A stretch of 64,000 nucleotides of DNA. Source: Candidatus Heimdallarchaeum aukensis (GTDB lineage Archaea > Asgardarchaeota > Heimdallarchaeia > Heimdallarchaeales > Heimdallarchaeaceae). The position numbers were made by a program, and so were the translations under genes. How positions within the stretch are numbered: the stretch's first letter is position 1; each line of letters starts with the position of its first letter. The notes beneath the pieces were generated by a model. That model ran no database searches, was not told the DNA's origin, and was given only the letters and a program-made list of their open reading frames with translations. Location of the stretch: assembly GCA_021513695.1 (NCBI GenBank), contig CP084166.1, forward strand, positions 2,656,001-2,720,000, written 5' to 3'. This document shows positions 1 to 64,000 of the stretch, piece by piece.

Positions 1-2
1 TG

Positions 3-242
3 ACTGGCTGTCACTTTGGTGATTGTCACTATAAGACTGGTAATTACAAAGCATATAGACGTCTTTCGCTAGTCGCAAAGTTGTTAAAACAAGTTGGGGT
101 AAATCCTAAGAGATTTAGATTGACTTGGATATCAGCTACAGAAGCAGCAAAATTCGTAGAAGTGACTACAGAGATGGTAAATGATCTGAAAAAACTTCCT
201 CCTTACTGGAGAAATGGAAATGGAGGTAATACCAATGAATAA
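3..242 (+). CDS. mvhD: MvhD-like hydrogenase delta subunit, C-terminal fragment (5' end lies outside the window)
   Basis: Frame 3 is open from the window edge and reads TGCHFGDCHYKTGNYKAYRRLSLVAKLLKQVGVNPKRFRLTWISATEAAKFVEV... The GCHxGDCHY..GN and RxxLxWxSAxE pattern is the conserved core of the methyl-viologen-reducing hydrogenase delta subunit. The stop TAA at 240-242 overlaps the next gene's ATG at 235. It is absent from the ORF track because no start codon lies in the window. Confidence 0.7.
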   Translation, partial: TGCHFGDCHYKTGNYKAYRRLSLVAKLLKQVGVNPKRFRLTWISATEAAKFVEVTTEMVNDLKKLPPYWRNGNGGNTNE

Positions 243-1233
243 ATTAAAGGTTGCAGTGGCTCTTGGCGCAACTTGTGCAGGTTGTGACGTGGCTATCTTA
301 GATTTGAATGAAAAAATACTAGATGTTATAGAGATAGTAGATTTTGTTTTCTGGCCAACAGCTATGGATTTCAAGCTTGAAGATCTAAAGGCATTAAAAG
401 ATGGTGAAGTAGACGTAGGTTTATACCATGGAGCTATAGGTACAGAAGAAGATGAAGAAATAGCAAAAATATTAAGAAAGAAGTCGAAAGTAGTAGTGGC
501 CTTTGGAGCTTGTGCTAATTTTGGTGGGATACCAAGTCTAACAAATATGCCTTATGAATCAAAAATATTCGATGTGGTTTATAAGGAAAGTCCATCTACT
601 TCAAATCCTGAAGGAACTGTACCTCTAAAAGAAACAGAGGTAGAAGGAACAAAGTTGACTTTACCTGGAATTAGAAAAAGAGCAGATTCTTTGAATAGTG
701 TTATCGATGTAGATTATTACGTTCCAGGCTGTCCTCCTATGGTTCCTTTGATAGAACAAGTGGTAGACATTTTGAGAGTTTTTGTTGAAAAAGGAACTTT
801 ACCTCCTAAAGGAGCTGTTATCGCTGGGCAAGATACACTATGTAAGGAATGCGGAAGAACTAAACCAGAAACCATCTCTTACACAGAGTTTCTCTCTCCA
901 CAAGAAGTGAAAGAGATTGACCCTGACCTTTGTCTTCTATCACAAGGAATTTTGTGTTTAGGACCAGCAACACGTTCTGGTTGTGGAGGATTATGCACAA
1001 GCATGAATGTTGGTTGTAGAGGATGTTTAGGACCAACAGATAAAGTTGATGATCATGGTCTAAAAATGATTTCAGCTCTAACATCACTTTTGGACGTAGA
1101 GCATGAAGAAGAGTATACAGAAGAGGAACTAGATAAATTAATAGAAAAAATCCCAGACCCATTAGGAACATTTTATCGATTTACTTATGGAGTCTCCATG
1201 ATCTCTAAATTACATCCTGATATGGAGGAATAA
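235..1233 (+). CDS. mvhG: [NiFe] hydrogenase small subunit, F420-non-reducing (Mvh/group 3c-like) type
   Basis: The N-terminus reads MNKLKVAVALGATCAGCDVAILD, followed by further Cys clusters (VPGCPP, CKECG, CLGPATRSGCGGLC, GCRGCLGP). It sits between mvhD and the large subunit. GGAGG lies 7 nt upstream of ATG 235, so 235 is preferred over the track start at 214. Confidence 0.8.
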   Translation: MNKLKVAVALGATCAGCDVAILDLNEKILDVIEIVDFVFWPTAMDFKLEDLKALKDGEVDVGLYHGAIGTEEDEEIAKILRKKSKVVVAFGACANFGGIPSLTNMPYESKIFDVVYKESPSTSNPEGTVPLKETEVEGTKLTLPGIRKRADSLNSVIDVDYYVPGCPPMVPLIEQVVDILRVFVEKGTLPPKGAVIAGQDTLCKECGRTKPETISYTEFLSPQEVKEIDPDLCLLSQGILCLGPATRSGCGGLCTSMNVGCRGCLGPTDKVDDHGLKMISALTSLLDVEHEEEYTEEELDKLIEKIPDPLGTFYRFTYGVSMISKLHPDMEE

Positions 1234-1235
1234 AA

Positions 1236-2723
1236 ATGAATCAAAAATTAAATCCAAATATCGTGACTATTGAGCCAGTCACAAGATTAGAAGGATTAGC
1301 AAAAATAACAGTACTTCTTAATGATGAAGGAAATGTAAAAGATGCTTTTTATCAAGTAGTAGAACTCAGAGGTTTTGAGCGTTTTGTTCAAGGAAGACCA
1401 ATTGAGGAAGTATTGAGAATCACACCAAGAATATGTGGTGTATGCCCCATACCTCATCATCTTGCACCAGCAAAAGCAGCAGATAGGGTATATGGGGTCG
1501 ACCCTCCTAAAACTGCAAAATTATTAAGAGAAATGCTAGCTTTGGGACATATTGTTCATAGCCATATTTTGCATTTCTATGCTTTTGCTCTTCCTGATTT
1601 TGTACTAGGAGAAAAGAAAGAACCAGGAACGCATAACATAATTGGTATAGCAAAAGCATTTCCTGATGTGGCGAAAGCTGCCATTAAAGCAAGAGGAGAT
1701 GCCCAAAAAATACAAGCAATGATTGGTGCAAAAGCAACTCATCCTGTTACTGTAATTCCAGGAGGAATAAGTAAAGGAGTAACGAAGGAAGATACAGAAA
1801 AGATATTAGAAATGAGCAAGAATATCGTTGAATTCGGTAAACTGGGTCTTAAGGTCTTTGAAGATTTAGTAGTTAAAAATAAAGATCAAATGGATCTTAT
1901 AAACAGTGACGCCTATCAGATGGATACCTATTATATGTCAATTGTAGGCCCCGATAATACGCTCGATTTCTATAATAGTCAAACAGTTAGAGTAATTGAC
2001 AGTAAAGGAAAAGAATTTGCAAAATTTGAAGCAGAAGATTATTTAGACCATTTAGATGAACATGTTGAACCATGGACATATCTCAAGTTCCCCTATTTGA
2101 AAAAGGTAGGTTGGAAGGGACTTGTTGATGGACCGGATAGTGGTATGTATAGAGTAAATGCTTTAGCACGATTGAACGTTATAGATAAGATAACAACACC
2201 TCTCGCCCAAGAAGCAATGGAAATTATGTATGAAGGTCTAGGTGGAAAACCTGCTCATCACACTTTAGGTTTTAACTGGGCTAGGTTAGTGGAAATACTA
2301 TACAGCGGTGAGAGAATGGTTGAACTAGCTGAAGATCCTGACTTTTATGGTACAAAGTTCAGAGAACAGCTAACCAAGGATATGATTACAGGTGAAGGGG
2401 TGGGAGCCATAGAAGCACCAAGAGGAACTTTATATCATCACTATAAGACTGATAAAGAAGGAAAAGTAACCAAAGCTAATATCATAGTAGCAACCACCAA
2501 CAATAATGCTGCGATTTGTTTAAGTGTGAAAAAAGCCGCTCAAGAAATGATTAAAAACGGTCAGTATAATGAGGATGGCTTAAATAAAATAGAGATGGCT
2601 TTTAGAGCTTATGACCCTTGTTTAGCATGTGCTACCCACGCCATGGTTGGACAAATGCCACTGAAAGTAGAAATATATGATTCTAAGAAAAATAAGATTA
2701 GAGAGTTGACACGTAAACTATGA
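1236..2723 (+). CDS. mvhA: [NiFe] hydrogenase large subunit (Mvh/group 3-like)
   Basis: The N-terminal Ni-ligand motif RICGVCPIPHH and the C-terminal DPCLACATH (DPCxxCxxH) are both present. The start lies 3 nt after the small-subunit stop. Confidence 0.9.
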   Translation: MNQKLNPNIVTIEPVTRLEGLAKITVLLNDEGNVKDAFYQVVELRGFERFVQGRPIEEVLRITPRICGVCPIPHHLAPAKAADRVYGVDPPKTAKLLREMLALGHIVHSHILHFYAFALPDFVLGEKKEPGTHNIIGIAKAFPDVAKAAIKARGDAQKIQAMIGAKATHPVTVIPGGISKGVTKEDTEKILEMSKNIVEFGKLGLKVFEDLVVKNKDQMDLINSDAYQMDTYYMSIVGPDNTLDFYNSQTVRVIDSKGKEFAKFEAEDYLDHLDEHVEPWTYLKFPYLKKVGWKGLVDGPDSGMYRVNALARLNVIDKITTPLAQEAMEIMYEGLGGKPAHHTLGFNWARLVEILYSGERMVELAEDPDFYGTKFREQLTKDMITGEGVGAIEAPRGTLYHHYKTDKEGKVTKANIIVATTNNNAAICLSVKKAAQEMIKNGQYNEDGLNKIEMAFRAYDPCLACATHAMVGQMPLKVEIYDSKKNKIRELTRKL

Positions 2724-3226
2724 AAATAGCAATTATCGGCCTGGGAAACCCCATTGTTGGGGATGATGCTGTCGGAATAAGAGTCTTAGATTACATAAAA
2801 GAGAATAAGACTCTTCCTTCCTTTGTAGACATAATGGTCGATGTAAGCCTTTCTGGAATAGGTTTAGTTGAACTATTCAGAGGATATGACAAAGTGATAA
2901 TAATTGATTCTATGCAATCTAATCAATTTGAACCAGGTACAGTTCTAAGACTCAACCCTGACCAATTTGTAAGTGCATTACACGTTTCAGATTATCATAA
3001 TATGGACTTTTTTACTGCTTACGAATTCGGTAAAGAGATATATGATGATTTACCACCAAATGAACAAATTGTTATCCTCGGAATTGAGATTAATTATATT
3101 ACTGAATTTAGCGATCAGCTATCTCCAGAAATAAAGTCAAAATTTGATGATATTGTAAATGATGTTTATCAATTTATTAAAAAAGAAATAAATCAAGAGA
3201 AGGAGATTATACGCAATGTCCTTTGA
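2720..3226 (+). CDS. hydrogenase maturation endopeptidase (HycI/HoxW/FrhD family)
   Basis: MKIAIIGLGNPIVGDDAVGIRV is the typical N-terminus of this protease family. At 168 aa it is the expected size. Its ATG overlaps the mvhA stop (ATGA). Confidence 0.8.
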   Translation: MKIAIIGLGNPIVGDDAVGIRVLDYIKENKTLPSFVDIMVDVSLSGIGLVELFRGYDKVIIIDSMQSNQFEPGTVLRLNPDQFVSALHVSDYHNMDFFTAYEFGKEIYDDLPPNEQIVILGIEINYITEFSDQLSPEIKSKFDDIVNDVYQFIKKEINQEKEIIRNVL

Positions 3227-3629
3227 ATATATAAAAATAGGAAAAGAAGAAAAAGAATTCATTAGTAAAATAGAAGATATCAGCGGACAGAATCTATATG
3301 CATGTTATCAATGTGGAAAATGTACCGCTGGATGTTCTTTTAGTAATCAGATGGATCTTACAGTAAACCAAGTTATTCATAGATTACAACTTGGGCAAAA
3401 AGAAAAAGTGCTGAGTGCAAAGAGTCCTTGGGTATGTGCGAGTTGTTTGACTTGTACAGTTAGATGCCCACGAGATATTGACGTAGCTGCAATAATGGAG
3501 TCAGTAAGAGAATACATTCTACGTTATGAACCTGAGAGAATAGAAAGAATGAAAGTTACAGGAGAAAAAGCTAAAAACTTGCCTAACATTGCCCTCGTAG
3601 GTAGTTTTAGGAAGAATACTGAATTATAA
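3216..3629 (+). CDS. hdrC: HdrC-like di-[4Fe-4S] protein
   Basis: It carries two ferredoxin-type motifs, CYQCGKCTAGC and CASCLTCTVRCP. It overlaps the upstream gene by 11 nt and directly precedes an HdrB-like gene. Confidence 0.7.
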   Translation: MSFEYIKIGKEEKEFISKIEDISGQNLYACYQCGKCTAGCSFSNQMDLTVNQVIHRLQLGQKEKVLSAKSPWVCASCLTCTVRCPRDIDVAAIMESVREYILRYEPERIERMKVTGEKAKNLPNIALVGSFRKNTEL

Positions 3630-3641
3630 TAGGTGAATTAA

Positions 3642-4532
3642 ATGAAATATTCATATTTTCCAGGATGTAATCTCAAAACAAATGCAAAGGAATATGAACA
3701 TACAGCTGTTGAAGTTTCTAAAATATTAGATGCTGAACTTGTAGAAATGCCAGTGTTTAATTGCTGTGGGACAGTTCATAGTATGGCTTCAGATAATACT
3801 ATGAGGAGAATCGCCCCTGTACGTATTCTTTCAAGATCAGAAGAGCACCAAAAAGAGTTGGAAGATACAAATAACACAGTTGTAACTCTATGTTCCATGT
3901 GTAGTTCAACACTTAAAGTAGTAAATGAAGAAGTAAAAGAAGATGAAGAAATGCTACAGAAAATAAACTGGCAGCTAGAAAGAGATAACTTAAAATATTC
4001 TGGCCATTCGGAAGTCAAACACTATTTAGAAATACTTAGAGATGAAGTTGGTTTTGAAGAAATTGTTAAAAAGGTTAAAAAACAACTTAAAGGAATGAAA
4101 GTTGCTTCTTATTACGGTTGCATGCTGTTACACCCAGATAAAGCTAAAATTGATGACAGCGAAACACCAACAGTGATGGAAACCCTTACCCTTGCACTCG
4201 GAGCAGAAGTAGTTGATTGGCCTTATTTTAAAACTTGTTGCGGTTCTTACCATGTAGTAGACAAAGAAGATATCGTAAACAATCAAATTCTAAAAATAAC
4301 GGAGGGTGCTAAAAAAAGAGGAGCTAATGCTATAATTACTGCTTGTCCTTTATGTGCCTATAATCTTGATAGTCAGCAAGTATTTTTACAGAAAAAAGGA
4401 ATAATAAAAGAAACTATACCTATCTTCTACTTTACTCAACTTATGGCAATAGCTCTAGGAATAAAATTAGAAAATTTTGAAGATCATCATGTAGATCCTA
4501 AACCTTTACTAAAAAGTCTAGGATTAATTTAA
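3642..4532 (+). CDS. hdrB: HdrB-like protein with two CCG cysteine-rich domains
   Basis: It has two CCG-type domains: FPGC...NCCGT...CSMC and YYGC...TCCGS...CPLC. Confidence 0.75.
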   Translation: MKYSYFPGCNLKTNAKEYEHTAVEVSKILDAELVEMPVFNCCGTVHSMASDNTMRRIAPVRILSRSEEHQKELEDTNNTVVTLCSMCSSTLKVVNEEVKEDEEMLQKINWQLERDNLKYSGHSEVKHYLEILRDEVGFEEIVKKVKKQLKGMKVASYYGCMLLHPDKAKIDDSETPTVMETLTLALGAEVVDWPYFKTCCGSYHVVDKEDIVNNQILKITEGAKKRGANAIITACPLCAYNLDSQQVFLQKKGIIKETIPIFYFTQLMAIALGIKLENFEDHHVDPKPLLKSLGLI

Positions 4533-4549
4533 AAAAAAGAGGAATAAAA

Positions 4550-5272
4550 ATGGCAAAAGCAATATCAATGAGAGAAAAAAAGGAAAAACTTGACACAGTA
4601 ACCATATATATTATGGGTCAAGGATACAAAGTTCCTTCTTCTTTAACCATAATGAAAGCAATGGAATATGCTGGTTTTAAACTTAAAAGAGGAGTCGGTT
4701 GTCGTGCAGGTTTTTGTGGAGCATGTGCAACCGTTTATAGAAAATTAGGTGATTACAAAATATATGCTAACTTAGCATGTCAAACTAAAGTCGAAGATGG
4801 GATGTATCTCACACAATTACCTTTTGTTCCTGCTAATAAAGCAGAATACAATCTTGACGAGATTAAACCTTCAGCTTCAACAATGCTCCGTTTCTATCCA
4901 GAAATAGCAAGATGCTTAAGCTGTAATGCTTGTTCAAGAGTGTGCCCACAAGATATACAAGTAATGGACTATGTTCAATACAGCTTGCAAGGGCAAATAG
5001 AAAAAGCAGCAGAACTAGCTTTTGATTGTATTCAATGCGGTCTTTGCGCAATTCGTTGCCCAGCAGAGATTCCTCAATATCATGTGGCGACATTGGCACG
5101 AAGATTACATGGTAAATATCATATGATTGCTCCTGATACTCTAGAACAAAGAGTAAAGGAAATAGAAGAAGGAAAATACGAAAAAGGATTTGAAGAGTTG
5201 ATGTCTCTATCTGAAGAAGAATTGAAGAAACGATACGTTGCAAGAGACTTTATTGATCAGAAAAAGGCGTGA
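4550..5272 (+). CDS. succinate dehydrogenase/fumarate reductase-type iron-sulfur subunit (SdhB/FrdB/TfrB-N-like)
   Basis: It has a 2Fe-2S-like CRAGFCGACA plus two 4Fe-4S motifs, CLSCNACSRVCP and CIQCGLCAIRCP. It lies immediately upstream of the flavoprotein gene. Confidence 0.65.
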   Translation: MAKAISMREKKEKLDTVTIYIMGQGYKVPSSLTIMKAMEYAGFKLKRGVGCRAGFCGACATVYRKLGDYKIYANLACQTKVEDGMYLTQLPFVPANKAEYNLDEIKPSASTMLRFYPEIARCLSCNACSRVCPQDIQVMDYVQYSLQGQIEKAAELAFDCIQCGLCAIRCPAEIPQYHVATLARRLHGKYHMIAPDTLEQRVKEIEEGKYEKGFEELMSLSEEELKKRYVARDFIDQKKA

Positions 5273-6936
5273 GAAAAATGATTAGAGGATATCCAGAAAG
5301 TATGAGAAAAAGTATTGACAAAGTCAATAAAACAAGAGATAAGAGAATCGACCAAATTATGAAAGATTTGACTCTTGAAGAACGTGAGAAAGTATTAAAG
5401 GAATTTCACCCTGATTATAATCCAGCATATAAAAGAACTATAAGTTGGGGACAAAATAAAGGCGATTATGTTCCTAATGAAGTCGCAGATATACTGGAAT
5501 CATACCCAATCTATGATCCAGATGAGATAGATTTAAGTCAAATAGATTACGATGTTGGAATATTAATTATTGGTGCAGGAGGAGCTGGAACAGCTGCTGC
5601 TTTATGGTCTGTTTATTCTGGAGTGCCAAATGATAAGATCCTTCTAACAACTAAATTAAGGCTGGGAGACTGTAATACAGTTATGGCACAAGGAGGGATA
5701 CAAGCTGCTGATAGACCAGAAGATTCACCTTTAATTCATTATTTAGATGCTATGGGTGGAGGACACTTCAAAAATAAACCAGAGTTAGTAAAAGCACTTG
5801 TTTCAGATGGTCCCAAAATAATCAAATGGCATAAAGAACTAGGTTTAATGTACGATCAGAATGAAGATGGAAGTTTTGTAGAAAATGCTGGAGGAGGAAC
5901 ATCTAGAAACAGAATGCACTGCGCAAAAGATTATACAGGAATGGAAATTTTCAGAAATCTAAAAGATGAAGTTATTAACAATGAGATACCTTTATTGGAA
6001 TTTTCACCTGCAGTAGAATTGCTAAAAGATGAAAATGGAAGAGTAGCTGGTGCATTGTTATATAATCTAGAAACAAAAGAATATTCCGTCGTAAGAGCAA
6101 AAACAACCATTTTAACAACAGGAGGTTTTGGAAGATTACACATCGCAGGATTTGCAACAACAAATCACTATGGGGCAACAGGAGACGGAATAGTTATGGC
6201 TTATAGAGCAGGAGCTAAACTAAGAGATTTAGACTCAACACAGTTCCACCCAACAGGAGCAGCTTTCCCTGAACAAATAGTAGGTCTGTTAATTACTGAA
6301 AAAGTAAGAAGTTTAGGAGCACAAGTTTTAGGAAAGAATGGAGAACAAATCTGCTATCCACTAGAACCAAGAGATGTAGAGGCTGCTTCAATAATAAGAG
6401 TAACAAAAAGTACAGATAATTATGTTGAAACTCCAACAGGAATGAGAGGAGTCTGGTTAGATAGTCCATTAATTGAAGAAATCAGAGGAAAGGGAACAAT
6501 TGATAAGAATCTTGCTGCAATGAAAAGAATGTTTGCAAGGTTTGATATTGACATGACAGAAGATCCCATACTTGTTCATCCAACCCTTCATTATCAGAAT
6601 GGAGGAGTGGAACTCGATGAAAATGGATATACTTCTGTACCAGGTTTACTAGGCGCAGGTGAAATAAGCGGAGGAGTACATGGAAAGAATCGTCTTATGG
6701 GTAACTCTCTGCTTGAGGTCAATGTTTTCGGTAGACGAGCAGGTATAACTGCTGCTAAAGAATATAAACGAGGTAAAAAACCAGGCAAACTTACTTTATC
6801 ACATGTAAAGAAAACTATTGAGCAATTAGATGCTCTAAACATTAAGAAAAAACGCTTTTCACCTATCATTCTTCCAGAATATCGTAGTGAAGCAGTAAGA
6901 GACAGATTAATTCAACTATTTGAATCTAGTCTCTAA
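5269..6936 (+). CDS. succinate dehydrogenase/fumarate reductase-type FAD flavoprotein (SdhA/FrdA/TfrA/NadB family)
   Basis: The motifs IGAGGAGTAAAL, MAQGGIQAA, HCAKDYTGMEI, TTGGFGR..GATGDGIVMAYRAGA..QFHPTG, HYQNGGV and GEISGGVHGKNRLMGNSLLEVNVFGRRAG are colinear with the family. There is a ~95-aa N-terminal extension before the FAD fold. GTG 5269 overlaps the upstream stop, and ATG 5278 is an alternative start. Confidence 0.75.
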   Translation: MRKMIRGYPESMRKSIDKVNKTRDKRIDQIMKDLTLEEREKVLKEFHPDYNPAYKRTISWGQNKGDYVPNEVADILESYPIYDPDEIDLSQIDYDVGILIIGAGGAGTAAALWSVYSGVPNDKILLTTKLRLGDCNTVMAQGGIQAADRPEDSPLIHYLDAMGGGHFKNKPELVKALVSDGPKIIKWHKELGLMYDQNEDGSFVENAGGGTSRNRMHCAKDYTGMEIFRNLKDEVINNEIPLLEFSPAVELLKDENGRVAGALLYNLETKEYSVVRAKTTILTTGGFGRLHIAGFATTNHYGATGDGIVMAYRAGAKLRDLDSTQFHPTGAAFPEQIVGLLITEKVRSLGAQVLGKNGEQICYPLEPRDVEAASIIRVTKSTDNYVETPTGMRGVWLDSPLIEEIRGKGTIDKNLAAMKRMFARFDIDMTEDPILVHPTLHYQNGGVELDENGYTSVPGLLGAGEISGGVHGKNRLMGNSLLEVNVFGRRAGITAAKEYKRGKKPGKLTLSHVKKTIEQLDALNIKKKRFSPIILPEYRSEAVRDRLIQLFESSL

Positions 6937-7642
6937 AGTCTTTAACGACTATTTTCTTTTTTTCCATCTCTTTTTCTAATAATCTTATTGGAAATATTTT
7001 TCCATGTGAAGGATAAAGCCATTTTACACCTTCATCTATTAGTTTTTTCCAACTTTCGTATATCTTTTCCTTTTTATTTGCGACTATAGGAAAATAGCTT
7101 CTTCCTGAAAGCAAAGGAAACTTCATAACTATGTCTCCTACAAAAGCATGTTTTTGTTTAAAAATTAATGAAATTGAACCATCAGTATGACCTAATGTAT
7201 GAATTATCTTAGCATCAAATCCATATTCTTTTAGGGAAAATTCATCACTTACTTTAATATCAACAGAAAAAGGAGCTATCTCACGCTTTGTAGAAGAAAA
7301 AATCTTCTTAAGCAATTTATTAGTTAAAACTGCTTCTGGTGTATCTCCCTTTTCCACTAATTCAGCCTCTATTTTGTGCATTAAGACTTTTGCTCCTGTA
7401 ATCTCTTTTATCTCTTTTACAGAACCAATATGGTCTATATGTGCATGTGTAATGATAATTAGCTTGATATTTTCTGGTTGAATAGAATTTTTTTGTAAAA
7501 AATGAACTATCTTTTTATGACTTTTTGGCATTCCTGTATCAACTAAAATACAATTATTATTCTCTTTTATTAGAAAACTATTGACATAACCCAATTTTAT
7601 TCTATGGATAGAAACCATACTTACCAAAGAAAGTTCTTGCAT
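6926..7642 (-). CDS. MBL-fold metallo-hydrolase
   Basis: It has the HxHxDH motif (THAHIDHIG) and a later HTLGHTDGS. It is 238 aa. Confidence 0.75.
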   Translation of the reverse strand: MQELSLVSMVSIHRIKLGYVNSFLIKENNNCILVDTGMPKSHKKIVHFLQKNSIQPENIKLIIITHAHIDHIGSVKEIKEITGAKVLMHKIEAELVEKGDTPEAVLTNKLLKKIFSSTKREIAPFSVDIKVSDEFSLKEYGFDAKIIHTLGHTDGSISLIFKQKHAFVGDIVMKFPLLSGRSYFPIVANKKEKIYESWKKLIDEGVKWLYPSHGKIFPIRLLEKEMEKKKIVVKDFRD

Positions 7643-7924
7643 AATAATATATCTTTTTCGAGTATTAGGAACATTTACATTTTCTAATTATCGATATCCT
7701 CTACTTTAGAGTTTCTTATTAGACAAAAAACGGTTAAAGATGATTTTAGACTTTTAATTTTCTTTAGTTCTATATATAAAAACCATTTTTATTTTTTATT
7801 TCACGTCTATAATTTTCTAAACTATTAACACTTACCTTATTCTCTAATTTTTTCTCGCTCTAATATGTAATTATTGTTTTTTCCGAGTTAGGTTTATAGT
7901 GTAAGCTTTTTAAGGACACTTTAA

Positions 7925-9310
<1,386 letters not shown>

Positions 9311-9320
9311 ATTCTTTAAT

Positions 9321-9338
9321 TTCTTTTTTCTCTTTTTT
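9321..9338 (+). terminator. oligo-T tract downstream of gdhA (archaeal-type terminator candidate)
   Basis: The sequence ttcttttttctctttttt lies directly after the gdhA stop. Confidence 0.4.
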
Positions 9339-9394
9339 AAAAATATCAAAAATGCTTTTTTATTATAATCAAATTATTATAATCAAAAAGAAGA

Positions 9395-10801
9395 TTAGAT
9401 AAAATCTCCCGTTTCTATTTTCTGTGGGAGGTAGAAGTTTGTAATAAATTGTGGGTCACGTGCATTTAATGCTTGTATTTCTGCTTTATAACCTGTATTT
9501 ATTAGGATTTCAAGTTGTTCTTGCCATTTTGGTTTTCTCTTTACGAACTCTTCTTCAAGCATTAACTTTGATCTTCTTATGTCTTTTTGAGTCATTTTGA
9601 TTAGTGCTTCTCTAGGAATATCAAATCCACTTTCAGGTTTTAGATCACTTGGGAGCAAACCTAACCATTTAATATTTGGCACTGCAAGATGGGTTGATTC
9701 GAAACTAAGAGCTTTACTTCCAACGCTATATACTCTCATGATTTCGAATCCGTAAGGGTCAGCATCCATAATGGCAAGAATAGGTAATTGTAAGTCATCA
9801 TTTATTTTCTTTAGAAACTGTCTTGTTGCCATGTCAGGTTGACCTTTAGCTGTAACTAAAATGCTTGGTACATAATCGTAAAAATGGTCTTCTGCTAACC
9901 TGTTAAAAATAGCATCTTTTTCAATAACTAAACAAAATTCAGCATCACTTTCTAAATCTTCGATGTCATCTATATTTGGTGAAATAGCTTTTCCTGAACC
10001 GATAGCTCTACAATCTATAAGATCACCCTTTTCCTTGAATTGTAACTTTCCTACAACAATACCTTTAGACGATGCACTAACATTTAGTGAAGTCCTCGTA
10101 GCTTGTATCATTGCTCCTAAATCTTCAATAAGAGAGTCTGATACTGCTTGTTTCTTAAACGCATTCACATTCATGTAGAAAATATCTCTTTTTGTACTGT
10201 GAATATCACGTGATAGTATGTCATGAAGAAGTCTCATTAATATTGACATTTGTTCAATCGTGCTTACAGAGGATAAACTCCTAAATTGGCGTTCTATCAT
10301 TTGTCTACCAATAAGTACTAATTCTTGTTCTTCATCAAAACCAATATTTCTCTTTCCTCTTGAAGGAATTTTAAAACTAGCTTCATCAGGTTTGTTAAGT
10401 GCTTCATTCAAAAATAATAATGCTGCTTCAACAATTTTATTTTTAGCTTTTTCCGAAGACATTGTTTCTACATTAGTTACACCATAAGGTAACTCATAAT
10501 CCTGCAATAAAGTAAGTTCGTTTCTAAGTTTCCTTATTTTATCAACTGGAACTTTTCTTTTTATTTCAATTCTCATTAATTCTTTCTTAAGAGGATAATT
10601 ACCTAAGGTTTTACCTTTCTCTAGAGGATACCACTTCTTTCCGCTTCTCAAAAAGAGTACAAAAGATCCTTTTTTAAGTTCAAATTCTTCTTGTAATATT
10701 TGAAATAATTCATTTATCTGAATACTGTTATCAAAACTCATTTTTACTTCAGTTGAAGGCAATATTGTTGCATTTTTTACTAAAAAATTATAGTTTACCA
10801 T
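9395..10801 (-). CDS. top6A: DNA topoisomerase VI subunit A (Spo11 family) with N-terminal extension
   Basis: It has the catalytic-tyrosine motif STKRDIFY (Tyr209 by my count), the Toprim Glu in CLVIEKDAIF, and the Toprim DxD in IMDADPYGFEI. At 468 aa it is about 100 aa longer at the N-terminus than the ~370-390-aa archaeal enzymes. Confidence 0.9.
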   Translation of the reverse strand: MVNYNFLVKNATILPSTEVKMSFDNSIQINELFQILQEEFELKKGSFVLFLRSGKKWYPLEKGKTLGNYPLKKELMRIEIKRKVPVDKIRKLRNELTLLQDYELPYGVTNVETMSSEKAKNKIVEAALLFLNEALNKPDEASFKIPSRGKRNIGFDEEQELVLIGRQMIERQFRSLSSVSTIEQMSILMRLLHDILSRDIHSTKRDIFYMNVNAFKKQAVSDSLIEDLGAMIQATRTSLNVSASSKGIVVGKLQFKEKGDLIDCRAIGSGKAISPNIDDIEDLESDAEFCLVIEKDAIFNRLAEDHFYDYVPSILVTAKGQPDMATRQFLKKINDDLQLPILAIMDADPYGFEIMRVYSVGSKALSFESTHLAVPNIKWLGLLPSDLKPESGFDIPREALIKMTQKDIRRSKLMLEEEFVKRKPKWQEQLEILINTGYKAEIQALNARDPQFITNFYLPQKIETGDFI

Positions 10802-10810
10802 TTTTCCACC
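10802..10810 (-). promoter_or_regulatory. 9-nt top6B-top6A spacer containing a Shine-Dalgarno-like GGTGG (translational coupling)
   Basis: The minus strand reads ...ACA AAA TGA GGTGGAAAA ATG GTA... The top6B stop is at 10811-10813 and the top6A ATG is at 10799-10801. Confidence 0.6.
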
Positions 10811-13800
10811 TCATTTTGTACTCCTTTTTTTGGTTTCAATTTTTGTATCAGCTGAAATTTCATCTAAAGTTGTTTGTTTTGTTCGCTTTGAAGTTGTTGT
10901 TTTCTTTGTTGTTGTACTTGGTCTCTTTGTTTTAGTAGTCGTTGTTTTCTTTGTTGTTGTACTTGGTCTCTTTGTTTTAGTAGTCGTTGTTTTCTTTGTT
11001 GTTGTACTTGGTCTCTTTGCTTTGGTAGTCGTTGTTTTTACAAAAGGAATTGTCTGTTTGATCTTCTTTATATCATTATAAGTCATCTCTAGCTTTCCTT
11101 CAAGCTGAGATGTCGGATAAGCAATAAATTCTCCAATTGTATTAATTCCAAGTGAGTTCAACTTATTTCGTATTTGCTGTTTAACATCTAATTTTTCTAT
11201 TGGCTCTTCTATTAACTTTAGTAATTTTTGAACATTTTTGTTTTTGAAAATATCTTTTCTCTTCGTACGATTATCAGCAAATATCAACTCTTCAAACGAA
11301 GATATCCCTATTTCTTTTAATTTTGATATAATCTCACTGCTCATAAATGGTGTACTTTTCACTATTTGCGTTTTACCCTTCTTTGCAATTTTTAGAGATT
11401 GAGGAGTTAAAGTTGCAAAATAGTTTCTTAACTGCCTTTCTGTTATATTAGTAATTTCAGTCAGTTCGTTAATTTTTGTATTAAAAACATCCCAGAGAGA
11501 ATACTTCTGTTTATGGTATAATTTAAAGATACTGTTTGGTTTATCCTGCATTAGTGCATAGAATGAGTAAATTGGGTATGAAAGAAGTTCTTTTAATGTG
11601 GATATCTGTCTGATTGATAACTCTGTTTGTTCTTTAATTCTCTTATCAGAAACTGATAAATGTATAATGTGGGAATACCCACCGTTTTCCAATATGGATT
11701 TTTCAGTATCTGAAAATAGACCTAAATCTTTAATCCTATAGCTATTTAGTTCTAATTGCTCTTTCACTTTAGTCATGTTAAGAGAGTTAAGAAGTTCAGT
11801 AAATTCTGCACGTTGTTTTTCTGTAAATTTAATCTGTAAATCATCTATATTTTGTAGGAAGAAAAGATCATAAACTTGTTCATAACCTCTTTTTGCTAGT
11901 TGAAAAAGTATATTCTTTTGACGTATAAATAATGCTAATGATGCTCTAAAACAAGAAAGAACATCTTTTACTTTCATGGATAAGTCGCTGATATTTTTCT
12001 CTTCAAACAAAGCAATTAGTTCACCTAATGAATTTATATCATTTTCATTTAGCTCGTTAATTATTTCTTTATCGTTTACAAAATCTATAAGTTTAGAATT
12101 GCTTTGAGATGCTAATGAATCTAGATCATGGAACGGAATTTGAGATAAAAGGTTTTTAAGGACAGTTATGTTTGAAGATTTATTTAATAATAGTAAATCA
12201 TAAACTGTTTTTGTATTACTTTTTAGTAGAAGCCTAAATGTTTCCTTACTCTCAAAGACAAGTGGAAGAGAGTAAATTTTTTGTTCAATTCTTAAACGGA
12301 GTTTTTCCGTGATCTTCCATCTCTTTGAAGTTTTTGATTTTGATACAATATTAAACACGTAAGCCTCTTCTATAGAGAAAATGTGACCTTGACTTAAAAC
12401 ATCTAATTCAGTTTTATCCAAAATTGTTTCAGGAATGGGGGTTAACTTAGATGCTAGAGTACGTAATGTTTCTAGTGATAGATTTCGAATCTGACGTATT
12501 AGTCTATTATCGTCGATTATCTGACTTAACTGGTATCTAGGTTTTAAAATTAAATCTCCTATTGTTAAGTTGCCATATTGTTTGAATTTCTCTTTATTTT
12601 CAAAACTTTCATTGACTAGCAAAATAACATGCCTATTTAGAAATTGTAAGTATTCATTAAAGTGTAAAGTTATGGTCTCTGGGAAAGAACTTGTAATTTT
12701 GTCAAATTGCTTTTTATCATATTTCTCCAAGAGAAGTAAGGATTCAAGGGTATATTGGACTTTTAGTTCATCTTTTTCAGGAAGATTCAACTTTTCTTCG
12801 AATTTGGTTGGTTTTGAGAAAATAAATGAGTAAATATCAAGTAGTCTCTTGGATACTTGAGAATTTACTTTTAGAGAATCATGATGTATATTGAAGAAAA
12901 CTAATTGTTGAAAACTTAAGTCTGGGAGTTTTTCGTCAAAATATCGCGAAGAGAGTTTTTGTAAAAGTCCAATTTTTGTTCTTAATGAAGGTGAAAGGTT
13001 AGAAACAACATCAGTGTTTTCAAAGAGATCAAGATAATTCTTAATACCATTTTCTCTCAATTCAGCAATATCAAAATCTTGTAGAACAATGTTTGTTTTT
13101 AGAGCAGGGGGGTTGCTTATTCTAGAAATAGTAATCTTACTAAGAAAAGTGTCAACTTCACTAATGTTTGTGCTTATAATTTTTGCAAGAGCTGGCTTAG
13201 ATAACAAAAGCATTTCTTGTAGAGTACTTACTTTGGATAAAAGTTTTAACCAATTTTCGAGAGGAAGTTGTGGGAAAGAAATCAGATAAATAGATTTGTT
13301 TAATATCTTTTGAACATTATTTCGTAATTTACTTCTCAATTTACAGTGTTTTTTTGATAAATCATAAACCAAATCGTCAATAACTGTATAATATTTCAGT
13401 AATTTTTTCTTTGTTTCACTATCAAACAGCATAATATTGGAAAGTTGAACTCTTTTATCTCTCAATTTTTTAATTGTTTTAACATTCAAAGTTGAGAGAA
13501 CATGATTAACTTTCTCAAGTTGTTTTTCTGATAAGAATGAAGAATATGAAATAGGTTTAATTAGTAAATCCTTTAGTGTTTCGATTTTATGTTCATTCAG
13601 TTTTTCTACTTCTTTTTCAGTGAAATCTGTTATTATAGAGACAGAACTGTTAAGGAGGTTTAGAATCTCTAATCCTGTTTTAGTAAGAAACTCTTTGTTC
13701 ATGTATAAAACAGAAATAAAATCAATGATATTTGAGATCTCTGGAATTTCAATGTTTTTGCTGAATAAGTTTTTTGAATTAATAGTACCAAGAAAATCTT

Positions 13801-16800
13801 TTGTCTTTAACGTAAGAGATAATGTTTTCTTTTTATCTTTAATCAGATTACTAATTATGGTGTTATAATCACCAAAGCTGACTAGTTGATCGTTTTTAAC
13901 AAGATCTCTGATGGTGAAAAGATTGTTGTCAAAGTATTTTGTTTCAATCTCTTCAAATTTTAAGGAGTTAATAGAGCTTAAGAATAGGATTGATGTATCT
14001 AAAATTTGTTTTATTTTTGTTCTTATTTTTTCTATCTTTTTAATATCATAAAGCCAGTTGTATATTGAATTCTCTTCTAAATCTGAAAAACTATAGAATC
14101 CATAAGATAACAAAGTAGATTTTTCTTTTTCACTAAGAAATGGTAAATCTACAAAATGATTTGGCTTATCTTTTTCAATTGTTTTCTTGATTTTATCAAT
14201 CTTTATTGATGAGCGTAGTTTCAATATTTGATCAAGTTTAATCCTTGATTCTTTTGCGACTGTTTTATACGGAATAAGCAGTAGATCTGCGATAGTGTAT
14301 GTTCCACCTTTTTTAAGGTTAGTTTCTATTTTCTCTTCTAGTCCTAAATATCGAATATTGGCTAGTAAATATGGGCTAATTTCTGCAAATATGCTCTTAT
14401 CTTTTAGATTAACATCTCCAAGTAATTCTTGATAAGATAAGTACCCAAGTTTCATTGCTTTTTCTTCATATGAACCTAAAGGAGGAATAAAACTTTCAAG
14501 ATGTAGATTTTTTAACATTGATAGACTTGATAAAATTTCATCAACCATTGCATCATCTAGATTTTGGATAGAGGAAATAACATCTATAATGTAAACTAAC
14601 TTCTTGTTATAACAAGATTTTATTGTATCTAATGTCAATATAGGTAGATTGTTTATGTTTCTACTTAATTTCATTCTAATATCTTTAATTTCTTCAATGT
14701 ATGAATCTGGTAGGCTTAAGAAAAACTCTTCAGGGAAGTAATATAGATATTCAATTGAGAAAACTCCCAAACTGTATAGCTTTTGAACTAATGACTTATT
14801 TAACTTTAAGTTTGCAATATCAAGAGTAGAGAATTGAAGGGAAGATAGATTCCTAATGAAAAGAGAATTGTTCTCTTTTATGGCTTTATCCAATTTTGGG
14901 AGAAGGGTTTCCCACAGGTGAATAGGAATATGAAGGTAGTCATAATATGTTTTTTTATTTTTTAAAGATTCATTAATATTTTTTGTTGAAATCCCGAGTA
15001 TACGCTCAATTGTCTTTATTGGTGTAAAGAGAATAGGTATATTCACTATCAACTTTTCTTTTTCATCTTTGTTTATTTCTAATTGATCTACATCATGATA
15101 AAATAGTTGAATTAAAGAGTAAATCTCATTTTCATTAAGATATTCGATTGTAGAAACCTCGGGTTTTTTGATTGTTTTTGGACTAGTACCTTCTTTAGCT
15201 TCACGTTTTTTAATAAGTGGAAGTTTACCCTCTTTTGTTAGTTCTTTTTCAGTTAAGGATGGTAAAAGGTTTAAGTCGATTCCATAGAGTTTAAGTTCAG
15301 AAACAATATTTCTTTTACTAATCTGTAATTTAATAGTGTTTATCTCTTTATACTCTATTTCAAATAATTTACCCAAAGAAACTGATGGAATAGATAAAAA
15401 TTCAAGTATAGTGTTAATCTTATTTTCAAAGAGAATAGAGTTTTGTTGCAATGAAAGTGAACTTAAGAAGGAAATTGGAGTTGTTCCAAACAATGAGAGA
15501 GTCTTTTTTATTGATGATAAATTCTTATCTTCTGAACTGTAATCCTGTAAACAAAGAAGTTGATCTAAATACTCAATATTAATCTTTTTTAGATATAGCT
15601 TCTGTTGTTTGGACAAAAATTTTACATCACGTAACTTAATTGCCCATTTAGGTATTTGAAAATCAGATAAAGAACTTACTACATATTCTGCTAGTTCTAT
15701 GTCAATATTGTCTGGAGGAAGAAGTAATAAATCAAGAATAAGTTTTTTATCTTCCTTCATCAAATTTCTCAAAAACTCAAGCTGATCTATTTGAGAAAAT
15801 TTATCTAACCAAATAATTGGATATTTTACCATACTTGTAAGAGAATTAGAATTACTAAAGAGAATTTGAGAACTTATGACAAATGGTTGAGGAAGCAGAT
15901 CTAGTAGATTAATAACATCGGGAGAGGTCTTAATGTCTAGTTTATCACTTTTATTTGATAGAATGTCCAGATGATCTTTGGGAATTAAGTTAACTAATTT
16001 TTCTTTAGAAAATTCTTTTACAAAACGGATAATCTCACTTCTAGCATTTGATGGAATAGTTCTCTTTTCTTCAGAGCTAAGAGTAAGAAGTTCAATAATA
16101 TTTTTAACTCCATTTTTCCATAAATCAAGTTTGACGTCTAAACTCATGTCTGAGATAGAAAAAATATTTAGACATAAACCATAGATTAGTTCTTCAAGTT
16201 TAGCAATACTACTCGCTTTTTCTATTTTTTCACTTTCTGAGAATATAAGCAAGTATTCTGGTACCAACCCAAAGATATCTTCAAATGATGCTTTTGAAAG
16301 GTTGAATTTAAAGTCTGTGAGTGTACTTATTAATTCTTTATCTTCTTCAAGAATAGGTATGCCTGAACTAAGGCTTATGTTTCCCTTTCTTTTATCTTTT
16401 AACTCTTCAGGAATGGAATTGAATATCTTCTTAAGATCTTTTTCTCTAACTATAAAGAGGTCAATAACTCGTAGAATGCGGTTTTTTGCAAGACTACGTT
16501 TAATAAAGCGTGAAAGGTTTGAAATTCTGAAGACTGAAGAGTTACAAAGAGAGAGAAAATTATCAATATTTTCCTTAAATTCTTCAGAAAATGATTTTAT
16601 TTGATAACAAAGACCATAAAGATCTTGAACTGTGTCCTTATTCAGTTTTTGTAAGCTAAGAAGATTTCTCTTTGACAATAACGCAAGAGATTCAAGTTTT
16701 ATTCCTTTTTCTTCAACTTCATTTAGTATTTTTTTAACTGAAATATTTTCTTTTATTTTGATAATTTCAGTTTCAGGTATGTCTAAAATTAATGATATCG

Positions 16801-19800
16801 TAGTGATGTCTTCTGTTAAGAAGGTGAGTATATCCCCGACGCCAGAATAAACAAGTTTTAACATTTGTTCTAACTCTAAATCCAAGAAGAATACAGATGA
16901 GAGATACAACTTTGCTTCTTTAAATACATTCATGTTCACTAGATATGGGTATGATTTTCTGATTTCAGACATTCTAGAAATGAAGTCTTGAATTGAATAA
17001 ATCCCTAATTCATGTAATTTTTCTACATATTCACTTGTTATTGATGGACAATTTTCTAGAGGAATTGCAAAACGAAGTCTTTTCTCTTTTAATTCATCTA
17101 AAGATAACAAGTCAAATATATGAAATTCATCATAAATAGGATTGTTTAGAATTTGTGATAATTGTCCTTTTTCAAAAAGAGACAAATCGATTACTGAGTG
17201 AATATCCTGTAATTCTAGTTTCTTTATTTCTTCAAAAGACAAGAAACTAAGAAAAGTTATTGAACCTGATAATATTTCTTTAAATTCTCTATATTTCTCT
17301 TGCTTTAAGATACTGGATGCACCCATTCTTACTCCAGCATAGTACAAAGTTTCTATGTCTGATATTCCTATATCTCGTAATTTAGAAATTTCAGTTTCCG
17401 TGATGAGAGAAGAAGGCATAATAGGGTGAGATCTTGCTTTGTGTAATTCAACAATTTCACTATAAGATAGATTTTCCTTTATTTCATTAATCCTTTTTTG
17501 TGTTTCATTAGATATTTCAGAAAGTTTTTTGGTTGGTGTTGAATAAAAGTCTATTAATGTTGTAATTGAAGATCTGCTAAGAGGAAGAGCAAGATTAACG
17601 TCCAAGTTTAGTGAAGAAATAGGAATAGACAAATCACCTATAAGTTTATCTAAACTATTTTCTTCACCTAGTTTGTTTTTAATTTCCAAGAGAGGAGAGT
17701 TCTCCTCGAATTCAAGTTCAAATAAGCTCCCTAAAGTAATTATAAAGTATTTATTCCTCATATCTTCACTTAAAAGATTGAGAAAAGGTGTAATTCCAAG
17801 TGGTAATTCAAAAACTGAACGAATAAGTGTAATGTTACATTTTTCAAAAGCTAATTGTCTTTCAAATTCGCTGAGGGTTTTTATCAAATCTGTGCTGGAA
17901 ATAACATCAAGTAATGTTAACTCTTCAATATCTTCCAGAATAGTAGAAAAGAAGTCTTTATTGTAAGCAGTTGCAGAAAGAAAATCAAAGTAGTGATAAG
18001 CTCTCAAGTCAATTAATTTAGAAGAATAGTCTGAAACAGTTCTAAATAGCGTTCTATCCGTTAAATCGCTATCTAATATGAATATTAAATGGTAAAGGTG
18101 GGTTATTTGGTTTTGATTAAAAATAGTCAAAGAATAATCTGAAATCTCCTGAAAAATCCGTAAAGGAAGTGATAATATTTTCTTTAATGTGAAAACTTTT
18201 CTCCAGATTGATGAGTTTCTGTCGATGAAAACTTCATCGGGACAGTAGAAAAGTTCTTGAATTGATTGAAATCCTTCATAACTGTAAATTGTTTCTCTAC
18301 TTAGCGTTCTTTGTTCATTTTTGTCAAAAAGTCTAGTTTCATATGCATAGATTGCTCGCGCCTCATATTCTTCTCTTATTCTCTGTGATGTTAAAATGTC
18401 AATTATTTCCTTTGTTTCTTTTGTTGTAATGTTTAGGATATTACTGAGTTTAACAGATGAAGTAGAAACGAAATCAACTATAGTTAATATACCCGCTTTT
18501 CTCAATTCTTCAGTTTGTGAAAAAGAGATATTTGGTAAGAAATAAACAGGGAGACTGAAAAAGTAAAAAATTTCACCAAGATCTAGACTTCTCTTAATAT
18601 TATCAAAACGTTCGTCGGGAATCCCTGTTCTTTCCATTAGAACTTTAGATGACGTAAGTAGAAAACCTAACAATGTATTTATTTTGTTTTTCTTTAAGAG
18701 CTTAATTATATCTGGATCTAACATGTCTGACAAGTGCTTAAATCGTAAATTTAGCACATTTTTTAAATTCTGAACTATCTCCCATGGAATTGTTCTTATT
18801 GCCCATTTTTCTTGCTGAGTAGAAAAGTATAGGTCCTCAATGGTAAAGATGTTGTTAGTTTCTAAAATTTCTACTATCGATGGTCTAAAGATATCAAGTT
18901 CAGAAATATCTGTTCCAGTTTCACTAATCCTGATATTTTTCTTGTATTTTTTAGCTTCTTCTAAATCAATTTTTAAAATAGAAGCGATTGTTTCATCACT
19001 AACAAGGAAAAAGTCAATGATTCTTCTGATTCCAGTTTTTCTTAGAGCATTCAGCTGTTCATGGGATAAGCTTGTTATTTCAATTTCTTCAATTTCTTCC
19101 TCTTGTTTTGTTTCTTCATTTAATATCTTCTTCTTTGTGGTTTTTTCCCAAGTAACTAGCGTCAGGGGAGAACGCAATAGTTTCTTGAATTTTTCAATTA
19201 CACCCCATTTTATTATGGGAGCACCAAAAGTGTAAGGGTGTGTTAAATAAAATAGCTGGTCTATAGAATTGTAACCAATAACAAGTAAAGAACGGATTTC
19301 TTCAGGTGAAAAACGTTCTGAATTTTCAAAATCAAAGGAGATTATTGATTCATACTTACCACTAGATACTTTCTCGTAGAATGGTTGTCCATCTCTATTT
19401 ACATCAAAATTGTTTATTAACTCATCAAAATTCTTCTTTGAAAAATTAAGTATCGTGCTTAATTCATCAAAACTGTAATTTAAAAATTGGTGCAGAGAGT
19501 AAATCTTTTTTGAAGCTAATACTTCATAATCTTTAAGTTTCAAGCTTTTTATACGAGTGATTGGTAATTGCAAAAACTGATAGAAATCAATTATTTCGTG
19601 AGATAACAAAACTTTTTCTGCAAACTCATCAGTATCTTTAAGATTTTTACTATTTATATTGTCGTAGAGTTCAAGTAAAATTTTTTTGTCTTTATTTTTT
19701 GAAATTTCTGTCTCAATAAATACAGGTGTAAGTTGAAGGAAATCTCTTATTGTATTTACATCCTTGGTTTTGAGCTTAAGAAGAGCATCATTCAATGACT

Positions 19801-22800
19801 TTGCTTTAGATTTTGTTGGGGCTAACTTTGCTAAAAATATTAGATCTTCATTCATGAATTCTCTAAAGTTATTCATCTTAGTTAAAAGATCTGAAATCGA
19901 CGGAAGTTCTTCTTCAATATAAAAGTAAAACAACTCTTGTATTGTTGTTTGTTGTTCATTGAATTGCTTAACCAATCTTGGAAAGTGTTTTTTTATTATT
20001 TTTAAATTTCCTTTGTATCTTTCTTTATTTTTTGTAATCTTGTTAGCAGATATACTTTGTTTTAGACGTATAATTTCTTGTTCGTTAAGGTTTAATACCA
20101 AAGAGAGTTCTTTATTACTCCATATTAGAAACCTGCCTATACAGTTTACTCCAATTTCATTCAAAACGTTAATTTTCTCGTTTAGTTCAGGAAAAGCAAA
20201 AATCAAGGGAGTTCGTAATAGTAAGTAATCTGAAACATATTGTTTCTTTGTTTGTTCATCTTTAAATTCAAAATTCTCTGGTTGAGAATATAGAATGTCC
20301 TCTACTGTATAAATTTCATATTTACTTGCTTTGTTCTTCAAAGATAGAAAGTTAGGAATGGGCGTACCTATCTTTTTCTTTATTCTTGCAATCTCGCTTT
20401 TTAATAAACCCATTTCGCGTAATTTTTTCGATGGTGTAATCAAGAATGATGTGGAAGTAAATATCTTGTTTTCTAGCAATTTTTCTTCAGCTTTTTCACT
20501 AATCACTTTTAAGTGTGATAGGTCAAGGTCTTTATTTACTTCATTAAGATGAGAAAGAATGCGAAACTTTGATTCTTCTAATAGACTATCAACAAAAACA
20601 CTTAGTTCTTTTTTCATTAACGTTCTTAATTTAGCGTTTGCATATTGTGCTAAGGTTTCTATATTCGCTGATTTAAGACTGTCTAGTATGTTTTTTCTTA
20701 TATTGTCATCTATGGTTGATATTAGTCCTAGTTTGTTAAGAGGGATAGATCTCTCGCTGTTAGCTAGAATAGTGAAAAATCTAGTATAAATAGAACGCTC
20801 TAATTCTTTGATTTCTAAAAGGTCTTTAGTTGGCGTTTTAAGAAAATTATCTATTGTCTCTATCTTTCTTCTATGAAAAGCATTTTTAGAATATCCATCT
20901 ATCCAATCAGGTTTCATTTTTGTAATGTTGACCTTTAGAAAATCAGGAAACTTTTCTGAAACATGTGAAAATACCTTTTTAACGTAATCAATCAACATTT
21001 CTGTTAAATCATTATCATATTTAAACGAAAAAGGCTCATTGAACTTATAAATAAAATCCTCTAACCCCTTAAACTTATTTGAAAAGTTGGGATAACTTGT
21101 TTTTATATAATTGAAATCTGGATACAGAAATTCTTCTTTTAACTCTGAATAATCAGACATAGTTTCTAAATTAAATTTAAATTCTTCGATAAAGATCGAC
21201 AACTCTACTGTTTCTTGGCCATCTTGAGATTTTGTAACTTCGTTAATTAGCTTAAATTTGTTATCTTCTATTAGACGTTCTACTAAACCTTCAACTAAAC
21301 GCAATTGTGTAGCTTCTGTAGCTAAATAATGATAGCTATTTTGAATCCATCTTTGATATAATGCTTCATTGAAACTACTACTAGTTCCTTGACGTGCAAA
21401 CCTCTTATCTATCATTTTATTTGTTAATGCTTTTAGTGGGAGTTCAGGGCTCAACTTAGACCTGTCTAGTTCATAAATTGTTCTTTGTTTTATTCTTGAA
21501 ACTTCTTTTTTTGAAAGATTCAAAATAGGAGCTAGTTCTGAAACAGGTATGGAAAGAAACTTTCCAATTGTTAAAATATCACTTTTAGCACAACTTTTCT
21601 TGTATTTATCAGGGCACCACACATTAAGTTCAAAAATGGGTGTCCCTAAAGGAACAAAATTTCTAATTTTCTTTTTTGCTCCGTGAGCTAGAGCTGCTGC
21701 AACTTTATATTTTTCTTTATTTATGTTTGTATAAACTATTTTTTCATTCTCTAAAATTCTTGCGAGGTTATCAATTACAACAGGTGCTGATCGTACAAAA
21801 CGGGATAATCGTGCATGTTCTCTTTTCCTTCTTTTTGCTCTACTAAGGAATGTTTTAAGTCTTCTACCAAGTTGTTGTAAAGCTAACCTAATCTCTTCTT
21901 CAATTTCTGGGACGGTTGAGATATACTCCTTACTCGTTTCAGGAAAAGGTATTTTTGTACTTACAATTGATACTGCAATCGCGAGAGGATCTGATTGTCT
22001 TGTAAGACCGTATTCACTCCAATTAAGCGAAGAAACTACTTTTGTAATAACGTCATTTCCCGCACCAAAAATTAAAGGAATTCTATTTGCATATCGATAA
22101 ATTATTTTGTTGTCGACTGACGTGCTTCCTTTTTGTTGAGCATATTTTGATACTCCCCCCCCATAACCTATTGCTGCTTCAACGATAAAAGGATGACCAG
22201 AATAAGCTTTTGGAGGACGAGAAATCGCTTCTACAAACTCTGGTTCAAGTTCTTTTTCTAAACCTTTTCTTAATCTTGCTGCTCCTAAAGGAGAAAGAGC
22301 ATCACCTTGTGGAGCATCAAATCTAAAGATTCTATCTCTTTTTCTTTTTATTTCTTTAGCCTCTTGGTAGGCTTTGATAAATCCTTCATGAACTATTCTT
22401 CTAATTTCTTTAGAAGTAAGGTCGCTAGGCTTTTTATTAGGGTCAATTTCTAAAATCTGAAAGAACTCTTCAGCTACTTCTTTTCTTACTCCCATAAAAT
22501 CTTTTGACAGAAAATCAACTAGATTTTCTGCAGAAGTAGCAGCAATTTTTGCTTTAAACTGAGTGATATCACATCCAAATGGGTGTAACTGAATTACTTT
22601 AGGAGGGTCGGGCATATCATCTACTACTTTTTGGAAAACTAATGTTTCACTTGTTCCTTCTTCATCTCCTGGAAGAACTACAGTAAAACTTGCATAGGGA
22701 GTAATTATAGCTAATTGTTTAAAATACTCCTTAATACTGTTCTTTGCTAGATTCCAAGCTCCAGTAAAAGTTATACTTATCTCAGTACCGCTAGTGTGCA

Positions 22801-23365
22801 AATATCCTGGGTCATCTGGATTATATTCGTGTTGTTCCATAATAACAGGTTCATTTTTTTCCAAGTTGATCATTAAATGAACTTCTGTAGTCATTTCTTC
22901 CATGAAGTATCTGCTCTTTATCCTTGCAGGAAGATCTACAGATGACATAGAATGTAGTAGACACATCTTGGCTCCTAAACCAAATCTGCCTCTAGTTTGA
23001 ATTACTCCATATTTTGTTCCTGTTAATACTCTACCAAAAAGATTTGGAATCTCATGACCAGGAACACCTACACCGTTATCTCTACATGTTAACTGAAGAA
23101 AATCAAGATGTTTTTCTAACTGTTTATATCTGGTAATATCTAATAATTCATTAATTTCAGAACTTGATAACTTCCTTAATTCAATATATATTTCAGGGTT
23201 CACACCTAGTTTTTCTGCTGCATCTAAGCCATTCTCGACCAATTCTCTAACAGAGGTAAAAACAGCTCGCATCGAGTTGCCAAAACCTGCAATGGCCTTA
23301 TTTTCATTGAAGAAAGCAGCTGCACTCATTTTTCGTGTTTTATTTTCTTCAGCCACAAAATTCAC
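10811..23365 (-). CDS. top6B: giant DNA topoisomerase VI subunit B fusion protein (Top6B core + ~3,500-aa HhH-like repeat array + basic K/T-rich tail), 4,184 aa
   Basis: This is a single uninterrupted 12,555-nt ORF. The N-terminus is colinear with Top6B: FFNENKAIAGFGN..RAVFTSVRELVENGLDAA (Bergerat N-box), RDNGVGVP (G1), TRGRFGLGAKM (G2), HPFIVEAAIGYGGG and YRYANRIPLIFGAGNDV (transducer). The start is uncertain. The track's GTG 23365 lies inside the AAGGAGTG SD-like string, so GTG 23356 (8 nt after GGAG) or ATG 23329 are more plausible. Confidence 0.9.
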   Translation of the reverse strand: MNFVAEENKTRKMSAAAFFNENKAIAGFGNSMRAVFTSVRELVENGLDAAEKLGVNPEIYIELRKLSSSEINELLDITRYKQLEKHLDFLQLTCRDNGVGVPGHEIPNLFGRVLTGTKYGVIQTRGRFGLGAKMCLLHSMSSVDLPARIKSRYFMEEMTTEVHLMINLEKNEPVIMEQHEYNPDDPGYLHTSGTEISITFTGAWNLAKNSIKEYFKQLAIITPYASFTVVLPGDEEGTSETLVFQKVVDDMPDPPKVIQLHPFGCDITQFKAKIAATSAENLVDFLSKDFMGVRKEVAEEFFQILEIDPNKKPSDLTSKEIRRIVHEGFIKAYQEAKEIKRKRDRIFRFDAPQGDALSPLGAARLRKGLEKELEPEFVEAISRPPKAYSGHPFIVEAAIGYGGGVSKYAQQKGSTSVDNKIIYRYANRIPLIFGAGNDVITKVVSSLNWSEYGLTRQSDPLAIAVSIVSTKIPFPETSKEYISTVPEIEEEIRLALQQLGRRLKTFLSRAKRRKREHARLSRFVRSAPVVIDNLARILENEKIVYTNINKEKYKVAAALAHGAKKKIRNFVPLGTPIFELNVWCPDKYKKSCAKSDILTIGKFLSIPVSELAPILNLSKKEVSRIKQRTIYELDRSKLSPELPLKALTNKMIDKRFARQGTSSSFNEALYQRWIQNSYHYLATEATQLRLVEGLVERLIEDNKFKLINEVTKSQDGQETVELSIFIEEFKFNLETMSDYSELKEEFLYPDFNYIKTSYPNFSNKFKGLEDFIYKFNEPFSFKYDNDLTEMLIDYVKKVFSHVSEKFPDFLKVNITKMKPDWIDGYSKNAFHRRKIETIDNFLKTPTKDLLEIKELERSIYTRFFTILANSERSIPLNKLGLISTIDDNIRKNILDSLKSANIETLAQYANAKLRTLMKKELSVFVDSLLEESKFRILSHLNEVNKDLDLSHLKVISEKAEEKLLENKIFTSTSFLITPSKKLREMGLLKSEIARIKKKIGTPIPNFLSLKNKASKYEIYTVEDILYSQPENFEFKDEQTKKQYVSDYLLLRTPLIFAFPELNEKINVLNEIGVNCIGRFLIWSNKELSLVLNLNEQEIIRLKQSISANKITKNKERYKGNLKIIKKHFPRLVKQFNEQQTTIQELFYFYIEEELPSISDLLTKMNNFREFMNEDLIFLAKLAPTKSKAKSLNDALLKLKTKDVNTIRDFLQLTPVFIETEISKNKDKKILLELYDNINSKNLKDTDEFAEKVLLSHEIIDFYQFLQLPITRIKSLKLKDYEVLASKKIYSLHQFLNYSFDELSTILNFSKKNFDELINNFDVNRDGQPFYEKVSSGKYESIISFDFENSERFSPEEIRSLLVIGYNSIDQLFYLTHPYTFGAPIIKWGVIEKFKKLLRSPLTLVTWEKTTKKKILNEETKQEEEIEEIEITSLSHEQLNALRKTGIRRIIDFFLVSDETIASILKIDLEEAKKYKKNIRISETGTDISELDIFRPSIVEILETNNIFTIEDLYFSTQQEKWAIRTIPWEIVQNLKNVLNLRFKHLSDMLDPDIIKLLKKNKINTLLGFLLTSSKVLMERTGIPDERFDNIKRSLDLGEIFYFFSLPVYFLPNISFSQTEELRKAGILTIVDFVSTSSVKLSNILNITTKETKEIIDILTSQRIREEYEARAIYAYETRLFDKNEQRTLSRETIYSYEGFQSIQELFYCPDEVFIDRNSSIWRKVFTLKKILSLPLRIFQEISDYSLTIFNQNQITHLYHLIFILDSDLTDRTLFRTVSDYSSKLIDLRAYHYFDFLSATAYNKDFFSTILEDIEELTLLDVISSTDLIKTLSEFERQLAFEKCNITLIRSVFELPLGITPFLNLLSEDMRNKYFIITLGSLFELEFEENSPLLEIKNKLGEENSLDKLIGDLSIPISSLNLDVNLALPLSRSSITTLIDFYSTPTKKLSEISNETQKRINEIKENLSYSEIVELHKARSHPIMPSSLITETEISKLRDIGISDIETLYYAGVRMGASSILKQEKYREFKEILSGSITFLSFLSFEEIKKLELQDIHSVIDLSLFEKGQLSQILNNPIYDEFHIFDLLSLDELKEKRLRFAIPLENCPSITSEYVEKLHELGIYSIQDFISRMSEIRKSYPYLVNMNVFKEAKLYLSSVFFLDLELEQMLKLVYSGVGDILTFLTEDITTISLILDIPETEIIKIKENISVKKILNEVEEKGIKLESLALLSKRNLLSLQKLNKDTVQDLYGLCYQIKSFSEEFKENIDNFLSLCNSSVFRISNLSRFIKRSLAKNRILRVIDLFIVREKDLKKIFNSIPEELKDKRKGNISLSSGIPILEEDKELISTLTDFKFNLSKASFEDIFGLVPEYLLIFSESEKIEKASSIAKLEELIYGLCLNIFSISDMSLDVKLDLWKNGVKNIIELLTLSSEEKRTIPSNARSEIIRFVKEFSKEKLVNLIPKDHLDILSNKSDKLDIKTSPDVINLLDLLPQPFVISSQILFSNSNSLTSMVKYPIIWLDKFSQIDQLEFLRNLMKEDKKLILDLLLLPPDNIDIELAEYVVSSLSDFQIPKWAIKLRDVKFLSKQQKLYLKKINIEYLDQLLCLQDYSSEDKNLSSIKKTLSLFGTTPISFLSSLSLQQNSILFENKINTILEFLSIPSVSLGKLFEIEYKEINTIKLQISKRNIVSELKLYGIDLNLLPSLTEKELTKEGKLPLIKKREAKEGTSPKTIKKPEVSTIEYLNENEIYSLIQLFYHDVDQLEINKDEKEKLIVNIPILFTPIKTIERILGISTKNINESLKNKKTYYDYLHIPIHLWETLLPKLDKAIKENNSLFIRNLSSLQFSTLDIANLKLNKSLVQKLYSLGVFSIEYLYYFPEEFFLSLPDSYIEEIKDIRMKLSRNINNLPILTLDTIKSCYNKKLVYIIDVISSIQNLDDAMVDEILSSLSMLKNLHLESFIPPLGSYEEKAMKLGYLSYQELLGDVNLKDKSIFAEISPYLLANIRYLGLEEKIETNLKKGGTYTIADLLLIPYKTVAKESRIKLDQILKLRSSIKIDKIKKTIEKDKPNHFVDLPFLSEKEKSTLLSYGFYSFSDLEENSIYNWLYDIKKIEKIRTKIKQILDTSILFLSSINSLKFEEIETKYFDNNLFTIRDLVKNDQLVSFGDYNTIISNLIKDKKKTLSLTLKTKDFLGTINSKNLFSKNIEIPEISNIIDFISVLYMNKEFLTKTGLEILNLLNSSVSIITDFTEKEVEKLNEHKIETLKDLLIKPISYSSFLSEKQLEKVNHVLSTLNVKTIKKLRDKRVQLSNIMLFDSETKKKLLKYYTVIDDLVYDLSKKHCKLRSKLRNNVQKILNKSIYLISFPQLPLENWLKLLSKVSTLQEMLLLSKPALAKIISTNISEVDTFLSKITISRISNPPALKTNIVLQDFDIAELRENGIKNYLDLFENTDVVSNLSPSLRTKIGLLQKLSSRYFDEKLPDLSFQQLVFFNIHHDSLKVNSQVSKRLLDIYSFIFSKPTKFEEKLNLPEKDELKVQYTLESLLLLEKYDKKQFDKITSSFPETITLHFNEYLQFLNRHVILLVNESFENKEKFKQYGNLTIGDLILKPRYQLSQIIDDNRLIRQIRNLSLETLRTLASKLTPIPETILDKTELDVLSQGHIFSIEEAYVFNIVSKSKTSKRWKITEKLRLRIEQKIYSLPLVFESKETFRLLLKSNTKTVYDLLLLNKSSNITVLKNLLSQIPFHDLDSLASQSNSKLIDFVNDKEIINELNENDINSLGELIALFEEKNISDLSMKVKDVLSCFRASLALFIRQKNILFQLAKRGYEQVYDLFFLQNIDDLQIKFTEKQRAEFTELLNSLNMTKVKEQLELNSYRIKDLGLFSDTEKSILENGGYSHIIHLSVSDKRIKEQTELSIRQISTLKELLSYPIYSFYALMQDKPNSIFKLYHKQKYSLWDVFNTKINELTEITNITERQLRNYFATLTPQSLKIAKKGKTQIVKSTPFMSSEIISKLKEIGISSFEELIFADNRTKRKDIFKNKNVQKLLKLIEEPIEKLDVKQQIRNKLNSLGINTIGEFIAYPTSQLEGKLEMTYNDIKKIKQTIPFVKTTTTKAKRPSTTTKKTTTTKTKRPSTTTKKTTTTKTKRPSTTTKKTTTSKRTKQTTLDEISADTKIETKKRSTK
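10883..11035 (-). repeat. 45-bp tandem repeat encoding the (KRPSTTTKKTTTTKT)n basic tail of the giant ORF
   Basis: Plus-strand copies at 10911-10955 and 10956-11000 are identical 45/45. Flanking copies (11001-~11035 and ~10883-10910) are diverged. The protein reads TTTTKAKRPSTTTKKTTTTKTKRPSTTTKKTTTTKTKRPSTTTKKTTTSKRTKQTT. Confidence 0.9.
11048..21730 (-). repeat. protein-level array of degenerate ~60-70-aa helix-hairpin-helix units (RNA polymerase alpha-CTD-like / RadA N-domain-like) within the giant ORF
   Basis: The recurring pattern is P-h-x-x-L.....L...G-I/V-x-T/S-h-x-D/E-h-h...S..-L..IL.h...E...I. Examples are LRKAGILTIVDFVSTSSVKLSNILNITTKETKEIIDIL, LNEIGVNCIGRFLIWSNKELSLVLNLNEQEIIRLKQSI, LRKTGIRRIIDFFLVSDETIASILKIDLEEAKKYKKNI, LKKNKINTLLGFLLTSSKVLMERTGIPDERFDNIKRSL, LKEIGISSFEELIF and PIEKLDVKQQIRNKLNSLGINTIGEFIAYPTSQLEGKLEMTYNDIKKIKQTI (last unit, nt 11048-11203). 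I recognised roughly 35-45 units by eye. The repeats are degenerate at the DNA level. aa ~640-890 look non-repetitive and aromatic-rich. Confidence 0.6.
21731..23365 (-). other. portion of the giant ORF corresponding to a canonical Top6B (GHKL ATPase, H2TH, transducer), aa 1 to ~545
   Basis: The motifs listed for the parent CDS apply here. The last recognisable Top6B-like helix is EIRLALQQLGRRLKTFLSRAKRRKREHARL (aa ~491-520, nt ~21806-21895). The domain boundary is approximate. Confidence 0.75.
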
Positions 23366-23503
23366 TCCTTATATTCCGAATTAATGTACAAACATACATT
23401 CTTTTTCTATTATTTAAAGATAAATTAACCGTTTTAATAATTTAGCGCTTTAGGATTGAAATACAAAAAGTGAAATAATAAAATAAAAAATAGAGAAAAT
23501 AGA

Positions 23504-26440
23504 TTATTTTTTCTTGCGGAACAATTGTTGTTTTACTGGTTCTGGATTAATTGTTAGAGAAGAAACAATTATACCAAGTGTTAGAATAAATAATGCTGCA
23601 AAAGCCCCTCCAGTTCTGTAAGAGTCAGCTCTTCCGATTATTGAGAGGAACTCATCTTCTATTTGTTTAGCAAGGTTATCTGTGGAATATAGGATATCTT
23701 CGAGCCAGAATAAGTTTGCCATGTCTGCAGTAAGTTTTGGATAAGTTTGATGCCATGTTCTGTATTTATATTGAATGTCTTCAGTATCTTCTACAACATC
23801 TTCATCAAGGAATGGATAGTACTCAATATATTGTCCTGCATAAGTGTTGTATTGTACTCTATCTCTTCGTTCAAGAATTGTACCAGTTGTTGGGTCAGTG
23901 AAGATCTGTTGGAAGTGGAATTCATCACGTATAGAACCTGGGAAGGTGTGAGTGATATAAATATCGTCATTCTTCCAATCGGTACCATGAATTTGGTTCC
24001 ATCTTCCTACATGGACGAAACTCTCGTTTAGGTAGTCTGCATACTCTTGCCAGTATAAATCGTATTGATCGACTTGTAGGTAAGGTTGTTGTGTATCTGC
24101 ATAATAAATGTAAGCATCTCTACCATACATGATTGTTTTATCTCTGGCTGAATCAAATATAAATGGACGATAGAAGTACTCAACCCATCTTTGTGTAAAT
24201 CCTCTTTCTGTGTTTGGAGGTAGGACATCTAATCCATAAGTTTCACTAAATGGTTCAAACTGTGTAGTCTTCATTGGCCAATTGTTTAATTGAACAAAAG
24301 AAGCTTTATCCCAAATTTCAACGAATGTTCTTAATTCGTCTCTATGTAAGACATCACTGAATGAACCTGAAGAATAGGTTATGTGTATTAATCCTTTTGA
24401 ACCATCTGCAAGGTAAATGTTTTCACCAGAAGCATAAATATCGTATGCTTCTCCGTCACTATCATAAGTTGCTAAACTTGTTAAGGAATTGACGTTAGAT
24501 GCATCAACTACAATCAAACCATTTTCTCCAGCAGTGAGATATAGCAGATCGTTGTTTTGGTATAGGTTGAAGAATCCACCAGAAACACCAAAGTCATATG
24601 TTCCTATTTGAGTTAAGGTGTTTCCACTAATGGAATAAACAACAAGTCCTAAGGTGTCATCAAGAACATACAGAGTTGTTCCATCTAATAATAACTGAGT
24701 TGCTCCAGTAAGAGAAACGTTTGCTAATGATTCTAATGTAACTGCATCAAAAACTTCTATTCCTCGTCCCTGTTCAACAGCATAGGCTTTTGTTCCATCA
24801 GTTACAACAGCTGTAACAGGAGATTCAGTCTCTTTAAGTGTGTTTAGTGATATGTCTCCTCCATTAGTAGTTGCTTTAGCTAATCCATATTGACCCATAG
24901 CGATGAGCATAAAAGTCTTTGTTGGATTATATTCAAGGTCTAAAGCGTTTATATCTCCTCCATTGGTCCAAACTGTAATTTGGTCAATTTCTGTAAGATC
25001 AGACATATCTAATGAAACTATTCCTTTTTCTCCTGCTGCTACGTATGCAAAATCGCCATATAAACTAGTTTCAAAAGCGATGTCTCTGAAGAAATAACCT
25101 TGTAATCTGTATCCACCAATACCCAAAAACAAGGGGCTGGATGTGTTTACTATTCTAAATCCTCTATTTCCTTCAATAACATAAGCGAATTCGTCATTCA
25201 TTTCAACCTTATAACTTTGAGATTCTTCGAAGGTTGGTATGTTGGCTATTCCAATGATTTCATCAACTTTTGTTATATTATCTCTTCCTGTTTTAACAGC
25301 GTATAATAGGTCTGTTGAAGGATCAACTGAGTCAACTGCAAATGACTGATTAACTAAGAAAGGATATTTTTTTCCGCCGAGGAGTGGATCTTCAACTCCT
25401 GTAACCCATTCTAAAGCTGTTCTTTCACATATGTATGATATCTTGTTTTCATATAACCAGTTTAAAGCAGGTGTACCAGTAAGATATCTGATGTATGCAG
25501 CAAAAGATTGAGCTTGTTCTAGTTCCTCTGGTGTATCGATGTCATAAATTTCTGCTAACTTTTGAGTTACATTAATTGTGAGGATTGAGGGGTCATAGCT
25601 TAACCCTTGGACTAAATCAAGGAAGTACTTCATAGAACCGGCTTCTCCAGTGAATAGAGAATAATCATGACCATCTGCAGTAATTGCATTAAAGAGAATT
25701 TTGTAGGCTGTAGCGCTATCAAAGTTAATATCAGTGTGGTCAGGACGTGAGTTGATCCACATGTGAGGGCTATATTTGATACTATAAATTAGGTCGTTAG
25801 TTTGAGCATATGCCTTATTTAGCACAAGTTTAGCAATCTCACTGTTGTTGTATCCTAAACCTTCTAACTCGCTTCGAATCATAAATCCTGCAACATAAGC
25901 TTGTAAACCATATTCTGAACCATTACCAAAATTTTTCACATAATATGGCCAGAGGTAGTTATAATTGATGATTTTCTCATTACCTGTTAATGTTGAAAGT
26001 GTTTTATTTAAAGTGTATTGTTTCCGTTCGGTGTAAACAACATAATCATTTTCTTCACTATAATCAATTACAAATTTCTTCACTTCTAAGTCAAATACTA
26101 GTTTTCCTGGAATACCTATGTAAGTAATTGGAGTGTTCTTGTACAAGTATGCGTTTCTATCACTTATGTTGTAAAATTCTATATACGTATGAGCGTAATA
26201 ATTACTATCATCAGAGTATTTAGCAACATACATCCAATCAGAGTAATTGTCGCTTCCTCCTTCATAAGGATCAAGATCGTCTTCTGTAATCATACCATAC
26301 TCATTTAGCTTCTCTTCTATTTGATTATTGATTTTAATAGTTTGAATTGGTAACATTACGCCAACTGCGATAGCTGATCCAGAAGTTAAAATTAAAATAA
26401 ATATTCCTAACATTACACGGAATTTTTTCTGCATAGTCAT
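23504..26440 (-). CDS. LVIVD-repeat (beta-propeller) surface protein with N-terminal signal/anchor and C-terminal TM anchor
   Basis: The N-terminal hydrophobic segment is VMLGIFILILTSGSAIAVGVML, and the C-terminal one is FAALFILTLGIIVSSLTI followed by a basic tail. The repeated motifs are FAYVIEGNRGFRIVN, FAYVAAGEKGIVSLDMSD, AYAVEQGRGIEVFD, LYVLDDTLGLVVYSI, LYLTAGENGLIVVDASN and IYLADGSKGLIHI. Confidence 0.6.
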   Translation of the reverse strand: MTMQKKFRVMLGIFILILTSGSAIAVGVMLPIQTIKINNQIEEKLNEYGMITEDDLDPYEGGSDNYSDWMYVAKYSDDSNYYAHTYIEFYNISDRNAYLYKNTPITYIGIPGKLVFDLEVKKFVIDYSEENDYVVYTERKQYTLNKTLSTLTGNEKIINYNYLWPYYVKNFGNGSEYGLQAYVAGFMIRSELEGLGYNNSEIAKLVLNKAYAQTNDLIYSIKYSPHMWINSRPDHTDINFDSATAYKILFNAITADGHDYSLFTGEAGSMKYFLDLVQGLSYDPSILTINVTQKLAEIYDIDTPEELEQAQSFAAYIRYLTGTPALNWLYENKISYICERTALEWVTGVEDPLLGGKKYPFLVNQSFAVDSVDPSTDLLYAVKTGRDNITKVDEIIGIANIPTFEESQSYKVEMNDEFAYVIEGNRGFRIVNTSSPLFLGIGGYRLQGYFFRDIAFETSLYGDFAYVAAGEKGIVSLDMSDLTEIDQITVWTNGGDINALDLEYNPTKTFMLIAMGQYGLAKATTNGGDISLNTLKETESPVTAVVTDGTKAYAVEQGRGIEVFDAVTLESLANVSLTGATQLLLDGTTLYVLDDTLGLVVYSISGNTLTQIGTYDFGVSGGFFNLYQNNDLLYLTAGENGLIVVDASNVNSLTSLATYDSDGEAYDIYASGENIYLADGSKGLIHITYSSGSFSDVLHRDELRTFVEIWDKASFVQLNNWPMKTTQFEPFSETYGLDVLPPNTERGFTQRWVEYFYRPFIFDSARDKTIMYGRDAYIYYADTQQPYLQVDQYDLYWQEYADYLNESFVHVGRWNQIHGTDWKNDDIYITHTFPGSIRDEFHFQQIFTDPTTGTILERRDRVQYNTYAGQYIEYYPFLDEDVVEDTEDIQYKYRTWHQTYPKLTADMANLFWLEDILYSTDNLAKQIEDEFLSIIGRADSYRTGGAFAALFILTLGIIVSSLTINPEPVKQQLFRKKK

Positions 26441-26672
26441 TTTCCTCGCAACAATATCTGTTTATGCTTCCGTCTCTTATGTCTATTTAAATGTAATGAC
26501 ATAATCACTAGACATATTGGACTAGAGACATTATCAGTGCAACAGAGAAATAAACAATTATATATTTTGCGTATGTGTTCTTTTTAAGGAATCATATATC
26601 TAGAAGATTTTTATCCAAAAACAAGTTGATGAAAAAAAGTATGTAAAAAGAAGGTATGTATCCATAGAAAGA

Positions 26673-27938
26673 TTATCCACTTTTCTTCTCTTCTTCATCC
26701 TCTTTTGAGATGTTCTCTTCTATTAGATAGTATTCCTTCTCAAATAAACTATCACACGAAGATAAGATGGAAGCTCCAATAAGTTCGCCGTCAGAATTGT
26801 ACTCTTTGACGATTATATTGTTTAATATATTAAATGAATCAACAATTTCCTGGGGAATACTAACAAAAGAGAATATTCCTCTAATGATTGTTCCTCTTCT
26901 CTTATCACCGTTTATTGCAAAAAATACATCCTTATTTGAGTACTTTTGTCTAAAAACCTTATAATTTGCAACTGATAGACCTTCGTCTGTTGTTTGAATA
27001 CTAATAAAACCTCTTAAAGGAGGATTGTCGATTTCTATACTTGATGCTAAATTTTCAACTTTCAACAGAACTGTAAAATCATTAATTTGCTCATAAATGT
27101 CATAAGCAACCAAAGAACAAAGACCCTTTGCTTCCTGAAAAATATACAGAAAGTCTGACAAATCATAGGAATAAAAGTCATTCTTTGAGATAGAAGCTGT
27201 TGTAATATCAATTATTATATTCATTACTCTATCTCTAAATTTGTTTTTCAACTCAAGATAATCATTGGAAGGGTTGTTTTCTATTAATTTATTATGATCT
27301 AGTAGGATAAATGGAATTAAGGTATTTTCTAAATTTATTAAATATGAAATGAAACTCAAGAACGAAACTTCAGCATTTAAGTCCTGTTTTCTTAATGGCT
27401 TTTCAAGGATAACTATTGGAGTTTTTCCTTTCTTTTTAATGATGGGTAAGAGATCCATTAACAAACCAAACAGAAAACCATCATTTCCTGCGAAAATAAA
27501 GATAATTGAAGAATTTCCTGTAACATTTTCGATTTTCTGCAAGACCTCAAACTGATTTTCCCTAAACCACTTTTTTCCCAAAGAAAAAGTAGAATTTATG
27601 ATCTCTCTACTAGGTAATCGAATAGAATGATTCTTGTTTTCATATTTGTTCAATATCTCTTCATTAGCTAATAGTAGGGAATTGCATTTTTTTATTCTTC
27701 TTGTAAGAGAAGGATAGAATTCACAGCTTTCTTCTAAAAATAGAAACGCAAAGTCCTTTAGTTTTTCTTCTCCTTCAAAAAACAGGGTATCAGATAACTC
27801 TGAACCAAAAAAAGGTTTTTCATCATTTCTACTATCTGAAATTATTCCCTGAAAATCAAATTTGTATAAAGGATTGAATTTTTGTTTCCTTGTCCCTAGA
27901 ATTGTTTTTTTCCTTTTTAATATTCTTTTCAAACTCAT
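26673..27938 (-). CDS. hypothetical protein, possible degenerate FtsZ/tubulin-superfamily paralogue
   Basis: The segment SSIIFIFAGNDGFLFGLLMDLLPIIKKKGKTPIVILEKPL...LIPFILLDHNKLIE is colinear with FtsZ VFItAGmGGGTGtGaaPviAeiAKe.G.ltVgvVTkPF...lIvipNdkLl, but the GGGTGSG signature is replaced by NDGFLFG. Its basic N-terminus (MSLKRILKRKK) resembles that of the gene at 30959 (MSFLKKLRKKS). Confidence 0.3.
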   Translation of the reverse strand: MSLKRILKRKKTILGTRKQKFNPLYKFDFQGIISDSRNDEKPFFGSELSDTLFFEGEEKLKDFAFLFLEESCEFYPSLTRRIKKCNSLLLANEEILNKYENKNHSIRLPSREIINSTFSLGKKWFRENQFEVLQKIENVTGNSSIIFIFAGNDGFLFGLLMDLLPIIKKKGKTPIVILEKPLRKQDLNAEVSFLSFISYLINLENTLIPFILLDHNKLIENNPSNDYLELKNKFRDRVMNIIIDITTASISKNDFYSYDLSDFLYIFQEAKGLCSLVAYDIYEQINDFTVLLKVENLASSIEIDNPPLRGFISIQTTDEGLSVANYKVFRQKYSNKDVFFAINGDKRRGTIIRGIFSFVSIPQEIVDSFNILNNIIVKEYNSDGELIGASILSSCDSLFEKEYYLIEENISKEDEEEKKSG

Positions 27939-28007
27939 TTTGCAACACTTAACGAAACTTCATTTTATATTTTATTTATTGCTTTTTATTTCTATCGAAA
28001 AGCAATT

Positions 28008-29414
28008 TTAATGTTTTCCCGCAAGTACTTCATTGGTGTTGAATACTTGGATTGTATTAGTTTTTCTTGGTATGCCTAAATAGCTTCCTCCTACTAATAC
28101 TACAGTGTCATCATCCTTCAAATGTTCCTCATTAATTAATCGTGAAATACAAGTGTAAACTAGTTGATCATAATCTGTTTCATATGTGTGGAAAATAGGC
28201 TTCACTCCCCAATAGAGTTGTACTCTTCTTAATGTCCTCTTTTCGGGTGTAGAGGCAAATATTGGTAAGTGCAATCTATATTTTGACACCATTTGCGAAC
28301 TATAACCTGTACGAGTAAGAGCAATTATAGCTTTAGCAGAAAGATTCTGAGCAATATCGACAGCTGCTTTTCCTATAGATTCTTCTATGTTTTTAGCTTT
28401 ATACCTTGGAATAAAAGTGAGATCGCTTTTTTCTGCTTCTCTAATAATTTGATCCATTACGTTGATTACAGTAATAGGATGAATTCCTGTAGCAGTTTCA
28501 GCGGACAACATCACTGCATCAGCACCATCAAAAACAGCATGGGCAACATCACTAGCCTCAGCACGAGTTGGGATAGGTTCAATTGTCATTGATTCGAGCA
28601 TCTGTGTAGCAACGATCACTGGTTTTCCAAGTTCCATTCCCATTTGAATATATTGTTTTTGTAAAACTGGCACTCTCTCAGGGCCTATTTCAATTCCTAG
28701 GTCTCCTCTTGCAACCATTAATCCATCACAATTCTTCATGATGGACTTAACGTTATTCACTGCATCAATATGCTCAATCTTTGCAATTATGGGAATATAT
28801 TGAGATGTTGAGGATTTTATTATCTCTTTTATCTTCTTAATGTCTTTGACATCTCTTACAAAACTTATGAAAAGATAATCGACTTCTAAATCACAAGCCT
28901 TTTCAATATCCTTTATGTCTTTTTTAGTTGGCACATGTAAAGTTAAATTTGAATCAGGAACATTCACTCCTTTTCTTGTTGATATTGTTCCGCCATCTCT
29001 AACTACGCATTTAATTAAACTCCCATCAATTTCTAAAACCTCTAGTTTTACTAAACCATCATTAATAAAAATAGGTGAACCCACTTTCACTTCTTTGTAT
29101 AAATCTTTGTAATTAACTGAAAAGTAATTTTTTGTACTTATTATTGATTCATCATTGGTTATTGTTACCTTTTCACCAATTTCTAGTGAAACTGCCTCTT
29201 TAAATTTTCCAATACGTATTTTGGGACCAGCTATATCAATTGCTATTGCAATATTAGGACAATTTTCTCTAATTCTATTAAAAATTGTTTCATGTTCGTT
29301 GTGAGTTCCATGAGAGAAATTTAATCTAGCTACATTCATTCCAGCTTTTTCCATCTTTTTCAGCATTTCTGCAGAATCAGATGATGGCCCAATAGTGCAA
29401 ACAATTTTAGTCAT
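28008..29414 (-). CDS. pyk: pyruvate kinase
   Basis: The motifs are MTKIVCTIGPSS, ARLNFSHG, IAKIEH and MVARGDLGIEIG, followed by a C-terminal regulatory domain. The ATG at 29414 is preferred over the track's TTG at 29420. Confidence 0.9.
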   Translation of the reverse strand: MTKIVCTIGPSSDSAEMLKKMEKAGMNVARLNFSHGTHNEHETIFNRIRENCPNIAIAIDIAGPKIRIGKFKEAVSLEIGEKVTITNDESIISTKNYFSVNYKDLYKEVKVGSPIFINDGLVKLEVLEIDGSLIKCVVRDGGTISTRKGVNVPDSNLTLHVPTKKDIKDIEKACDLEVDYLFISFVRDVKDIKKIKEIIKSSTSQYIPIIAKIEHIDAVNNVKSIMKNCDGLMVARGDLGIEIGPERVPVLQKQYIQMGMELGKPVIVATQMLESMTIEPIPTRAEASDVAHAVFDGADAVMLSAETATGIHPITVINVMDQIIREAEKSDLTFIPRYKAKNIEESIGKAAVDIAQNLSAKAIIALTRTGYSSQMVSKYRLHLPIFASTPEKRTLRRVQLYWGVKPIFHTYETDYDQLVYTCISRLINEEHLKDDDTVVLVGGSYLGIPRKTNTIQVFNTNEVLAGKH

Positions 29415-29637
29415 TCTCAACTTTAATCGTCTAAGTATTCGTATTTTTACTTAAAAGATTATGCTTGTGTTCTTTCTCCAAATTTGAAAAAACAACCTTT
29501 TTTTGCAAGTGTAACTGTTTCAAAGAATTGATTTTCCTATCTAGAGGACCAATCAGTTATTTTTTTTTAAGAAATCCTAATTTGTTATTGTTTCTCTTGC
29601 GAAAGTTTAAAAATGTAAATTTGCTCTTTTCATTGAA

Positions 29638-30948
29638 ATGGAAGAAAATTCAAAAACTCTTGTTAGTGGGATTAAAGCAAATTTAGTATATCCAGAATCT
29701 AAAGTAAAACCAGTCTTTAATTTTGAAAATATGATAGTTGAACATTATAAACGATTTCCACGAACTGCAGTTTTAATCGAAAATCCAAAATATGCAAAAG
29801 CTCTAATGAACCCTCTAAAATCATTTTATCTAGTACCTATTGCCATTTTCAAAGTCAAATTTAATACTGTTCTCTCAATGAAATTTTGGAATTATATCGC
29901 TTTGTGGTTATACATCCTTATTGTTTCTATTCCTAACTCTGTTTTTATGTATATAACGTTTAGTAGCAACAAAATTTTGGGAGACATAACTTTTTCAGTT
30001 ATTATACCCATGTTGGTTTCATCCCTAGTAGCTCTTTGGTATTTGAAATTTACTCATGATGGTTTCTTTGGATTGATTATAGAGAAAAAAGTTGAATGGT
30101 TAGAAAAGCCTGTAAAAGAATATTATGATAAATATTATGATAAAAAATTTAGCTTAAATATTGTTTTAGTTGTTTTAAGTGTCTTAACATCATTAGGAGT
30201 GGGAATTCCTGTATTAATTTATGCTTCAAGTCAAGGTTTACAATCTGCAATTATATTTGGAGTTATAGGAATGATTTGTAATTTCGTAGTTTTTTATATT
30301 TTCTACTTATCTTTACAATATACTATATTAAACACCAAAATCTATTCTAAAGTATTAAACGCAATAAAAAGTAGAATTGATATCTATCTCAATGAGTATG
30401 GAACTTTGTTAAATAGTGAAAATTACGAAATTATTTGGGCTCTAGGAGATACCCCTGGAAGATCAATAAGGCAGCTTGAAAATATACCCGTGGCTGGAGT
30501 GTTATCTGCGTTAATAGTAACAATTGCCATGTTGATGGGAACAATTAATCAAGCAGTCCTTGGAGTAGTCAAAGGGAATATGCCAACAGTGAATGTATTC
30601 AATTCGCAAATGAGTCTTAACGCAATAATAGCTGCAATCTCCCTAGTTATAGCTATCATAATAGTACTAATTGTTGTTCTTCCATTGTATATCTTCAGTG
30701 GAAAAATGAAGAAATTCAAAATTAAAGCTTTAATAGAACTTGATAACTATATTTTTGCAAATGTAATGGAATTTGAACAACGCTATTCTGAACTTGCAAA
30801 GCAAGAAACAGTAACAATATTTGCTCTCAGAGAGTATATATCGGGTATGAGAACAATTCCTATTTCAGCAGCAAAGATTATCAAAAGTTTAACAGCTGTT
30901 GCAGTATGGTTTGTAAATGTCCGAAAAATAATTAGAGCGTTTAATTAA
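29638..30948 (+). CDS. polytopic membrane protein of unknown function (upstream partner of the tubulin/FtsZ-like gene)
   Basis: It is 436 aa with many long hydrophobic segments, for example IALWLYILIVSIP, ITFSVIIPMLVSSLVALWYL, IVLVVLSVLTSLGVGIPVLIYA, IIFGVIGMICNFVVFYIFYL and IIAAISLVIAIIIVLIVVLPLYIF. I recognised no family motif. Its stop lies 10 nt before the next ATG. Confidence 0.5.
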   Translation: MEENSKTLVSGIKANLVYPESKVKPVFNFENMIVEHYKRFPRTAVLIENPKYAKALMNPLKSFYLVPIAIFKVKFNTVLSMKFWNYIALWLYILIVSIPNSVFMYITFSSNKILGDITFSVIIPMLVSSLVALWYLKFTHDGFFGLIIEKKVEWLEKPVKEYYDKYYDKKFSLNIVLVVLSVLTSLGVGIPVLIYASSQGLQSAIIFGVIGMICNFVVFYIFYLSLQYTILNTKIYSKVLNAIKSRIDIYLNEYGTLLNSENYEIIWALGDTPGRSIRQLENIPVAGVLSALIVTIAMLMGTINQAVLGVVKGNMPTVNVFNSQMSLNAIIAAISLVIAIIIVLIVVLPLYIFSGKMKKFKIKALIELDNYIFANVMEFEQRYSELAKQETVTIFALREYISGMRTIPISAAKIIKSLTAVAVWFVNVRKIIRAFN

Positions 30949-30958
30949 GTGAGGAAAA

Positions 30959-32098
30959 ATGTCGTTCTTAAAGAAACTTAGAAAAAAATCAATAGATATC
31001 GCAGTAATTGCTGTTGGTGACGCAGCTTGTATAATAGGTGCTAAATTTATCCAAAATTTAAAAGAAAATAAGATTAATGTCAAATCTCTGGCAGTGAACA
31101 CAAAGAACAACTTTGGTTCTAAGATTTCTGATCCTTATAATGACAAGTTTTGGTTTGCTGAGCAATATTCTTCTACAAATCGTAATTTAGAATTTGCAAG
31201 AAAGCTTTTAGAAGAAAGAAAAGAGGTTCTAACTGATAAATTGAGGAATGTTGTCTTTTATCGTTTAGATGATAAAAAACGTAAAGAGAAACTCGCTTTA
31301 CATCTTATAATTGCTAGTGGAGGAGGAACTGGTTCAGCAGGTTCAATGATAATAAGTAAAATAATCAAGGATATAACTGGCGAATCTCCAACAATAATAT
31401 TTATTGTTCCTGAAAAGCATGAACCTTCTATTGTTCAATATAACACAGCAACAGCTTTGTTCTATCTAGGATTTGATAGTCTAGGTCCTAATTGTCCTAC
31501 TATTCTTTTTGACAATGAAAAATTAATTTCAGTTGATGAAACTTTGGATATTAAAAAGGCATTGGACTATTGTAATAACTATCTAGCTGATACTCTCTCT
31601 ACTACTATTTTAGCAGCTCTGCAAGAATCATCTCATGAAGAATTTAATGCTGGTTTAAATGATTTCTTCAAATCTTTTAGTTCTGAAGCAAAAGGAATAG
31701 GTGTTATTATCTCTGTCGATAAAACTTTTGAATCGTTAGAAAAAGCACAAAATATTAGGTTTTCTGACATATTCTTCAAAGAATTAGAACTAACATCAAG
31801 TTTAACTGCAGACATTACTAAAGCAAGGTTGGGCTTCCTATCTATTATCGCTCCTCATTCTTATCAGACAACTTTTGAAACCAAAAAGATAGTAAAAAGA
31901 TTCGAAAAAGGGTCAATTAAAGTCTCATTAACAGCTTTAGAAGAGCCTATACTTTTAATACGCGGTGTAATAACGGGGTTGCATCCTGATTTCATTGAGA
32001 GATTTTGGGATATTTTTGAACGGGCTAGAGATTCGAGAAAAGAAATTCTAATCCTAGAAGAGCAAATAAGAAACATGAAATTAGTTTTTTCCAACTAA
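30959..32098 (+). CDS. divergent FtsZ/tubulin/CetZ-superfamily GTPase homologue
   Basis: The tubulin/FtsZ signature reads LIIASGGGTGSAGSMIISKI (GGGTGS at nt 31319-31336). After it come IIFIVPEKHEPSIVQYNTATAL (T5/H5-like; compare tubulin VVEPYNA), TILFDNEKL (compare FtsZ vIpNDkL) and NAGLNDFFKS (T7-like NxDF). The N-terminal IAVIAVGDAACIIG stands in place of the GxGxxG T1 loop. Confidence 0.55.
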   Translation: MSFLKKLRKKSIDIAVIAVGDAACIIGAKFIQNLKENKINVKSLAVNTKNNFGSKISDPYNDKFWFAEQYSSTNRNLEFARKLLEERKEVLTDKLRNVVFYRLDDKKRKEKLALHLIIASGGGTGSAGSMIISKIIKDITGESPTIIFIVPEKHEPSIVQYNTATALFYLGFDSLGPNCPTILFDNEKLISVDETLDIKKALDYCNNYLADTLSTTILAALQESSHEEFNAGLNDFFKSFSSEAKGIGVIISVDKTFESLEKAQNIRFSDIFFKELELTSSLTADITKARLGFLSIIAPHSYQTTFETKKIVKRFEKGSIKVSLTALEEPILLIRGVITGLHPDFIERFWDIFERARDSRKEILILEEQIRNMKLVFSN

Positions 32099-32152
32099 TT
32101 TCTTATTTGTGACCGTGATAAACCTTATTAATTTAATGCAAGTTTTTCATTA

Positions 32153-35125
32153 ATGAATAGTCTAAATCCAAAGAAGGTAGGTAAAAAGCTCCAAAGGAGA
32201 ATTAAAGGAAAAGTAGTTTGGGACAAAGTTTCTAGATACTTGTATTCCACCGATGCTAGTATCTATAAACTTATGCCCTTGATTGTTGCTCAACCTAAAT
32301 GCACAGAAGATGTCCAAGAAATAGTAAAATTCTGTAATAAACACAAACTTTCTATTCATCCTCGAGGTGCAGGAACAGGGTTGGGAGGACAAGCTTTAGG
32401 AGAGGGCGTGGTAATAGATTTTGCAAGATTTATGCGTAACATAATCGAAATTAACCTTGAAGAAGACTATGTCTGGACTGAGGTAGGAATAAAGGGTGCC
32501 CCCTTACAAAAAAGATTAGGGGAATATAATAAATACATTCCTCCAGATCCAAGTAGTCAAGATTATGCTACCTTGGGTGGAATGATTGCAAATAATGCTT
32601 CTGGCTCTCATTCTGTGAAATATGGTGATTGTGATAAATGGGTAGAAGAATTGGAAGTTGTTCTTGCAGACGGAAATGTAATTCATACTAAAGAATACGA
32701 TATTGAGAGTGAAGAGTTTAAAAGAATATTAGAAAAGGATACACTAGAATCATACATATATAAAAACCTGTTAGAACTTTGGAAAAAGAATGAAGAAAAA
32801 ATAAAGAAAGCTTATCCTCCTGTCCCACATAATGCTACAGGATATGAACTTAGAAAACTGATTTACGACGGAAAAATAAATCTTACAAGGTTATTTGTTG
32901 GTTCTGAAGGTACATTTGGGGTTATAACAAAAGCAAAAATGAGAATCAAGACCAAACCAAAATACAAAGTTCTTTCAACAGTCTATTTTGATGATTTAGT
33001 AAAAGCAGGAAAGGCAATTCAATATATTTTAGAACAAGATCCAGCAGCCATTGAATTACTAGGTAAAAAACTTCTAAATATGGCAAGAGAACGATATCCT
33101 TCTCTAGATAAGAAACTACCTAAAGAATTAGATACGATGCTTTTAGTTGAATTTGAAGGAGATGACTTAGAAGAATGCAAAAAGCTAACTGAAATTACAA
33201 AAAAGAAAGTTACTCAAACTGAAAAACTAGCTTTTGAATTTCTCTCGGCAGAAGATCCTGAAGAACAAGCTAATCTATGGGAAGCAAGAAAGTCTGCTGT
33301 GCCACTTTTGTATAAAATTAAAGGAGATAAGAAAATAATTGCATTAATTGAAGATGCAGTAGTTCCTCCAGAGCATCTAGCAAGATATGTAACAGAATTG
33401 GAGAAAGCTTGTAAAGATCTGGGAGTTGAATTTATTGCATATGGACATGCAGCAAAAGGATTACTACACAATCGCCCTCTAATAGATATGAAAAACCCTG
33501 AAGATATAAAGAAAATGCAAAAGTTAGCAGATAAAAGCTTTGAACTAGTTAAGGAGCTTGGGGGCGCAATAAGCGGTGAGCATTCAGATGGAAGGATAAG
33601 GGCGAAGTATATAAAACCACAATATGGAGAAGAAGTTTTTAATATTTTTAGAGAAGTAAAAAGAACCTTTGACCCTGAAAACATGTTCAATCCTGATATT
33701 AAAGTAATGGCTAAAGAAGATGTTCAAATTAGTAATTTGAAATTTGGAGAAAAATACAAGCCCAAAGCTCATAACACAATTCTAAACCTTGGTTCAGAAG
33801 AATATCAAAGAATCATTGAGACATGTATTGGTTGCGGAAAGTGTGGTATCGACGAACCAATTCTAGTTATGTGCCCAGTATATAAAGGTAAGCCTTACGA
33901 GCACACTTTAACTAGAGGAAAGAATAACATACTCAGAGGATATATTGAAGGAGAATTTACTCTTAAAGAATTACTAGAAAACGATGTCTTTGAGTTTATT
34001 ATTTACAATTGTGTGAATTGTCAGCAATGTATGTATGATTGTCCAAGCGAGGTAGACACAGCTATTTTGATGACAGAAATGAAAATACAATACATGGAAT
34101 ACCATAAACCTACATTGAAAAACCTATTTTCAACAATCAAATTACACAGAACTTTCCATTGGACTTATCAATATTTACGTAATTTTTCACTTGCTAAAAT
34201 AGATCTTATAGGGAAATTGGCATCGATATTTTCTCCTTTCTCTAATTGGATGACTAGTTTTATACTTACTAGATTCGGAATGCATTTGACAATAGGTATC
34301 GATTATAGGAGAAAGATGCCAGCTTTCCAAAGAAAGACATTCGTTAAATGGTGGAAGAAGCATCAAAAAACAGCTAATGCTGAAGAACCAAAGAAAGAAA
34401 AACTAAAAGTCGTTTATTTCCATGGTTGTTCAGCAAATACGATTACACCTGAAGTAGGAAAATCAACTGTTGAATTGTTAGAAAAACTAGGTGTAGAAGT
34501 TGTTGTACCTCCACAAAAATGCTGTGGAAGTCCAGCTTATTCTTATGGTGCTAAGAGTGTTCTAGATAAAAATGTTAAATTCAATTTAGATAGCTTAAGT
34601 CAATATTTAGATGATGGTTGTGATGCAATTGTTACTAGTTGTACTAGTTGTTCTCTTGCTCTTAAAAGTGAATATAAACATATAACTAACAATGAGAAAG
34701 CATTGAAGGTTTCTGAAAAAACCTTTCTTACTACTGAATTTGTTGATAAACTATTAAAAGAAAATAAGCTGGATGTTGAATTCAAGCCAGTTAAAGCTAA
34801 AGTACTCTATCATACATCATGCCACTTAAAAGCACAAAGAGAAATTACAACTATTTCTTTTGATCTCCTCAATAAAATACCAGAACTCGAAGTGGAAAAA
34901 GGTCCAAATACTTGCTGTGGTGTTTCTGGAAGTTGGGGAATGAAAAAAGAAAATTACTACGCTTCAATGAAAATCGGACATTGGCTTTTTGATTCTGTAA
35001 AACAAGAAGATATTGATGTTGCTGTCACAGATTGCCCAACTTGTAAAATGCAAATTGAGCATGGAACATCTAAAGAAGTTGATCATCCAGTGATTCTTCT
35101 TTACAAGTCAATAACTGTTAAATAA
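32153..35125 (+). CDS. FAD-linked oxidase fused to Fe-S/CCG domains (YdiJ / GlcD-GlpC-like D-2-hydroxyacid dehydrogenase family)
   Basis: The N-terminal FAD-binding PCMH-type region reads HPRGAGTGLGGQALG. The central ferredoxin motifs are CIGCGKCG and CVNCQQCMYDCP. The C-terminal CCG-type domains read FHGC...KCCGSP...CTSC and HTSC...TCCGVSG...CPTC. It is 990 aa. Confidence 0.7.
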   Translation: MNSLNPKKVGKKLQRRIKGKVVWDKVSRYLYSTDASIYKLMPLIVAQPKCTEDVQEIVKFCNKHKLSIHPRGAGTGLGGQALGEGVVIDFARFMRNIIEINLEEDYVWTEVGIKGAPLQKRLGEYNKYIPPDPSSQDYATLGGMIANNASGSHSVKYGDCDKWVEELEVVLADGNVIHTKEYDIESEEFKRILEKDTLESYIYKNLLELWKKNEEKIKKAYPPVPHNATGYELRKLIYDGKINLTRLFVGSEGTFGVITKAKMRIKTKPKYKVLSTVYFDDLVKAGKAIQYILEQDPAAIELLGKKLLNMARERYPSLDKKLPKELDTMLLVEFEGDDLEECKKLTEITKKKVTQTEKLAFEFLSAEDPEEQANLWEARKSAVPLLYKIKGDKKIIALIEDAVVPPEHLARYVTELEKACKDLGVEFIAYGHAAKGLLHNRPLIDMKNPEDIKKMQKLADKSFELVKELGGAISGEHSDGRIRAKYIKPQYGEEVFNIFREVKRTFDPENMFNPDIKVMAKEDVQISNLKFGEKYKPKAHNTILNLGSEEYQRIIETCIGCGKCGIDEPILVMCPVYKGKPYEHTLTRGKNNILRGYIEGEFTLKELLENDVFEFIIYNCVNCQQCMYDCPSEVDTAILMTEMKIQYMEYHKPTLKNLFSTIKLHRTFHWTYQYLRNFSLAKIDLIGKLASIFSPFSNWMTSFILTRFGMHLTIGIDYRRKMPAFQRKTFVKWWKKHQKTANAEEPKKEKLKVVYFHGCSANTITPEVGKSTVELLEKLGVEVVVPPQKCCGSPAYSYGAKSVLDKNVKFNLDSLSQYLDDGCDAIVTSCTSCSLALKSEYKHITNNEKALKVSEKTFLTTEFVDKLLKENKLDVEFKPVKAKVLYHTSCHLKAQREITTISFDLLNKIPELEVEKGPNTCCGVSGSWGMKKENYYASMKIGHWLFDSVKQEDIDVAVTDCPTCKMQIEHGTSKEVDHPVILLYKSITVK

Positions 35126-35214
35126 TAAAATACAGCAAATCTGATTTTTTCTTTTTCATTTTTTTTCAAATAGCAAAGAATTTATAGTTCAATCTGAACA
35201 TATTGTTGTTAAAC

Positions 35215-36180
35215 ATGAGCGAAACAGAACCTTGTCCTTATTGTTTTAGAGAAATTAAAAAAGGGGTAAATTTTTGTAAATATTGTGGCTCTGCAATAAA
35301 ATATTGTCCAGAATGTAATTCTGCAAATAAAGCTGAAAGCCTTTTCTGTAGTTCTTGTGGAAAAGATATTAGAGATATCATCGCGAAAAAGAGAGAGACA
35401 GAGCCTCCAATCTCTCATCGCGTTGTTGGTCCAACTGCAAGTCAAAAAATAGTTATGTGGCCTCCTCCAGGCCAATTTTTTCCAACACAACCAAAATATA
35501 GACCTTATCAAACACCAGAGGAACAATTATTTGGAACAGCAGATAAACAAGAGTCTTTTCAACCAAAAATCGTTTATCCTTATTCGAAGGTAGCAATACT
35601 CGGGTTCTTGAGAGGTCCAATCTCAACTTCAAAAGTTTTTTCTTCTGTTATTGAAGCATTTGCTTATGGACTGTCTCTCATTGCCGCAGGAGTGTTAATC
35701 ATAAGTTTAAGTTTTCTTTTTCTCCAAACTTTGATCTTACCAATAATAGGATTGCTGTGGGGAGGAACTTTAATTCTATCTGCTCCTTTTTTCGGTATGT
35801 ATTTTGTTACTTCAAGCTGGTTATATAAAGCATTTAAAATTAAAAAACCTGTTAGCGATATGACTATATTGTGGAACTATCTGTTTAGTATAATTTTCTT
35901 TTCCTTTATTTCGCTCATTTTATTACCTTTGCTCGCAACAAACACTCTATTTGCTACAATTTTTGGGATAATAGCTTTAATTGTTATCTTTGCTGTATTA
36001 ATTGTGATCCCACTAAAAGCTTTTCTTATTGACTTAGCCTACGTAAAAGCAGCTGTAATGGAACGAGAGAGTCAAAAAGATAAAGAAGAAACTTCAGATG
36101 AAGATAAAACTCAAAACGATAAAGAGGAAGTTGAAGAAACAAAAAAAGAAGCTTATAAAATAGAAAAAAAGGAAAGTTAA
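35215..36180 (+). CDS. zinc-ribbon membrane protein of unknown function
   Basis: The N-terminus has a double zinc ribbon, CPYC..CKYCG and CPEC..CSSCG. Four or more hydrophobic helices follow, then an acidic/Lys-rich tail. The ATG at 35215 is preferred over the track's TTG at 35203. Confidence 0.5.
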   Translation: MSETEPCPYCFREIKKGVNFCKYCGSAIKYCPECNSANKAESLFCSSCGKDIRDIIAKKRETEPPISHRVVGPTASQKIVMWPPPGQFFPTQPKYRPYQTPEEQLFGTADKQESFQPKIVYPYSKVAILGFLRGPISTSKVFSSVIEAFAYGLSLIAAGVLIISLSFLFLQTLILPIIGLLWGGTLILSAPFFGMYFVTSSWLYKAFKIKKPVSDMTILWNYLFSIIFFSFISLILLPLLATNTLFATIFGIIALIVIFAVLIVIPLKAFLIDLAYVKAAVMERESQKDKEETSDEDKTQNDKEEVEETKKEAYKIEKKES

Positions 36181-36758
36181 ACTAATCTTTGAACCAATTT
36201 TACTGTCTTATTATCTTCAGCAATATCCACTATTCCATTATTCCTCAAGTCATAAAGAGCTTTCATAACTGCTGCAGGAGTTATTCCCGTTGTTTTTACT
36301 ATCTCATCTCTTGTCCATTCTTCTTTATCTGTGCCTTGCAATAATAACAGAATTTTGGTGTGAGGATTCGCTGCAAAGACATTTTCAAATAGTATAGAAT
36401 AAATTGCAAGTAGCTCTTCAATATCCATTTCTTTAGCTTTTTCAGCAGCTAACTCTTCATACAATGTTCTAAATTTTGACATAGATTCTTCAAGATTATT
36501 TAACTTTTCTTCATATTCTTTGTTTTTTTGCTCTAATTCATTGACTTTCTCAAGTTTTTCTTTAGTCTCAATGGCTAATTTTTCAAGTTCAGCTTCCTTC
36601 TCTTTTAACTCTTTAGAGTATCTTTTATTTGCTTTCTCTAAATTTTCTGCATATTCAATTAGACCAAGTAAAAGGACGGGTAATTGCTCAAAGTTATCTT
36701 TAATAGAAAAATAAAGTTCTTTAAATTCCTTTAAAGTATTTGAATCTAAGTTTGTCAT
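36177..36758 (-). CDS. coiled-coil protein with C-terminal winged-helix (MarR/TrmB-like) domain
   Basis: The N-terminal half is heptad-like and E/K-rich. The C-terminus TRDEIVKTTGITPAAVMKALYDLRNNGIVDI is a typical wHTH recognition region. Confidence 0.4.
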   Translation of the reverse strand: MTNLDSNTLKEFKELYFSIKDNFEQLPVLLLGLIEYAENLEKANKRYSKELKEKEAELEKLAIETKEKLEKVNELEQKNKEYEEKLNNLEESMSKFRTLYEELAAEKAKEMDIEELLAIYSILFENVFAANPHTKILLLLQGTDKEEWTRDEIVKTTGITPAAVMKALYDLRNNGIVDIAEDNKTVKLVQRLV

Positions 36759-37016
36759 AATACTTTAACTATAATAATTATAGTATTTATTTGTTTTGTA
36801 AAATTATTAGCTAATATTAAATTTAAAGATTTAAACAAGTTATTCATCCTGTTTTCAAATAGAGAGGTGTTTAACTTTCTCTTTTATCTTAATTGACTTG
36901 ATTTTTGTGCAAAGTGGTTGTACGCCAATCTTGTTATCGGGAAAGTTCTATGAATGGTAATGTCTTAATACACAAAACCAAGAACCGGATTAATGTAAAA
37001 AAGCAATTATGAAAAA

Positions 37017-37451
37017 TCAAGTTGATGAGATAATTTCAATTTTATCTCCTACAGATATAATGCCTGGTCTAACGACTTTTGCGAAAATTCCTTCTTCTAT
37101 CATAGCTTTCTTTTTCTCATATTCTTCTGGACTAAATTGCTCTTTTGGTTTTCCTATCTGAACGATTTCTAAAACAACCTTATTTATTTTTATTTTAGTA
37201 CCTATTGGTTTATTATTGAGTTCAATTCCGTCGATTGTTAGATTTTCAAAAAGATCTCCATAACTTAGTTTATCTGGGTTTTTCATAAGTTTTTGAATAC
37301 TCTTTATACTTAATAATGAAACTTGTTTATCCCAATTTCCTGAATGAGAATCTCCTTTTAAACCCAAATTAGTTACTTCTACGGTATTAATGTTCTTTTT
37401 TGGCAATTCTCTCTTTGGGCTAATGTTTACAGCTAAAACTGTACCAATCAT
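37017..37451 (-). CDS. MOSC domain protein
   Basis: At 144 aa it is the size of a stand-alone MOSC protein, and GLKGDSHSGNWDKQVSLLS...LGENLTI-like (FENLTIDG) matches their layout. It is next to AOR and MoaD-like genes. Confidence 0.5.
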   Translation of the reverse strand: MIGTVLAVNISPKRELPKKNINTVEVTNLGLKGDSHSGNWDKQVSLLSIKSIQKLMKNPDKLSYGDLFENLTIDGIELNNKPIGTKIKINKVVLEIVQIGKPKEQFSPEEYEKKKAMIEEGIFAKVVRPGIISVGDKIEIISST

Positions 37452-37520
37452 AAGAGAAAAAAAATAAATGAAAAGTTAAATTTTTCGTAATTTATGAAGA
37501 ATGGAATTACTGAAAAATCA

Positions 37521-37760
37521 TTATCCTCCTCCAATAGGTGGAAACAGTGAGATAGTACAATTGTCTTCTAACAGTTCGCTTTTAGATACTTTTTTCCCGT
37601 TTAAGAGAATAAGATGAATTTCTTCAGGTTTAAAATCTAGTTTTTTTATTACATCTTCAACAGTAGCATTTTCATCAACATCTAATTCTAAAGGATTTAA
37701 ATCGTTAACATGTGGATATTTTTGTCTTAGGTAAGCAAATACTTTGACATAAATTTTCAA
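37521..37760 (-). CDS. MoaD/ThiS-family ubiquitin-like sulfur carrier
   Basis: It is 79 aa and ends in ...SLFPPIGGG (C-terminal Gly-Gly). It lies immediately downstream of aor. Confidence 0.65.
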   Translation of the reverse strand: MKIYVKVFAYLRQKYPHVNDLNPLELDVDENATVEDVIKKLDFKPEEIHLILLNGKKVSKSELLEDNCTISLFPPIGGG

Positions 37761-37806
37761 CTAATTAATCACCTTTGTTGAGTAATAGAAAAAAAAATAA
37801 AAGAGG

Positions 37807-39651
37807 TTATATTTCAAGTTCTAATTCTTTAATTTTTTCGGGTGTAGGAATACCATCTTCCCATCCACGTAGCTTATAATACTCTTGTTTCATTTGTTCT
37901 AATTCAACAATTTGTCCTTCTGATGCTCCTTCTGGCATCTTTTCCTCAAGTAGTCGTTTAGGTAATGTGTCATCTTTTCCAGATATTCCTAACTTATTTA
38001 GGATCATCCTTTCTAAATTAGTTATTCTTTCACCTGTCTTCAATAGTTCATCGGTTGTTACGTCCCAACCAGTTACTGGGCCTATCATTTCAGCATACTC
38101 ATCTAAACCAAGAGCAAAAGTTAAGAATAAACAATTAACGCTTGAATTTACTACACTAGTGAAATCTTGGAACGTTTTAGTTAGTTCAGCTTTTCCTTCT
38201 ATTGTGAATCTATCAACATCTCCTAGAACTTCTGCAGCAATAGTATAACCTGTGACATGGCAACCTCCTCGATTAGCTGTAGCATAATTTAATCCAATGC
38301 CTTTTGCTCCTCGTGGGTCATATGCTGGCATTTCTAAACCTTTTACTGACATCGATAATTCAGGAGCTCCATAATGTTCACACATTTTACGTGATCCTTC
38401 TCCAATCCAATAACCTAAACCTTGTCTAAAGGCAGCCATCCATGTGAGTTCTACAATAGCATCAGGGTTTCCAAATTCTACTTTTAATCCTTGTAAATCT
38501 TCTTCAGGTATTAACCCTTTTTCATTTAATTCCATCGCTGCAGCAATTGTGGAGCCAATAGATATCGGATCCATACCAAAGATGTCACAATAGTGGTTAG
38601 CTCGAATAACAGCTCCCATATTGTTGACATTTGTTGTACCTCCTAGTGCCCAAATTGCTTCATATTCAGGACCTTCTGTAAATGAAATCTTATAAGGGCC
38701 AAGTTCAACCTTTGTTTTTCTTCCACAAGCAACAACACAACCCCAACATGGGTGTTTGGAAATCAAATATTTCTCTGTCAAAGTCTCTCCTGAAATATTT
38801 TCTGCTTCTTTATCTACTCCTGTTTGCCAATTTTTAGTCGGGAAAAGACCATTTTGATTGATTATATTAACTAATACTGCAGTTCCATAAGTAGGTAAAC
38901 CTTCTCCTGTGACTCCATTTTCTTTTAGTTTTTCAACATGTTCTTTTACTTTTGTTTCAAATTCCTCTTGTTTAGCAATTTGTGGCTTAGCATTTCCATC
39001 TACAATTATGGCTTTTAACTTCTTTGAACCCATTATAGCTCCTAAACCTGTTCTACCGGCTGCTCTGTGTATTTCATTCATAATTACGGCACAAGGAACA
39101 AGATTTTCTCCTGCTGGGCCTATGCAACTAACTCCTGCTCTTTTTCTTTCGTGTTTTGATTGTAACCACTTTGTAGTGTCTATAGTATTTTTACCCCATA
39201 TTTCGCTAGCATCATGTAATTCTGGTTTTCCATCAATAATAGACAAGTAAACGGGTGTATCACTCTTTCCTTCAATAACAATTCCATCGTATCCTGCAAA
39301 TTTAAGCTTTGCACCCCAAGTACCACCAGTATTTCCAGAACCAATAGATCCTGTGAGAGGAGATTTCAAAGCCATTACATGATGTCTACCACTATTTGGA
39401 GAACGTGTTCCTGTAACTGGGCCTGTAGAAAAGAATAAAACGTTGTCAGGTGATAAAGCATCCATCTCTTTTAAATCTACACCTTTTTTTTCTAATTCTT
39501 TTGCATAATTCCAAAGATAGTAAACAGCTAAACCTTTTCCTCCAATAAATTTGCGTAGTATATCTTCTGGGAAATCAAAATCAGACATTTCTTTTGAACT
39601 TAGATTAACTTTTAACCATTTTCCCATATATCCATAATTCATTTTGCTCAC
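37807..39651 (-). CDS. aor: aldehyde:ferredoxin oxidoreductase (tungstopterin AOR family)
   Basis: It is 614 aa with an AOR-type N-terminus (GYMGKWLKVNLS..FIGGKGLA) and the [4Fe-4S] ligand motif HPCWGCVVACGR. The whole length is family-like. Confidence 0.85.
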   Translation of the reverse strand: MSKMNYGYMGKWLKVNLSSKEMSDFDFPEDILRKFIGGKGLAVYYLWNYAKELEKKGVDLKEMDALSPDNVLFFSTGPVTGTRSPNSGRHHVMALKSPLTGSIGSGNTGGTWGAKLKFAGYDGIVIEGKSDTPVYLSIIDGKPELHDASEIWGKNTIDTTKWLQSKHERKRAGVSCIGPAGENLVPCAVIMNEIHRAAGRTGLGAIMGSKKLKAIIVDGNAKPQIAKQEEFETKVKEHVEKLKENGVTGEGLPTYGTAVLVNIINQNGLFPTKNWQTGVDKEAENISGETLTEKYLISKHPCWGCVVACGRKTKVELGPYKISFTEGPEYEAIWALGGTTNVNNMGAVIRANHYCDIFGMDPISIGSTIAAAMELNEKGLIPEEDLQGLKVEFGNPDAIVELTWMAAFRQGLGYWIGEGSRKMCEHYGAPELSMSVKGLEMPAYDPRGAKGIGLNYATANRGGCHVTGYTIAAEVLGDVDRFTIEGKAELTKTFQDFTSVVNSSVNCLFLTFALGLDEYAEMIGPVTGWDVTTDELLKTGERITNLERMILNKLGISGKDDTLPKRLLEEKMPEGASEGQIVELEQMKQEYYKLRGWEDGIPTPEKIKELELEI

Positions 39652-39741
39652 CTCACGTGAACTACTGAAGTAAACTCTTTCACATATAAAAGATTTTTTG
39701 AAAATTACGAACTTTTTTAAATAGAACAGTTAAAAAAACTC

Positions 39742-41073
39742 TTGATATACTTGTCTAATTTCCCAGAAATAATACAAATTGAACCAACAAATTCATGTAA
39801 TTTCTCTTGCTCTATGTGTTTGTTGTCTTTATGGAAAAATGAGAAAAGAAACTCGATTTCTCTCTCTCTTTTTGAGCATATTGCGCAAGAAACATTTCCT
39901 CATATCTCGCGAGTAGTATTGTATGGAATGGGAGAACCTCTTACACATGAGAAATTTCTTGATCTACTCAGAATAGCAAGAAAATATCTGCAACCTGAAG
40001 GAACAATTGCATTTACGACAAATGGTTCATTATTTAATAACAATATGATTGATGAAGTTCTTGAAAACAATCTTGCAAATGAGATTGTTTTTTCATGTGA
40101 TACTTTTGAAGAAGAAGAGGAGTCATTAGGTCATTCTATGGCAGTAACCACAGTAAGAAAAAATCTGGATTATCTCTTAAAACATGAAAAACGAGGTAGA
40201 ATCAAAGTAGGAATCGAAATTGTTGTGATGAAGAGAAATTATAAATCTCTTGAAAAATCGATACAAATGTTCTGCGATAAGAAAGTGGATTTCATTACAG
40301 TTAGTCATATGTACCCATACAAAGAACATGTCCAAAATGAGACAATGTATACGATGCTTACAGAAGAAGCACTAGATATTTTTGAAGGGTCAGGAGAGAA
40401 ATGGGATGAGCTTATACTTGGTGTAACACGAGAAAAATTCGCAGAATCTATGCAGTTACAATATAGAGAATTATACAAATACAAAGACAGATTAGTAAAA
40501 AAGGAAAGGCCGTATTCAGAAAGATATAATGAATTATTATCTAAAGCAAAAAAGAAAAATGTTCTTTTAAACACTTCATTATACTTGAAAGAAAAAGAAA
40601 AATTAGAACGTTTAAGAGAACTTGAAACAATTTTCAAAAAAATTATTCAAATATCAAAAAAATCAGGGGTAAAAGTTTTTCTTCCTGATATTATCCCATC
40701 TTTTAAACGCAGAGAATGCCCCTATCAATCAAATAATGCTGTAGTTATAAGGTCAGATGGAGAAGTCGTTCCTTGTTTTAAATATCTTTATGATCATCCC
40801 TCATATTTGGATTATCATAGTAGAGAGTCTTCATTCTTTTCTTTTGGGAATGTGAAAAACAATTCTTTTTCAGAGATTTGGAATAGTGCTGATTTTACTT
40901 CTTTTAGAAACAAACTTAAAGATATGAATAAAAATGTTCCATACTGCGGAAACTGCAGTTTCTCGACAAATAATTGTTTTTATGTTACAGAAGGACAAAG
41001 TGATTGTTGGGGAAATGAACCTTTTTGTTCAGAATGTCCATATAGTTTGAATCTTACGAAATGTTTGCTTTAG
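39742..41073 (+). CDS. radical SAM protein with Cys-rich SPASM-like C-terminus (Cmo-like AOR-associated maturase candidate)
   Basis: It has the CxxxCxxC motif (CNFSCSMC) near the N-terminus. The C-terminal cysteines are ECPYQ, VPCF, YCGNCSF..NNC and CWGNEPFCSECP. It is divergent from aor. The TTG start is uncertain. Confidence 0.65.
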   Translation: MIYLSNFPEIIQIEPTNSCNFSCSMCLLSLWKNEKRNSISLSLFEHIAQETFPHISRVVLYGMGEPLTHEKFLDLLRIARKYLQPEGTIAFTTNGSLFNNNMIDEVLENNLANEIVFSCDTFEEEEESLGHSMAVTTVRKNLDYLLKHEKRGRIKVGIEIVVMKRNYKSLEKSIQMFCDKKVDFITVSHMYPYKEHVQNETMYTMLTEEALDIFEGSGEKWDELILGVTREKFAESMQLQYRELYKYKDRLVKKERPYSERYNELLSKAKKKNVLLNTSLYLKEKEKLERLRELETIFKKIIQISKKSGVKVFLPDIIPSFKRRECPYQSNNAVVIRSDGEVVPCFKYLYDHPSYLDYHSRESSFFSFGNVKNNSFSEIWNSADFTSFRNKLKDMNKNVPYCGNCSFSTNNCFYVTEGQSDCWGNEPFCSECPYSLNLTKCLL

Positions 41074-41228
41074 AGTTTGTTACAAGAATAAGAATGTTAC
41101 TAAAAACAAAAAAGTTCTTTACTTTGAATTATCACTTTATCTTTCGAATTCTATATTGAAAATTTCGTCTACTTTAAGTTTTTTATTTTGCAAAGAATTT
41201 TTAAATGATTACTTTTTCAAAATCTTCG

Positions 41229-41927
41229 ATGGAAGCTATAATTCTTTGTGGGGGATTAGGAACAAGAATTAGAACTATTACTCAAGATTCTATTCCTAAA
41301 GCAATGGTGAAAATTAAAGGTAAAACTATTTTAGAATGGGAAATAGAATGGTTGAATAAATATGGAATTGATCATGTTATTTTAGCAGTAAGACATTTGG
41401 CAGATTACATACAAAAAAACCTTGGTAATAGCTATCAAACTGAAATAGGTAAAGTAAAAATTACTTATAGTAAAGAACCAGAAAAACTTGGTTCAGGAGG
41501 AGCTGTTCGATTTGCTCAAAAACATGTTTCAGATGAGCAAGTTATTATTATGAATGGAGATGTTTTAACAAATTTTAACCTTAAAGAAATGATCGACGAA
41601 CATTTAAAAGGAAATTTAACAGGTACAATAGGCGTTTCAATGATGCGTAGTCCCTACGGGATAGTCGAATTTGATGATAACTTAGTAATATCAGAATTTA
41701 AAGAAAAACCTCTGCTTAATCATTGGATTCACTCTGGTGTTGACATCTTCCAAAAAAAGGTTTTACTTTCTTTTCCTGAAAAAGGTCAGATGGAGGACAC
41801 TATATTTGTAGAACTTGCAAAGAAAAAAGAACTTGCGGTGTTTAAAATAGAACCTAAATATTATTGGAGAAGTATCGATACAACAAAAGATTTCCAAGAA
41901 GCAGAAAAAGATTGGACAGGAATATAA
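41229..41927 (+). CDS. sugar-phosphate nucleotidyltransferase
   Basis: MEAIILCGGLGTRIR carries the GxGxR signature, and LGSGGA comes later. The track start at 41205 adds 8 aa; ATG 41229 gives the family-typical N-terminus. Confidence 0.7.
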   Translation: MEAIILCGGLGTRIRTITQDSIPKAMVKIKGKTILEWEIEWLNKYGIDHVILAVRHLADYIQKNLGNSYQTEIGKVKITYSKEPEKLGSGGAVRFAQKHVSDEQVIIMNGDVLTNFNLKEMIDEHLKGNLTGTIGVSMMRSPYGIVEFDDNLVISEFKEKPLLNHWIHSGVDIFQKKVLLSFPEKGQMEDTIFVELAKKKELAVFKIEPKYYWRSIDTTKDFQEAEKDWTGI

Positions 41928-41930
41928 TTC

Positions 41931-42728
41931 TCAAAAAGTTGGATTCCACTCAAATCTTCTTTGAATATATATTTGTTCAAATCCGAGACTATAATATAAT
42001 TGTTCTGCCTTACTGTTTAATACAGTTTGAAGGCAAAATTCTAAATCTTTGTCTTCAATCAATTTTTCTGAAATGAAGTTCGATAACATAGCTTTAGCAT
42101 AACCCCTTCTTTGAAAACGTTTTTTAGTTCCAACTCCATAAATTCCAATGAGTTCTTCAGTCTTTATACTGCAAAAACATGATATGTCCTTTCCTGAAAC
42201 AACTCCTACATAAAAAGAAATGTTATTCTTCATTTGAAGAAGAACCATGTCCGAAATATATTTCTTTAAACTTCTTGGATATTGAAAAGCATCAAAAAAA
42301 ACATTAACCCATCTGTTGTAATTTTTTTCTGTTAATTCATCAATTTGTAAGGCATTATTTCTGAAATAATTAATTTTATCAAATTTTGTAAGAGACATTA
42401 CATCTACATCAGTTAGAGACCTAAGAAAACCTTTTTCTCTAAGAACTTTTGCGTTGTAATTATAATTGGAATCCTGTGGAATTTTTACTGTAAAATACTT
42501 TTTTCCATTATCAAAAAAAGAGAAACATTGTTCAAGAAACAGATCAAATTCAGAAGACCCCAAATGTGTTGGAGTAATATAACTGTAGGTGTCGATTGTA
42601 TTATTTTTTAAAAAATAGCCATATTTATTGTGAAAAACTTCTGAATTGGGCATAAAACTATAAAATAAATACTCGTTAAAATCATATTTCTTTCTTATAT
42701 CAATTTTTGATTGAGACATTAGATTCAA
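41931..42728 (-). CDS. GNAT-family N-acetyltransferase
   Basis: The C-terminal domain has the acetyl-CoA motif VGTKKRFQRRGYAKAML. Confidence 0.6.
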   Translation of the reverse strand: MNLMSQSKIDIRKKYDFNEYLFYSFMPNSEVFHNKYGYFLKNNTIDTYSYITPTHLGSSEFDLFLEQCFSFFDNGKKYFTVKIPQDSNYNYNAKVLREKGFLRSLTDVDVMSLTKFDKINYFRNNALQIDELTEKNYNRWVNVFFDAFQYPRSLKKYISDMVLLQMKNNISFYVGVVSGKDISCFCSIKTEELIGIYGVGTKKRFQRRGYAKAMLSNFISEKLIEDKDLEFCLQTVLNSKAEQLYYSLGFEQIYIQRRFEWNPTF

Positions 42729-42849
42729 CAGAACTTATTTCGATTAAGAGCTTATTATAGTTTCCTTTTCTTAATTAAGATACTAGCTCAAATTTAATAA
42801 ATTAGCAAAAGATTTTAAAGCACTCTTTTTTTTGCAAATATGAAATATA

Positions 42850-43128
42850 ATGAGCACAAAAACAGAAAGAAGTTTCGCTAAAGAAGTAGGGAGAGCAATT
42901 ATTGGAGCTCTAGTTCTAATAGTCTTACTAGTTATATGGTTACTTTGGGATAAAATATATCATGTTTTCTACAATGATTTGTTCCCTAACGCACCTAAAG
43001 GAACGCTTTTGATTTATTGGTTGTTGTTCTTGTTTCCAATAACTTTTGGAGGAATCTCTTTACTGATCGATGGAGGATACAAAGCTTATAAAATAGCCGT
43101 TCCTGAAAAAGAAGAAGAGGAAGAATAA
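42850..43128 (+). CDS. small membrane protein (2 TM), acidic tail
   Basis: It has two hydrophobic segments, AIIGALVLIVLLVIWLLW and LLIYWLLFLFPITFGGISLLI. I recognised no family. Confidence 0.4.
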   Translation: MSTKTERSFAKEVGRAIIGALVLIVLLVIWLLWDKIYHVFYNDLFPNAPKGTLLIYWLLFLFPITFGGISLLIDGGYKAYKIAVPEKEEEEE

Positions 43129-43201
43129 TCTAAACAAAATATTTTTTTAGTTTTTCTACATTATTTCACTAAAAGGTTCAACTCTTTATTTTGGTGAAGC
43201 A

Positions 43202-44233
43202 ATGTTTGAAATTGATCTAAGAATTCAAAAGGTAATAAAGAAAGTACTAAAAAACAATTTAGCATTACAAGACGGTGAAAAGTTTCTAATAGCTACTGAT
43301 TATCCATCTACCTTAGATTTAAAGTACAAGGAACCAGAAATTCTTCAGAGAATTTTTGCAAGAAATTTTCTTGCTCGATTTATCCAAAAAATCGCAAAGG
43401 ATAAGTTTCCTAATGTAAAAACTGATTTTATTGCTTATCAATGTCCTTGGGTACATTACCCTGAAAAGATAGATGATTTAGTTGATAAGGTTAAAAATTA
43501 TGATGTATGTTATATTCTTTCAGAGTTTTCTGTCTGGAATATTTTTAGATCTAAAGATTCAAAATTAATAACTAAAACTAGATTTGCTTTTTCTCCAAGT
43601 TGTGATGAAACCATTTTTCGCCCACATGGCCCTTTAGATATCGATAGTAACAAACTTGAAAGAAATGTAATGAATACTTATGCAAAGATCAATAAAGGAA
43701 AAAATGTAAGAATATGGAATCATATAGGCACAAATTTAGAAATAAATTTAACAGAATATAAATCTAGAATTGCCTATGAATCAGGTATCATAAATTATCC
43801 TGGGAAAAAGTCCAATCTTCCTGCTGGCGAAGTACTTATTATGAACCCTGATATTAACGGCACTTATGTAGTTCCTGCTGGTTGGATAGAAGAACTAAAA
43901 TCTAATCTTGTTATTGAGATTAGGAATAGTGAAATAACAAAGATCTACCAGCAGGGAGAAGGAAATTGGATAGAAAATAATTATTTTCTAGTTAAATATC
44001 CTAACAAAATCTCATTTTTCTCTATTGGTCATAACTATCAAGCCAACAACCCTTTTCTAATAATTGAGATGCTAAAAATGAGAGGATTGGCTTCAATAAA
44101 GATTAACAATCGAGGGCTAAGACAACTAGATATTCTGAACACTAAAGTTTTCACAGGTCATTTTCCCTCTCCAAATATTTATCTTGAGGTAGACGGGGAA
44201 GAAATATTCCGTAATGGACAATTCATGCTATAG
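43202..44233 (+). CDS. hypothetical protein (weak resemblance to M29/AmpS-type aminopeptidases)
   Basis: Only a local NLPAGEVLI motif resembles the M29 'PxGEVF' region. This call is not robust. Confidence 0.25.
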   Translation: MFEIDLRIQKVIKKVLKNNLALQDGEKFLIATDYPSTLDLKYKEPEILQRIFARNFLARFIQKIAKDKFPNVKTDFIAYQCPWVHYPEKIDDLVDKVKNYDVCYILSEFSVWNIFRSKDSKLITKTRFAFSPSCDETIFRPHGPLDIDSNKLERNVMNTYAKINKGKNVRIWNHIGTNLEINLTEYKSRIAYESGIINYPGKKSNLPAGEVLIMNPDINGTYVVPAGWIEELKSNLVIEIRNSEITKIYQQGEGNWIENNYFLVKYPNKISFFSIGHNYQANNPFLIIEMLKMRGLASIKINNRGLRQLDILNTKVFTGHFPSPNIYLEVDGEEIFRNGQFML

Positions 44234-44320
44234 CATATTTTAATTAACAGAACTCAAGTTTTATCATATAAAAGAAAATTGAAAAAATAAACGAAAATAA
44301 ATGAAATAAAATTTTAAATT

Positions 44321-44554
44321 TTATTGCTCAACACATATCATTGTCATCGTTGAACGAACATTATCTAATGCACGAAGATTTTCAGTAACAATCTTTTTCA
44401 AAGATTCTGTGTCTTCTGCTTCAATTTTTGCAATTAGATCATATACTCCGTATACTACGTGAGCTTCTTTCACATTAGGAAGTTCTAATAACTGCTCCAT
44501 TACGTTATTTTCCTCCCCAATTTCGCTATTTATTAAAATAAAAGCTGTTGCCAT
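44321..44554 (-). CDS. stand-alone Lrp/AsnC-type RAM (ligand-binding) domain protein
   Basis: The 77-aa sequence AFILINSEIGEENNVMEQLLELPNVKEAHVVYGVYDLIAKIEAEDTESLKKIV matches the RAM-domain pattern. Confidence 0.65.
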   Translation of the reverse strand: MATAFILINSEIGEENNVMEQLLELPNVKEAHVVYGVYDLIAKIEAEDTESLKKIVTENLRALDNVRSTMTMICVEQ

Positions 44555-44806
44555 TCTTTCATCACCAATATTAGTTCTATATGTATGTATATTTTAATAT
44601 TAATAAACTTTATTCCTAAAATATACTTTCTACTCATTTATTGGTAATAGGATACGGGTATTTTATACATATCTTATATTTTTAATTAACTAGTGATGTT
44701 ATTTATTAAAGAACTTTTATTTTCAAAACTAGTCAAAGTGGTGAAAAAATTTAGTCTATTGAGAAAATAAAGAAAAGAATTTAAGTTAGAGAGAAAAGGA
44801 AAAAAT

Positions 44807-45244
44807 ATGGAAGACATATCAAAGTTAAATGAAAACTGTTTTGCTTGTGGAAAAAACAATCCTATAGGCCCTAAATTACAGTTTCGTATTAATTCTGAAA
44901 ATCAAGTAGAAACAAGTTTTACTCCCCCACAAGAATGGAGCGGTTGGGGAGAAATAGTTCACGGGGGATTACAGACTGTGATTCTAGATGAAATTTCAGC
45001 TTGGGCAATTGTTCTTCTAACAAAAAAATTTACTCTGACGATAAAAGCAAACGTTGAATTTTTAAGGCCTGTGTATGTTAATGAAAGCCTAACAGCTACA
45101 GCAAAAATTGAAAAAATTGAAGATGACATTATCTATGTATCTAGTGTAATTTTAAATGAAAAAGAGAAAATATGTACAAAAGGTCGATTTATTTTTAAAG
45201 AAGTTTCAGAAGAAAAACTTGCAAGCGTAGCCGTTAAAAGATAA
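44807..45244 (+). CDS. PaaI/hotdog-fold thioesterase
   Basis: It has CFACGKNNPIGPKLQF at the N-terminus, followed by VHGGLQTVILDE, as in PaaI/YbgC-like proteins. Confidence 0.6.
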   Translation: MEDISKLNENCFACGKNNPIGPKLQFRINSENQVETSFTPPQEWSGWGEIVHGGLQTVILDEISAWAIVLLTKKFTLTIKANVEFLRPVYVNESLTATAKIEKIEDDIIYVSSVILNEKEKICTKGRFIFKEVSEEKLASVAVKR

Positions 45245-45382
45245 AAGATTCTTCATATTTCTCTTGTTTTTTCGTTTTTTGTAAAAATTTTTTACAATTA
45301 CGAATATTTATGAAAAATATTTATAGAAGGAATATTTTTGAATATTACTGATATGGGGATTGAGAATATATGGGGAAAATAA

Positions 45383-46810
45383 ATGAAAAATGAACATAGG
45401 CTACTACGTAAATTTGAAGAAATGGAAAAAGAACAAAAAATAGCTGAAATTGTTGAAAGTTCTGTAGATAAAAAGGAAGATAATTTAACAGATTTTGAAT
45501 TCTATAGTATTTTATACATTAAAGCTAGAGCTAATTTTATTCTTAGGAATTTTGAAGAAGCAAAAAAGTTTCTCTCTCAAATAGAAAAGTGGGCGATAGA
45601 TCATAATATTGAGTTATTTGTAAAAAGTAAAGTGTTAGAAGCTAATTGCTGTACTATTACAGGACAGTTGGTTGAAGCACAGAAAATTTTCGAAGAAATT
45701 TTCACGAAATATCCTGAAATAAAAGAATACCCTTTTTACACAAACATAATTATTAACTACGGACACACTTTTTTCTATCAAGGTAAGATTATTGATGCAA
45801 ATAATCAATATATAAAGGCTTTAACTATAGCTAAAGAACGAAATCTCCGTCAGGATAAAATAAAAAATAATCTTGCTCTAACATATACTCAATTAGGTAA
45901 TTATGAGAAGGCTATAGAATTATTAGAAGAAGTCATCAAAGAAAAAGAAAGAATGAATGATTTTCAAGGATGGACTATTGCCAAAGTTAACTTAGGTTCG
46001 ATATGTAGCTACCATGGTGATTTTCAAAGAGCTAATGAAAATATTGACATTGCAATAAAATTTGCTGAAGAAAAATTGTTCATAAGAGAGCTAGCAGGAG
46101 CTCATTCAGCTAAAGGTTTGGTTTTGCTTAAAGAAAAGAAGGTGTTAAAAGCCCAACAACATTTAGAAAAAGCAAAATCCATACTTGAACAGATTAATGT
46201 TAAAGATATTCTTCCTGAAGTGCTAGTAAGGCTAGGCTTCATATATTTTCTACTTGGTGAATATGAAAGAGTTGAACCTATTATCGACACTATTGAAAAA
46301 TTTGCTGAGGAACAAAAAAGTACTCTTTTCTTAGTCTGGGGTATCTGTTTGGAAACAATGGTGAGATTCGAAAAAAATCAAGACAAAAATGCCTTAAGGC
46401 AGATTGAAAATGTTCTTGATATTTCATTAGAGTTTAATATTATTCCTGCTTTCATTCAAGCATCAGTTTTAGCTCTCTATATCTATGCTGCAATTGAAGA
46501 TGTTGAACAGGTAAATGAAATATCAATTCGTGCTCTAAAAGTAGTTGAAGAGAAAGAGATAAAACTTGTCCAAATCCAACTTTACATCATTTTATGTTTT
46601 GTAAATTTGATTCTAAATAATAATAAGGCACTTATGAAGTATTTCAATAAATTATCAAAATTAAACAAAGAAAATTTATACCCTGATGATATTAAAAAAT
46701 TAAACTATTTTGTTGAAAATAGAAGAAAAACAAACAATTCTGATAATATAGACAATGAAATTCGTAATGTACTTATCGATTTTCTTCAAAGAATAAGTCC
46801 TTGGTTTTAA
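45383..46810 (+). CDS. TPR-repeat protein
   Basis: It shows repeated 34-aa A/Y/G-pattern helices, for example LALTYTQLGNYEKAIELLEEVI and LGFIYFLLGEYERVEPIIDTI. Confidence 0.6.
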   Translation: MKNEHRLLRKFEEMEKEQKIAEIVESSVDKKEDNLTDFEFYSILYIKARANFILRNFEEAKKFLSQIEKWAIDHNIELFVKSKVLEANCCTITGQLVEAQKIFEEIFTKYPEIKEYPFYTNIIINYGHTFFYQGKIIDANNQYIKALTIAKERNLRQDKIKNNLALTYTQLGNYEKAIELLEEVIKEKERMNDFQGWTIAKVNLGSICSYHGDFQRANENIDIAIKFAEEKLFIRELAGAHSAKGLVLLKEKKVLKAQQHLEKAKSILEQINVKDILPEVLVRLGFIYFLLGEYERVEPIIDTIEKFAEEQKSTLFLVWGICLETMVRFEKNQDKNALRQIENVLDISLEFNIIPAFIQASVLALYIYAAIEDVEQVNEISIRALKVVEEKEIKLVQIQLYIILCFVNLILNNNKALMKYFNKLSKLNKENLYPDDIKKLNYFVENRRKTNNSDNIDNEIRNVLIDFLQRISPWF

Positions 46811-46984
46811 CTTATTCCACTGTTTTATTTTTTTACTTATTCTCGCGTTTTATACCTAAGAAGTTGTTTTTCACAATGTAATTTTTTTATTAGTAACATT
46901 TATATCAAATAAAGACAATTTCATAATGTTACACTTTTGAGTATAAATTTTATCCTCATTTTGTAACTTAAAAGGTGAGATAAT

Positions 46985-47404
46985 ATGTTTGATACTGTTG
47001 GCGAATGGCTAGATAAAATGGAATTGAAATATCAAAAAAATGAAGAAAAAAGAACTTTTGTTCTTCCTTATGACATTAACAATGTGAAATTTATGGTTAT
47101 TATCCTTGTTTTTCCTGAAAAATGGATAAAAATAGGAGCACTAATAATGAAGGCAGAAAAAGTCGTGGAAGAAATGTATTTAGCTCTACTTCAAGAAAAT
47201 TGGAACTTGTTTGAAGTTACATATTCTGTTGACGAACAAGGAAATATTTTTTCAGAAAATGATATACCCCATACATCCAATTATGAAAACTTTGTGTCTG
47301 AATTTCAAGCTGTTATTTTTGGTGTGATAAACTTTTTCGATAAAATTGCACCTAAATTCCAAGCTAAAGCGGTAGACACTTACAACTCAGAAGCATGGGT
47401 TTAG
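46985..47404 (+). CDS. hypothetical protein (possibly YbjN-like)
   Basis: Only its size and alternating pattern (WLDKMELKYQK...FVLPY...LLQENWNLFEVTYSVDEQGNIF) suggest a YbjN-like fold. Confidence 0.3.
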   Translation: MFDTVGEWLDKMELKYQKNEEKRTFVLPYDINNVKFMVIILVFPEKWIKIGALIMKAEKVVEEMYLALLQENWNLFEVTYSVDEQGNIFSENDIPHTSNYENFVSEFQAVIFGVINFFDKIAPKFQAKAVDTYNSEAWV

Positions 47405-47435
47405 TTCTAATTTTGTTTCTATCTTTTTTATCCAT

Positions 47436-48671
47436 TTATTTTGGTTTTTTTATTAGAAGATAACCAAGAGAACTGATAAATCTTCCAACTGTTATTACAG
47501 TCAATAAGAAAACAATCGCTTTCCATTTTCCCAAAGAACTAAACATTATCTCTGCAATTAAACCAAATATTAAAGAACCTAAGAATGTTGATACCCCAAG
47601 AAAAAGGTTGTAGATTCCAGTATATGTCCCTTTTTCTTCAGTAGCCGCACAATCAAGAATAAAACTATTTTGCCCTACAATAAAGATCGCGTTACTCATT
47701 CCTGAAACAGCTGAACCGATAGCTATTATCCACCAATAAGGCCACCAGAGAACAGTAAAAATAAGGTTTAGAGGGATGTAAAACATAAAAACTCTACCAA
47801 AGAAAAGCAATGTTTTTCTGGGGATTATATTTATTATTTTGCTTAATATGAGTAGGGTCAATATTTGTGTTACACTAAAAGCTGCCCAAATAAACGTGTT
47901 TTCTTGAGCAGTAGCGTACTCAGCTCTAACAAAACTAAAAATAGGCCAGCCTGCAGCCATAAAGAAAAACATAATTGAGTTTACGTAAACGAATCTTCTA
48001 AATTCTTTATTCTTTTTAACTGGTGCTAATGAAAAAACAGTTTTTTCTTGAAGTTTCTTTACTGGAGGGTCAAAAATAAATAGACTTACACAAGCACTTA
48101 ATAAAAATAATAAAGCAGTGACACGCAAAATAATCGAGTATTGTTTAAAAGTTGTGTCTCCTAAGCTTCCTAGCTGTCCAATAATTAAAAGAGAAGAAAG
48201 AGTTGCTATCGCTCCAACTATAGTAATCATACTGATTAGACCTGCTCTATTAGCTCTATTTGTCAAATCACCTTGTAAGGCAGTAAAAGCTGGATAGTAA
48301 ATAGCATAACCAAATGAAAAAATAATTACGGCTATTAAAAGAACCCAACCTTTTGAAATAAAAGGAAAGGTAAAAAGAGCTAGCCCGGAAAATAGAAAAC
48401 CAAAAATTAACATGATTTTTCTACCAATTCTATCAGATATTCTTCCAAATGTTGATTGAAAAATTTGCTGAATCAGGTTTCTACTTGAAGTAATTAGGGA
48501 AATTATGGCCGGAGACGAACCGATTATAACAGCAAAGAGTTCAATAAAAAGCCTAGCAATAAAACTAGCAGCTGTTCCAAAGCCTGTAATAAGGTAAAGA
48601 ACTGTTTTACTGAAATTTGAAGAAGAATAGAATGTTCTGTATCTAGCATAAATTTTTTTGAAATCAGTCAT
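47436..48671 (-). CDS. MFS transporter
   Basis: It has ~12 hydrophobic segments, and the MFS loop signature FGRISDRIGRKIM lies between TM2 and TM3. Confidence 0.8.
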   Translation of the reverse strand: MTDFKKIYARYRTFYSSSNFSKTVLYLITGFGTAASFIARLFIELFAVIIGSSPAIISLITSSRNLIQQIFQSTFGRISDRIGRKIMLIFGFLFSGLALFTFPFISKGWVLLIAVIIFSFGYAIYYPAFTALQGDLTNRANRAGLISMITIVGAIATLSSLLIIGQLGSLGDTTFKQYSIILRVTALLFLLSACVSLFIFDPPVKKLQEKTVFSLAPVKKNKEFRRFVYVNSIMFFFMAAGWPIFSFVRAEYATAQENTFIWAAFSVTQILTLLILSKIINIIPRKTLLFFGRVFMFYIPLNLIFTVLWWPYWWIIAIGSAVSGMSNAIFIVGQNSFILDCAATEEKGTYTGIYNLFLGVSTFLGSLIFGLIAEIMFSSLGKWKAIVFLLTVITVGRFISSLGYLLIKKPK

Positions 48672-48778
48672 TATTCCATAAATAAGAAAATTGTTTTTAA
48701 ATTTAAGTTTTCACAACTTATTAATCAACGATTTAAAAGTTCCTGTTGTTAAACCTATAAGTATTTATTCAATTCTTT

Positions 48779-49927
48779 CTATTTATCCTTTTTCTTTTCA
48801 ATATAGGAATAGAAGATTGTATCTATTTCATTTAGTATTATTAGAATTTTTTCTAAGTTAACTTTCATTAAGGAATTGTCAGGCATATTTACTTCAGTTT
48901 CAAAAATTAATACTTGAATAGGATTTCGTAGCCCATCAATAAGAGTTTCTAAATAATCATAACTGTTCTCTAGAAAAGAAAACATTTTGTTACTTTTATC
49001 TTTTTCAACTTCTATTTCCTTATTTCTAGATCTTAACTTACTCTTAATATTAAGTACTCTTAAGGTAAAATATGAAATTATTATAGTTGCAAATCCCAAA
49101 AAAATTTTTATGAATAGAATTAAGTAGTTTTCTTCAGTCTCGAAATAGTTTCTTAAACAATCGTAGTATGATGAATCTTTATCTTGTTTAAGTTCAGAGA
49201 GATAGTGATCTATTGTTCCAAGTAAATAATACTTATTTAAATTATCTTTTCCTGAAGAAAATTTCAAACTAAGAGGGTTAAAAATTATATCTAGCTCTCT
49301 AACTTTTGTGTTTTTCAATTTATAATTATAAAATAAGTTATTTACAACTCCTGCATCTAACTTGTGCTTATCTTCTAAATCTTCAATTAAGTCATCGTAA
49401 TTTTGATACTCTATAAAGGAGCTTTCTATTTTGTATTCATTGAGCAAGTTCTTAATTCCATTATTACTTTTATACATAGGATCATCAACTACAACTCCTA
49501 TTCTTTTATGATGAAGATCAAAAATTGTGTGTATTTCAGAACTAGTTGTTACTACTACTCCCATAGTTGATATAACTGTTTCATTGTTAAATTCTAGACT
49601 ATTATATGTATCAAAAGAGTAGTCAACTGCTAGAATAATGTCAATCTCATTACGAATTGTTTTATTATACACATCAGAAAAAGTTCCAAAATAATAATTG
49701 ATTTTCCAATTTACTTTTAAACCAATATATTCGATTAGATCAATAAAAATCCCTTTTATTGCATCATCTTCTTTAAATGAAAAGGGAGGATTATTGTAAA
49801 TACCTATAGAAACTTCTGTTTGATTGACATCAAAATTGATTGAGGATACATTAATGTAACCTATAGGAAATATAAAGAAACAAACAATAAGAAAAAAAAT
49901 AAAAGGTTTTTTTTTGTATAAATTCAT
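48779..49927 (-). CDS. membrane sensor-like protein: extracytoplasmic SBP_bac_3-like domain + TM + short degenerate HisKA-like tail (no ATPase domain)
   Basis: It begins with a signal/anchor (PFIFFLIVCFFIFPIGYI). A solute-binding-like region follows (IGIYNNPPFSFKEDDAIKGIFIDLIEYIG), then a TM segment (LILFIKIFLGFATIIISYF). The ~100-aa tail contains LIDGLRNPIQVLIF, which resembles HisKA_2 HRVKNNLQVI but has no His. Confidence 0.45.
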   Translation of the reverse strand: MNLYKKKPFIFFLIVCFFIFPIGYINVSSINFDVNQTEVSIGIYNNPPFSFKEDDAIKGIFIDLIEYIGLKVNWKINYYFGTFSDVYNKTIRNEIDIILAVDYSFDTYNSLEFNNETVISTMGVVVTTSSEIHTIFDLHHKRIGVVVDDPMYKSNNGIKNLLNEYKIESSFIEYQNYDDLIEDLEDKHKLDAGVVNNLFYNYKLKNTKVRELDIIFNPLSLKFSSGKDNLNKYYLLGTIDHYLSELKQDKDSSYYDCLRNYFETEENYLILFIKIFLGFATIIISYFTLRVLNIKSKLRSRNKEIEVEKDKSNKMFSFLENSYDYLETLIDGLRNPIQVLIFETEVNMPDNSLMKVNLEKILIILNEIDTIFYSYIEKKKDK

Positions 49928-50316
49928 TTTTCTAACACAATACAGAAAATATTATTATAGTATTCTAAGTATTTCATCTTAATAAAAATTATGATGTGCT
50001 AATTTTTGAACTTTAAACATAAAAAAGTTCTTTACTAAAATGATTCAAATTATTTGTTAAATTAAATTAAGGTACAAGATATTTGGAAATCAAAACATAT
50101 GCAAATGATTTATTTAATAAAGAAATAATTTATCCTAATACATTATATTAGTTACTGCTGTAACAACGATCTCTGTTAATAACTTTTTTTTTCATAATTT
50201 GCAATTAAACTCTTTATGTAATTCTTTTAATGTCAACTATATTACCACTTAAAAACAAAATTTGTCAAATAATAATATTTATTTTTTTCAGTATTATAAA
50301 TTTTAATAGATAATAA

Positions 50317-50676
50317 ATGAAAATTTTAATCGTGGACGATGATGAAAATATTCGATTTATTTTTTCTAAAGTGTTACAAGGTTATTGTATTAAAACAGCA
50401 ATTAATGGTTTAGAAGCTGTTGAAACTTCGATATCTTGGAATCCTGATTTAATACTAATGGATATTCGTATGCCTATAATGGATGGTATTGAAGCAGCAA
50501 TAAAAATTAAAAATATTAACGAAAATCAGAAAATTATTGGAATTTCAGCTTATAGTGAAATAGAATCTGAACATTTGGAAAACAATCCATTTACTTCTTT
50601 TTTACGAAAACCAATTTCAATTAATCAATTACGTGAAGAAGTGGAAAAGTATTTACAACATAATAAATTTTTGTAG
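50317..50676 (+). CDS. single-domain response regulator (CheY-like receiver)
   Basis: It has MKILIVDDDENIR, the phospho-acceptor context DLILMDIRMPIMDG, and a conserved Lys in FLRKP. It is 119 aa. Confidence 0.85.
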   Translation: MKILIVDDDENIRFIFSKVLQGYCIKTAINGLEAVETSISWNPDLILMDIRMPIMDGIEAAIKIKNINENQKIIGISAYSEIESEHLENNPFTSFLRKPISINQLREEVEKYLQHNKFL

Positions 50677-50863
50677 TTAAATTTTTATCTAATTTTCTTA
50701 ACAAACTTGGTTTTTTATTGAAAGAATAGTAATTAATCTTTATAAGATGCGATTAGCTCAGTATTACTATTCATTTAAACTATAAAATATATTGATACGA
50801 AGTGTATCTTAATCTTTATTAATGAGAAAGAGAAAAGTATACACTTAACAAAGAGGGAAACAA

Positions 50864-51625
50864 TTGGAATTGCTAGGTATAAACTCTTTACCTTCAATTG
50901 AAATATCCTTGAAAAGAAAAGAAAGAATCAAAGAAAGTAAAAGTCAACTAGTTTTAGGCTATCATGATGAAAAGTGGAATATTATAACTTCCACCGATCG
51001 AAGAGAAGAAATAGAAAATTTAAAGACTTACAAAGGAACTACAGTTATCTCCTCATTGGTAAATAAAGGTAAGATAGTAAGTGAAGATACATTAAGAAAA
51101 CAGCTGTTCCAAAAATACTGGTTTTTCAGTATGAAAGGAGATGTAAATATTATAAAGTTGGTCGATGATATTTATAACCGTAGCTTTCCCATTTTTTTAG
51201 AAAATTTTGTTCCTAATTCTGATTCTGAAGAAGAGTTAATTTTTTCAATCATTCTAGAAGGTATTTCTAAAATCAGATATAATATTCATGAAGAAAAAAT
51301 AGCTCTTAAACTTAAAGAAATACTTAGTTGGATTGAACCTTATGGAAAAATATGTTTTTTGCTCTCTGATGGAAATTCTATGTTTGCATATAGATCTGCT
51401 CCTGCTCTATACTATAACCAAGTAGAAAAACCTCTGTTCTCTAGTATTTCTGTTTCTCTTGACATGTATGAACTAAATTTACATACTAAAAATCTGAAAA
51501 AATTAGTTCTCATATCTTCGTCCCCGAAAGAGAGAGAAAATTGGTCTTTGATGGAAAGAGGAAAAGTTTACTGCTTTTGTGGTGGAGAAGATATAAGCAA
51601 TAAAGAGAAAGTCTATTGGAGATAA
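50864..51625 (+). CDS. YafJ-like class II glutamine amidotransferase-fold protein lacking the Cys1 nucleophile
   Basis: The N-terminus M-ELLGINS compares with YafJ MCELLGMS. ICFLLSDGNSMFAYRS compares with FNMLLSDGRYVMAYCS, and the C-terminus WSLMERGKVYCFCGGE compares with WQKIMPGEWRLFCLGE. The YafJ sequence is recalled from memory. The gene has a TTG start with an in-frame TAA 18 nt upstream. Confidence 0.4.
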   Translation: MELLGINSLPSIEISLKRKERIKESKSQLVLGYHDEKWNIITSTDRREEIENLKTYKGTTVISSLVNKGKIVSEDTLRKQLFQKYWFFSMKGDVNIIKLVDDIYNRSFPIFLENFVPNSDSEEELIFSIILEGISKIRYNIHEEKIALKLKEILSWIEPYGKICFLLSDGNSMFAYRSAPALYYNQVEKPLFSSISVSLDMYELNLHTKNLKKLVLISSSPKERENWSLMERGKVYCFCGGEDISNKEKVYWR

Positions 51626-51719
51626 TAGAATTATTTCTCCTAGATTTATTCTCGAAATAAAAGTTCTAATTATTAATGTCCTAAATAAAAAGTAAAAAAG
51701 AAAAAAAAAGAATTTGATG

Positions 51720-52844
51720 TTACCAGATGTAGAACAATGCTGTGTTTCCATCAAATTCCTGAGGAGCATCTACTCCATGATTTTTTGGATAGTTAGCAAA
51801 AGCATAATCAAAGACATCTTCCATTGGAGTAGTAACATCTCCATTAAAGTGTCCGATTAGGGTGTATTCAAGGAAATAGTATGTCCACATTCCATTTTGA
51901 TGTTCAGAGTCATCATAACCGTATCCTCTCTCTGTACAGGTAGTAGTAAGATAAACATGTTCACTATTTGGCATGTTCATCAAATCATCTCCAAACCCTC
52001 CAGAGTAGCAATGGTCTAAAAAGACGAAAATTCTATCTGCAACAGCATTATCTAAAATTGCTGCTAACTCTGTATCATAGAGATTTCCATCTTCTCCGTT
52101 TTCTCCTGAACTGCAGTCCCACATACATAAGTAGGAAGACCCTCTTCCATTACCCGAACCATGACCACTACTGATAAATGCAATTACATCATCACTATCA
52201 GCCGAAGCAACCATGTCTTGTAAGGCTTGCTTTACATTATATTCTGTAGCTAGGCCATCATATTTTGGGTAATTATCGGTATGTCCATCACCGAGAACAA
52301 CTATGTGCTCATATCCAATTCCATTCAAATAATTATACCAATCGGTTGCATCTTCGTCACAATAAGAGAGATCACTTATTGCTTTGTAGTCGCTAATGCC
52401 AACTAAAACTGCCCAATGCTCTACTTCAGTAGAGGGTGGTGGAGTAGCATCATTTGCAACTGTTACAGAAATGGTGTCAGAACCAGTTTGTCCACCACTA
52501 TCAGTAGCTGTTGCTTCAATTGTGTGAGAACCATCAGCATAAGCTGTTGTATCCCAATCATATTGATTTGCATGAACAATGAATACACCGTCTATATAGA
52601 TATCTGCTATGAGATCTCCATCTTCTTTATCAGTAGCTGAAACTAAAATAGTAACAACTCCACTAACTGTATCTCCATTAGATGGAGAATCAATGGAAAC
52701 TGTAGGAGCTTTATTTAGACCAGGTGGGACAAGAGGTTTTGCTCTCACATTAGCCTGAGTTTGTAATGGTATCATAGTAATAAGAAAAGCTCCAATCACC
52801 AAAACTGTAAATATTGTTATCTTTTTTTTCATTTTTTTCACCAA
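51720..52844 (-). CDS. secreted caspase-like (peptidase C14 / clan CD) protein with N-terminal Ig-like domain
   Basis: It has a signal peptide (ITIFTVLVIGAFLITMIP) and an Ig-like segment (SIDSPSNGDTVSGVVTILVSATD...HTIEATATDSGGQTGSDTISVTV). The caspase-fold motifs are HWAVLVGISDYK, the His-Gly dyad in FISSGHGSG, and the catalytic Cys in FLDHCYSGGF. Confidence 0.6.
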   Translation of the reverse strand: MVKKMKKKITIFTVLVIGAFLITMIPLQTQANVRAKPLVPPGLNKAPTVSIDSPSNGDTVSGVVTILVSATDKEDGDLIADIYIDGVFIVHANQYDWDTTAYADGSHTIEATATDSGGQTGSDTISVTVANDATPPPSTEVEHWAVLVGISDYKAISDLSYCDEDATDWYNYLNGIGYEHIVVLGDGHTDNYPKYDGLATEYNVKQALQDMVASADSDDVIAFISSGHGSGNGRGSSYLCMWDCSSGENGEDGNLYDTELAAILDNAVADRIFVFLDHCYSGGFGDDLMNMPNSEHVYLTTTCTERGYGYDDSEHQNGMWTYYFLEYTLIGHFNGDVTTPMEDVFDYAFANYPKNHGVDAPQEFDGNTALFYIW

Positions 52845-53028
52845 ATAAACTTGGTTGATTGAAATTATTTAAACAATTATTTAAATACTATGTTAAAATT
52901 ATTTCACTTTTTTATTAACTAGTAATGCATAAAAGTAAAAAATAGCATAAAAGGCAAAAAAAATGACCTGACACCAAATATGAAGCAAAGAACATAATAT
53001 TTTGTTTTTTAAAAAAAAGAAAAAAGAG

Positions 53029-54048
53029 TTATGGAGCTTGAATTAGACCATAACCAAATTCTGGATCCCAACCAGGTTCACCAAGATCTAAAGCATTGTT
53101 GATTAACCAATCTTTAACTGCAGCAGGATCTCTTTGTCCACCCATTGCTAGATAGAGAGCAACTAAACCACTTACATGTGGGCAAGCCATGGATGTACCA
53201 GAGAGTGTATCATAACCTCCGTTTTTGTAGGTGGAATAAATACTTACTCCAGGAGCAGCAAAATCTAGAAATGGACCAGAGTTTGAGAAACTGGCAATTG
53301 TGTCGTCTTTGTCCGTTGCTCCAACAGCTATAACTTCATCGTATGCTGCTGGCCAACTGTATTCGTCAGTTGTTGGATCACCATCTCCTTCATTTCCTGC
53401 AGCTGCTACAATAGTAATTCCAGCGTTATAAGCATCGATAATTGCATTGTGAACTTCTTCACCAGGGTCTCCAGAAGCGCCTAGAGACATGCTAATAACA
53501 TCAGCATCGTCTTCTGTACCAACAACACCATCAGGCCCTTCCATTGCAAGATATATTCCTGTGATTAAATCATCCCAATCTCCACGACCGCCAGCTCCTA
53601 GAACCTTTATGGCATAGATTTGGACATTAGCATACATACCTACTACTCCATTGTTGTCTCGAATAGCTCCTATTGTTCCAGCTACGTGAGTTCCATGACC
53701 ATTTTTATCATCAGGATCTCCTCCTCCTGTAGCGTCAACAGCCCAAGCAATATTTGGCATTAAGTCTGGATGATCTAAATCGATACCAGAATCCAGAATA
53801 GCTACTTGAACTGCAGTTGTATATTGGTCACCATAATAAGCACCATTAAAAACTCGTTCGATACCCCAAGGAGTCTCTGGATCATCATCTTGCCAATCAT
53901 AAGTTGTATCATCTCCTCCTCCAAATAGCCAATCAGGAGGACCAGCAAGTGCGAAGGATTGTTTAGCGTAACTTGAAATGGGTACAGCGATTAGACCTAG
54001 TATTAGGGTTGCTAGTAATATACTTTTTATGCTTTTCATTTTTATCAC
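53029..54048 (-). CDS. secreted subtilisin-like serine protease (peptidase S8)
   Basis: It has a signal peptide and the catalytic triad motifs VAILDSGIDLDHPDL (Asp), HGTHVAGTIG (His) and SGTSMACPHVSG (Ser). Confidence 0.9.
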   Translation of the reverse strand: MIKMKSIKSILLATLILGLIAVPISSYAKQSFALAGPPDWLFGGGDDTTYDWQDDDPETPWGIERVFNGAYYGDQYTTAVQVAILDSGIDLDHPDLMPNIAWAVDATGGGDPDDKNGHGTHVAGTIGAIRDNNGVVGMYANVQIYAIKVLGAGGRGDWDDLITGIYLAMEGPDGVVGTEDDADVISMSLGASGDPGEEVHNAIIDAYNAGITIVAAAGNEGDGDPTTDEYSWPAAYDEVIAVGATDKDDTIASFSNSGPFLDFAAPGVSIYSTYKNGGYDTLSGTSMACPHVSGLVALYLAMGGQRDPAAVKDWLINNALDLGEPGWDPEFGYGLIQAP

Positions 54049-54292
54049 TTTTTATATGGTTGTGTTCAACCAAAAGAAAGTTCATATTATCTTATAAAAA
54101 CATTGTGTCAAATTTTTATAAGTAAATACTTATTTGAAAAAACGGCGCACTTGCTTGCCTTAGTTTAACAAATTGTTTGCCTTACAAGTTTCTGAAAAAA
54201 GGAGTTTAATTGCGGGGTAACAGTTGTTTTTTGATACCTACAAAAAAGTTGGTTGAGACAAAGGGATAAAAATATAAATGTTAATTTGAAAT

Positions 54293-54793
54293 ATGTCTCT
54301 GAGTAACATGCAATTGAAAAAGAAATTGTTATTATTAATTATTGGTTTCATAGTATTTAGTTCTTTAGTGAGAGCGCTTCCTCAAGATGATTCAGTTTCA
54401 ACTAACTCTACAGATAATTTGTTGAGACTATCACTTTATGATGCTTCTTATAACGATTTTGATGATGATGGAAGAATGGATGATGTTGAGTGTTTTCTTG
54501 ATATCATGATTTCAGATGACTTGAACAGGAAAAATTTTATCTGTGATATATCAATTTATCTGCCTAATGGAGATAGTTATGAATATAGTATCTTAGTATC
54601 TATGAAGTATGATAGCATAACACTCAGAATCGTTTTCATGAATCATGCATATGTTTCTGGAGATTATAGAATCAAAGTGGAAATAAATTTATTTACATCT
54701 GGTTTCTACTATGATGAAACAGAAATAGTTTTTGATCCACCAAGTGAAGAAATTCCTGATGATGAACCATTTATAACTTACTCCACAGTATAA
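54293..54793 (+). CDS. hypothetical secreted/anchored protein
   Basis: It has an N-terminal hydrophobic segment (LLLLIIGFIVFSSLV) and an acidic C-terminus. I recognised no family. Confidence 0.4.
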   Translation: MSLSNMQLKKKLLLLIIGFIVFSSLVRALPQDDSVSTNSTDNLLRLSLYDASYNDFDDDGRMDDVECFLDIMISDDLNRKNFICDISIYLPNGDSYEYSILVSMKYDSITLRIVFMNHAYVSGDYRIKVEINLFTSGFYYDETEIVFDPPSEEIPDDEPFITYSTV

Positions 54794-54844
54794 TTATAAT
54801 TTAAAGAATATATTTTAAAAAATTCTGAAAGCAGTTGCTAGAGG

Positions 54845-55969
54845 GTGCCTATTGGATTGATTACAAAAACAGACTACCAATTACTAATCTTATTGCAATC
54901 TAAGCCTACAATTAGCTATTCTGATATTGCACGCATTTTTAATATAAGTTCAGCAACTGCAAAAAGAAAAATTGTTGAATTAAGAAATAAAGGATTATAT
55001 TCTGGTAAGTATGCACAATTTTATCCTACAGCTTTAGGGCTGAATAAATTTATAGTGGTTTCTTTTGTTAAGAGTATTAAGCAAATTTTAATGCTTGAAA
55101 AAGCTCTACGAGAACACCCTTATACAATTCACAGATCAAGGATTTATTCGCCTAAACTAGGTATCTACTCTGAATTTAATTTTCCAATGGAGAATACAAG
55201 TTTTTTAGAAGAGTTTTTTGACAATCTAAAAAATGAAAAGGTGATTGACTCTTTCACCATTTTTGAATCAACCCATATTGAGAAAACGTTACCATTAAAT
55301 CTCAATAAAGTTAGTTTAGATACTCTTAGTTGGGAATATGATTGGAATACCTTAAAAGAATCCTTAGACAAAACAGAAAAAGCTGTTATTCCTGTTCCTC
55401 CCCGAAATATGCTTAAATCTATGAAAGAACTTGATTTTAAGATCTTAAGCATTCTTACCGTTAATGCAGATTATTCTCAGAGAGAGATAAGTCGGATGTT
55501 AAAAAGAGATAGAACTGAAGTTTGGAGAAGATTCAAGTTTCTTGAAGAGAATATTATATCTGGATATCGTTCCAAAATTAATCGTCAAAAATTTAACATC
55601 ACAAGCAATAAAATCATTTTCTTAAGGTTTGAAGATGAGTTGGAACTCTGGCAATATTTTTCTCTTCTTTCTGACGAACAACTGCGCCCTCCTTTTCGAT
55701 ATAGAATAGAAATATTAAAAGAAAAAAATTCTATGAAGAAAATCTTTCAAATTTATATTTCACTTCCTCAAAATCATGAGGCCCAGTTATTTTACTTTAT
55801 TGCAGATAATACGGATTTTGAGAGTTATAATATTGATACAGTAGGTACTCATGGTGTAAGATATTCCTTTTATGAACCTAATTTTGATTATAATGATTGG
55901 GAATGGAAAATAAACAGAAAATATGTTGTAACTGACCCTATTAGAAATATTATACCTAAAAAAATCTGA
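54845..55969 (+). CDS. tandem-duplicated Lrp/AsnC-like transcriptional regulator (two HTH modules in one chain)
   Basis: The first HTH_AsnC-type module is DYQLLILLQSKPTISYSDIARIFNISSATAKRKIVELRNKGLY, and the second is DFKILSILTVNADYSQREISRMLKRDRTEVWRRFKFLEENII. Each is followed by an ~80-100-aa RAM-like stretch. The gene has a GTG start. Confidence 0.55.
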   Translation: MPIGLITKTDYQLLILLQSKPTISYSDIARIFNISSATAKRKIVELRNKGLYSGKYAQFYPTALGLNKFIVVSFVKSIKQILMLEKALREHPYTIHRSRIYSPKLGIYSEFNFPMENTSFLEEFFDNLKNEKVIDSFTIFESTHIEKTLPLNLNKVSLDTLSWEYDWNTLKESLDKTEKAVIPVPPRNMLKSMKELDFKILSILTVNADYSQREISRMLKRDRTEVWRRFKFLEENIISGYRSKINRQKFNITSNKIIFLRFEDELELWQYFSLLSDEQLRPPFRYRIEILKEKNSMKKIFQIYISLPQNHEAQLFYFIADNTDFESYNIDTVGTHGVRYSFYEPNFDYNDWEWKINRKYVVTDPIRNIIPKKI

Positions 55970-56098
55970 TTTGATTCCTGAATTATCAATTAAAGCTAAA
56001 TTATTGGAAAACATTTCTAATTTTTCTTTTTCTGTCACAAAGTCTTAAAGAAATATATTTAAAGAAATTAGATAGTCTTTGAATTAGAGGAAAGAAAA

Positions 56099-57409
56099 AT
56101 GAATATAATGAATGACATTAATGATTCTGACCCTATAGTAGCTGATACAATTTTAAAAGAACTAAAGCGTCAAGAGGAAGGAATCGAACTTATTCCTTCT
56201 GAGAACTACACCTCAAGAGCTGTGTTGCAAGCAATTGGAAGTGTATTTACTAACAAATACTCTGAAGGTTATCCTAAAAAGAGATACTATGGTGGAAATG
56301 AAATTGTTGATGAAGTTGAACAGATAGCCATTGACAGAGCAAAAGAACTATTTGGTTGTGAGCATGTTAATGTACAACCTTATTCTGGTTCTCCTGCAAA
56401 TCAAGCAGTTTTTTTTGCTCTTTTAGAACTGGGAGATAAGTTTTTAGGCTTAAATCTCACTTCTGGTGGACACCTTACACACGGAAGCCATGTGAATTTT
56501 TCAGGTAAAAACTATACTTGTGTGAGCTATGATGTCGATAAAGAAACAGAAATGTTAGATATGGACTCAATTAGAAAACTTGCAATAGAAGAGAAACCCA
56601 AAATGATTATTTCTGGATTAACTGCTTATCCACGAGAAATTGACTTTAAAGCTTTTCAAGAGATTGCTGAAGAAGTAGACGCTTATCACTTTGCTGATAT
56701 CTCTCATATTGCAGGATTAGTCGCAGGAGGGGTTCATCCAAGTCCTGTTCCACATGCTGATGTGGTAACAACAACAACTCATAAAAGCTTGAGAGGTCCT
56801 AGAGGAGCTATTATAATGACCAAAATTGAAGATCGGTTACATGACAAATATCATTCAAATACGAAGAAGAACCTTGCTCAACTTATCGATTCTGCTGTTT
56901 TTCCAGGTCTCCAAGGAGGGCCTCATGATAATACAACAGCTGCGAAAGCAGTAGCTTTTGGAGAGGCACTTAAACCTGAGTTCAAAGAATACGCCTCGCA
57001 GATAGTAAAAAATGCTAAAACTCTTGCAGATGAACTAATGTCACTTGGAATTAAGTTGGTTACTAACGGAACAGATAATCATTTAATATTGATAGATCTC
57101 CGTCCAGAAGGATTAACTGGTCAAGGTAAACTAATTCAAAATGCTTTAGATGCAGCAGGAATAACAGTAAACAAGAATACAGTACCATATGAACCATCAA
57201 CACCATTCAACCCGTCAGGAATAAGGTTAGGTACACCTGCAGTAACTACAAGAGGAATGAAAGAGTCAGAAATGAAAGTTATTGCAGAAGGTTTAGCTAA
57301 AGTTATAAAAGCTAAAGGAGATCCTGAAGTTAGTGCTAAAGTTAAGAAGGATATCTTAGAACTTACAAAACAATTCCCATTATACCCTGGGATGAAAATA
57401 CTGCAATAA
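56099..57409 (+). CDS. glyA: serine hydroxymethyltransferase
   Basis: It has the PLP-lysine motif VVTTTTHKSLRGPRG. IPSENYTSRAVLQA and YYGGNE lie at the N-terminus. Confidence 0.92.
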   Translation: MNIMNDINDSDPIVADTILKELKRQEEGIELIPSENYTSRAVLQAIGSVFTNKYSEGYPKKRYYGGNEIVDEVEQIAIDRAKELFGCEHVNVQPYSGSPANQAVFFALLELGDKFLGLNLTSGGHLTHGSHVNFSGKNYTCVSYDVDKETEMLDMDSIRKLAIEEKPKMIISGLTAYPREIDFKAFQEIAEEVDAYHFADISHIAGLVAGGVHPSPVPHADVVTTTTHKSLRGPRGAIIMTKIEDRLHDKYHSNTKKNLAQLIDSAVFPGLQGGPHDNTTAAKAVAFGEALKPEFKEYASQIVKNAKTLADELMSLGIKLVTNGTDNHLILIDLRPEGLTGQGKLIQNALDAAGITVNKNTVPYEPSTPFNPSGIRLGTPAVTTRGMKESEMKVIAEGLAKVIKAKGDPEVSAKVKKDILELTKQFPLYPGMKILQ

Positions 57410-57420
57410 ATTTCCTTCTT

Positions 57421-57429
57421 TCTTTTTTT
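57421..57429 (+). terminator. oligo-T tract after glyA
   Basis: The sequence tcttttttt lies 12 nt after the glyA stop. Confidence 0.35.
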
Positions 57430-57442
57430 ATAGATTATAAAA

Positions 57443-57751
57443 TTAAACTCTTTTTCCTGAAAGGTTTAATTTATAGGTTCGAATTGTTTCTGGTTGAATA
57501 ATTTTACCTGTTGGAGTTATAAATGATAAAGCATCGAAGGGACATTGAACAATGCAAGTTCCACATTTTATACAATCTATTGAATTGACTATTTTCACTT
57601 TTTTTTCCTCTTCATCCATTGAATAGCAGTTACGATGACAGACATCTATACAAATTCCTGTTCCTTTACATTTTTCTTTATCTAAAAGTATTTTGTACTT
57701 GCTTTCTTCAATAATGTCATTTTTATATAACTTTGATGAAGATAAAAAGAT
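57443..57751 (-). CDS. ferredoxin-like 2x[4Fe-4S]-type ORF without a canonical start codon (not in the ORF track; possible non-canonical start or pseudogene)
   Basis: My manual translation of the minus strand gives ...IIEESKYKILLDKEKCKGTGICIDVCHRNCYSMDEEEKKVKIVNSIDCIKCGTCIVQCPFDALSFITPTGKIIQPETIRTYKLNLSGKRV*. The stop is at 57443-57445. The second motif, CIKCGTCIVQCP, is canonical. The first, CKGTGICIDVC, has Thr in place of the second Cys. There is no in-frame ATG, GTG or TTG between the upstream stop (57752-57754) and the first Cys (57668-57670). The only ATG (57617-57619) lies between the two motifs. Confidence 0.45.
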   Translation of the reverse strand: MFLSSSKLYKNDIIEESKYKILLDKEKCKGTGICIDVCHRNCYSMDEEEKKVKIVNSIDCIKCGTCIVQCPFDALSFITPTGKIIQPETIRTYKLNLSGKRV

Positions 57752-57761
57752 TTACAATTTT

Positions 57762-58262
57762 TTAATACTCTGGTGTTGCGTCTTCCCAAAGAAAATCCCA
57801 CATTTCTGAAGTGTAAAGAGTTTCTTTTTCTACAATTACTCTCATAAGTCTTTTTAGAAGAGCATGATGTCGAATTTCATCCTGATAGATAGCCCGAATT
57901 ACAAATCGCTCTTTTTCACTTTCTAGTTTTTCAAGGAGTTCCTTGTAAGTTTTAATAGCAGATGATTCAAGTTCAATATGTTGCTGAATTGCATCACTAA
58001 TAATATCAGATTGTTTTTCACCTATAAAAGGAGTGGTTTCACCAATTAATGCAATTAAGGCATTTAGCATACTTTTATGTTTTTGAGAATCTATAGCAAT
58101 AGCTAAGACAAGCTCTTTAATTAAACTATTTTTTATTTTTTCCACAGATTCTTTTGCCTTTTCAATTATTTTTTCTTCAAGTTTTACTTGTTTTTTATAA
58201 AAATCCAGTTTTTCTTCTTGATTCATTGTTACCAATTGTACATAAAAGTTGTTTTTATACAA
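57762..58262 (-). CDS. helical protein, possibly ferritin-like/rubrerythrin-like
   Basis: Its composition suggests a four-helix protein, and it has DSQKH and QDEIRHH (ExxH-like) motifs. The assignment is weak. Confidence 0.35.
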   Translation of the reverse strand: MYKNNFYVQLVTMNQEEKLDFYKKQVKLEEKIIEKAKESVEKIKNSLIKELVLAIAIDSQKHKSMLNALIALIGETTPFIGEKQSDIISDAIQQHIELESSAIKTYKELLEKLESEKERFVIRAIYQDEIRHHALLKRLMRVIVEKETLYTSEMWDFLWEDATPEY

Positions 58263-58369
58263 GAACTTTTTTATCGGAGAATCTCAATTTGTATATTGAT
58301 AGTAAAATAACACTTCAAGCGAATAGTTTTTAAATTAACATCAAACTCGAGAAATAAGTGAGATAGATA

Positions 58370-58648
58370 ATGTCCTCAGAAAGAAGAGTTGTTAGAAAGA
58401 AGAAGAAATTTGGTCTAGTTCTTGAATTTGTACCTGTTGTTAGAGATCTATTTCCTGATGATGAAGTTAAAGAAAAGATACAAGGAGAAATAAAAAGAGC
58501 AAATGGACTTACTCCTCAATTTCTTGCAGATAAATATAATGTACGAATTAGTACCATCAAGAAAATGCTCAGAGAAGCAGAAGCGAATGGTATTATAGAA
58601 TGTGTTGCAAGTAATAAACGTACAAGAGTTTATAAAGCAAAACAATAA
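58370..58648 (+). CDS. rps25e: ribosomal protein S25e
   Basis: It is 92 aa with a basic N-terminus (RRVVRKKKKF). The following winged-helix region LTPQFLADKYNVRISTIKKMLREAEANGIIECVASNKRTRVYK is typical of eS25. Confidence 0.65.
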   Translation: MSSERRVVRKKKKFGLVLEFVPVVRDLFPDDEVKEKIQGEIKRANGLTPQFLADKYNVRISTIKKMLREAEANGIIECVASNKRTRVYKAKQ

Positions 58649-58715
58649 GAAGATTAGTTTGTTTTTACAACTACTAATTTATTATTTTAACTATTTTTAG
58701 AACCTTAAATAATTT

Positions 58716-59690
58716 TTAGTAAAATTCAAGACTAGCTGGTGAAGTATCAGAAATTCCCTGTTCAGTAACATAAAATAGAATCTCTCTATCAGGAAAACGA
58801 GAACTGTCAAATAATCTAGCAATTCTTGCACTTCCTCTACTTTTTCGAAGGAAAATCCTTTGTTGAGGACGATGAGCCCAAGCAAAGCCTAGGGCTGGTT
58901 CTTCTCCACTTCCATAGAGAAATTGATCTATAGCAGCAATTATTTGGTTAGTAACAACTATAGCAACATCATAATCTACAGCTATTTCTACAAGTTTTTC
59001 AGCCAAACTCATAATCTTTTGTTGTCTCTCAACTAGTCTATCTTTTCCAATAAATTCTGCTCGAAAGTGTGCAGCAAGAGAATCAATAATTACAAGTTTA
59101 ATATTCTCTTCAGGAATAATTTTTTCTAATTGATTTATGTATGCAAGCATTATATCTGTGTTGGAAGTAGGGGCGACTAGTATATTGTCTAAAACCTTTT
59201 TCGTATTCTTTACCTTGTAAGAAGCAATTTCCTCTATTCTTTGGGGAGAAAAAGTTCTTTCTGTATCAATGAAAAAAGCTTTTCCTTCAAGTCCGCCAAG
59301 ATCTTTAGGCAGTTGTACATTAATGCATAGTTGAAAACAAAGTTGAGTTTTCCCGCTGCTGAAAGAACCAACTAATTCTGTTATTTCTCCTGTCCAAATA
59401 CCACCATTAAGCATACTATCAAATTCTTCTGAACTTGTAGTTATTCGTCCTCTATTACGTTCAATTTCCAAAAACTCTGTAGCAGTATAAGGGTGAATAC
59501 CTAACTGATCTTGCGCTTTTTGAATAATTAAAGCAGATAGTTCTTCTTCTATTTCTAAGTCTTCAGCAAGTTCTTTTTCACTCATAAGAGATAATTGACC
59601 TAAAGAATAATTTTTCTGTTCCAATTTTTTTATTATCTCTTTTTCAATTCCTTCAAGTTGTGTCATAGTTGTCTGTTCAACGTTGAACAT
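58716..59690 (-). CDS. radA: DNA repair and recombination protein RadA
   Basis: It has an N-terminal HhH domain (LEGIEKEIIKKLEQKNYSLGQLSLMSEKELAEDLEIEEELSALIIQKAQ), Walker A GSFSSGKTQ and Walker B KLVIIDSL. It is 324 aa. Confidence 0.9.
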   Translation of the reverse strand: MFNVEQTTMTQLEGIEKEIIKKLEQKNYSLGQLSLMSEKELAEDLEIEEELSALIIQKAQDQLGIHPYTATEFLEIERNRGRITTSSEEFDSMLNGGIWTGEITELVGSFSSGKTQLCFQLCINVQLPKDLGGLEGKAFFIDTERTFSPQRIEEIASYKVKNTKKVLDNILVAPTSNTDIMLAYINQLEKIIPEENIKLVIIDSLAAHFRAEFIGKDRLVERQQKIMSLAEKLVEIAVDYDVAIVVTNQIIAAIDQFLYGSGEEPALGFAWAHRPQQRIFLRKSRGSARIARLFDSSRFPDREILFYVTEQGISDTSPASLEFY

Positions 59691-59852
59691 TTAGATATAT
59701 AAAACTATTACCAGAGAAAAGAGAAATCATCAATAAATGAAAATCAATGATTTTAAAAGCTATATTGGATTATTCTAGATTTCAAGTTTTACAACACTTT
59801 TTTTAAAAAATAAATACTTATATATAAAGAATGTAATACACATACGATAAAA

Positions 59853-60074
59853 ATGAGTTACGATATAAAAAATGAATACGTAACGCCGAAAAAAATCGAA
59901 AAAGAACTAAAAGCAATATTATACGATATGGAAAGTAAAAATACAGCTATAATTGAAGATGCATGTTATAAATGGGTTAAACTGGAGGAAAGATTTGCTA
60001 AGTATATTCCTGAAGAAAAAAGAAAAGAATTAGCGAAAAGAATAAGTAAACTTAAGCATTATAATGATAGTTAG
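59853..60074 (+). CDS. small hypothetical protein
   Basis: This is a 73-aa ORF in an otherwise empty 660-bp gap. I recognised no motif. Confidence 0.3.
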   Translation: MSYDIKNEYVTPKKIEKELKAILYDMESKNTAIIEDACYKWVKLEERFAKYIPEEKRKELAKRISKLKHYNDS

Positions 60075-60351
60075 AAATGGCTAAAAATTGATTGCAAAAA
60101 TTAATTTAAATTCAACTTCGATTTTGTATTTGTGTTCTTTTTAGAGACTTAAAATCATTATTTTATTAAAAGTTGACTGACCGTTAATTTTATATATCAG
60201 TCTAAGTCGAATTTTTACGGAAATTGTTTCTCATGCTAAAAAAGACAAACAAAAAAGCTAGTTAAAAATCACTTGGTAAAAAAAATTAACAAAATTGATT
60301 GAATACAAAAAACCAAGATGAATGAGAAATAAAATAAAAAAGGTGAATGAA

Positions 60352-61968
60352 ATGTACGGACAACCAATATATATTTTGAAAGAAGGAACAGAAAGAACAA
60401 CAGGAAAAGACGCACAAAGAAATAATATTTCAGCTGCTAAGGCAGTAGCAGAAGCAGTAAGAACAGCTCTTGGTCCAAAAGGAATGGACAAAATGCTTGT
60501 AGATGGATTTAGTGATGCAACAGTAACAAACGATGGAGTAACTATTCTTAAAGAAATTGAAGTTCAGCATCCTGCTGCAAAATTTGTTATCGACCTAGCT
60601 AAGACCCAAGACCAAGAGACTGGAGACGGAACTACTACTGTTGTTGTTATTGCTGGAGAACTTCTTAAACAAGCTGAAGAGCTTTTAGATATTAATATTC
60701 ATCCAAGTTTAATTATTGAAGGTTACAAACTTGCTATGGAAGAAGTAAAGAATATTCTTGAAAAAATTGCTATACCTGTTCCATTTGATGATGCTGAAAT
60801 GATGAAGAATATTTCAATGACTTCCATGAGCAGCAAAATTATCGCTAGCGAGAAAGAATTTATGTCAGATATCGTTGTTGAAGCCGTTAGATCCGTTACA
60901 GAGGATCGTGATGGCAAAAAATTTGCTGATATTGACAACATTCTAATTCAAAAGAAACGTGGTGGAAGCATTAGAGATACAGAATTAATCAAAGGTTTAT
61001 TGATTGATAAAGAGTTTGTTCATCCAGATATGCCTAAAAAAGTAACAGATGCTAAGATTCTTCTTTTAGACAAAGGACTAGAACTTTCCAAGACTGAAAT
61101 TGATGCTAAATTACAAATTAGCACTCCAGATCAAGTACAGGCATTTCTAGATAATGAACACCAAATGCTTAAAGACATGGCAGAAAAGATTATTGCTTCT
61201 GGAGCAAATGTAGTGCTTTGTCAAAAAGGAATCGATGATATTGTTCAACACTATCTAGCAAAATCTGGTATTGCAGCTGTAAGACGAATTAAGAAATCTG
61301 ATATGAAGAAACTAGCTCGTGCTACTGGAGCTAAGATCACAACCAGTCTTGAAGATTTATCCAATTATCTTGGAACAGCTGGTTTAGTTGAAGAGGTCGC
61401 CATTGGAGACGACCACATGATAAAAATCACAGACTGCAAAGATCCAAAAGCTGTTTCCATTCTCATTCGTGGTGGAACTGAAATGGTTGTTAATGAAGCT
61501 GAACGTGCTATTCATGATGCTCTATGCGTAGTCCGACAGATCATTCACGATGAAAAAGCAGTTGCTGGTGGTGGAGCTCCTGAAATTGAGATAGCTTATC
61601 GTTTAGCTGAATTCGCAAAAGGTCAACCAAGTAAAATACAAAAGGCCGTTGAACAATTCGCTAAAGCCATGGAAATTATCCCCAGAACCCTTGCTGAAAA
61701 TGCAGGATTAGACCCCATTGATATTCTCAGCGATTTATACAGTAAACATGCCAAAAATGGTACAACTTTTGGTGTAGATCCTTTCAGTGGCTCTGTTGCT
61801 GATATGAAAAAACTCAATGTTATTGAACCTATTTCAGTTAAGAAACAAGCTATTAGCAGTGCCTCTGAAGCTGCAATGATGATACTCAGAATTGATGATG
61901 TCATCGCTGCAAAAGAACTTGGAGAAGGTCCTAATCCACCAGGTCCAGGTGGAGAAGACTTCGATTAG
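60352..61968 (+). CDS. ths: thermosome subunit (group II chaperonin)
   Basis: The motifs are [10 protein letters not shown], the nucleotide-binding GDGTTT, and VAGGGAPE. The ATG at 60352, with GGTGA 5 nt upstream, is preferred over the track's 60322. Confidence 0.92.
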
Positions 61969-61980
61969 TTTTTTCTTTTT
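61969..61980 (+). terminator. oligo-T tract immediately after the thermosome stop
   Basis: The sequence ttttttcttttt starts at the first base after the TAG. Confidence 0.45.
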
Positions 61981-62056
61981 CCTTATCTTTTCTTTTGTAT
62001 AATTTTCTTTATTTTGTTATAGAAAACTTCTTTAGTTTTCTCCTCAATTCCACTAT

Positions 62057-62863
62057 ATGAAAGCAAAACGTGCTATTATAGGTGGTTCAGGAGTTTATGA
62101 AATATTTGAAGAATCTGAACCTATTAATGTAAATGCTTTTGGTCGTGATGTCACGCTCTATAAACTCGAAAGAGAAGGAAGAGAAGTTTTCTTTTTACCT
62201 CGACATGGTAAAGATCATAGTGTTCCACCGCATAAAATTGACTATTTAGGAAATATTTATGCGCTTTATTCTCTTGGTGTTAGTGAGATTATTGCAACAA
62301 ATGCCGTTGGATCAATTGTTCCTGAAGTTAAACCAGGAGAATTTGTTCTTCCAGACCAGTTTATTGATAACACCCGTAATCGTACTCTCACATTCTTTAG
62401 TGGAGAGAAAATTAACGGTTGGGAACCAAAGATTAAGTTAGGCGATGGAACTGTTAGAGAAGGTGTTGTCCATTTAGATTATACAGAACCCTATTGTCCT
62501 CGCCTTAGAAATCTATTAGGAACTATAACGGAAAATCTTGGAGAAAAAGTTCATCATTCTGGTGTTTATGTATGCTCAGAAGGTCCTCGCTTTGAGACCC
62601 CAGCAGAAGTTGAAATGTATCGTCATTTTGGTGGGACAATTGCAGGAATGACTACTATTCCTGAAGCTGTTCTTGCTAGAGAAGCAAACATGTGTTATGC
62701 TACAATATGTTTAGTTACCAATTTTGGTGCTGGTATGCAAAAAAAGGTGACACATGAAGAAGTTATTGAACTGTTCAATGAAAAAACACAAATTGTAAGG
62801 AAAATTATTGAAACAGCTGTTTTCTCTGATGTTGAAAATACAACTTGTAATTGCAGGGTATAA
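62057..62863 (+). CDS. mtnP: S-methyl-5'-thioadenosine phosphorylase (MTAP / PNP family 2)
   Basis: IIGGSGVY, FLPRHGKDHSVPPHKIDYLGNIYAL, IATNAVGS, EGPRFETPAE and GMTTIPEAVLARE are colinear with MTAP. Confidence 0.85.
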   Translation: MKAKRAIIGGSGVYEIFEESEPINVNAFGRDVTLYKLEREGREVFFLPRHGKDHSVPPHKIDYLGNIYALYSLGVSEIIATNAVGSIVPEVKPGEFVLPDQFIDNTRNRTLTFFSGEKINGWEPKIKLGDGTVREGVVHLDYTEPYCPRLRNLLGTITENLGEKVHHSGVYVCSEGPRFETPAEVEMYRHFGGTIAGMTTIPEAVLAREANMCYATICLVTNFGAGMQKKVTHEEVIELFNEKTQIVRKIIETAVFSDVENTTCNCRV

Positions 62864-62887
62864 TTTCCTTTATTTTTTAGTTTTTTT

Positions 62888-63664
62888 CTAAAAGAACCTG
62901 CTAAATTTCTCAAGCTTTTCAGAAAAATATCCTCTTTTAGATTGCTCAATTGCTTCTTTATAATATCTTAAAGCTGCATTCTTATTTCCTGCTAAAAGAT
63001 GAGATTGAATGAGATCAATTCTTAAAGTAAATAAGATCCTTTCTGATTTTCCACTCTTGTAATAATTATACGCTTGTTCAAGATATTTTAGAGAATCAGC
63101 ATATTTTTCTAATGATATCAAAAATTCTCCCAATTCTAAGGATGTTACTGCCATTTTTTCTTTAACATTAACTGATTGAAAGAGTTTAAGGGCATTAGTA
63201 AAATTAGATATTATTTCTTCTTTTTTCTCAACAAACTTTCTAGGATTTTTTATTCTTGCAATTGCCAAAGCTCTTAGAGCATCTGCTTGTTTTTCTAAAT
63301 TGTTAACAAATTCAAATGAATTTATTGCTCTAGTTAAATATTCTTTAGCTTTTGAAATGTTGTTTTTGTTGTCTCTATAGATCAAACCTAGAAGATATTC
63401 ACAAGTCCCTTTTTTTGAAGTATTTTTCCCCTCAAATTTGAAAATGGCTTCTTCATAAGCTTTAATCCCTTTATCTAATTGTCCTAATTTAATATATGAG
63501 TTTGCTATATAAATTAAACATTCTCCTTCCAATTCCTTATCGTTTAAAGCAGCAAATAATTGTTCTGCGTATGTTAAGCTTCTGATACAAGCAATATATT
63601 TTCTTTCTTTATATTCTTGCTTGCCTAGTTCAAGATACTTCTTTGCTTCGTCTTTTTCTTTCAT
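62888..63664 (-). CDS. TPR-repeat protein
   Basis: It shows repeated TPR-like helices: LIYIANSYIKLGQLDKGIKAYEEAI, LGLIYRDNKNNISKAKEYLTRAI and LGEFLISLEKYADSLKYLEQAY. Confidence 0.6.
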   Translation of the reverse strand: MKEKDEAKKYLELGKQEYKERKYIACIRSLTYAEQLFAALNDKELEGECLIYIANSYIKLGQLDKGIKAYEEAIFKFEGKNTSKKGTCEYLLGLIYRDNKNNISKAKEYLTRAINSFEFVNNLEKQADALRALAIARIKNPRKFVEKKEEIISNFTNALKLFQSVNVKEKMAVTSLELGEFLISLEKYADSLKYLEQAYNYYKSGKSERILFTLRIDLIQSHLLAGNKNAALRYYKEAIEQSKRGYFSEKLEKFSRFF

Positions 63665-63813
63665 AGTTTGTATTCACCGAGCTGACATATGACATGATCA
63701 ATTTTGTCGGTCAGATAATAAATTTATCCAAACAAATTTTTATTGTGTAAAATTAAAATCTATCATTTAAATAAAAGGGAAAAATTAGTTTAGGTGATTG
63801 TTCTGAAAAAATC

Positions 63814-64000
63814 CTACTTCTTTGAGAAAAATAGCTTTTCTTGTTCATAATTGGTAGAAACTTTATTCCAATCGATATCCTGTGAAATAATTCTTTTTCC
63901 TGCATCTTCCAAGGTAGTCACATCTCTTGAGTTGATAATACTTAGTAATTCTCTGGCTTTTCTAATTATAGTCCTTCGTTTGTAGATTTGTTTTTGTTTT
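63814..64000 (-). CDS. 3' end of an unidentified gene (5' part outside the window)
   Basis: The minus-strand frame is open from the window edge and reads KQKQIYKRRTIIRKARELLSIINSRDVTTLEDAGKRIISQDIDWNKVSTNYEQEKLFFSKK*. The stop is at 63814-63816. I cannot assign a function. Confidence 0.3.
   Translation of the reverse strand, partial: KQKQIYKRRTIIRKARELLSIINSRDVTTLEDAGKRIISQDIDWNKVSTNYEQEKLFFSKK

Follow-up and report, generated by a model that had tools for sequence, protein, structure and literature searches.

A C-terminal array of about 40 to 50 small helix-hairpin-helix (HhH) domains and a basic tail make the topoisomerase VI B subunit (Top6B) of Candidatus Heimdallarchaeum aukensis some eight times as long as usual. 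The Top6B gene is a 4,184-codon open reading frame (ORF) plus stop at positions 10811-23365 of the window, the 64,000-nucleotide stretch of DNA that we analyzed; this and all following features lie on the reverse strand unless noted. The ORF matches intact orthologous ORFs of 4,148 to 4,305 aa in 11 other genomes and has three parts: a Top6B core (aa 1-545), an extension (aa 546-4106), and a basic, low-complexity tail.

The core (21731-23365), made up of the GHKL ATPase, H2TH region, and transducer, was recognized with Pfam (Topo-VIb_trans at aa 352-518, 3.5e-57, in a search with the whole protein) and by PDB alignment to residues 5-488 of Sulfolobus shibatae Top6B (2zbk_B; E = 4.7e-88). The ATP-binding motifs are intact in that alignment (N-box ELVENGLDA, G1 DNGVGV, G2 GRFGLGAK, switch-Lys PKAYSGHPF), and the transducer WKxY position reads WSEY (aa 449-452; 22010-22021). 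Among orthologs, the core is 75 to 77% identical, with a dN/dS of 0.015. Nine nucleotides downstream of the stop codon, on the same strand, begins the gene for the 468-aa catalytic partner Top6A (9395-10801; Pfam TP6A_N, 3.6e-19; TOP6A-Spo11_Toprim, 2.4e-59). Its sequence and position identify the giant ORF as Top6B of a working topoisomerase VI in this organism, with predicted cotranscription of Top6A.

The extension (11048-21730) strings together diverged five-helix units of ~55 aa, and hidden Markov models (HMMs), Pfam, and AlphaFold2 together place the number of RAD51-N/alpha-CTD-like (HhH)2-type units at about 45 to 50. The initial annotation had drawn its boundaries, and those of the last unit, correctly. 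An iterative HMM seeded from the last unit alone converged on 20 "full" 52-aa units, its members scoring 25 to 54 bits against a best of 5.1 bits in 50 shuffles, and an HMM of the first hairpin brought in 18 "short" units; merging one overlapping pair left 37 confident units. As a noncircular test, the protein was halved, and HMMs trained on each half's units were run on the opposite half (threshold, at least 3 bits). They recovered 9 and 16 units, versus 0.06 to 0.08 per shuffled sequence, so that 25 units in all were cross-validated where ~0.1 was expected from shuffles. An HMM built solely from the units of ~1,100-aa Asgard Top6B relatives found 15 units, versus 0.02 in shuffles. Periodicity is far above chance by all three kinds of HMM.

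At least six units lie beyond the 37. An AlphaFold2 model of aa 470-1120 (20006-21958; pLDDT 82, pTM 0.67) contains a long transducer helix and then eight HhH-like helix groups, three of which (aa ~644-715, 732-805, and 887-942) fall where the HMMs were weak or silent, and profile matches gave three more (aa 1741-1770, 3377-3414, and 3943-3996). Eight units in 547 aa, or ~68 aa per unit, extrapolate to ~50 for the whole array, and the earlier estimate by eye of 35 to 45 units with room for ~50 was accurate.

From the N-terminal end, the array opens with a full unit at aa 574-628 (21482-21646; 49.6 bits, AlphaFold2 helices), degenerate units at aa ~644-715 (21221-21436; model helices 175-246) and ~732-805 (20951-21172), both from the AlphaFold2 model only, a full unit at aa 811-865 (20771-20935; 39.2 bits, in the model), and a weakly scoring unit at aa ~887-942 (20540-20707) that the model supports. 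Next are full units at aa 949-1003 (20357-20521; 39.3 bits, in the model) and 1055-1109 (20039-20203; 46.8 bits, in the model), with short units at aa 1004-1058 (20192-20356; 19.0 bits) and 1124-1178 (19832-19996; 15.2 bits), and then full units at aa 1185-1239 (19649-19813; 24.9 bits) and 1269-1323 (19397-19561; 42.7 bits, 10.1 with the relatives' HMM). Short units at aa 1349-1403 (19157-19321; 24.8 bits, cross-validated 15.2) and 1487-1541 (18743-18907; 26.9 bits, cross-validated 14.6) flank a full unit at aa 1427-1481 (18923-19087; 49.8 bits). They are followed by full units at aa 1542-1596 (18578-18742; Pfam and HMM, pLDDT 70 to 80), which holds the best RAD51D_N stretch (aa 1544-1592), and 1607-1661 (18383-18547; 50.1 bits, relatives' HMM 24.7, pLDDT 80 to 91), a short unit at aa 1685-1739 (18149-18313; 21.5 bits), and a possible degenerate unit at aa 1741-1770 (18056-18145; weak profile match).

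The full unit at aa 1913-1967 (17465-17629; Pfam and HMM) carries the best RNA_pol_A_CTD stretch (aa 1911-1967). Beyond it lie short units at aa 1985-2039 (17249-17413; 20.7 bits), 2036-2090 (17096-17260; 22.2 bits), 2227-2281 (16523-16687; 20.1 bits), and 2578-2632 (15470-15634; 21.1 bits) and full units at aa 2103-2157 (16895-17059; 45.1 bits, relatives' HMM 17.9), 2157-2211 (16733-16897; 42.5 bits), 2278-2332 (16370-16534; 38.6 bits), 2401-2455 (16001-16165; 45.2 bits, cross-validated 12.2), and 2631-2685 (15311-15475; 46.0 bits, cross-validated 21.2). A single unit with an internal insertion, split in two by the HMMs, spans aa 2729-2806 (14948-15181), and the ortholog alignment places a 31-aa K/E-rich insertion, the largest indel of the array and confined to this lineage, at aa 2708-2738 (15152-15244).

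The remaining full units are at aa 3003-3057 (14195-14359; 40.5 bits), 3242-3296 (13478-13642; 37.9 bits, cross-validated 10.8), 3756-3810 (11936-12100; 33.4 bits), and 4055-4106, the last (11048-11203; 54.4 bits, cross-validated 20.5). The remaining short ones are at aa 2852-2906 (14648-14812; 23.1 bits, cross-validated 13.1), 3074-3128 (13982-14146; 21.8 bits), 3422-3476 (12938-13102; 19.2 bits), 3580-3634 (12464-12628; 24.5 bits), 3646-3700 (12266-12430; 19.7 bits), 3812-3866 (11768-11932; 18.7 bits), 3881-3935 (11561-11725; 20.5 bits), and 4002-4056 (11198-11362; 28.2 bits). There is also a possible degenerate unit at aa 3377-3414 (13124-13237; weak profile match) and an additional one at aa 3943-3996 (11378-11539; hhalign and relatives' HMM).

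Sequence and model both support the view that the units are (HhH)2-like domains with a SAM-like fold of the RAD51/RadA-N and RNA polymerase alpha-CTD type. With the whole protein, Pfam returned RAD51D_N (61.5 bits; cutoff, 27.3) and RNA_pol_A_CTD (27.7 bits; cutoff, 23.8) and no HEAT, TPR, Arm, or solenoid family. Single units matched weakly, 6 of 38 for each of the two families at an E value of <0.1. Shorter relatives match HHH_5 strongly (3.8e-25) and also the IMS_HHH and Pol-lambda fingers HhH families. The top matches of the unit profile among PDB sequences were all HhH regions (the Dpo4-type Pol IV thumb, RpoA CTD, RAD51C-N, Brr2 Sec63, and the NusA AR), and SAM domains match array units nearly as well as HhH families do. 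The HhH assignment first made by eye was upheld by Pfam and AlphaFold2, and profile alignment with hhalign gave the register proposed with it against the Escherichia coli alpha-CTD (E = 0.0019). The units also align in register with the N-domain of the RadA encoded in the window, but this proposed match is weak (E = 0.014).

The consensus proposed for the unit is real as a profile. Over 444 unit sequences, its columns read G (48%), I (62%), any residue, T/S (63%), hydrophobic (97%), any residue, D/E (61%), and L/F (96%), but the literal G-h-x-[TS]-h-x-[DE]-h occurs just 6 times (0.07 expected); a relaxed form of it occurs 13 or 14 times (~0.7 expected). The hairpin 1 glycine is thus retained in about half of the sequences, while that of hairpin 2 is mostly gone. 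Full and short units are true subfamilies, each best matching its own kind, but the alternation claimed for them is loose, with a full unit next after 11 of 17 short ones. Nor are the short units shorter: they align with full units over the whole ~55 aa, and their second hairpin is merely more divergent.

The giant gene is present in 19 Heimdallarchaeota genomes, including the complete genome of "Ca. Heimdallarchaeum endolithica." The 11 full-length copies are collinear and 36 to 38% identical over the extension, where ~3,516 of 3,560 positions can be aligned and ~24 indels occur, mostly of 1 to 5 aa, with aa 1335-2316 free of them. Units are mutually ~15 to 20% identical, versus 36 to 50% to their orthologous counterparts. 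The extension has a dN/dS of 0.087 (0.05 to 0.17 in every 500-aa window). These comparisons show, at the sequence level, an array that appears to be translated and is under functional constraint throughout, each unit with its own conserved identity, and near-invariant unit number and linker lengths across the family Heimdallarchaeaceae. We give almost no credence to a nonfunctional or selfish origin, whether runaway repeat, assembly or annotation artifact, or generic HEAT/TPR-like alpha-solenoid. The low-complexity-looking composition (L, K, I, S, and E make up 54% of residues), the 28 to 30% GC of the region, and the weak single-unit Pfam matches would fit such an origin, but it is refuted by recurrence of the ORF in a complete genome and 18 other metagenome-assembled genomes, collinearity, the low dN/dS, the fixed unit number, the absence of a DNA-level tandem repeat within the array, and fold matches to RAD51-N, alpha-CTD, and SAM, solenoids not being among them.

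Other Asgard lineages have shorter versions of Top6B: ~5 to 7 units in forms of about 1,100 aa, 17 to 25 in those of 2,200 to 3,000 aa, and ~20 in those of 3,500 to 3,900 aa, compared with ~34 at 4,200 aa. By these homologs, acquisition of the array is not specific to Ca. Heimdallarchaeum aukensis but is a graded, clade-wide Asgard trait. The giant architecture appears to be absent from the published literature.

The K/T/R/P-rich tail (aa 4107-4184; 10814-11047) has a net charge of +20 and a pI of 11.3. Its TKTKRPSTTTKKTTT repeats are encoded by a 45-nt tandem repeat (3.3 copies, 97% match; 10892-11038, no strand assigned), the only strong repeat of this kind in the gene. Equally basic tails of [ST]PKK or AKPK type, with PTKKPTKK and KAKPKAKP repeats in orthologs, end all full-length orthologs and the 3,000- to 3,900-aa relatives; the ~2,300- to 2,400-aa forms (named members, Hodarchaeales) have none. 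Within the tail lies a conserved K/R-Q-x-T-L-(L/M)-D motif, here KQTTLDEI (aa 4163-4170; 10856-10879).

We infer that the array binds DNA. As a whole it is neutral (net +5 over 3,561 aa; orthologs, -89 to +39), with a mean charge per unit of +0.5. The middle 1,800 aa are acidic (pI 4.8 to 6.1), and toward the ends, aa 546-1145 (proximal) and 2946-4145 (distal) have a pI of 8.8 to 9.8. No column of the unit alignment exceeds 48% K/R, and the positions through which the alpha-CTD contacts DNA show no conservation in it. The scarcity of indels and the pTM of 0.67 point to a fixed and possibly rigid structure, not to a flexible chain that wraps DNA. The neutral to acidic charge, the lack of a conserved basic column, the lost hairpin glycines, and this likely fixed structure speak against DNA binding, as does the missing tail of the ~2,300- to 2,400-aa forms. 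All but the last, together with the distinct surface of each unit conserved between orthologs and the short linear motif in the tail, would suit a protein scaffold, a possible but rather doubtful reading. SAM- or RAD51-paralog-N-like protein-protein modules would then form a rigid rod or superhelix, always equally long, that self-associates or to which replisome, SMC, segregation, or cell division proteins dock. Topoisomerase VI would thereby be placed in a larger assembly, and contact with DNA would be left to the tail, perhaps together with the end units. Against this, the nearest families (RAD51-N, alpha-CTD, and, in relatives, HHH_5 and IMS_HHH) are DNA-binding HhH modules, the host enzyme works on DNA, and Topo V, the topoisomerase precedent for such tandem units, binds it. 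Nor was a conserved candidate partner besides Top6A seen among neighboring genes.

The reading that we favor, and consider probable, is a working Top6B whose HhH arms and tail hold the enzyme on DNA. In an A2B2 enzyme, two ~3,600-residue arms would emerge where the transducer helices end, beside the DNA gate. Their hairpins would make many weak, sequence-independent contacts to the phosphate backbone, and both the histone H1-like tail and the proximal and distal thirds of the array, which are more basic, would strengthen these. The arms would keep the enzyme attached over long distances along DNA or histone-bound DNA. A second duplex would be concentrated nearby as a result, and crossings and catenane nodes could be captured and passed processively. 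Heimdall-, Kari-, and Hodarchaeota have gyrase, and C-terminal extensions of Top6B have been linked to gyrase carriage (PMC9348778). In Heimdallarchaeia, which thus also encode gyrase, the tethered enzyme would be specialized for decatenation and chromosome-scale work, not general supercoil relaxation.

In Topo V, (HhH)2 arrays wrap DNA and serve as a processivity factor (PMC9489208), a role that the Top6B array would share, having arrived at it independently on a type IIB enzyme. Three (HhH)2 domains of Topo V are also AP/dRP lyases (PMC4838376). With this precedent, the lysine richness of the units (10.7% of residues), and the relatives' IMS_HHH and Pol-lambda fingers matches, some units could carry catalytic lysines and make the protein a combined topoisomerase and repair factor. 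We regard this second activity, which would be compatible with the tethering role, as improbable: the Topo V HhH Pfam family matched 1 of 38 units (E = 0.043), with no sequence similarity to the lyase domains, no lysine column is invariant across units, and the need for ~50 units would be left unaccounted for. Topo V and the giant Top6B share a convergent architecture only, with no homology. The initial annotation's view of an independent, larger version of the Topo V strategy holds to that extent, but the multidomain arrangement is unlike that of Topo V, and the trait belongs to a whole Asgard clade.

A single open reading frame (ORF) of 4184 codons lies at window positions 10811-23365 on the minus strand, and its product is a B subunit of topoisomerase VI (Top6B). 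The first 540 residues match S. shibatae (Saccharolobus) Top6B (2zbk_B, residues 5-488) end to end (E 4.7e-88), and the core also matches M. mazei Top6B (2q2e_B, E 7.9e-67). Pfam searches located Topo-VIb_trans at aa 352-518 (3.5e-57, 193 bits) and placed the GHKL/Bergerat ATPase at aa 38-135, where HATPase_c scored just 21 bits, under the cut-off of 26.4; sub-threshold HATPase_c scores were also found in several relatives. In the alignment to 2zbk_B, the N-box (ELVENGLDA), G1 (DNGVGV) and G2 (GRFGLGAK) motifs are intact, and PKAYSGHPFIVEA lines up with the switch-Lys segment of the S. shibatae protein. The partner subunit, Top6A, is encoded 9 nt downstream on the same strand (9395-10801, minus, 468 aa) and contains the Pfam domains TP6A_N (3.6e-19) and Toprim (2.4e-59). 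The initial annotation had put the end of the canonical enzyme at aa 546 (nt 21730), and the 2zbk_B alignment, the Pfam domains and the adjacency of Top6A agree that this is its true end.

The protein thus has the defining features of a Topo VI B subunit, except that the lysine of WKxY is replaced. This transducer motif, which senses DNA and is functionally conserved but does not define the family, reads WSEY at aa 449-452 (22010-22021, minus strand). The lysine was missing from 46 of 57 extension-bearing Top6B homologues versus 43 of 108 short ones, as raw counts that are not phylogenetically corrected, and Hodarchaeales-type forms of 2300-2400 aa retain WK. Its loss may reflect a trade-off between DNA contact by the core and the appended array.

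The listed GTG start of Top6B at 23365 (minus strand) gives VNFVAEENKTRKMSAAAFF; because alignments of orthologs and relatives begin near the MSAAAFF of the consensus, translation may truly start at the ATG of codon 13. Within Top6A, TP6A_N begins only at aa 182, and there are about 100 aa of extra N-terminal sequence relative to the canonical archaeal length of ~370-390 aa. The neighbors of the pair are ordinary chromosomal genes, encoding glutamate dehydrogenase, pyruvate kinase, aldehyde:ferredoxin oxidoreductase, a hydrogenase subunit, RadA and a thermosome-like chaperonin. Directly upstream of Top6B on the same strand is a gene for a 978-aa protein with an LVIVD repeat match (9.7e-9; 23504-26440, minus), and no functional link between this protein and the topoisomerase was seen. 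Farther along, a 379-aa ORF (30959-32098, plus) matched the Tubulin/FtsZ-family GTPase domain at 31.3 bits, just under the Pfam cut-off of 33, and is preceded by a 436-aa ORF without a Pfam match (29638-30948, plus); the two may be a divergent tubulin-superfamily pair.

We scanned genome contigs, one genome per species, for the giant form of the gene and found 19 loci, all labelled Heimdallarchaeota apart from one Thorarchaeota and one "uncultured archaeon". Among them are Heimdallarchaeota AB_125 and Ca. Heimdallarchaeum endolithica PR6, whose genome is closed and whose probe region was 94% identical. An uninterrupted ORF of 4148-4305 aa was present at every locus with enough sequence. Identity to the orthologs was 75-77% in the catalytic core and 36-38% in the extension, where about 3516 of 3560 residues align. 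There were about 24 indel events in the extension, mostly of 1-5 residues, with none over the nearly 1000 residues of aa 1335-2316, and no unit was gained or lost among the orthologs. By far the largest indel in this otherwise nearly indel-free 3561-aa alignment is a 31-aa K/E-rich insertion at aa 2708-2738 (15152-15244, minus), confined to the window and H. endolithica lineage.

Comparison of the window gene with that of H. endolithica gave a dN/dS of 0.015 for the core, 0.087 for the extension and 0.05-0.17 for each 500-aa window. The repeat units are ~15-20% identical to each other versus 36-50% to their orthologous counterparts, and a DNA-level repeat search detected no tandem repeat within the array. 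The intact ORFs, the scarcity of indels, the dN/dS values and the lack of DNA-level repeats together show that the array is old, translated, under purifying selection throughout and position specific. An assembly artefact or non-coding sequence is ruled out by the 19 loci, the ortholog alignment and dN/dS, and a recent expansion by the lack of DNA-level repeats inside the array. A search for block duplications, based on the offsets of best-matching units, showed no pattern, and the expansion history is not recoverable by this route.

The giant proteins have shorter relatives. With aa 300-1499 as the query, an exhaustive HMMER search across 1.84 billion representatives turned up additional extended Top6B proteins, 2197-4341 aa long. 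Those with names are from "Asgard group", Hodarchaeales and Thorarchaeota metagenome-assembled genomes; one labelled Thorarchaeota is 2967 aa long. A word-indexed protein search added partial Kariarchaeaceae, LC_2 and Hodarchaeales proteins, together with a large set of Asgard Top6B proteins of ~1100 aa. Precomputed Pfam annotations of this last set list HHH_5, RAD51D_N, IMS_HHH, TfoX_C, Cdd1 and the alpha-CTD, and we confirmed HHH_5 directly in one of them (3.8e-25). Unit-profile counts rose from about 5-7 in the 1100-aa forms through 17-25 (2200-3000 aa) and about 20 (3500-3900 aa) to about 34 in the 4200-aa proteins, and in all length grades the array begins at aa ~560-590 and extends to the C terminus. 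The window protein is therefore the extreme grade of a clade-wide Asgard trait and not a one-off. GenBank already holds such proteins, annotated as "DNA topoisomerase VI subunit B" (for example, NPD87881.1, 4170 aa). When a 791-aa piece of the extension was used in a word-indexed search of 5.8 billion proteins, only three partial homologues were returned, none longer than ~1200 aa, and the 94%-identical H. endolithica ortholog was missed; the genome scan and the HMMER search found both that ortholog and the giant forms. The few matches are explained by the composition of the extension, which overwhelms a choice of candidates that relies on shared words, and giant low-complexity-like proteins appear to be under-retrieved by the word index.

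The initial annotation described the extension as dozens of recurring units, the last of them at aa 4055-4106. A profile that started from this last unit only and was refined by repeated searches of the protein retrieved 20 units of 52 aa at 25-54 bits; in 50 shuffles of the extension, the top score never exceeded 5.1 bits. A second profile, built on the first hairpin and the aromatic D/E-L-F/Y-Y ending, retrieved 18 further units, and merging of one pair that proved to be a single unit with an insertion left 37 confident units. Because iterated self-profiles are circular, we ran two independent tests. Training on one half of the protein recovered 9 and 16 units in the opposite half at a threshold of 3 bits or more, whereas shuffled sequences gave 0.06-0.08 each, and a profile made only from the units of the ~1100-aa Asgard relatives found 15 units in the window protein, against 0.02 in shuffles. 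The array ends with the last unit at aa 4106 (nt 11048), as originally proposed.

Column statistics over 444 unit sequences (37 units in 12 orthologs) bore out the proposed unit pattern at the profile level. The first hairpin reads hydrophobic-x2-L...L-K/x-K/x-x-G(48%)-I(62%)-x-T/S(63%)-h(97%)-x-D/E(61%)-L/F(96%)-h, and the second element is looser, S/P...L..IL...hxxhK..L. Literal matches to the motif were scarce (6 exact versus 0.07 expected and 13-14 relaxed versus about 0.7), and the repeat is a profile-level feature. Two alternating flavors had been proposed, "full" units with two hairpins and "short" units with the aromatic ending. They are indeed distinct subfamilies, each best matched by its own kind and alignable with the other across the whole length, but the alternation is only loose.

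Three further units came from hhalign and from the relatives' profile, and an AlphaFold2 model of aa 470-1120 contained three more HhH-like helix groups where the profiles had scored weakly or failed. Comparison by hhalign of the ortholog alignment with the unit profile, which is partly circular, gained few units. A density of 8 units per 547 residues extrapolates to about 50 for the extension, in keeping with the initial annotation, which recognized ~35-45 by eye and allowed from the length for ~50, and we conclude that the array consists of about 45-50 RAD51-N/alpha-CTD-like domains.

The assignment of these units to the helix-hairpin-helix (HhH) fold was upheld by Pfam, a PDB profile search and AlphaFold2, all of which point to a five-helix, two-hairpin SAM-like fold nearest to the RAD51/RadA N-terminal domain and the RNA polymerase alpha-CTD. 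In Pfam searches, the whole protein matched RAD51D_N (8.8e-17, 61.5 bits, cut-off 27.3) and RNA_pol_A_CTD (2.3e-6, 27.7 bits, cut-off 23.8) and no HEAT, TPR or Arm family. Individual units are weak, with 6 of 38 matching each of RAD51D_N and RNA_pol_A_CTD at E<0.1. A 38-unit profile compared with all PDB sequences returned HhH regions at the head of the list at E-values of 0.005-0.8: the Dpo4-like Pol IV thumb, several RpoA CTDs, RAD51C-N, Brr2 Sec63, NusA acidic repeats and RAD51-N. The gapless register with E. coli alpha-CTD given in the initial annotation was reproduced exactly in the profile alignment (hhalign E 0.0019). The likeness to the N-domain of the RadA encoded in the window held in register, but the match was weak (E 0.014).

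An AlphaFold2 model of aa 1420-1720, made with three homologues, had a pLDDT of 58 and was confident only for two "full" units (aa 1542-1661), with the "short" units not resolved. These two units superpose on RadA (1pzn; 1.4 Å over 50 residues) as well as on the N-domains of RAD51 and RAD51C and on the alpha-CTD. The model of aa 470-1120, from an 18-sequence alignment, reached a pLDDT of 82 and a pTM of 0.67. The units are thus five-helix domains with two HhH elements. Glycine occupies hairpin 1 in 48% of the 444 unit sequences, with N, K or S otherwise, and hairpin 2 mostly lacks it, a pattern typical of RAD51-N, alpha-CTD and SAM-like variants and not of classic HhH. SAM interaction domains matched the units nearly as well as RAD51-N did. 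We conclude that the units belong to the RAD51-N/alpha-CTD branch of the HhH/SAM-like fold. A HEAT, TPR or other solenoid reading is rejected, since no such Pfam family matched and the fold matches lie elsewhere; artefact and junk are likewise excluded as explanations of the array.

After the last unit comes a tail of 78 residues (10814-11047, minus strand) of low-complexity K/T/R/P sequence, with a net charge of +20 and a pI of 11.3. Part of it is encoded by a 45-nt tandem repeat of 3.3 copies with 97% match (10892-11038). Ortholog tails are equally basic, variable in length and built differently (PTKKPTKK..., KAKPKAKP..., TTTKK...), and their [ST]PKK- and AKPK-type repeats resemble histone H1 tails. 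Most of the difference between 4184 aa here and 4305 aa in H. endolithica comes from the length of the tail, and this variation makes the tail the only fast-evolving, VNTR-like part of the gene. A K/R-Q-x-T-L-(L/M)-D motif is kept within it (aa 4163-4170; 10856-10879, minus), and every full-length ortholog with a recovered C terminus has the motif, with the exception of one locus (L020). It may be a short linear docking motif. Its QxxL resembles the first half of a PIP box, but a canonical PIP box was rejected, as no ortholog has the aromatic pair. In the ~2300-2400-aa forms, with Hodarchaeales as the named members, the protein finishes in an HhH unit and has no basic tail.

How might such an array work? 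By analogy with Topo V, whose (HhH)2 domains wrap DNA and serve as a processivity factor (PMC9489208), we lean toward the array being a DNA-tethering arm. In an A2B2 enzyme, two arms of ~3600 residues would emerge close to the A subunits and the DNA gate, from the transducer's distal end. Many weak contacts between hairpins and backbone would let the arms bind DNA without sequence specificity, with added hold from the H1-like tail and from the proximal and distal thirds of the array, which are basic. Topo VI would in this way be tethered to long stretches of DNA or histone-bound DNA, which would favor capture of the second duplex and processive strand passage. Gyrase is reported in Heimdall-, Kari- and Hodarchaeota, and Top6B C-terminal extensions have been argued to arise in gyrase-bearing archaea as Topo VI specialized (Villain et al. 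2022, PMC9348778). Such specialization fits the distribution of the longest arrays, the 2967-aa Thorarchaeota-labelled protein aside. The structural interpretation of the initial annotation is thus supported, and its functional analogy with Topo V is plausible.

Several observations limit our confidence in DNA tethering. With a net charge of +5 over 3561 aa, the array is electrically neutral, and its orthologs range from -89 to +39; in the window protein, aa 546-1145 have a pI above 9 and aa 2946-4145 a pI of 7.9-9.8, and the middle (aa 1146-2945) is acidic, with a pI of 4.8-6.1. No conserved K/R column was found among the 444 unit sequences. The columns aligned with R265, N268, G296, K298 and S299, the DNA-contact residues of E. 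coli alpha-CTD, vary between units, with K/R reaching at most 48%. Half of the hairpin-1 glycines and most of those in hairpin 2 are lost, SAM domains match almost as well as RAD51-N does, and the near absence of indels and the pTM of 0.67 point to a defined, perhaps rigid, predicted architecture. All of these observations support the main rival explanation, an array that is a protein scaffold or docking arm with only its ends touching DNA, which we regard as possible but doubtful. Less probable still, and offered as speculation, is that the array, far from being a loose tail for DNA binding, forms a rigid architectural arm of set length through which Topo VI becomes a structural part of the Heimdallarchaeial chromosome, much as eukaryotic Topo II is in the chromosome axis. 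Its RAD51-N-like units would attach to DNA carrying histones or to protein partners, and the H1-like tail would anchor the distal end. If this were true, decatenation would be linked physically to how the chromosome is organized and segregated in the prokaryotes most closely related to eukaryotes. That the array works as a Topo V-like lyase is conceivable but very improbable: nothing specific speaks for it, no lyase signature was seen, and no invariant Lys column exists across the 444 unit sequences.

Heimdallarchaeia are the archaeal group placed closest to eukaryotes by phylogenomic work, and, among prokaryotes, it is their Topo VI that is most closely related to eukaryotic Topo VI and Spo11 partners. 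A B subunit of ~480 kDa implies a heterotetramer above 1 MDa, and a domain count frozen over deep divergence implies a demanding function in chromosome handling. The graded Asgard series, with about 6, about 20 and about 50 units, is a natural experiment on array function, and since single units are small and should, by prediction, fold well, the question is testable with recombinant fragments. Topo V HhH domains have been used to make polymerases salt tolerant and processive (PMC8313265, PMC7490695), and by analogy the window units may have practical value. Earlier work on Asgard Top6B noted "lineage-specific C-terminal extensions/globular domain" (Villain et al. 2022, PMC9348778) and scored a CTD as present in a table of TopoVIB (Brinkmeier et al. 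2022, PMC9665070). In the literature searched, we found no description of the HhH nature, the repeat structure or the >4000-aa size; outside that scope lies Extended Data Fig. 7b of Wu et al. 2022 (PMC8813620), a survey of Asgard proteins longer than 3000 aa and their CDD domains.

Topo V of Methanopyrus kandleri, a type IC enzyme with 12 tandem (HhH)2 domains, has been regarded as the only topoisomerase with a catalytic domain plus a tandem HhH array (PMC9489208). The window protein joins a known enzyme to a known type of domain in an architecture otherwise found only in Topo V, and its scale is unprecedented. As in Topo V, a topoisomerase module is followed by a C-terminal array of two-hairpin domains of ~50-60 aa, and an ATP-dependent type IIB enzyme with no relation to Topo V now shows the same solution, four times larger. 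The two catalytic domains, a type IIB GHKL-transducer here and type IC in Topo V, are unrelated; Pfam gave no match to the N-terminal catalytic domain of Topo V, and the N terminus of the window protein is that of Top6B. The array lacks the (HhH)2 repeat domains of Topo V type and their spatial arrangement: its units are of RAD51-N/alpha-CTD type, with 1 of 38 matching a Topo V HhH Pfam family (E 0.043), and there are about four times more of them. Unlike Topo V, it combines charge neutrality and degenerate hairpins with a basic tail.

The best single-unit matches, namely RAD51/RadA and RAD51-paralog N-domains, the RpoA alpha-CTD and the NusA AR domains, share the five helices and two hairpins, but the DNA-contact residues of the alpha-CTD are not conserved in the window units, and no alpha-NTD is present in the window protein. 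To our knowledge, such domains occur singly or doubly on recombinase, RNA polymerase and NusA and never by the dozen in an array. The GyrA/ParC beta-pinwheel, the basic CTD of eukaryotic Topo II and the plant Topo VI accessory proteins BIN4/RHL1 are DNA-binding elements, either fused to a type II enzyme or recruited by it, that set substrate preference and localization. The window array would share that logic, although their folds are unrelated, their scale is far smaller and none is a tandem HhH array; DNA binding by BIN4/RHL1 is cited in PMC9665070. Canonical archaeal Top6B (2zbk_B, 2q2e_B) is homologous over the full-length core, with the same ATP motifs and an operon with Top6A, and is 470-620 aa long versus 4184 aa here. 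The M. mazei protein provides a precedent for an additional C-terminal domain on Top6B, with an Ig-like fold in place of the HhH array. The closest systems are the Asgard Top6B proteins of ~1100 aa and 2200-3900 aa, represented by relatives that we designated P0193, P0023 (Hodarchaeales), P0016 (labelled Thorarchaeota) and P0162 (Kariarchaeaceae), which are true homologues with the same enzyme and unit family. The 1100-aa forms keep canonical GLG hairpins and strong HHH_5 matches, and the shorter relatives have 5-25 units versus the ~45-50 of the window protein, which stands in the longest grade of the series.

Follow-up and report, generated by a model that had tools for sequence, protein, structure and literature searches.

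Genomic context of the giant top6B gene

The window, by which we mean the whole 64-kb stretch of DNA analysed here, carries on its minus strand a giant top6B gene followed by top6A, with the following elements:

10811–23365, minus strand: giant top6B open reading frame, 4184 aa from a GTG start; annotated with 4181 aa (UJG40514.1, Ca. Heimdallarchaeum aukensis)
10811–10813, minus strand: top6B stop codon TGA
10806–10810, minus strand: SD-like sequence GGTGG, directly after the stop
9395–10801, minus strand: top6A, 468 aa, with its ATG (10799–10801) 4 nt beyond the SD-like sequence; Pfam TP6A_N (3.6e-19) and TOP6A-Spo11_Toprim (2.4e-59)

The Top6B protein begins with a GHKL and transducer core at its N-terminus; the next 3,600 aa or so are helix-hairpin-helix-type (HhH) units. 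Pfam Topo-VIb_trans matched aa 352–518 (E 3.5e-57, 193 bits, cutoff 24), HATPase_c matched weakly (21 bits, under its cutoff of 26.4), and the other Pfam matches were RAD51D_N and RNA_pol_A_CTD. The protein thus has both features of Topo VI-B, a GHKL domain followed by a transducer and a partner top6A gene, and its homologues carry the annotation Topo VI subunit B. A Foldseek search with the last 263 aa returned weak likeness of single units to the HhH domains of RAD51-paralogue N-termini and of the RNAP alpha-CTD (E > 0.4), which agrees with Pfam and is uninformative on the tail. The top6A gene starts 9 nt past top6B, and the two genes are adjacent in all 31 related loci; at the same junction, relatives have an SD-like GGAGG or GGTG within the final top6B codons, or a stop/start overlap. 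Literature searches for this giant HhH Top6B and for its tail turned up no more than general comments on lineage-specific extensions at the Top6B C-terminus, and a Topo VI B subunit with an HhH array of about 4,200 aa is apparently undescribed in the literature searched.

A 45-nt coding tandem array near the end of top6B

The last part of top6B contains a tandem array within a basic tail, followed by a short motif:

10814–11044, minus strand: disordered basic tail, aa 4108–4184 (77 residues), identified by composition, Uversky analysis and AF2
10892–11038, minus strand: 45-nt tandem array (TRF: period 45, 3.3 copies, 97% matches, score 273)
11018–11038, minus strand: partial leading half unit, encoding KTTTTKA
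10973–11017, minus strand: unit 1 in codon register, encoding KRPSTTTKKTTTTKT
10928–10972, minus strand: unit 2, encoding KRPSTTTKKTTTTKT, the same as unit 1 in 45 of 45 bases
10883–10927, minus strand: unit 3, encoding KRPSTTTKKTTTSKR, with a diverged 3′ end
10856–10879, minus strand: short linear motif KQTTLDEI, with the family pattern [KR]-Q-x-[TS]-L-x-[DE]-hydrophobic

Direct comparison confirmed the tandem repeat: positions 10911–10955 and 10956–11000 are identical 45-mers, as an earlier note on this DNA had reported, and the TRF array agrees with them. The coding strand of the array is the minus strand, the array lies in frame within the Top6B reading frame, and its units reproduce the repeat peptide that had been read before. 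The perfect periodicity extends over 124 nt (10896–11019), which corresponds to 79 nt of exact self-match at an offset of 45. Shuffling the tail codons 2000 times gave a longest self-match of 10.6 nt on average and 23 nt at most, and the longest such run in the rest of the window, the array excluded, was 14 nt; the 45-nt repeat therefore far exceeds what chance or low complexity would produce. The second-best TRF array of the window scored 56, and a six-frame scan found no further K/T-rich segments there. With a head-to-tail unit in the 10–100 nt range, 3.3 copies, 97% matches and two identical copies, the array is a coding minisatellite. Its coding strand is strand-asymmetric simple sequence of about 58% A and 20–24% C. 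A cis-acting RNA structure at the array was considered and rejected, given that the mRNA folds worse than 198 of 200 shuffles (z = +1.87) and that Rfam had zero matches at E ≤ 1 over 10300–11600.

The position of the repeat differs from the first description, which had it at the extreme C-terminus and just ahead of the top6A SD. Its end lies 69 nt before the top6B stop codon, and 25 residues, TKQTTLDEISADTKIETKKRSTK, follow the repeat and include the KQTTLDEI motif. The requirement that copy-number changes stay in frame is trivial for the slippage of whole units, because 45 nt equal 15 codons.

Composition and predicted disorder of the basic tail

The tail is 42% Thr, 25% Lys and 6.5% Arg, carries a net charge of +20, and has no Gly, no Asn and no aromatic residues except the leading Phe; half of it is Ser/Thr. 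In the AF2 model of the last 263 aa, residues 192–263 had a pLDDT of 36–46 and no DSSP elements, as compared with values above 90 in the preceding helical HhH domains, and the mean hydropathy of the tail (<H> 0.32 vs a boundary of 0.51) classes it as disordered on the Uversky plot. Both lines of evidence assign the tail to the intrinsically disordered regions, as had been proposed. Compared with the body of the protein, the tail is depleted in Asn (5.8 vs 0%), Ile (10.2 vs 2.6%), Leu (13.8 vs 1.3%) and Glu (8.6 vs 2.6%); because these residues are common in the body, the composition of the tail appears to be selected and not merely A-rich. The suggestion that the tail is AT-hook-like did not hold: a motif scan of the 77 residues found no GRP core (R-G-R-P), the nearest sequence being KRPS, and the same scan found no [ST]P[KR][KR], so that membership of the SPKK or histone H1-like tails was likewise rejected for the window's tail.

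Variation among strains and relatives

When compared among six assemblies that are 98.3–99.1% identical over the gene, the array measured 114, 135, 167, 199, 210 and at least 256 nt, a comparison that rests on metagenome assemblies in which two contigs end inside the array and two are frameshifted. The two interrupted contigs are L001 and L002; the Logan contig of SRR15988954 breaks off within the array at window position 10925. In the two related conspecific assemblies L036 and L037 the array is out of frame, which may be an assembly error. The unit types differ as well: the window has only TTTTKT units, of which two are identical; in L003 there are three units of the TTTAKT type, again with an identical pair; and L002 combines these TTTAKT units with TTTTKT ones. 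The six array lengths, together with identical units within and different types between near-identical assemblies, support the earlier view that the copies are recent and variable in length. The additional alleles were obtained from cluster members and by a locus search based on Top6A, and an exact match to a 27-nt anchor upstream of the array was absent from the metagenome and genome contig collections scanned. In the sister species Ca. H. endolithica (about 89.5% nucleotide identity), the array spans about 515 nt (TRF: 18 nt × 26 copies) and the linker 176 aa. This array is 3.8-fold longer. Length ranges more than 3-fold within one genus; that range and the two out-of-frame conspecific assemblies fit weak constraint on the tail.

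Across the wider family, the tail was K/S/T/P/A-rich in all 31 related loci and in the class of proteins above 3,400 aa, with a net charge of +17 to +63 (+17 to +60 for the 31 loci), which upholds the expectation that relatives keep a basic tail here. Roughly two thirds of the related loci have unrelated, codon-periodic arrays of 12, 15, 18, 24, 27, 36 or 45 nt, including TPKKKT repeats in L006 and L009. Both ends of the linker could be placed at 25 loci, and there it measured 48–176 aa, never fewer than 48. Relatives carry Pro/Ala/Lys units (KPKA, KKPT, AKVAK) in place of the Thr units, with few or no Ser/Thr acceptors, and Ser/Thr content is therefore not a conserved property of the tail. 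Hodarchaeales-type HhH Top6Bs of about 2,311 aa have no basic tail, which indicates that the tail is dispensable for Topo VI function in general.

A conserved motif after the repeat

In 36 distinct sequences, the Q, the T/S and the L of the motif after the repeat are invariant and positions 6 and 7 nearly so, in a tail that otherwise resists alignment; the core of the motif thus appears to be the only fixed sequence element of the tail. The motif is absent from L024 and from the whole Kariarchaeaceae-type class. All three full-length, in-frame conspecific alleles retain it. It was further compared with the PIP box, defined as QXXhXXaa (PMC4929162). Gln at position 1 and the Leu/Ile/Met at position 4 are present (Q and L in 36 of 36 sequences), and positions 7 and 8 lack the aromatic pair, the window having Ile-Ser there. 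In the family, position 7 is M, I, L or V (F in three sequences, Y in one, and Lys in one relative, P0002), and position 8 is polar. The C-terminal ends of other Asgard HhH-Top6B classes read QKSLNAF, QKSLDEY, QKTLDAML, VDKFF, VDQYF and LDSYM. Searching PDB sequences with a profile of the motif gave chance NEDD4L matches (E > 1) and zero PIP-bearing proteins, and a relaxed PIP pattern, found in 47 of 70 C-termini vs 48% of random 45-aa body windows, did not discriminate. The window itself contains no PCNA gene. The candidate PCNA-binding peptide from the Ca. H. aukensis Top6B tail is SKRTKQTTLDEISADTK. The KQTTL motif, the one conserved element of the tail, had been overlooked in the earlier reading.

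Interpretation of the array and the tail

We favour a joint reading, with a probability of about 0.6, in which a slippage-prone, in-frame coding minisatellite lies in a polycationic disordered tail of selected composition that would act both as a non-specific DNA tether and as a variable spacer for the C-terminal motif. The A/C-rich coding simple sequence would grow and shrink by replication slippage or unequal recombination in multiples of three bases, and the length and sequence of the tail would for that reason turn over fast, between strains too. Selection would maintain a composition that is strongly positive, devoid of hydrophobic residues and almost devoid of acidic ones, a minimum length of about 50 residues, and the KQTTL-x-D/E-hydrophobic motif behind the tail together with its basic end. 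By analogy, the tail would serve as an electrostatic tether, two per A2B2 enzyme, through which the HhH array gains affinity or processivity, and as a flexible spacer presenting the conserved motif to a partner. That the tail gives non-specific DNA affinity and variable spacing for the motif is the most likely of its possible roles, and DNA binding is plausible in view of its charge and context. The earlier interpretation as a whole is partly supported.

The genome of the window was assembled with metaSPAdes (k 21–99) from 150-bp paired Illumina reads, with Nanopore reads used afterwards for scaffolding (PMC8813620), and metagenome assemblies, from which the strain differences derive, are error-prone at exactly such repeats. 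By our own reasoning, the 124-nt perfect stretch is exactly what any longer array would yield by the shortest path through a k = 99 loop, and an original array with 124 + 45n nt of perfect periodicity might have been shortened to this one path in assembly; the copy number in this short-read record is a lower bound until the reads are checked. It is nevertheless very improbable that the array, or at least its three-copy form, was made by short-read assembly of low-complexity DNA. The contig ends inside the array (at 10925 for the SRR15988954 contig, and likewise within the array for L002) and the frameshifts of L036 and L037 would suit such an origin, but the array and its shared unit types occur in seven independent assemblies, including that of the sister genome (Nanopore, Canu), and similar arrays recur throughout the family; because of this, the existence of the repeat is not in question, only its copy number in this record. 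A real array might still have no function of its own and be a mutation-driven A/C-rich expansion tolerated at the barely selected terminus of a 4,000-aa protein. The six lengths in six near-identical assemblies, the far longer array of the sister species, the unrelated units of relatives, the tail-less Hodarchaeales-type enzymes and the out-of-frame alleles are all compatible with neutrality, which we nonetheless consider improbable, since more than 30 lineages with differing units have stayed basic, hydrophobic-free and mostly acid-free, Asn, Ile, Leu and Glu are excluded from the tail despite being AT-rich-favoured and abundant in the body, the linker never falls below 48 aa, and the downstream motif is kept by every full-length in-frame conspecific allele.

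Two further proposals assign the tail a more specific role. The Thr/Ser units could be mainly substrates for regulatory phosphorylation at basophilic-kinase-like sites (KRPS, KKTT) or for glycosylation, both of which had been raised before. The C-terminal domain of eukaryotic topo II is a disordered, phosphorylated regulatory region, and the Ser/Thr-rich tail contains seven [KR][KR]x[ST] sites. The KPKA, KKPT and AKVAK units of relatives, with their few or no acceptor residues, make a modification platform very unlikely; glycosylation in particular is unusual for a cytoplasmic DNA enzyme and is unlikely for the Top6B tail. Somewhat less doubtful, though still unlikely, is the proposal that the repeat is an entropic linker and that KQTTL-x-[DE]-hydrophobic is a degenerate PIP box with basic flanks tethering Topo VI to PCNA at replication forks. 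It draws on the invariance of Q, T/S and L amid an unalignable tail, the closeness of the window's RTKQTTLDEISA to the A. fulgidus FEN-1 consensus PIP peptide KTTQSTLDSFFK (PDB 1RXM, as cited in PMC4929162), the C-terminal ends of the other Asgard HhH-Top6B classes, a location near the C-terminus behind a disordered linker as in many archaeal PIP motifs, and the co-purification of Topo VI subunits with NucS, a PCNA partner, in P. abyssi (PMC4929162). Against it stand the absence of the defining aromatic pair in the window and throughout the Heimdallarchaeaceae, the Lys at position 7 in P0002, the lack of the motif in L024 and the Kariarchaeaceae-type class, the non-discriminating relaxed pattern and the chance-level profile search. 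Its fullest form is more tentative still: the Heimdall-group Topo VI might be coupled to the replisome, with the basic tail as a DNA-skimming leash and the motif as a divergent, non-aromatic PIP box docking HhH-Top6B on PCNA. If PCNA docking were true, the archaeal lineage nearest to eukaryotes would have a type IIB topoisomerase tethered to the clamp.

Taken alone, as a coding minisatellite within a disordered basic tail, the repeat is nothing unusual. Its biological interest lies in its location, at the end of a Topo VI B subunit of about 4,200 aa with an HhH array in a lineage used to reconstruct the eukaryotic replication machinery. By the family comparison, the basic linker is free to change in sequence, repeat unit and length, whereas its positive charge and the short Q-x-T/S-L motif stay constant. 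In practical terms, the array breaks or distorts short-read assemblies, and Top6B lengths, 'partial' flags and frameshifts at this place should be distrusted in Heimdallarchaeaceae MAGs.

Comparison with known systems

A parallel in composition and position is the actinobacterial TopA, which likewise bears Lys-rich, low-complexity C-terminal repeats of lineage-variable length on a topoisomerase; in Streptomyces the repeat stretch ends with a few acidic residues, and in Streptomyces coelicolor the lysine repeats stabilise the enzyme–DNA complex and raise processivity (PMC5714199), as is proposed here for the Top6B tail. TopA is, however, a bacterial type IA enzyme non-homologous to Top6B, its repeats are Lys/Ala as opposed to Lys/Thr, and no conserved motif follows them. 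The C-terminal domain of histone H1 and H1-like bacterial tails (S/TPKK, PAKK, KPAA) share a disordered, polycationic K/S/T/P/A composition and bind DNA non-specifically, and some Top6B relatives have TPKKKT, KKPT or KPKA repeats; in contrast, the tail studied here lacks [ST]P[KR][KR] and sits on an enzyme and not on a chromatin protein. The Top6B motif is like the PIP box in having Gln at position 1, Thr at 3, Leu at 4 and an acidic residue at 5/6, in its basic flanks and in its place near the C-terminus after a disordered linker; it departs from the PIP box at positions 7/8 (Ile-Ser in the window; M, I, L or V followed by a polar residue across the family). Coding VNTRs in disordered regions share with the array a unit length that is a multiple of three (45 nt), nucleotide-identical copies, a copy number that appears to vary among strains and identical units recurring within an assembly, although the polymorphism here comes from metagenome assemblies and not from reads or PCR. 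Finally, Top6B of Methanosarcina mazei also has an extension after the transducer, an Ig-like CTD, in a lineage reported to encode gyrase (PMC9348778), but this is a globular domain of about 100 aa as against the roughly 3,600 aa of HhH units and the disordered basic tail found here.

Tandem array in the giant top6B gene

Tandem Repeats Finder (TRF) identified an array at 10892-11038 with a period of 45, 3.3 copies, 97% matches and a score of 273, the second-best array in the 64-kb window scoring 56. The two identical 45-mers described in an earlier note were recovered on the plus strand at 10911-10955 and 10956-11000, and the peptide given there proved correct when the units were translated in codon register:

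10883-10927, minus strand, unit KRPSTTTKKTTTSKR
10928-10972, minus strand, unit KRPSTTTKKTTTTKT
10973-11017, minus strand, unit KRPSTTTKKTTTTKT
11018-11038, minus strand, half unit KTTTTKA

The core with perfect periodicity spans 10896-11019 and matches itself exactly over 79 nt at offset 45. Shuffling the codons of the tail 2000 times gave longest self-matches of 10.6 nt on average (maximum 23), and the longest offset self-match run in the rest of the window was 14 nt. The repeat is real, is not explained by low complexity, and constitutes a coding minisatellite.

The array is part of a 4184-codon ORF (10811-23365, minus strand), close to its 3' end and in its reading frame. The N-terminus of this ORF matched the Topo VI-B transducer domain (Pfam, E 3.5e-57) and, weakly, a GHKL ATPase domain, while the other ~3,600 residues gave RAD51D_N and RpoA-CTD matches, which correspond to helix-hairpin-helix (HhH) units. 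Except for three N-terminal residues that UJG40514.1 lacks, the ORF is identical to this protein of the 3.08-Mb circularised genome of Candidatus Heimdallarchaeum (Ca. H.) aukensis. The top6A gene (TP6A_N and Toprim) begins 9 nt downstream, and its product is identical to UJG40513.1. Top6B proteins of Asgard lineages fell into size classes of ~2,311, 2,400-3,000, 3,500 and 4,200 aa, that of the window being ~4,180 aa.

Basic tail and top6B-top6A junction

The 77-aa tail, which starts at F4108 and continues to the protein end, carries a net charge of +20 and contains 42% Thr, 25% Lys and 6.5% Arg. Its content of Asn, Ile, Leu and Glu is 0, 2.6, 1.3 and 2.6%, versus 5.8, 10.2, 13.8 and 8.6% in the body of the protein. 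A charge-hydropathy plot placed the tail far into the disordered side (<H> 0.32 vs. a boundary of 0.51). When the C-terminal 263 residues were modelled with AlphaFold2 using 13 homologues, residues 1-191 of this segment formed helical HhH-like units with pLDDT >90, and residues 192-263 had pLDDT 36-46 and lacked secondary structure. Single folded units of ~55 aa resembled RAD51-paralogue N-terminal domains and the RNA polymerase alpha-CTD in Foldseek, with weak matches (E >0.4; TM ~0.65 on the target). The charge-hydropathy plot and the AlphaFold2 model both point to disorder, as had been proposed, and the tail is predicted to be disordered and polycationic. The suggested likeness to an AT-hook was not borne out, as GRP, the AT-hook core, does not occur in the window's tail; a motif scan found no [ST]P[KR][KR] there either.

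The repeat had also been placed at the extreme C-terminus and immediately upstream of the top6A Shine-Dalgarno (SD) sequence. Neither position holds, since TKQTTLDEISADTKIETKKRSTK comes after the array, which ends 69 nt before the top6B stop. The junction is organized as follows:

10811-10813, minus strand, top6B stop codon TGA
10806-10810, minus strand, SD-like GGTGG
10799-10801, minus strand, top6A start codon ATG

In many relatives (loci L006-L034, just upstream of top6A; 10799-10830 in the window, minus strand), the final codons of top6B include an SD-like GGAGG or GGTG, and the stop and the start of top6A frequently overlap as ATGA. Because of this SD-like sequence, the downstream ribosome-binding site may partly explain why the terminal residues (…KKGEKS, …KGGDK) are conserved; judging from the sequence, translational coupling of top6B and top6A is plausible. 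The junction matters little for the repeat, as whole-unit changes always stay in frame. A +1 shift is read through the array to a TAG within the codons of the KQTTLDEI motif that follows it, and a +2 shift stops inside the TTTTKT units, so that the motif is lost on either frameshift. For the A/C-rich mRNA at 10790-11060 (minus strand), predicted structure was weaker than in 198 of 200 dinucleotide shuffles (z = +1.87), and the stretch running up to the top6A start would thus be essentially unstructured. Given this low predicted structure and the lack of an Rfam match for the array mRNA, a cis-acting RNA element at the array was not supported.

Length and unit variation among close relatives

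Five further conspecific assemblies (98.3-99.1% identity across the 12.5-kb gene) were compared with the window.

Array length between the fixed anchors FVKTTTTKA and TKQTTLDEI in conspecific assemblies
L004: 114 nt, in frame
Window: 135 nt, in frame
L036: 167 nt, out of frame (frameshifted in the array)
L037: 199 nt, out of frame (frameshifted in the array)
L003: 210 nt, in frame
L002: at least 256 nt, contig end inside the array

All units in the window are of the TTTTKT type, and two are identical; L003 carries three units of the TTTAKT type, again including an identical pair, and L002 combines TTTAKT and TTTTKT units. Identity of units within an assembly, together with different unit types from one assembly to another, is what slippage or unequal exchange would be expected to produce. 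Six array lengths in six assemblies, with identical units within some of them, agree with the proposal that the units are recent and length-variable, though part of the variation may be assembly error.

An assembly artefact would affect copy number only. There is no doubt that the array exists, as it is present in seven independent assemblies. The genome of Ca. H. aukensis was assembled by Wu et al. from 150-bp paired Illumina reads using metaSPAdes with k up to 99 and Nanopore scaffolding (PMC8813620). As assembled, the perfectly periodic stretch is 124 nt and therefore contains no repeated 99-mer; by our reasoning, a true array of any 124 + 45n nt would form a loop, and the shortest way through it would be precisely the assembled sequence. 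At window position 10925, within the array, the Logan contig of SRR15988954 breaks off. The copy number in the window record is therefore a lower bound, and some of the apparent length polymorphism may be assembly error. Contigs from many independent MAGs (L001, L002, L009, L010, L012, L022 and L027) stop inside the Top6B tail, upstream of top6A by at most a few hundred bases; short-read assemblies systematically break in this region, leading to "partial" or frameshifted Top6B annotations. At L027 1-486 (contig coverage 3.9x), a 24-nt array of 18.5 copies encodes QQRKKLL repeats in its sole open frame, which looks like a K/T-type array read in the +1 frame and so probably represents a tail that is frameshifted or misassembled.

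In the sister species Ca. H. endolithica (CP084167.1, L005 ~1890-2418; a Nanopore/Canu assembly), at ~89.5% nucleotide identity, ~515 nt occupy the array position, with an 18-nt period in 26 copies (TRF; units KKTTTA and KKPSTTA). The linker, counted from the last HhH unit to the motif, measures 176 aa, compared with 55 aa in the window, and the segment KRTKQTTLDEITADKKIESKKRSTK at the terminus is almost the same.

Tail and terminal motif in Asgard archaea

A whole-protein search yielded 76 HhH-rich Top6Bs of Asgard archaea. In the >3,400-aa class (Heimdallarchaeaceae, Kariarchaeaceae and allies), a K/S/T/P/A tail with a net charge of ~+20 to +63 ends every full-length member; Hodarchaeales-type Top6Bs (~2,311 aa) are without such a tail. 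Among 31 genome loci located via Top6A, some with a contig end inside the tail, tail charge was +17 to +60 and the linker, measurable in 25, was 48-176 aa. About two-thirds carry their own tandem arrays, with periods of 12, 15, 18, 24, 27, 36 or 45 nt, all multiples of three, and units unrelated to that of the window (e.g., TPKKKT, AKVAK, KPKA, KKPI, KKPT). The idea of a conserved basic tail thus survives comparison with relatives, the conservation being one of composition and charge, not of sequence.

In alignments of the C-termini, the motif (KQTTLDEI, window 10856-10879, minus strand, 3' of the array) was the sole alignable segment beyond the last HhH unit. Across 36 distinct sequences, its logo reads [SKR]-[TS]-[KR]-Q-[TKMIV]-[TS]-L-[LMDN]-[DE]-[MILVF], with Q, T/S and L invariant, and [KR]-Q-x-[TS]-L-x-[DE]-hydrophobic describes the family. 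In other Asgard classes, the C-terminal ending is QKSLNAF, QKSLDEY, QKTLDAML, VDKFF, VDQYF or LDSYM. The motif resembles the PCNA-binding PIP box (QXXhXXaa; archaeal consensus peptide KTTQSTLDSFFK; PMC4929162) but lacks its defining aromatic pair.

Proposed role of the tail

Tail length and sequence turn over rapidly, with charge, composition and the following motif conserved. We propose that the tail would bind DNA non-specifically, adding affinity or processivity to the HhH array, and would double as a spacer for the motif. Less probably, it would be purely a spacer for a clamp-binding motif. In the related proposal, the tail would be a leash and the motif a divergent PIP box docking the giant Top6B on PCNA, which we consider unlikely. 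A relaxed PIP pattern matched 47 of 70 C-termini vs. 48% of random body windows, the motif profile retrieved only NEDD4L from PDB sequences, at chance level, and no PCNA gene lies within the window. As these tests of the PIP lead gave nothing further, PCNA binding by the motif is kept as a minority hypothesis.

Neutral expansion of simple sequence would account for unrelated units and periods among relatives; a basic tail nevertheless ends every full-length member of the >3,400-aa class. A phosphorylation platform would suit the Thr-rich composition but is considered unlikely. Coding VNTRs and Lys-rich disordered tails are already well known; the host protein of this repeat is unusual. For gyrase-encoding archaea, Asgard among them, Villain et al. 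noted lineage-specific C-terminal extensions of Top6B (PMC9348778); the searchable literature held no description of a multi-thousand-residue HhH array, basic tail or terminal motif of Top6B.

Neighbouring genes

In Top6A (468 aa; 9395-10801, minus strand), TP6A_N starts at residue 182, the first ~180 residues being without a Pfam family. A 978-aa LVIVD-repeat protein (23504-26440, minus strand) lies directly upstream of top6B, as in the conspecific L002 and L003. A 436-aa ORF without a Pfam match (29638-30948) adjoins a 379-aa ORF (30959-32098, plus strand) with a sub-threshold Tubulin/FtsZ GTPase-domain match (E 3.2e-7; 31.3 bits vs. a cutoff of 33).

Follow-up and report, generated by a model that had tools for sequence, protein, structure and literature searches.

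A window of 64,000 nt from Ca. Heimdallarchaeum aukensis, by which we mean the whole stretch of DNA analysed, encodes a polytopic membrane protein (M), a genuine but very divergent protein of the tubulin/FtsZ superfamily (B), and a second, degenerate member of that superfamily (A). With a rough probability of 0.55, the locus is part of a conserved chromosomal A/B/M system that forms membrane-coupled tubulin-like filaments, with M as an anchor or a regulated channel. A prior description of this three-part module was not found in the literature searched. Asgard archaea, notably Heimdallarchaeia, are close relatives of eukaryotes and the prokaryotes for reconstructing the origin of the eukaryotic cytoskeleton and membrane systems. 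With A/B, the tubulin superfamily gains a further branch that is separate and conserved, and that comes as a system consisting of two paralogs and an apparently dedicated polytopic membrane protein. The reciprocal loss of the GTP site between the paralogs represents a natural experiment on how tubulin-like pairs turn asymmetric, as in alpha/beta-tubulin. All three proteins are small and lend themselves to expression, to assays of GTPase activity and polymerisation, and to cryo-EM.

Locus organization and expression signals

The initial annotation had described two open reading frames, M and B, 10 nt apart, and both are present as reported (Table 1). Its account of a two-gene unit was incomplete, as the tubulin-like paralog A on the opposite strand, which it had missed, belongs to the unit as well. 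The gene for A is located 1.7 kb from M-B, behind the pyruvate kinase gene and on the far side of the intergenic region from which M-B diverges. A purine-rich GCGAAAG occurs 5' of the candidate TATA box. From the centre of this box to the M start codon the distance is approximately 28 nt, so the M-B transcript would be leaderless or nearly so. The Shine-Dalgarno-like GAGG within the short spacer suggests translational coupling of M and B on a single transcript.

Table 1. Features of the A/M/B locus (positions within the window)
Feature	Position	Strand	Description
A	26673-27938	-	421 aa; degenerate tubulin-superfamily paralog (pseudo-GTPase)
Candidate archaeal TATA box (TTTAAAAA)	29606-29613	+	read from the sequence; putative role
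M	29638-30948	+	436 aa; stop codon TAA ends at 30948
GAGG, Shine-Dalgarno-like site	30951-30954	+	4 nt before the B ATG, within the M-B spacer
B	30959-32098	+	379 aa; ATG at 30959, 10-nt spacer after M
T1 loop of B, AVGDAACIIG	31010-31039	+	residues 18-27
T4 signature of B, GGGTGSAG	31319-31342	+	residues 121-128
T7/H8 motif of B, N230-A-G-L-N-D235-F	31646-31666	+	Asp235 codon 31661-31663; catalytic acidic position
T-rich stretch (TTTCTTATTTG)	32099-32110	+	immediately 3' of the B stop; candidate oligo-T terminator of M-B

B is a divergent member of the tubulin/FtsZ superfamily

In profile searches, B matched the Pfam Tubulin model PF00091 (E = 3.2e-7) over profile positions 2-187 of 190 with 31.3 bits, the window B alone being marginally below the gathering score of 33 bits. 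The same model is assigned to B orthologs in precomputed annotation. An AF2 model of B (pLDDT 76, pTM 0.80) displays the two-domain fold, consisting of an N-terminal, Rossmann-like GTPase domain, the core helix H7 (198-221), H8 (233-241) and a C-terminal activation domain, followed by a C-terminal helix (347-371) that bears a conserved ARDSRK motif; confidence is low at T7 loop residues 226-228. Foldseek matched this model to CetZ, FtsZ, TubZ and gamma-tubulin (E = 6e-13 to 1e-8, probability 1.00), with CetZ at the top (E = 6e-13). Profile matches to PDB sequences were obtained for RepX/TubZ (4ei7; 3.7e-8), CetZ (6e-7) and OdinTubulin (6e-5), and hhalign aligned B with CetZ over residues 14-365 (E = 1e-21, score 161). 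The PF00091 match together with the Foldseek matches indicates that the GGGTGS similarity, which the initial annotation had allowed might be fortuitous, is real.

Assignment to each known family was considered. As an FtsZ, B scored 15.6 bits on TIGR00065 (cut-off 295.2) and did not match FtsZ_C at E≤1. As a CetZ, it did not match CetZ_C (PF21011) at E≤1, a model on which the nearest real CetZs reach 75-183 bits, and the hhalign score with CetZ of 161 compares with 306 between A and B. For TubZ/PhuZ, PF22453 was unmatched, the synteny is chromosomal and viral relatives are absent. For a bona fide tubulin, Tubulin_C (PF03953) was unmatched and profile E-values reached only 6e-5 to 6e-3, with matches to the solved Odin, Atub, Heim and Btub tubulins spanning just ~110-130 residues. 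Tubulin_2 (PF13809), which we take to be the FtsZl-1-type model, was also unmatched, and vWA, GTPase and OmpA genes are absent from the neighbourhood. Alignment by hhalign with the N-terminal 194 aa of the Asg.Tub member PWI48967.1 yielded a probability of 63% (E = 7e-5, score 38). B thus lies outside FtsZ, CetZ, TubZ, true tubulins, FtsZl-1 and Asg.Tub, a placement made from profile scores, the NJ tree being saturated. The earlier view that B is distinct from FtsZ1, FtsZ2 and CetZ agrees with the TIGR00065 and CetZ_C results.

B retains the catalytic acid

The GGGTGSAGS signature noted earlier stands in a genuine tubulin/FtsZ context, accompanied by IVPEKHEPS, QYN and LFDNEKL, a tubulin-like DNE motif, and the T6 DN motif. 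The T1 loop likewise reads as had been described, but it is atypical only locally: the consensus across the B family, GxGNAGCxIG, is of the tubulin-like GxxGxxIG type, and the window B is a variant of it (G18A, G23A). Gly20 is the sole invariant T1 residue in the family.

In contrast, the proposed replacement of the catalytic Asp by Lys was a register error. Three comparisons, namely the family alignment, the structure model and a profile alignment with CetZ, place the motif N230-A-G-L-N-D235-F on N-x-D-x-x-D/E. Asp235 is kept in 28 of 29 B-type sequences and aligns to the second acidic residue of DxxD in CetZ and to the Glu of the A-type D-L-N-E-F. Lys238 is variable in the family (K/Q/S/A/E/D). 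As Asp235 holds the catalytic position, the argument for an altered GTPase activity of B that had been based on the Lys fails.

Paralog A is related to B and has lost its GTP-site motifs in Heimdallarchaeaceae

A was connected to the family by BLASTP to the A-type protein of locus L004 (E = 5e-10), which itself clears the Pfam Tubulin cut-off with 41.2 bits. In hhalign comparisons, degenerate A aligned with active A at E = 5e-32 and with B at E = 1.6e-15. The A and B families aligned with each other at E = 5.7e-41, compared to outgroup values of 1e-21 and 7e-17 for CetZ and ~1e-15 to 1e-17 for TubZ-like proteins. The B profile retrieved A-type proteins over their full length (E = 1e-34 to 1e-11), among them the A orthologs P0135 and P0175; its matches to CetZ and TubZ-like proteins fell mainly within the GTPase domain. 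By these comparisons, A and B come out as mutual closest relatives in a separate clade. The C-terminal helix of A carries a conserved motif of its own, AEDVRV.

In the window A, the T4 loop reads AGNDGFLFG, T1 is gone and the T6 DN motif has lost its Asn; A proteins of Heimdallarchaeaceae also lack a conserved T7 acid. The window A keeps the full two-domain length. Identity within the family is 26-34% for A compared to 55-59% for B, and A evolves at about twice the rate of B in Heimdallarchaeaceae. Decay of T4 is reciprocal, affecting A in Heimdallarchaeaceae and B in another lineage. The A-type representative P0131 likewise has a degenerate T4 loop, so a rule that every pair keeps one or more live sites would be tentative.

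Gene order is conserved across deep lineages

The initial annotation had proposed conservation of the gene pair as a check, and the pair proved to be conserved: M is located directly 5' of B on the same strand at 13 of 13 loci (the window, L001-L008 including L004, L023, L032, L033 and L034), in shallow and deep lineages alike. The two genes overlap by 1 nt at one extreme and are separated by 11 nt at the other. At all five deep loci, A lies directly 5' of M in a contiguous A-M-B arrangement with overlaps or with gaps of ≤2 nt. A occurs within 1-3 genes in four Heimdallarchaeaceae arrangements, and no A gene was found within 8 kb of the AB_125 loci (L005, L006). Across the deep split, identity is 27% for M orthologs (E = 1e-34) and only ~28% for B, the A-M-B order surviving this split. 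The ancestral operon was A-M-B, and A lost its GTP-site motifs and relocated in Heimdallarchaeaceae. The adjacency of the three genes within one archaeal class could in part represent inherited synteny. The strict M-B pairing makes a dedicated membrane partner for B, as had been suggested, a reasonable inference; the suggested anchor role of M remains putative.

The neighbouring housekeeping genes for pyruvate kinase, Topo VI and an FAD-oxidase are kept across lineages. GC content is uniform, with no compositional anomaly at the locus. None of the window proteins matched PADLOC or PHROG models, and no relatives were found on viral contigs. The A/B/M module is not mobile, viral or defence-related.

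Topology of the membrane protein M

M possesses six strong TM helices at approximately 83-105, 113-133, 175-198, 204-226, 285-307 and 328-350, followed by a cytoplasmic helix (384-402); after a break at Pro408, which is conserved, comes a C-terminal helix (411-435) of weak hydrophobicity. The earlier count of eight or more hydrophobic helices was too high. A possible re-entrant segment occurs near the N-terminus (62-80). The cytoplasmic loops are K/R-rich and of nearly constant length (41, 58-60 and 60-62 aa), the outer loops short or variable (7-17, 5 and 20-54 aa), and the K/R distribution favours an N-terminus inside the cell. A 7TMIC would have exactly seven TM helices, an N-terminus inside and a C-terminus outside the cell; in M, the putative seventh TM, or TM7b (411-431), has a mean hydropathy of 0.4-1.3 and contains 1-4 K/R.

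The structure model of M (pLDDT 73) displays traits of the 7TMIC fold: TM4-TM6 are long helices (202-252, 277-310 and 327-382) that form a cytoplasmic anchor domain, the last helix is divided into TM7a and TM7b, and the loops on the outer side are short. Foldseek of this model against PDB returned nothing significant (best E = 0.57; TM-scores of 0.40-0.44 to BmGr9), and the M sequence gave zero matches to 7TMIC Pfam families and PDB chains. The initial annotation had recognised no motif in M; in structure, M is not motif-less, as its predicted fold resembles the 7TM ion channels of the insect odorant/gustatory receptor superfamily.

Proposed model and alternative explanations

In the model of membrane-coupled filaments, B, with all nucleotide-binding and catalytic motifs (the T1 variant, T4, T6 DN and Asp235), would form GTP-dependent protofilaments. 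M would dock or organise the polymer of B, or of A and B, at the membrane, or the polymer would control M, with a possible cellular role in membrane shaping or positioning or in channel regulation. All of the conserved K/R-rich loops of fixed length in M are long helical extensions on the cytoplasmic side. A was originally the first gene of A-M-B and a canonical GTPase, and in Heimdallarchaeaceae may survive as a non-catalytic partner acting as a cap, nucleator or adaptor. As A of Heimdallarchaeaceae has neither the pocket nor the T7 acid, strictly alternating A-B filaments would give zero hydrolysis, and B homopolymers must therefore be assumed in this family. A more far-reaching version, which we regard as speculative and doubtful, is a lineage-specific ancient A/B heteromer in which one partner has, independently and repeatedly, become non-exchanging or non-catalytic, as in alpha/beta-tubulin. 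The heteromer would be in physical contact with a 7TMIC channel of eukaryote-like type, gated or positioned by the cytoskeleton. If true, Asgard archaea possessed a receptor-channel fold that is otherwise mostly eukaryotic, together with a filament partner dedicated to it.

M might instead be primarily a tetrameric ion channel of the 7TMIC type, homologous to insect odorant and gustatory receptors, with A and B as cytoplasmic regulators or a clustering scaffold; the module would then be a signalling or ion-flux device rather than a cytoskeleton for shape or division. This is a possible but tentative explanation. M fits the published criteria in the inside position of its N-terminus, the shortness of its outer loops, the length of TM4-TM6 and the split of its last helix, and 7TMICs with eukaryote-like long TM4/TM5 have been reported from Heimdallarchaeota (Himmel, Moi and Benton 2023). 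However, the Foldseek and TM-score values given above, the moderate quality of the M model, the charged and weakly hydrophobic TM7b and the missing sequence match to 7TMIC families or PDB chains argue against it. A 7TMIC-type M overlaps with the membrane-coupled filament model as an explanation, and both can hold. We consider it improbable that A and B act as GTPase switches that do not polymerise, or as assembly factors dedicated to the insertion, folding or turnover of M, with no cytomotive filament involved. The tight translational coupling with M would fit such a function. So would the fact that one paralog has repeatedly lost its nucleotide-site motifs, which indicates that part of the A/B system can do without catalysis. 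Yet B and active A retain the full two-domain fold with its C-terminal activation domain, and also the catalytic acid of T7, a residue of use only at a subunit-subunit interface, and to our knowledge all characterised members of the tubulin/FtsZ superfamily polymerise.

That B is an ordinary CetZ- or FtsZ-type paralog with a role in cell shape or division, incidentally adjacent to M, is highly unlikely. The AB_125 ortholog is entered as 'Tubulin-like protein CetZ' in an NCBI record, JGI names several orthologs 'cell division GTPase FtsZ', and CetZ is the best outgroup in Foldseek and hhalign; against these stand the TIGR00065 score, the failure of CetZ_C, FtsZ_C and Tubulin_C to match at E≤1, an A-B similarity well above that to CetZ, and M-B adjacency at every locus across ~28% identity. 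A DNA-segregation system like those of TubZ/PhuZ, belonging to a plasmid, virus or integrated element, is barely conceivable: RepX, the TubZ-like protein of pXO1, is the best PDB profile match and the A-type protein of L004 weakly matches a PhuZ PHROG (E = 5e-4), but the conserved housekeeping neighbours are chromosomal, a TubR-like DNA-binding adaptor is absent, the TubZ-like_C Pfam model is unmatched, composition is normal and viral-contig relatives are absent.

Comparison with known systems

CetZ (3zid, 4b45, 4b46) is the best fold match and the best outgroup profile match of B over nearly its full length. Both proteins have the FDN motif of tubulin-like type and the same DxxD register at T7, and their C-terminal helices are homologous. 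B differs in the absence of CetZ_C, in being one half of a paralog pair that flanks a membrane protein, in the separate C-terminal helix motifs of B and A, and in its occurrence in Heimdallarchaeia, CetZ being mainly a family of Euryarchaeota (PMC9871819). B resembles TubZ/RepX and PhuZ in length and in its long C-terminal helix, in addition to the match to 4ei7; unlike them, it is chromosomal, has no TubR, centromere or TubZ-like_C, and has a membrane partner in place of the DNA adaptor.

An asymmetry of N-site and E-site is an established concept for tubulin heterodimers. Similar to alpha/beta-tubulin, BtubA/B and AtubA/B, the module combines two adjacent tubulin-superfamily paralogs with asymmetric nucleotide-site and T7 motifs, reminiscent of the N-site/E-site asymmetry (PMC13394414). 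However, similarity is remote (E = 6e-5 to 1e-3 against OdinTubulin, AtubA and Heim-beta-tubulin), Tubulin_C is lacking, the entire T4 loop is lost rather than the T7 Glu being changed to Lys alone, a membrane-protein gene lies between the paralogs, and the A/B heterodimer is putative.

The concept of a filament tied to the membrane by a specific partner is shared with FtsZ and FtsA/ZipA in bacteria and with SepF, the archaeal membrane anchor of FtsZ (PMC8178401). These partners are peripheral or single-pass, in contrast to the polytopic M, which has no similarity to SepF, FtsA or ZipA. Compared to the 7TMIC superfamily (insect Or/Gr, DUF3537, PHTF), M has a weakly hydrophobic seventh TM, TM-scores of only ~0.4 and no sequence link. 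Tubulin-like genes have zero occurrences in the report on Heimdallarchaeota 7TMICs (Himmel, Moi and Benton 2023), and if M is a 7TMIC homolog, its linkage to a tubulin-like GTPase would be the first functional context found for prokaryotic 7TMICs.

FtsZl-1 is likewise a divergent FtsZ/tubulin-family protein with a conserved multi-gene neighbourhood and a predicted action at the membrane; a vWA protein and OmpA-family proteins are reported to belong to its system alongside a distinct GTPase (Makarova and Koonin 2010, PMC2875224). B differs in its lack of a Tubulin_2 match and in retaining the C-terminal activation domain. Asg.Tub (KXH77455.1, OLS30664.1, OLS26264.1, PWI48967.1; Santana-Molina et al. 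2023, PMC9871819) is also a CetZ-like orphan family of Asgard tubulin-like proteins, with a unique C-terminus and uncharacterised neighbours, but its motifs GIGECGSN and FGGGTGCGG are unlike T1 and T4 of B. The AB_125 genome supplied only an FtsZ to that dataset (PMC9871819).

Conservation of the M-B gene pair

Both open reading frames described in the initial annotation are present at the positions claimed, encoding a polytopic membrane protein (M) and, directly downstream on the same strand, a divergent tubulin/FtsZ-superfamily protein (B). The sequence of M is that of K9W45_11860 from Candidatus Heimdallarchaeum aukensis (100% identity). A GAGG site is located within the 10-nt spacer between the two genes, 4 nt upstream of the ATG of B. 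Reading of the sequence further revealed a T-rich run directly after the stop codon of B and a TTTAAAAA element centred approximately 28 nt upstream of the ATG of M, which fits a candidate archaeal TATA box for a leaderless M transcript.

Genes of the A-M-B locus and its surroundings in Candidatus Heimdallarchaeum aukensis (window positions)
Feature	Position	Strand	Description
Topo VI subunit A	9395-10801	-	
Topo VI subunit B fusion	10811-23365	-	4184 aa
LVIVD-repeat protein	23504-26440	-	978 aa
A	26673-27938	-	421 aa; ortholog of deep-locus A
Pyruvate kinase	28008-29420	-	
M	29638-30948	+	436 aa; stop TAA 30946-30948
B	30959-32098	+	379 aa
FAD-linked oxidase fusion	32153-35125	+	990 aa
Double-zinc-ribbon (DZR) protein	35203-36180	+	
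Coiled-coil protein	36177-36758	-	~190 aa

For B, close homologs share 53-94% identity (~379 aa), and for M 45-100%; nearly all come from MAGs that carry the label Heimdallarchaeaceae, Heimdallarchaeota or 'Asgard group', and the B and M genes have neighbouring locus tags. In all loci compared, that is, the window, L001-L003, and L005-L008 of the Heimdallarchaeaceae and the deep-branching L004, L023, L032, L033, and L034, M lies directly 5' of B on the same strand, with a spacing from a 1-nt overlap to an 11-nt gap. The adjacency was thus conserved in shallow and deep lineages alike, across a split at which B is only ~28% identical to window B and M 27% identical (E 1e-34). L023, from a Heimdallarchaeota MAG, was the sole real match among 23 obtained on genome contigs with a degenerate DNA pattern for PPR...ARDxRK; the other 22 were chance bacterial matches.

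B is a divergent member of the tubulin/FtsZ superfamily

B matched the Pfam Tubulin model PF00091 over model positions 2-187 of 190 (E 3.2e-7), with a score of 31.3 bits that is slightly below the curated cut-off of 33 bits. The FtsZ equivalog model gave 15.6 bits (cut-off 295), and B had no match at E<=1 to the Pfam C-terminal models FtsZ_C, CetZ_C, TubZ-like_C, and Tubulin_C or to Tubulin_2. Searching the PDB with a profile of 13 B orthologs identified RepX/TubZ (3.7e-8), CetZ (6e-7 and 3e-6), OdinTubulin (6e-5), AtubA (6e-4), and Heim-beta-tubulin (1e-3). An AlphaFold2 model of B (pLDDT 76, pTM 0.80) displayed the complete two-domain architecture, including a long H7 (198-221), H8 (233-241), a C-terminal domain rich in beta-strands, and a terminal helix (347-371); Foldseek matched it to CetZ (6e-13) as well as to FtsZ, TubZ, and gamma-tubulin, all with a probability of 1.0. 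Based on these matches we concluded that B is a genuine, very divergent tubulin/FtsZ-superfamily protein, as had been proposed.

The atypical T1 loop noted earlier, AVGDAACIIG, does occur in window B. It is, however, a local variant of the family consensus GxGNAGCxIG, which corresponds to the tubulin-like GxxGxxIG and in which Gly20 is the only invariant residue. The reported replacement of the catalytic Asp of T7 by Lys was due to a four-residue register error, as Asp235 occupies the catalytic position. Three independent views align N230-A-G-L-N-D235-F with NxDxxD/E: Asp235 falls in this register in the A/B family alignment, is predicted at the start of H8 in the model, and lies opposite the second Asp of D-A-S-D in the profile-profile alignment to CetZ. 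Since Asp235 is kept in 28 of 29 B-type sequences and Lys238 varies freely, B has, as read from its sequence, a complete catalytic set.

A degenerate tubulin-like paralog is the third component of the locus

The locus had originally been described as a two-gene unit. While the M-B pair is real, this description was incomplete, as a second tubulin-like paralog, A, had been overlooked. In the five deep loci, A (414-453 aa), M, and B form, in this order, a three-gene operon with overlapping or almost abutting junctions, and A of L004 scores 41.2 bits, above the Pfam Tubulin cut-off. Window A matched L004 A by BLASTP (E 5e-10), and active A aligned with the degenerate A group by hhalign (E 5e-32). 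Pfam and NCBIfam yielded no match to window A below E 0.1 because it has lost its motifs: AGNDGFLFG stands at T4, T1 can no longer be recognised, and the Asn of T6 is missing. The position of the T7 acid is occupied by D, N, S or T among the Heimdallarchaeaceae members. Judged by identities within the family of 26-34% for A and 55-59% for B, A evolves much faster than B. In Heimdallarchaeaceae, A is located outside the operon: in the window it lies behind the pyruvate kinase gene, on the far side of the intergenic region that precedes the divergent M-B pair. It follows B in L007, and M and A are direct divergent neighbours in L002. No A gene occurs within 8 kb in AB_125 (L005 and L006).

Canonical sites were observed in both A (G[SA]GGTGVG, DN, DLNEF) and B (GGGGTG or GAGGTG, DN, xD[FL]) of L004, L032, and L033. 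In Heimdallarchaeaceae, the A site is lost and the B site retained. The lineage of L023 and the representative protein P0116 displays the opposite pattern, with B reading SSDGFST and A having GAG[AS]TGVGG and the T7 Glu. Such reciprocal decay would be expected of paralogs that jointly do a single job within one assembly, as in alpha/beta-tubulin, and provides a circumstantial suggestion that A and B work together. P0131, one A-type representative, is also degenerate.

Two further features concern the termini. The N-terminal 15 residues of A and B carry a net charge of +6 in most Heimdallarchaeaceae copies and +4 in window B; the hydrophobic moments of these peptides are unremarkable, and a membrane-targeting helix finds no support other than composition. 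Active A-type proteins of the deep loci, for example those of L033 (5238-6557) and L034 (4989-6350), end in a charged tail with the conserved sequence …KIDKLxDGEEIEVKxxEEL…RRGE, which both B and degenerate Heimdallarchaeaceae A lack. By analogy to the C-terminal peptide of FtsZ, it may be a putative partner-binding peptide.

Profile comparisons place A and B on a separate branch

An exhaustive profile search with B against 1.84 billion representative proteins gave 123 matches in all at E<=1e-3. These comprised ~12 B-type clusters (E 1e-187 to 1e-41), ~16 full-length A-type clusters (1e-34 to 1e-11), including the degenerate P0135 and P0175, and CetZ and TubZ-like proteins matched mainly over the GTPase domain. 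By hhalign, A and B aligned with E 5.7e-41 (score 306), compared to 1e-21 (score 161) for B and CetZ, 7e-17 for A and CetZ, and ~1e-15 to 1e-17 for either protein and TubZ-like sequences. An NJ tree of 112 sequences recovered B as monophyletic in 179 of 200 bootstraps, and A and B together did not form a clean clade, with degenerate A and three long-branch outgroups interleaving. As this tree is saturated (mean distances >3), we relied on the profile-profile scores, according to which A and B are a branch of their own within the tubulin superfamily.

The previously described 'Asg.Tub' group consists of four Thor/Heimdall proteins (Santana-Molina et al., PMC9871819). These are different proteins with motifs other than those of B, to which they align by hhalign only with E 7e-5; in the same dataset, the AB_125 genome is represented by FtsZ only. 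A literature search found no published description of the A-M-B arrangement. The locus represents a new tubulin-superfamily branch that comes with a new three-gene architecture in Heimdallarchaeia.

M is a membrane protein with six strong TM helices and conserved loops on one side

Searches of Pfam, NCBIfam, PADLOC, PHROGs, and the PDB gave no informative match to the sequence of M. A weak match to NCBIfam SLATT_4 (E 1.4e-3, 18.5 bits, cut-off 55) was judged spurious, since ASFV_J13L recurs in just 4 of 26 orthologs and no Pfam family is shared more widely. The cross-lineage alignment and hydropathy revealed six strong TM helices. Three K/R-rich loops of near-invariant length (41, 58-60, and 60-62 aa) are located on one side, and the loops on the opposite side are short or variable (7-17, 5, and 20-54 aa). 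All conserved motifs, FxFE, NTxIY, DTPGxSI..L.nIP, KFxxKALxELDxYI, and LReYIxxM.t.P, lie on the K/R-rich side, which is presumably cytoplasmic. In the AF2 model (pLDDT 73, pTM 0.68), TM4 (202-252), TM5 (277-310), and TM6 (327-382) extend as helices far past the membrane, followed by a C-terminal helix (384-402), a break at the conserved Pro408, and a final helix (411-435). Foldseek returned no significant match to this model (best E 0.57, TM-scores 0.40-0.44), and a putative TM7b is weakly hydrophobic. The model points to a probable fold resemblance to the 7TMIC superfamily of insect odorant/gustatory-receptor channels, short of established membership.

A membrane-coupled tubulin-like system is the best-supported reading

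A membrane-coupled tubulin-like system, to which we assign a probability of roughly 55%, is the best-supported reading of the A-M-B locus. The initial annotation was largely correct in what it observed and partly correct in how it interpreted the locus, which is a membrane-linked, non-canonical tubulin-family module; the T7 motif had been misread and the A paralog missed. In such a system, B would polymerise GTP-dependently, and M would bind B and serve as a cytoplasmic platform recruiting or organising the polymer at the membrane. A would be an ancient co-assembling paralog, binding B and here reduced to a pseudo-GTPase partner. In H. aukensis, A has kept neither the pocket nor a conserved T7 acid; hydrolysis, if any, would therefore have to occur at B-B contacts, with A acting as a non-catalytic accessory.

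In the main rival reading, M is a channel, and A/B control its gating or clustering. We regard this proposal as unlikely; it is compatible with a membrane-coupled system. An ordinary CetZ or FtsZ function was considered less likely for a separate branch whose B gene is constantly paired with M, and a TubZ-type segregation system less likely for genes with conserved chromosomal housekeeping neighbours and no TubR-like adaptor. Likewise less likely is a non-polymerising chaperone or switch role of A/B, since B and active A keep the two-domain fold and the T7 acid. A defence or phage origin was rejected, with no PADLOC match, no PHROG match among the window proteins, and no close relative on viral contigs.

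Genes neighbouring the locus

The gene for pyruvate kinase adjoins the A-M-B or M-B genes in the window, L001, L004-L007, and L032-L034, that is, in nearly every locus, shallow and deep, across ~28% B identity; the exception is L002/L003. In the deep loci, a ~660-aa protein whose C-terminal part is a long coiled coil (L004 2404-4383, L032 1615-3627, L033 2840-4822, L034 1164-3179; 35-39% identity among them) is encoded beside the pyruvate kinase gene and the A-M-B operon, and no homolog of it was detectable in the window. The LVIVD-repeat protein, which is of beta-propeller type with a hydrophobic segment at each end, is always encoded directly downstream of degenerate A in Heimdallarchaeaceae (window, L001, L002, L007) and may be a lineage-specific extra partner. 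As a counterpart of the ~660-aa protein it was rejected, the two having no similarity.

The giant Topo VI-B gene, also present in L001, L002, and L007 (4170-4206 aa), encodes an N-terminal DNA topoisomerase VI subunit B (HATPase_c and Topo-VIb transducer, residues 38-518) and a ~3600-aa extension with helix-hairpin-helix-type matches (RAD51D_N, RNA_pol_A_CTD), and is directly followed by the gene for subunit A. Typical Topo VI-B proteins, at ~500-600 aa, are far smaller. OrfB_IS605/Cas12f-like TnpB genes occur a few kb from M-B in two related Heimdallarchaeaceae loci, L001 (12489-13748) and L005/L006 (~13633-14883), and are absent from the window; they represent local insertions of mobile elements into regions that are syntenic apart from them. 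The DZR and ~190-aa coiled-coil genes recur a few genes from M-B in L001, L002, L005, and L007 of the Heimdallarchaeaceae, the coiled-coil protein having CCDC39-like matches in L001 and L007. Directly downstream of B in the window, and also downstream of B in L002, lies the gene for the FAD-linked oxidase fusion (FAD_binding_4 and FAD-oxidase_C), in which a 4Fe-4S dicluster domain is joined by two cysteine-rich domains of the CCG type.
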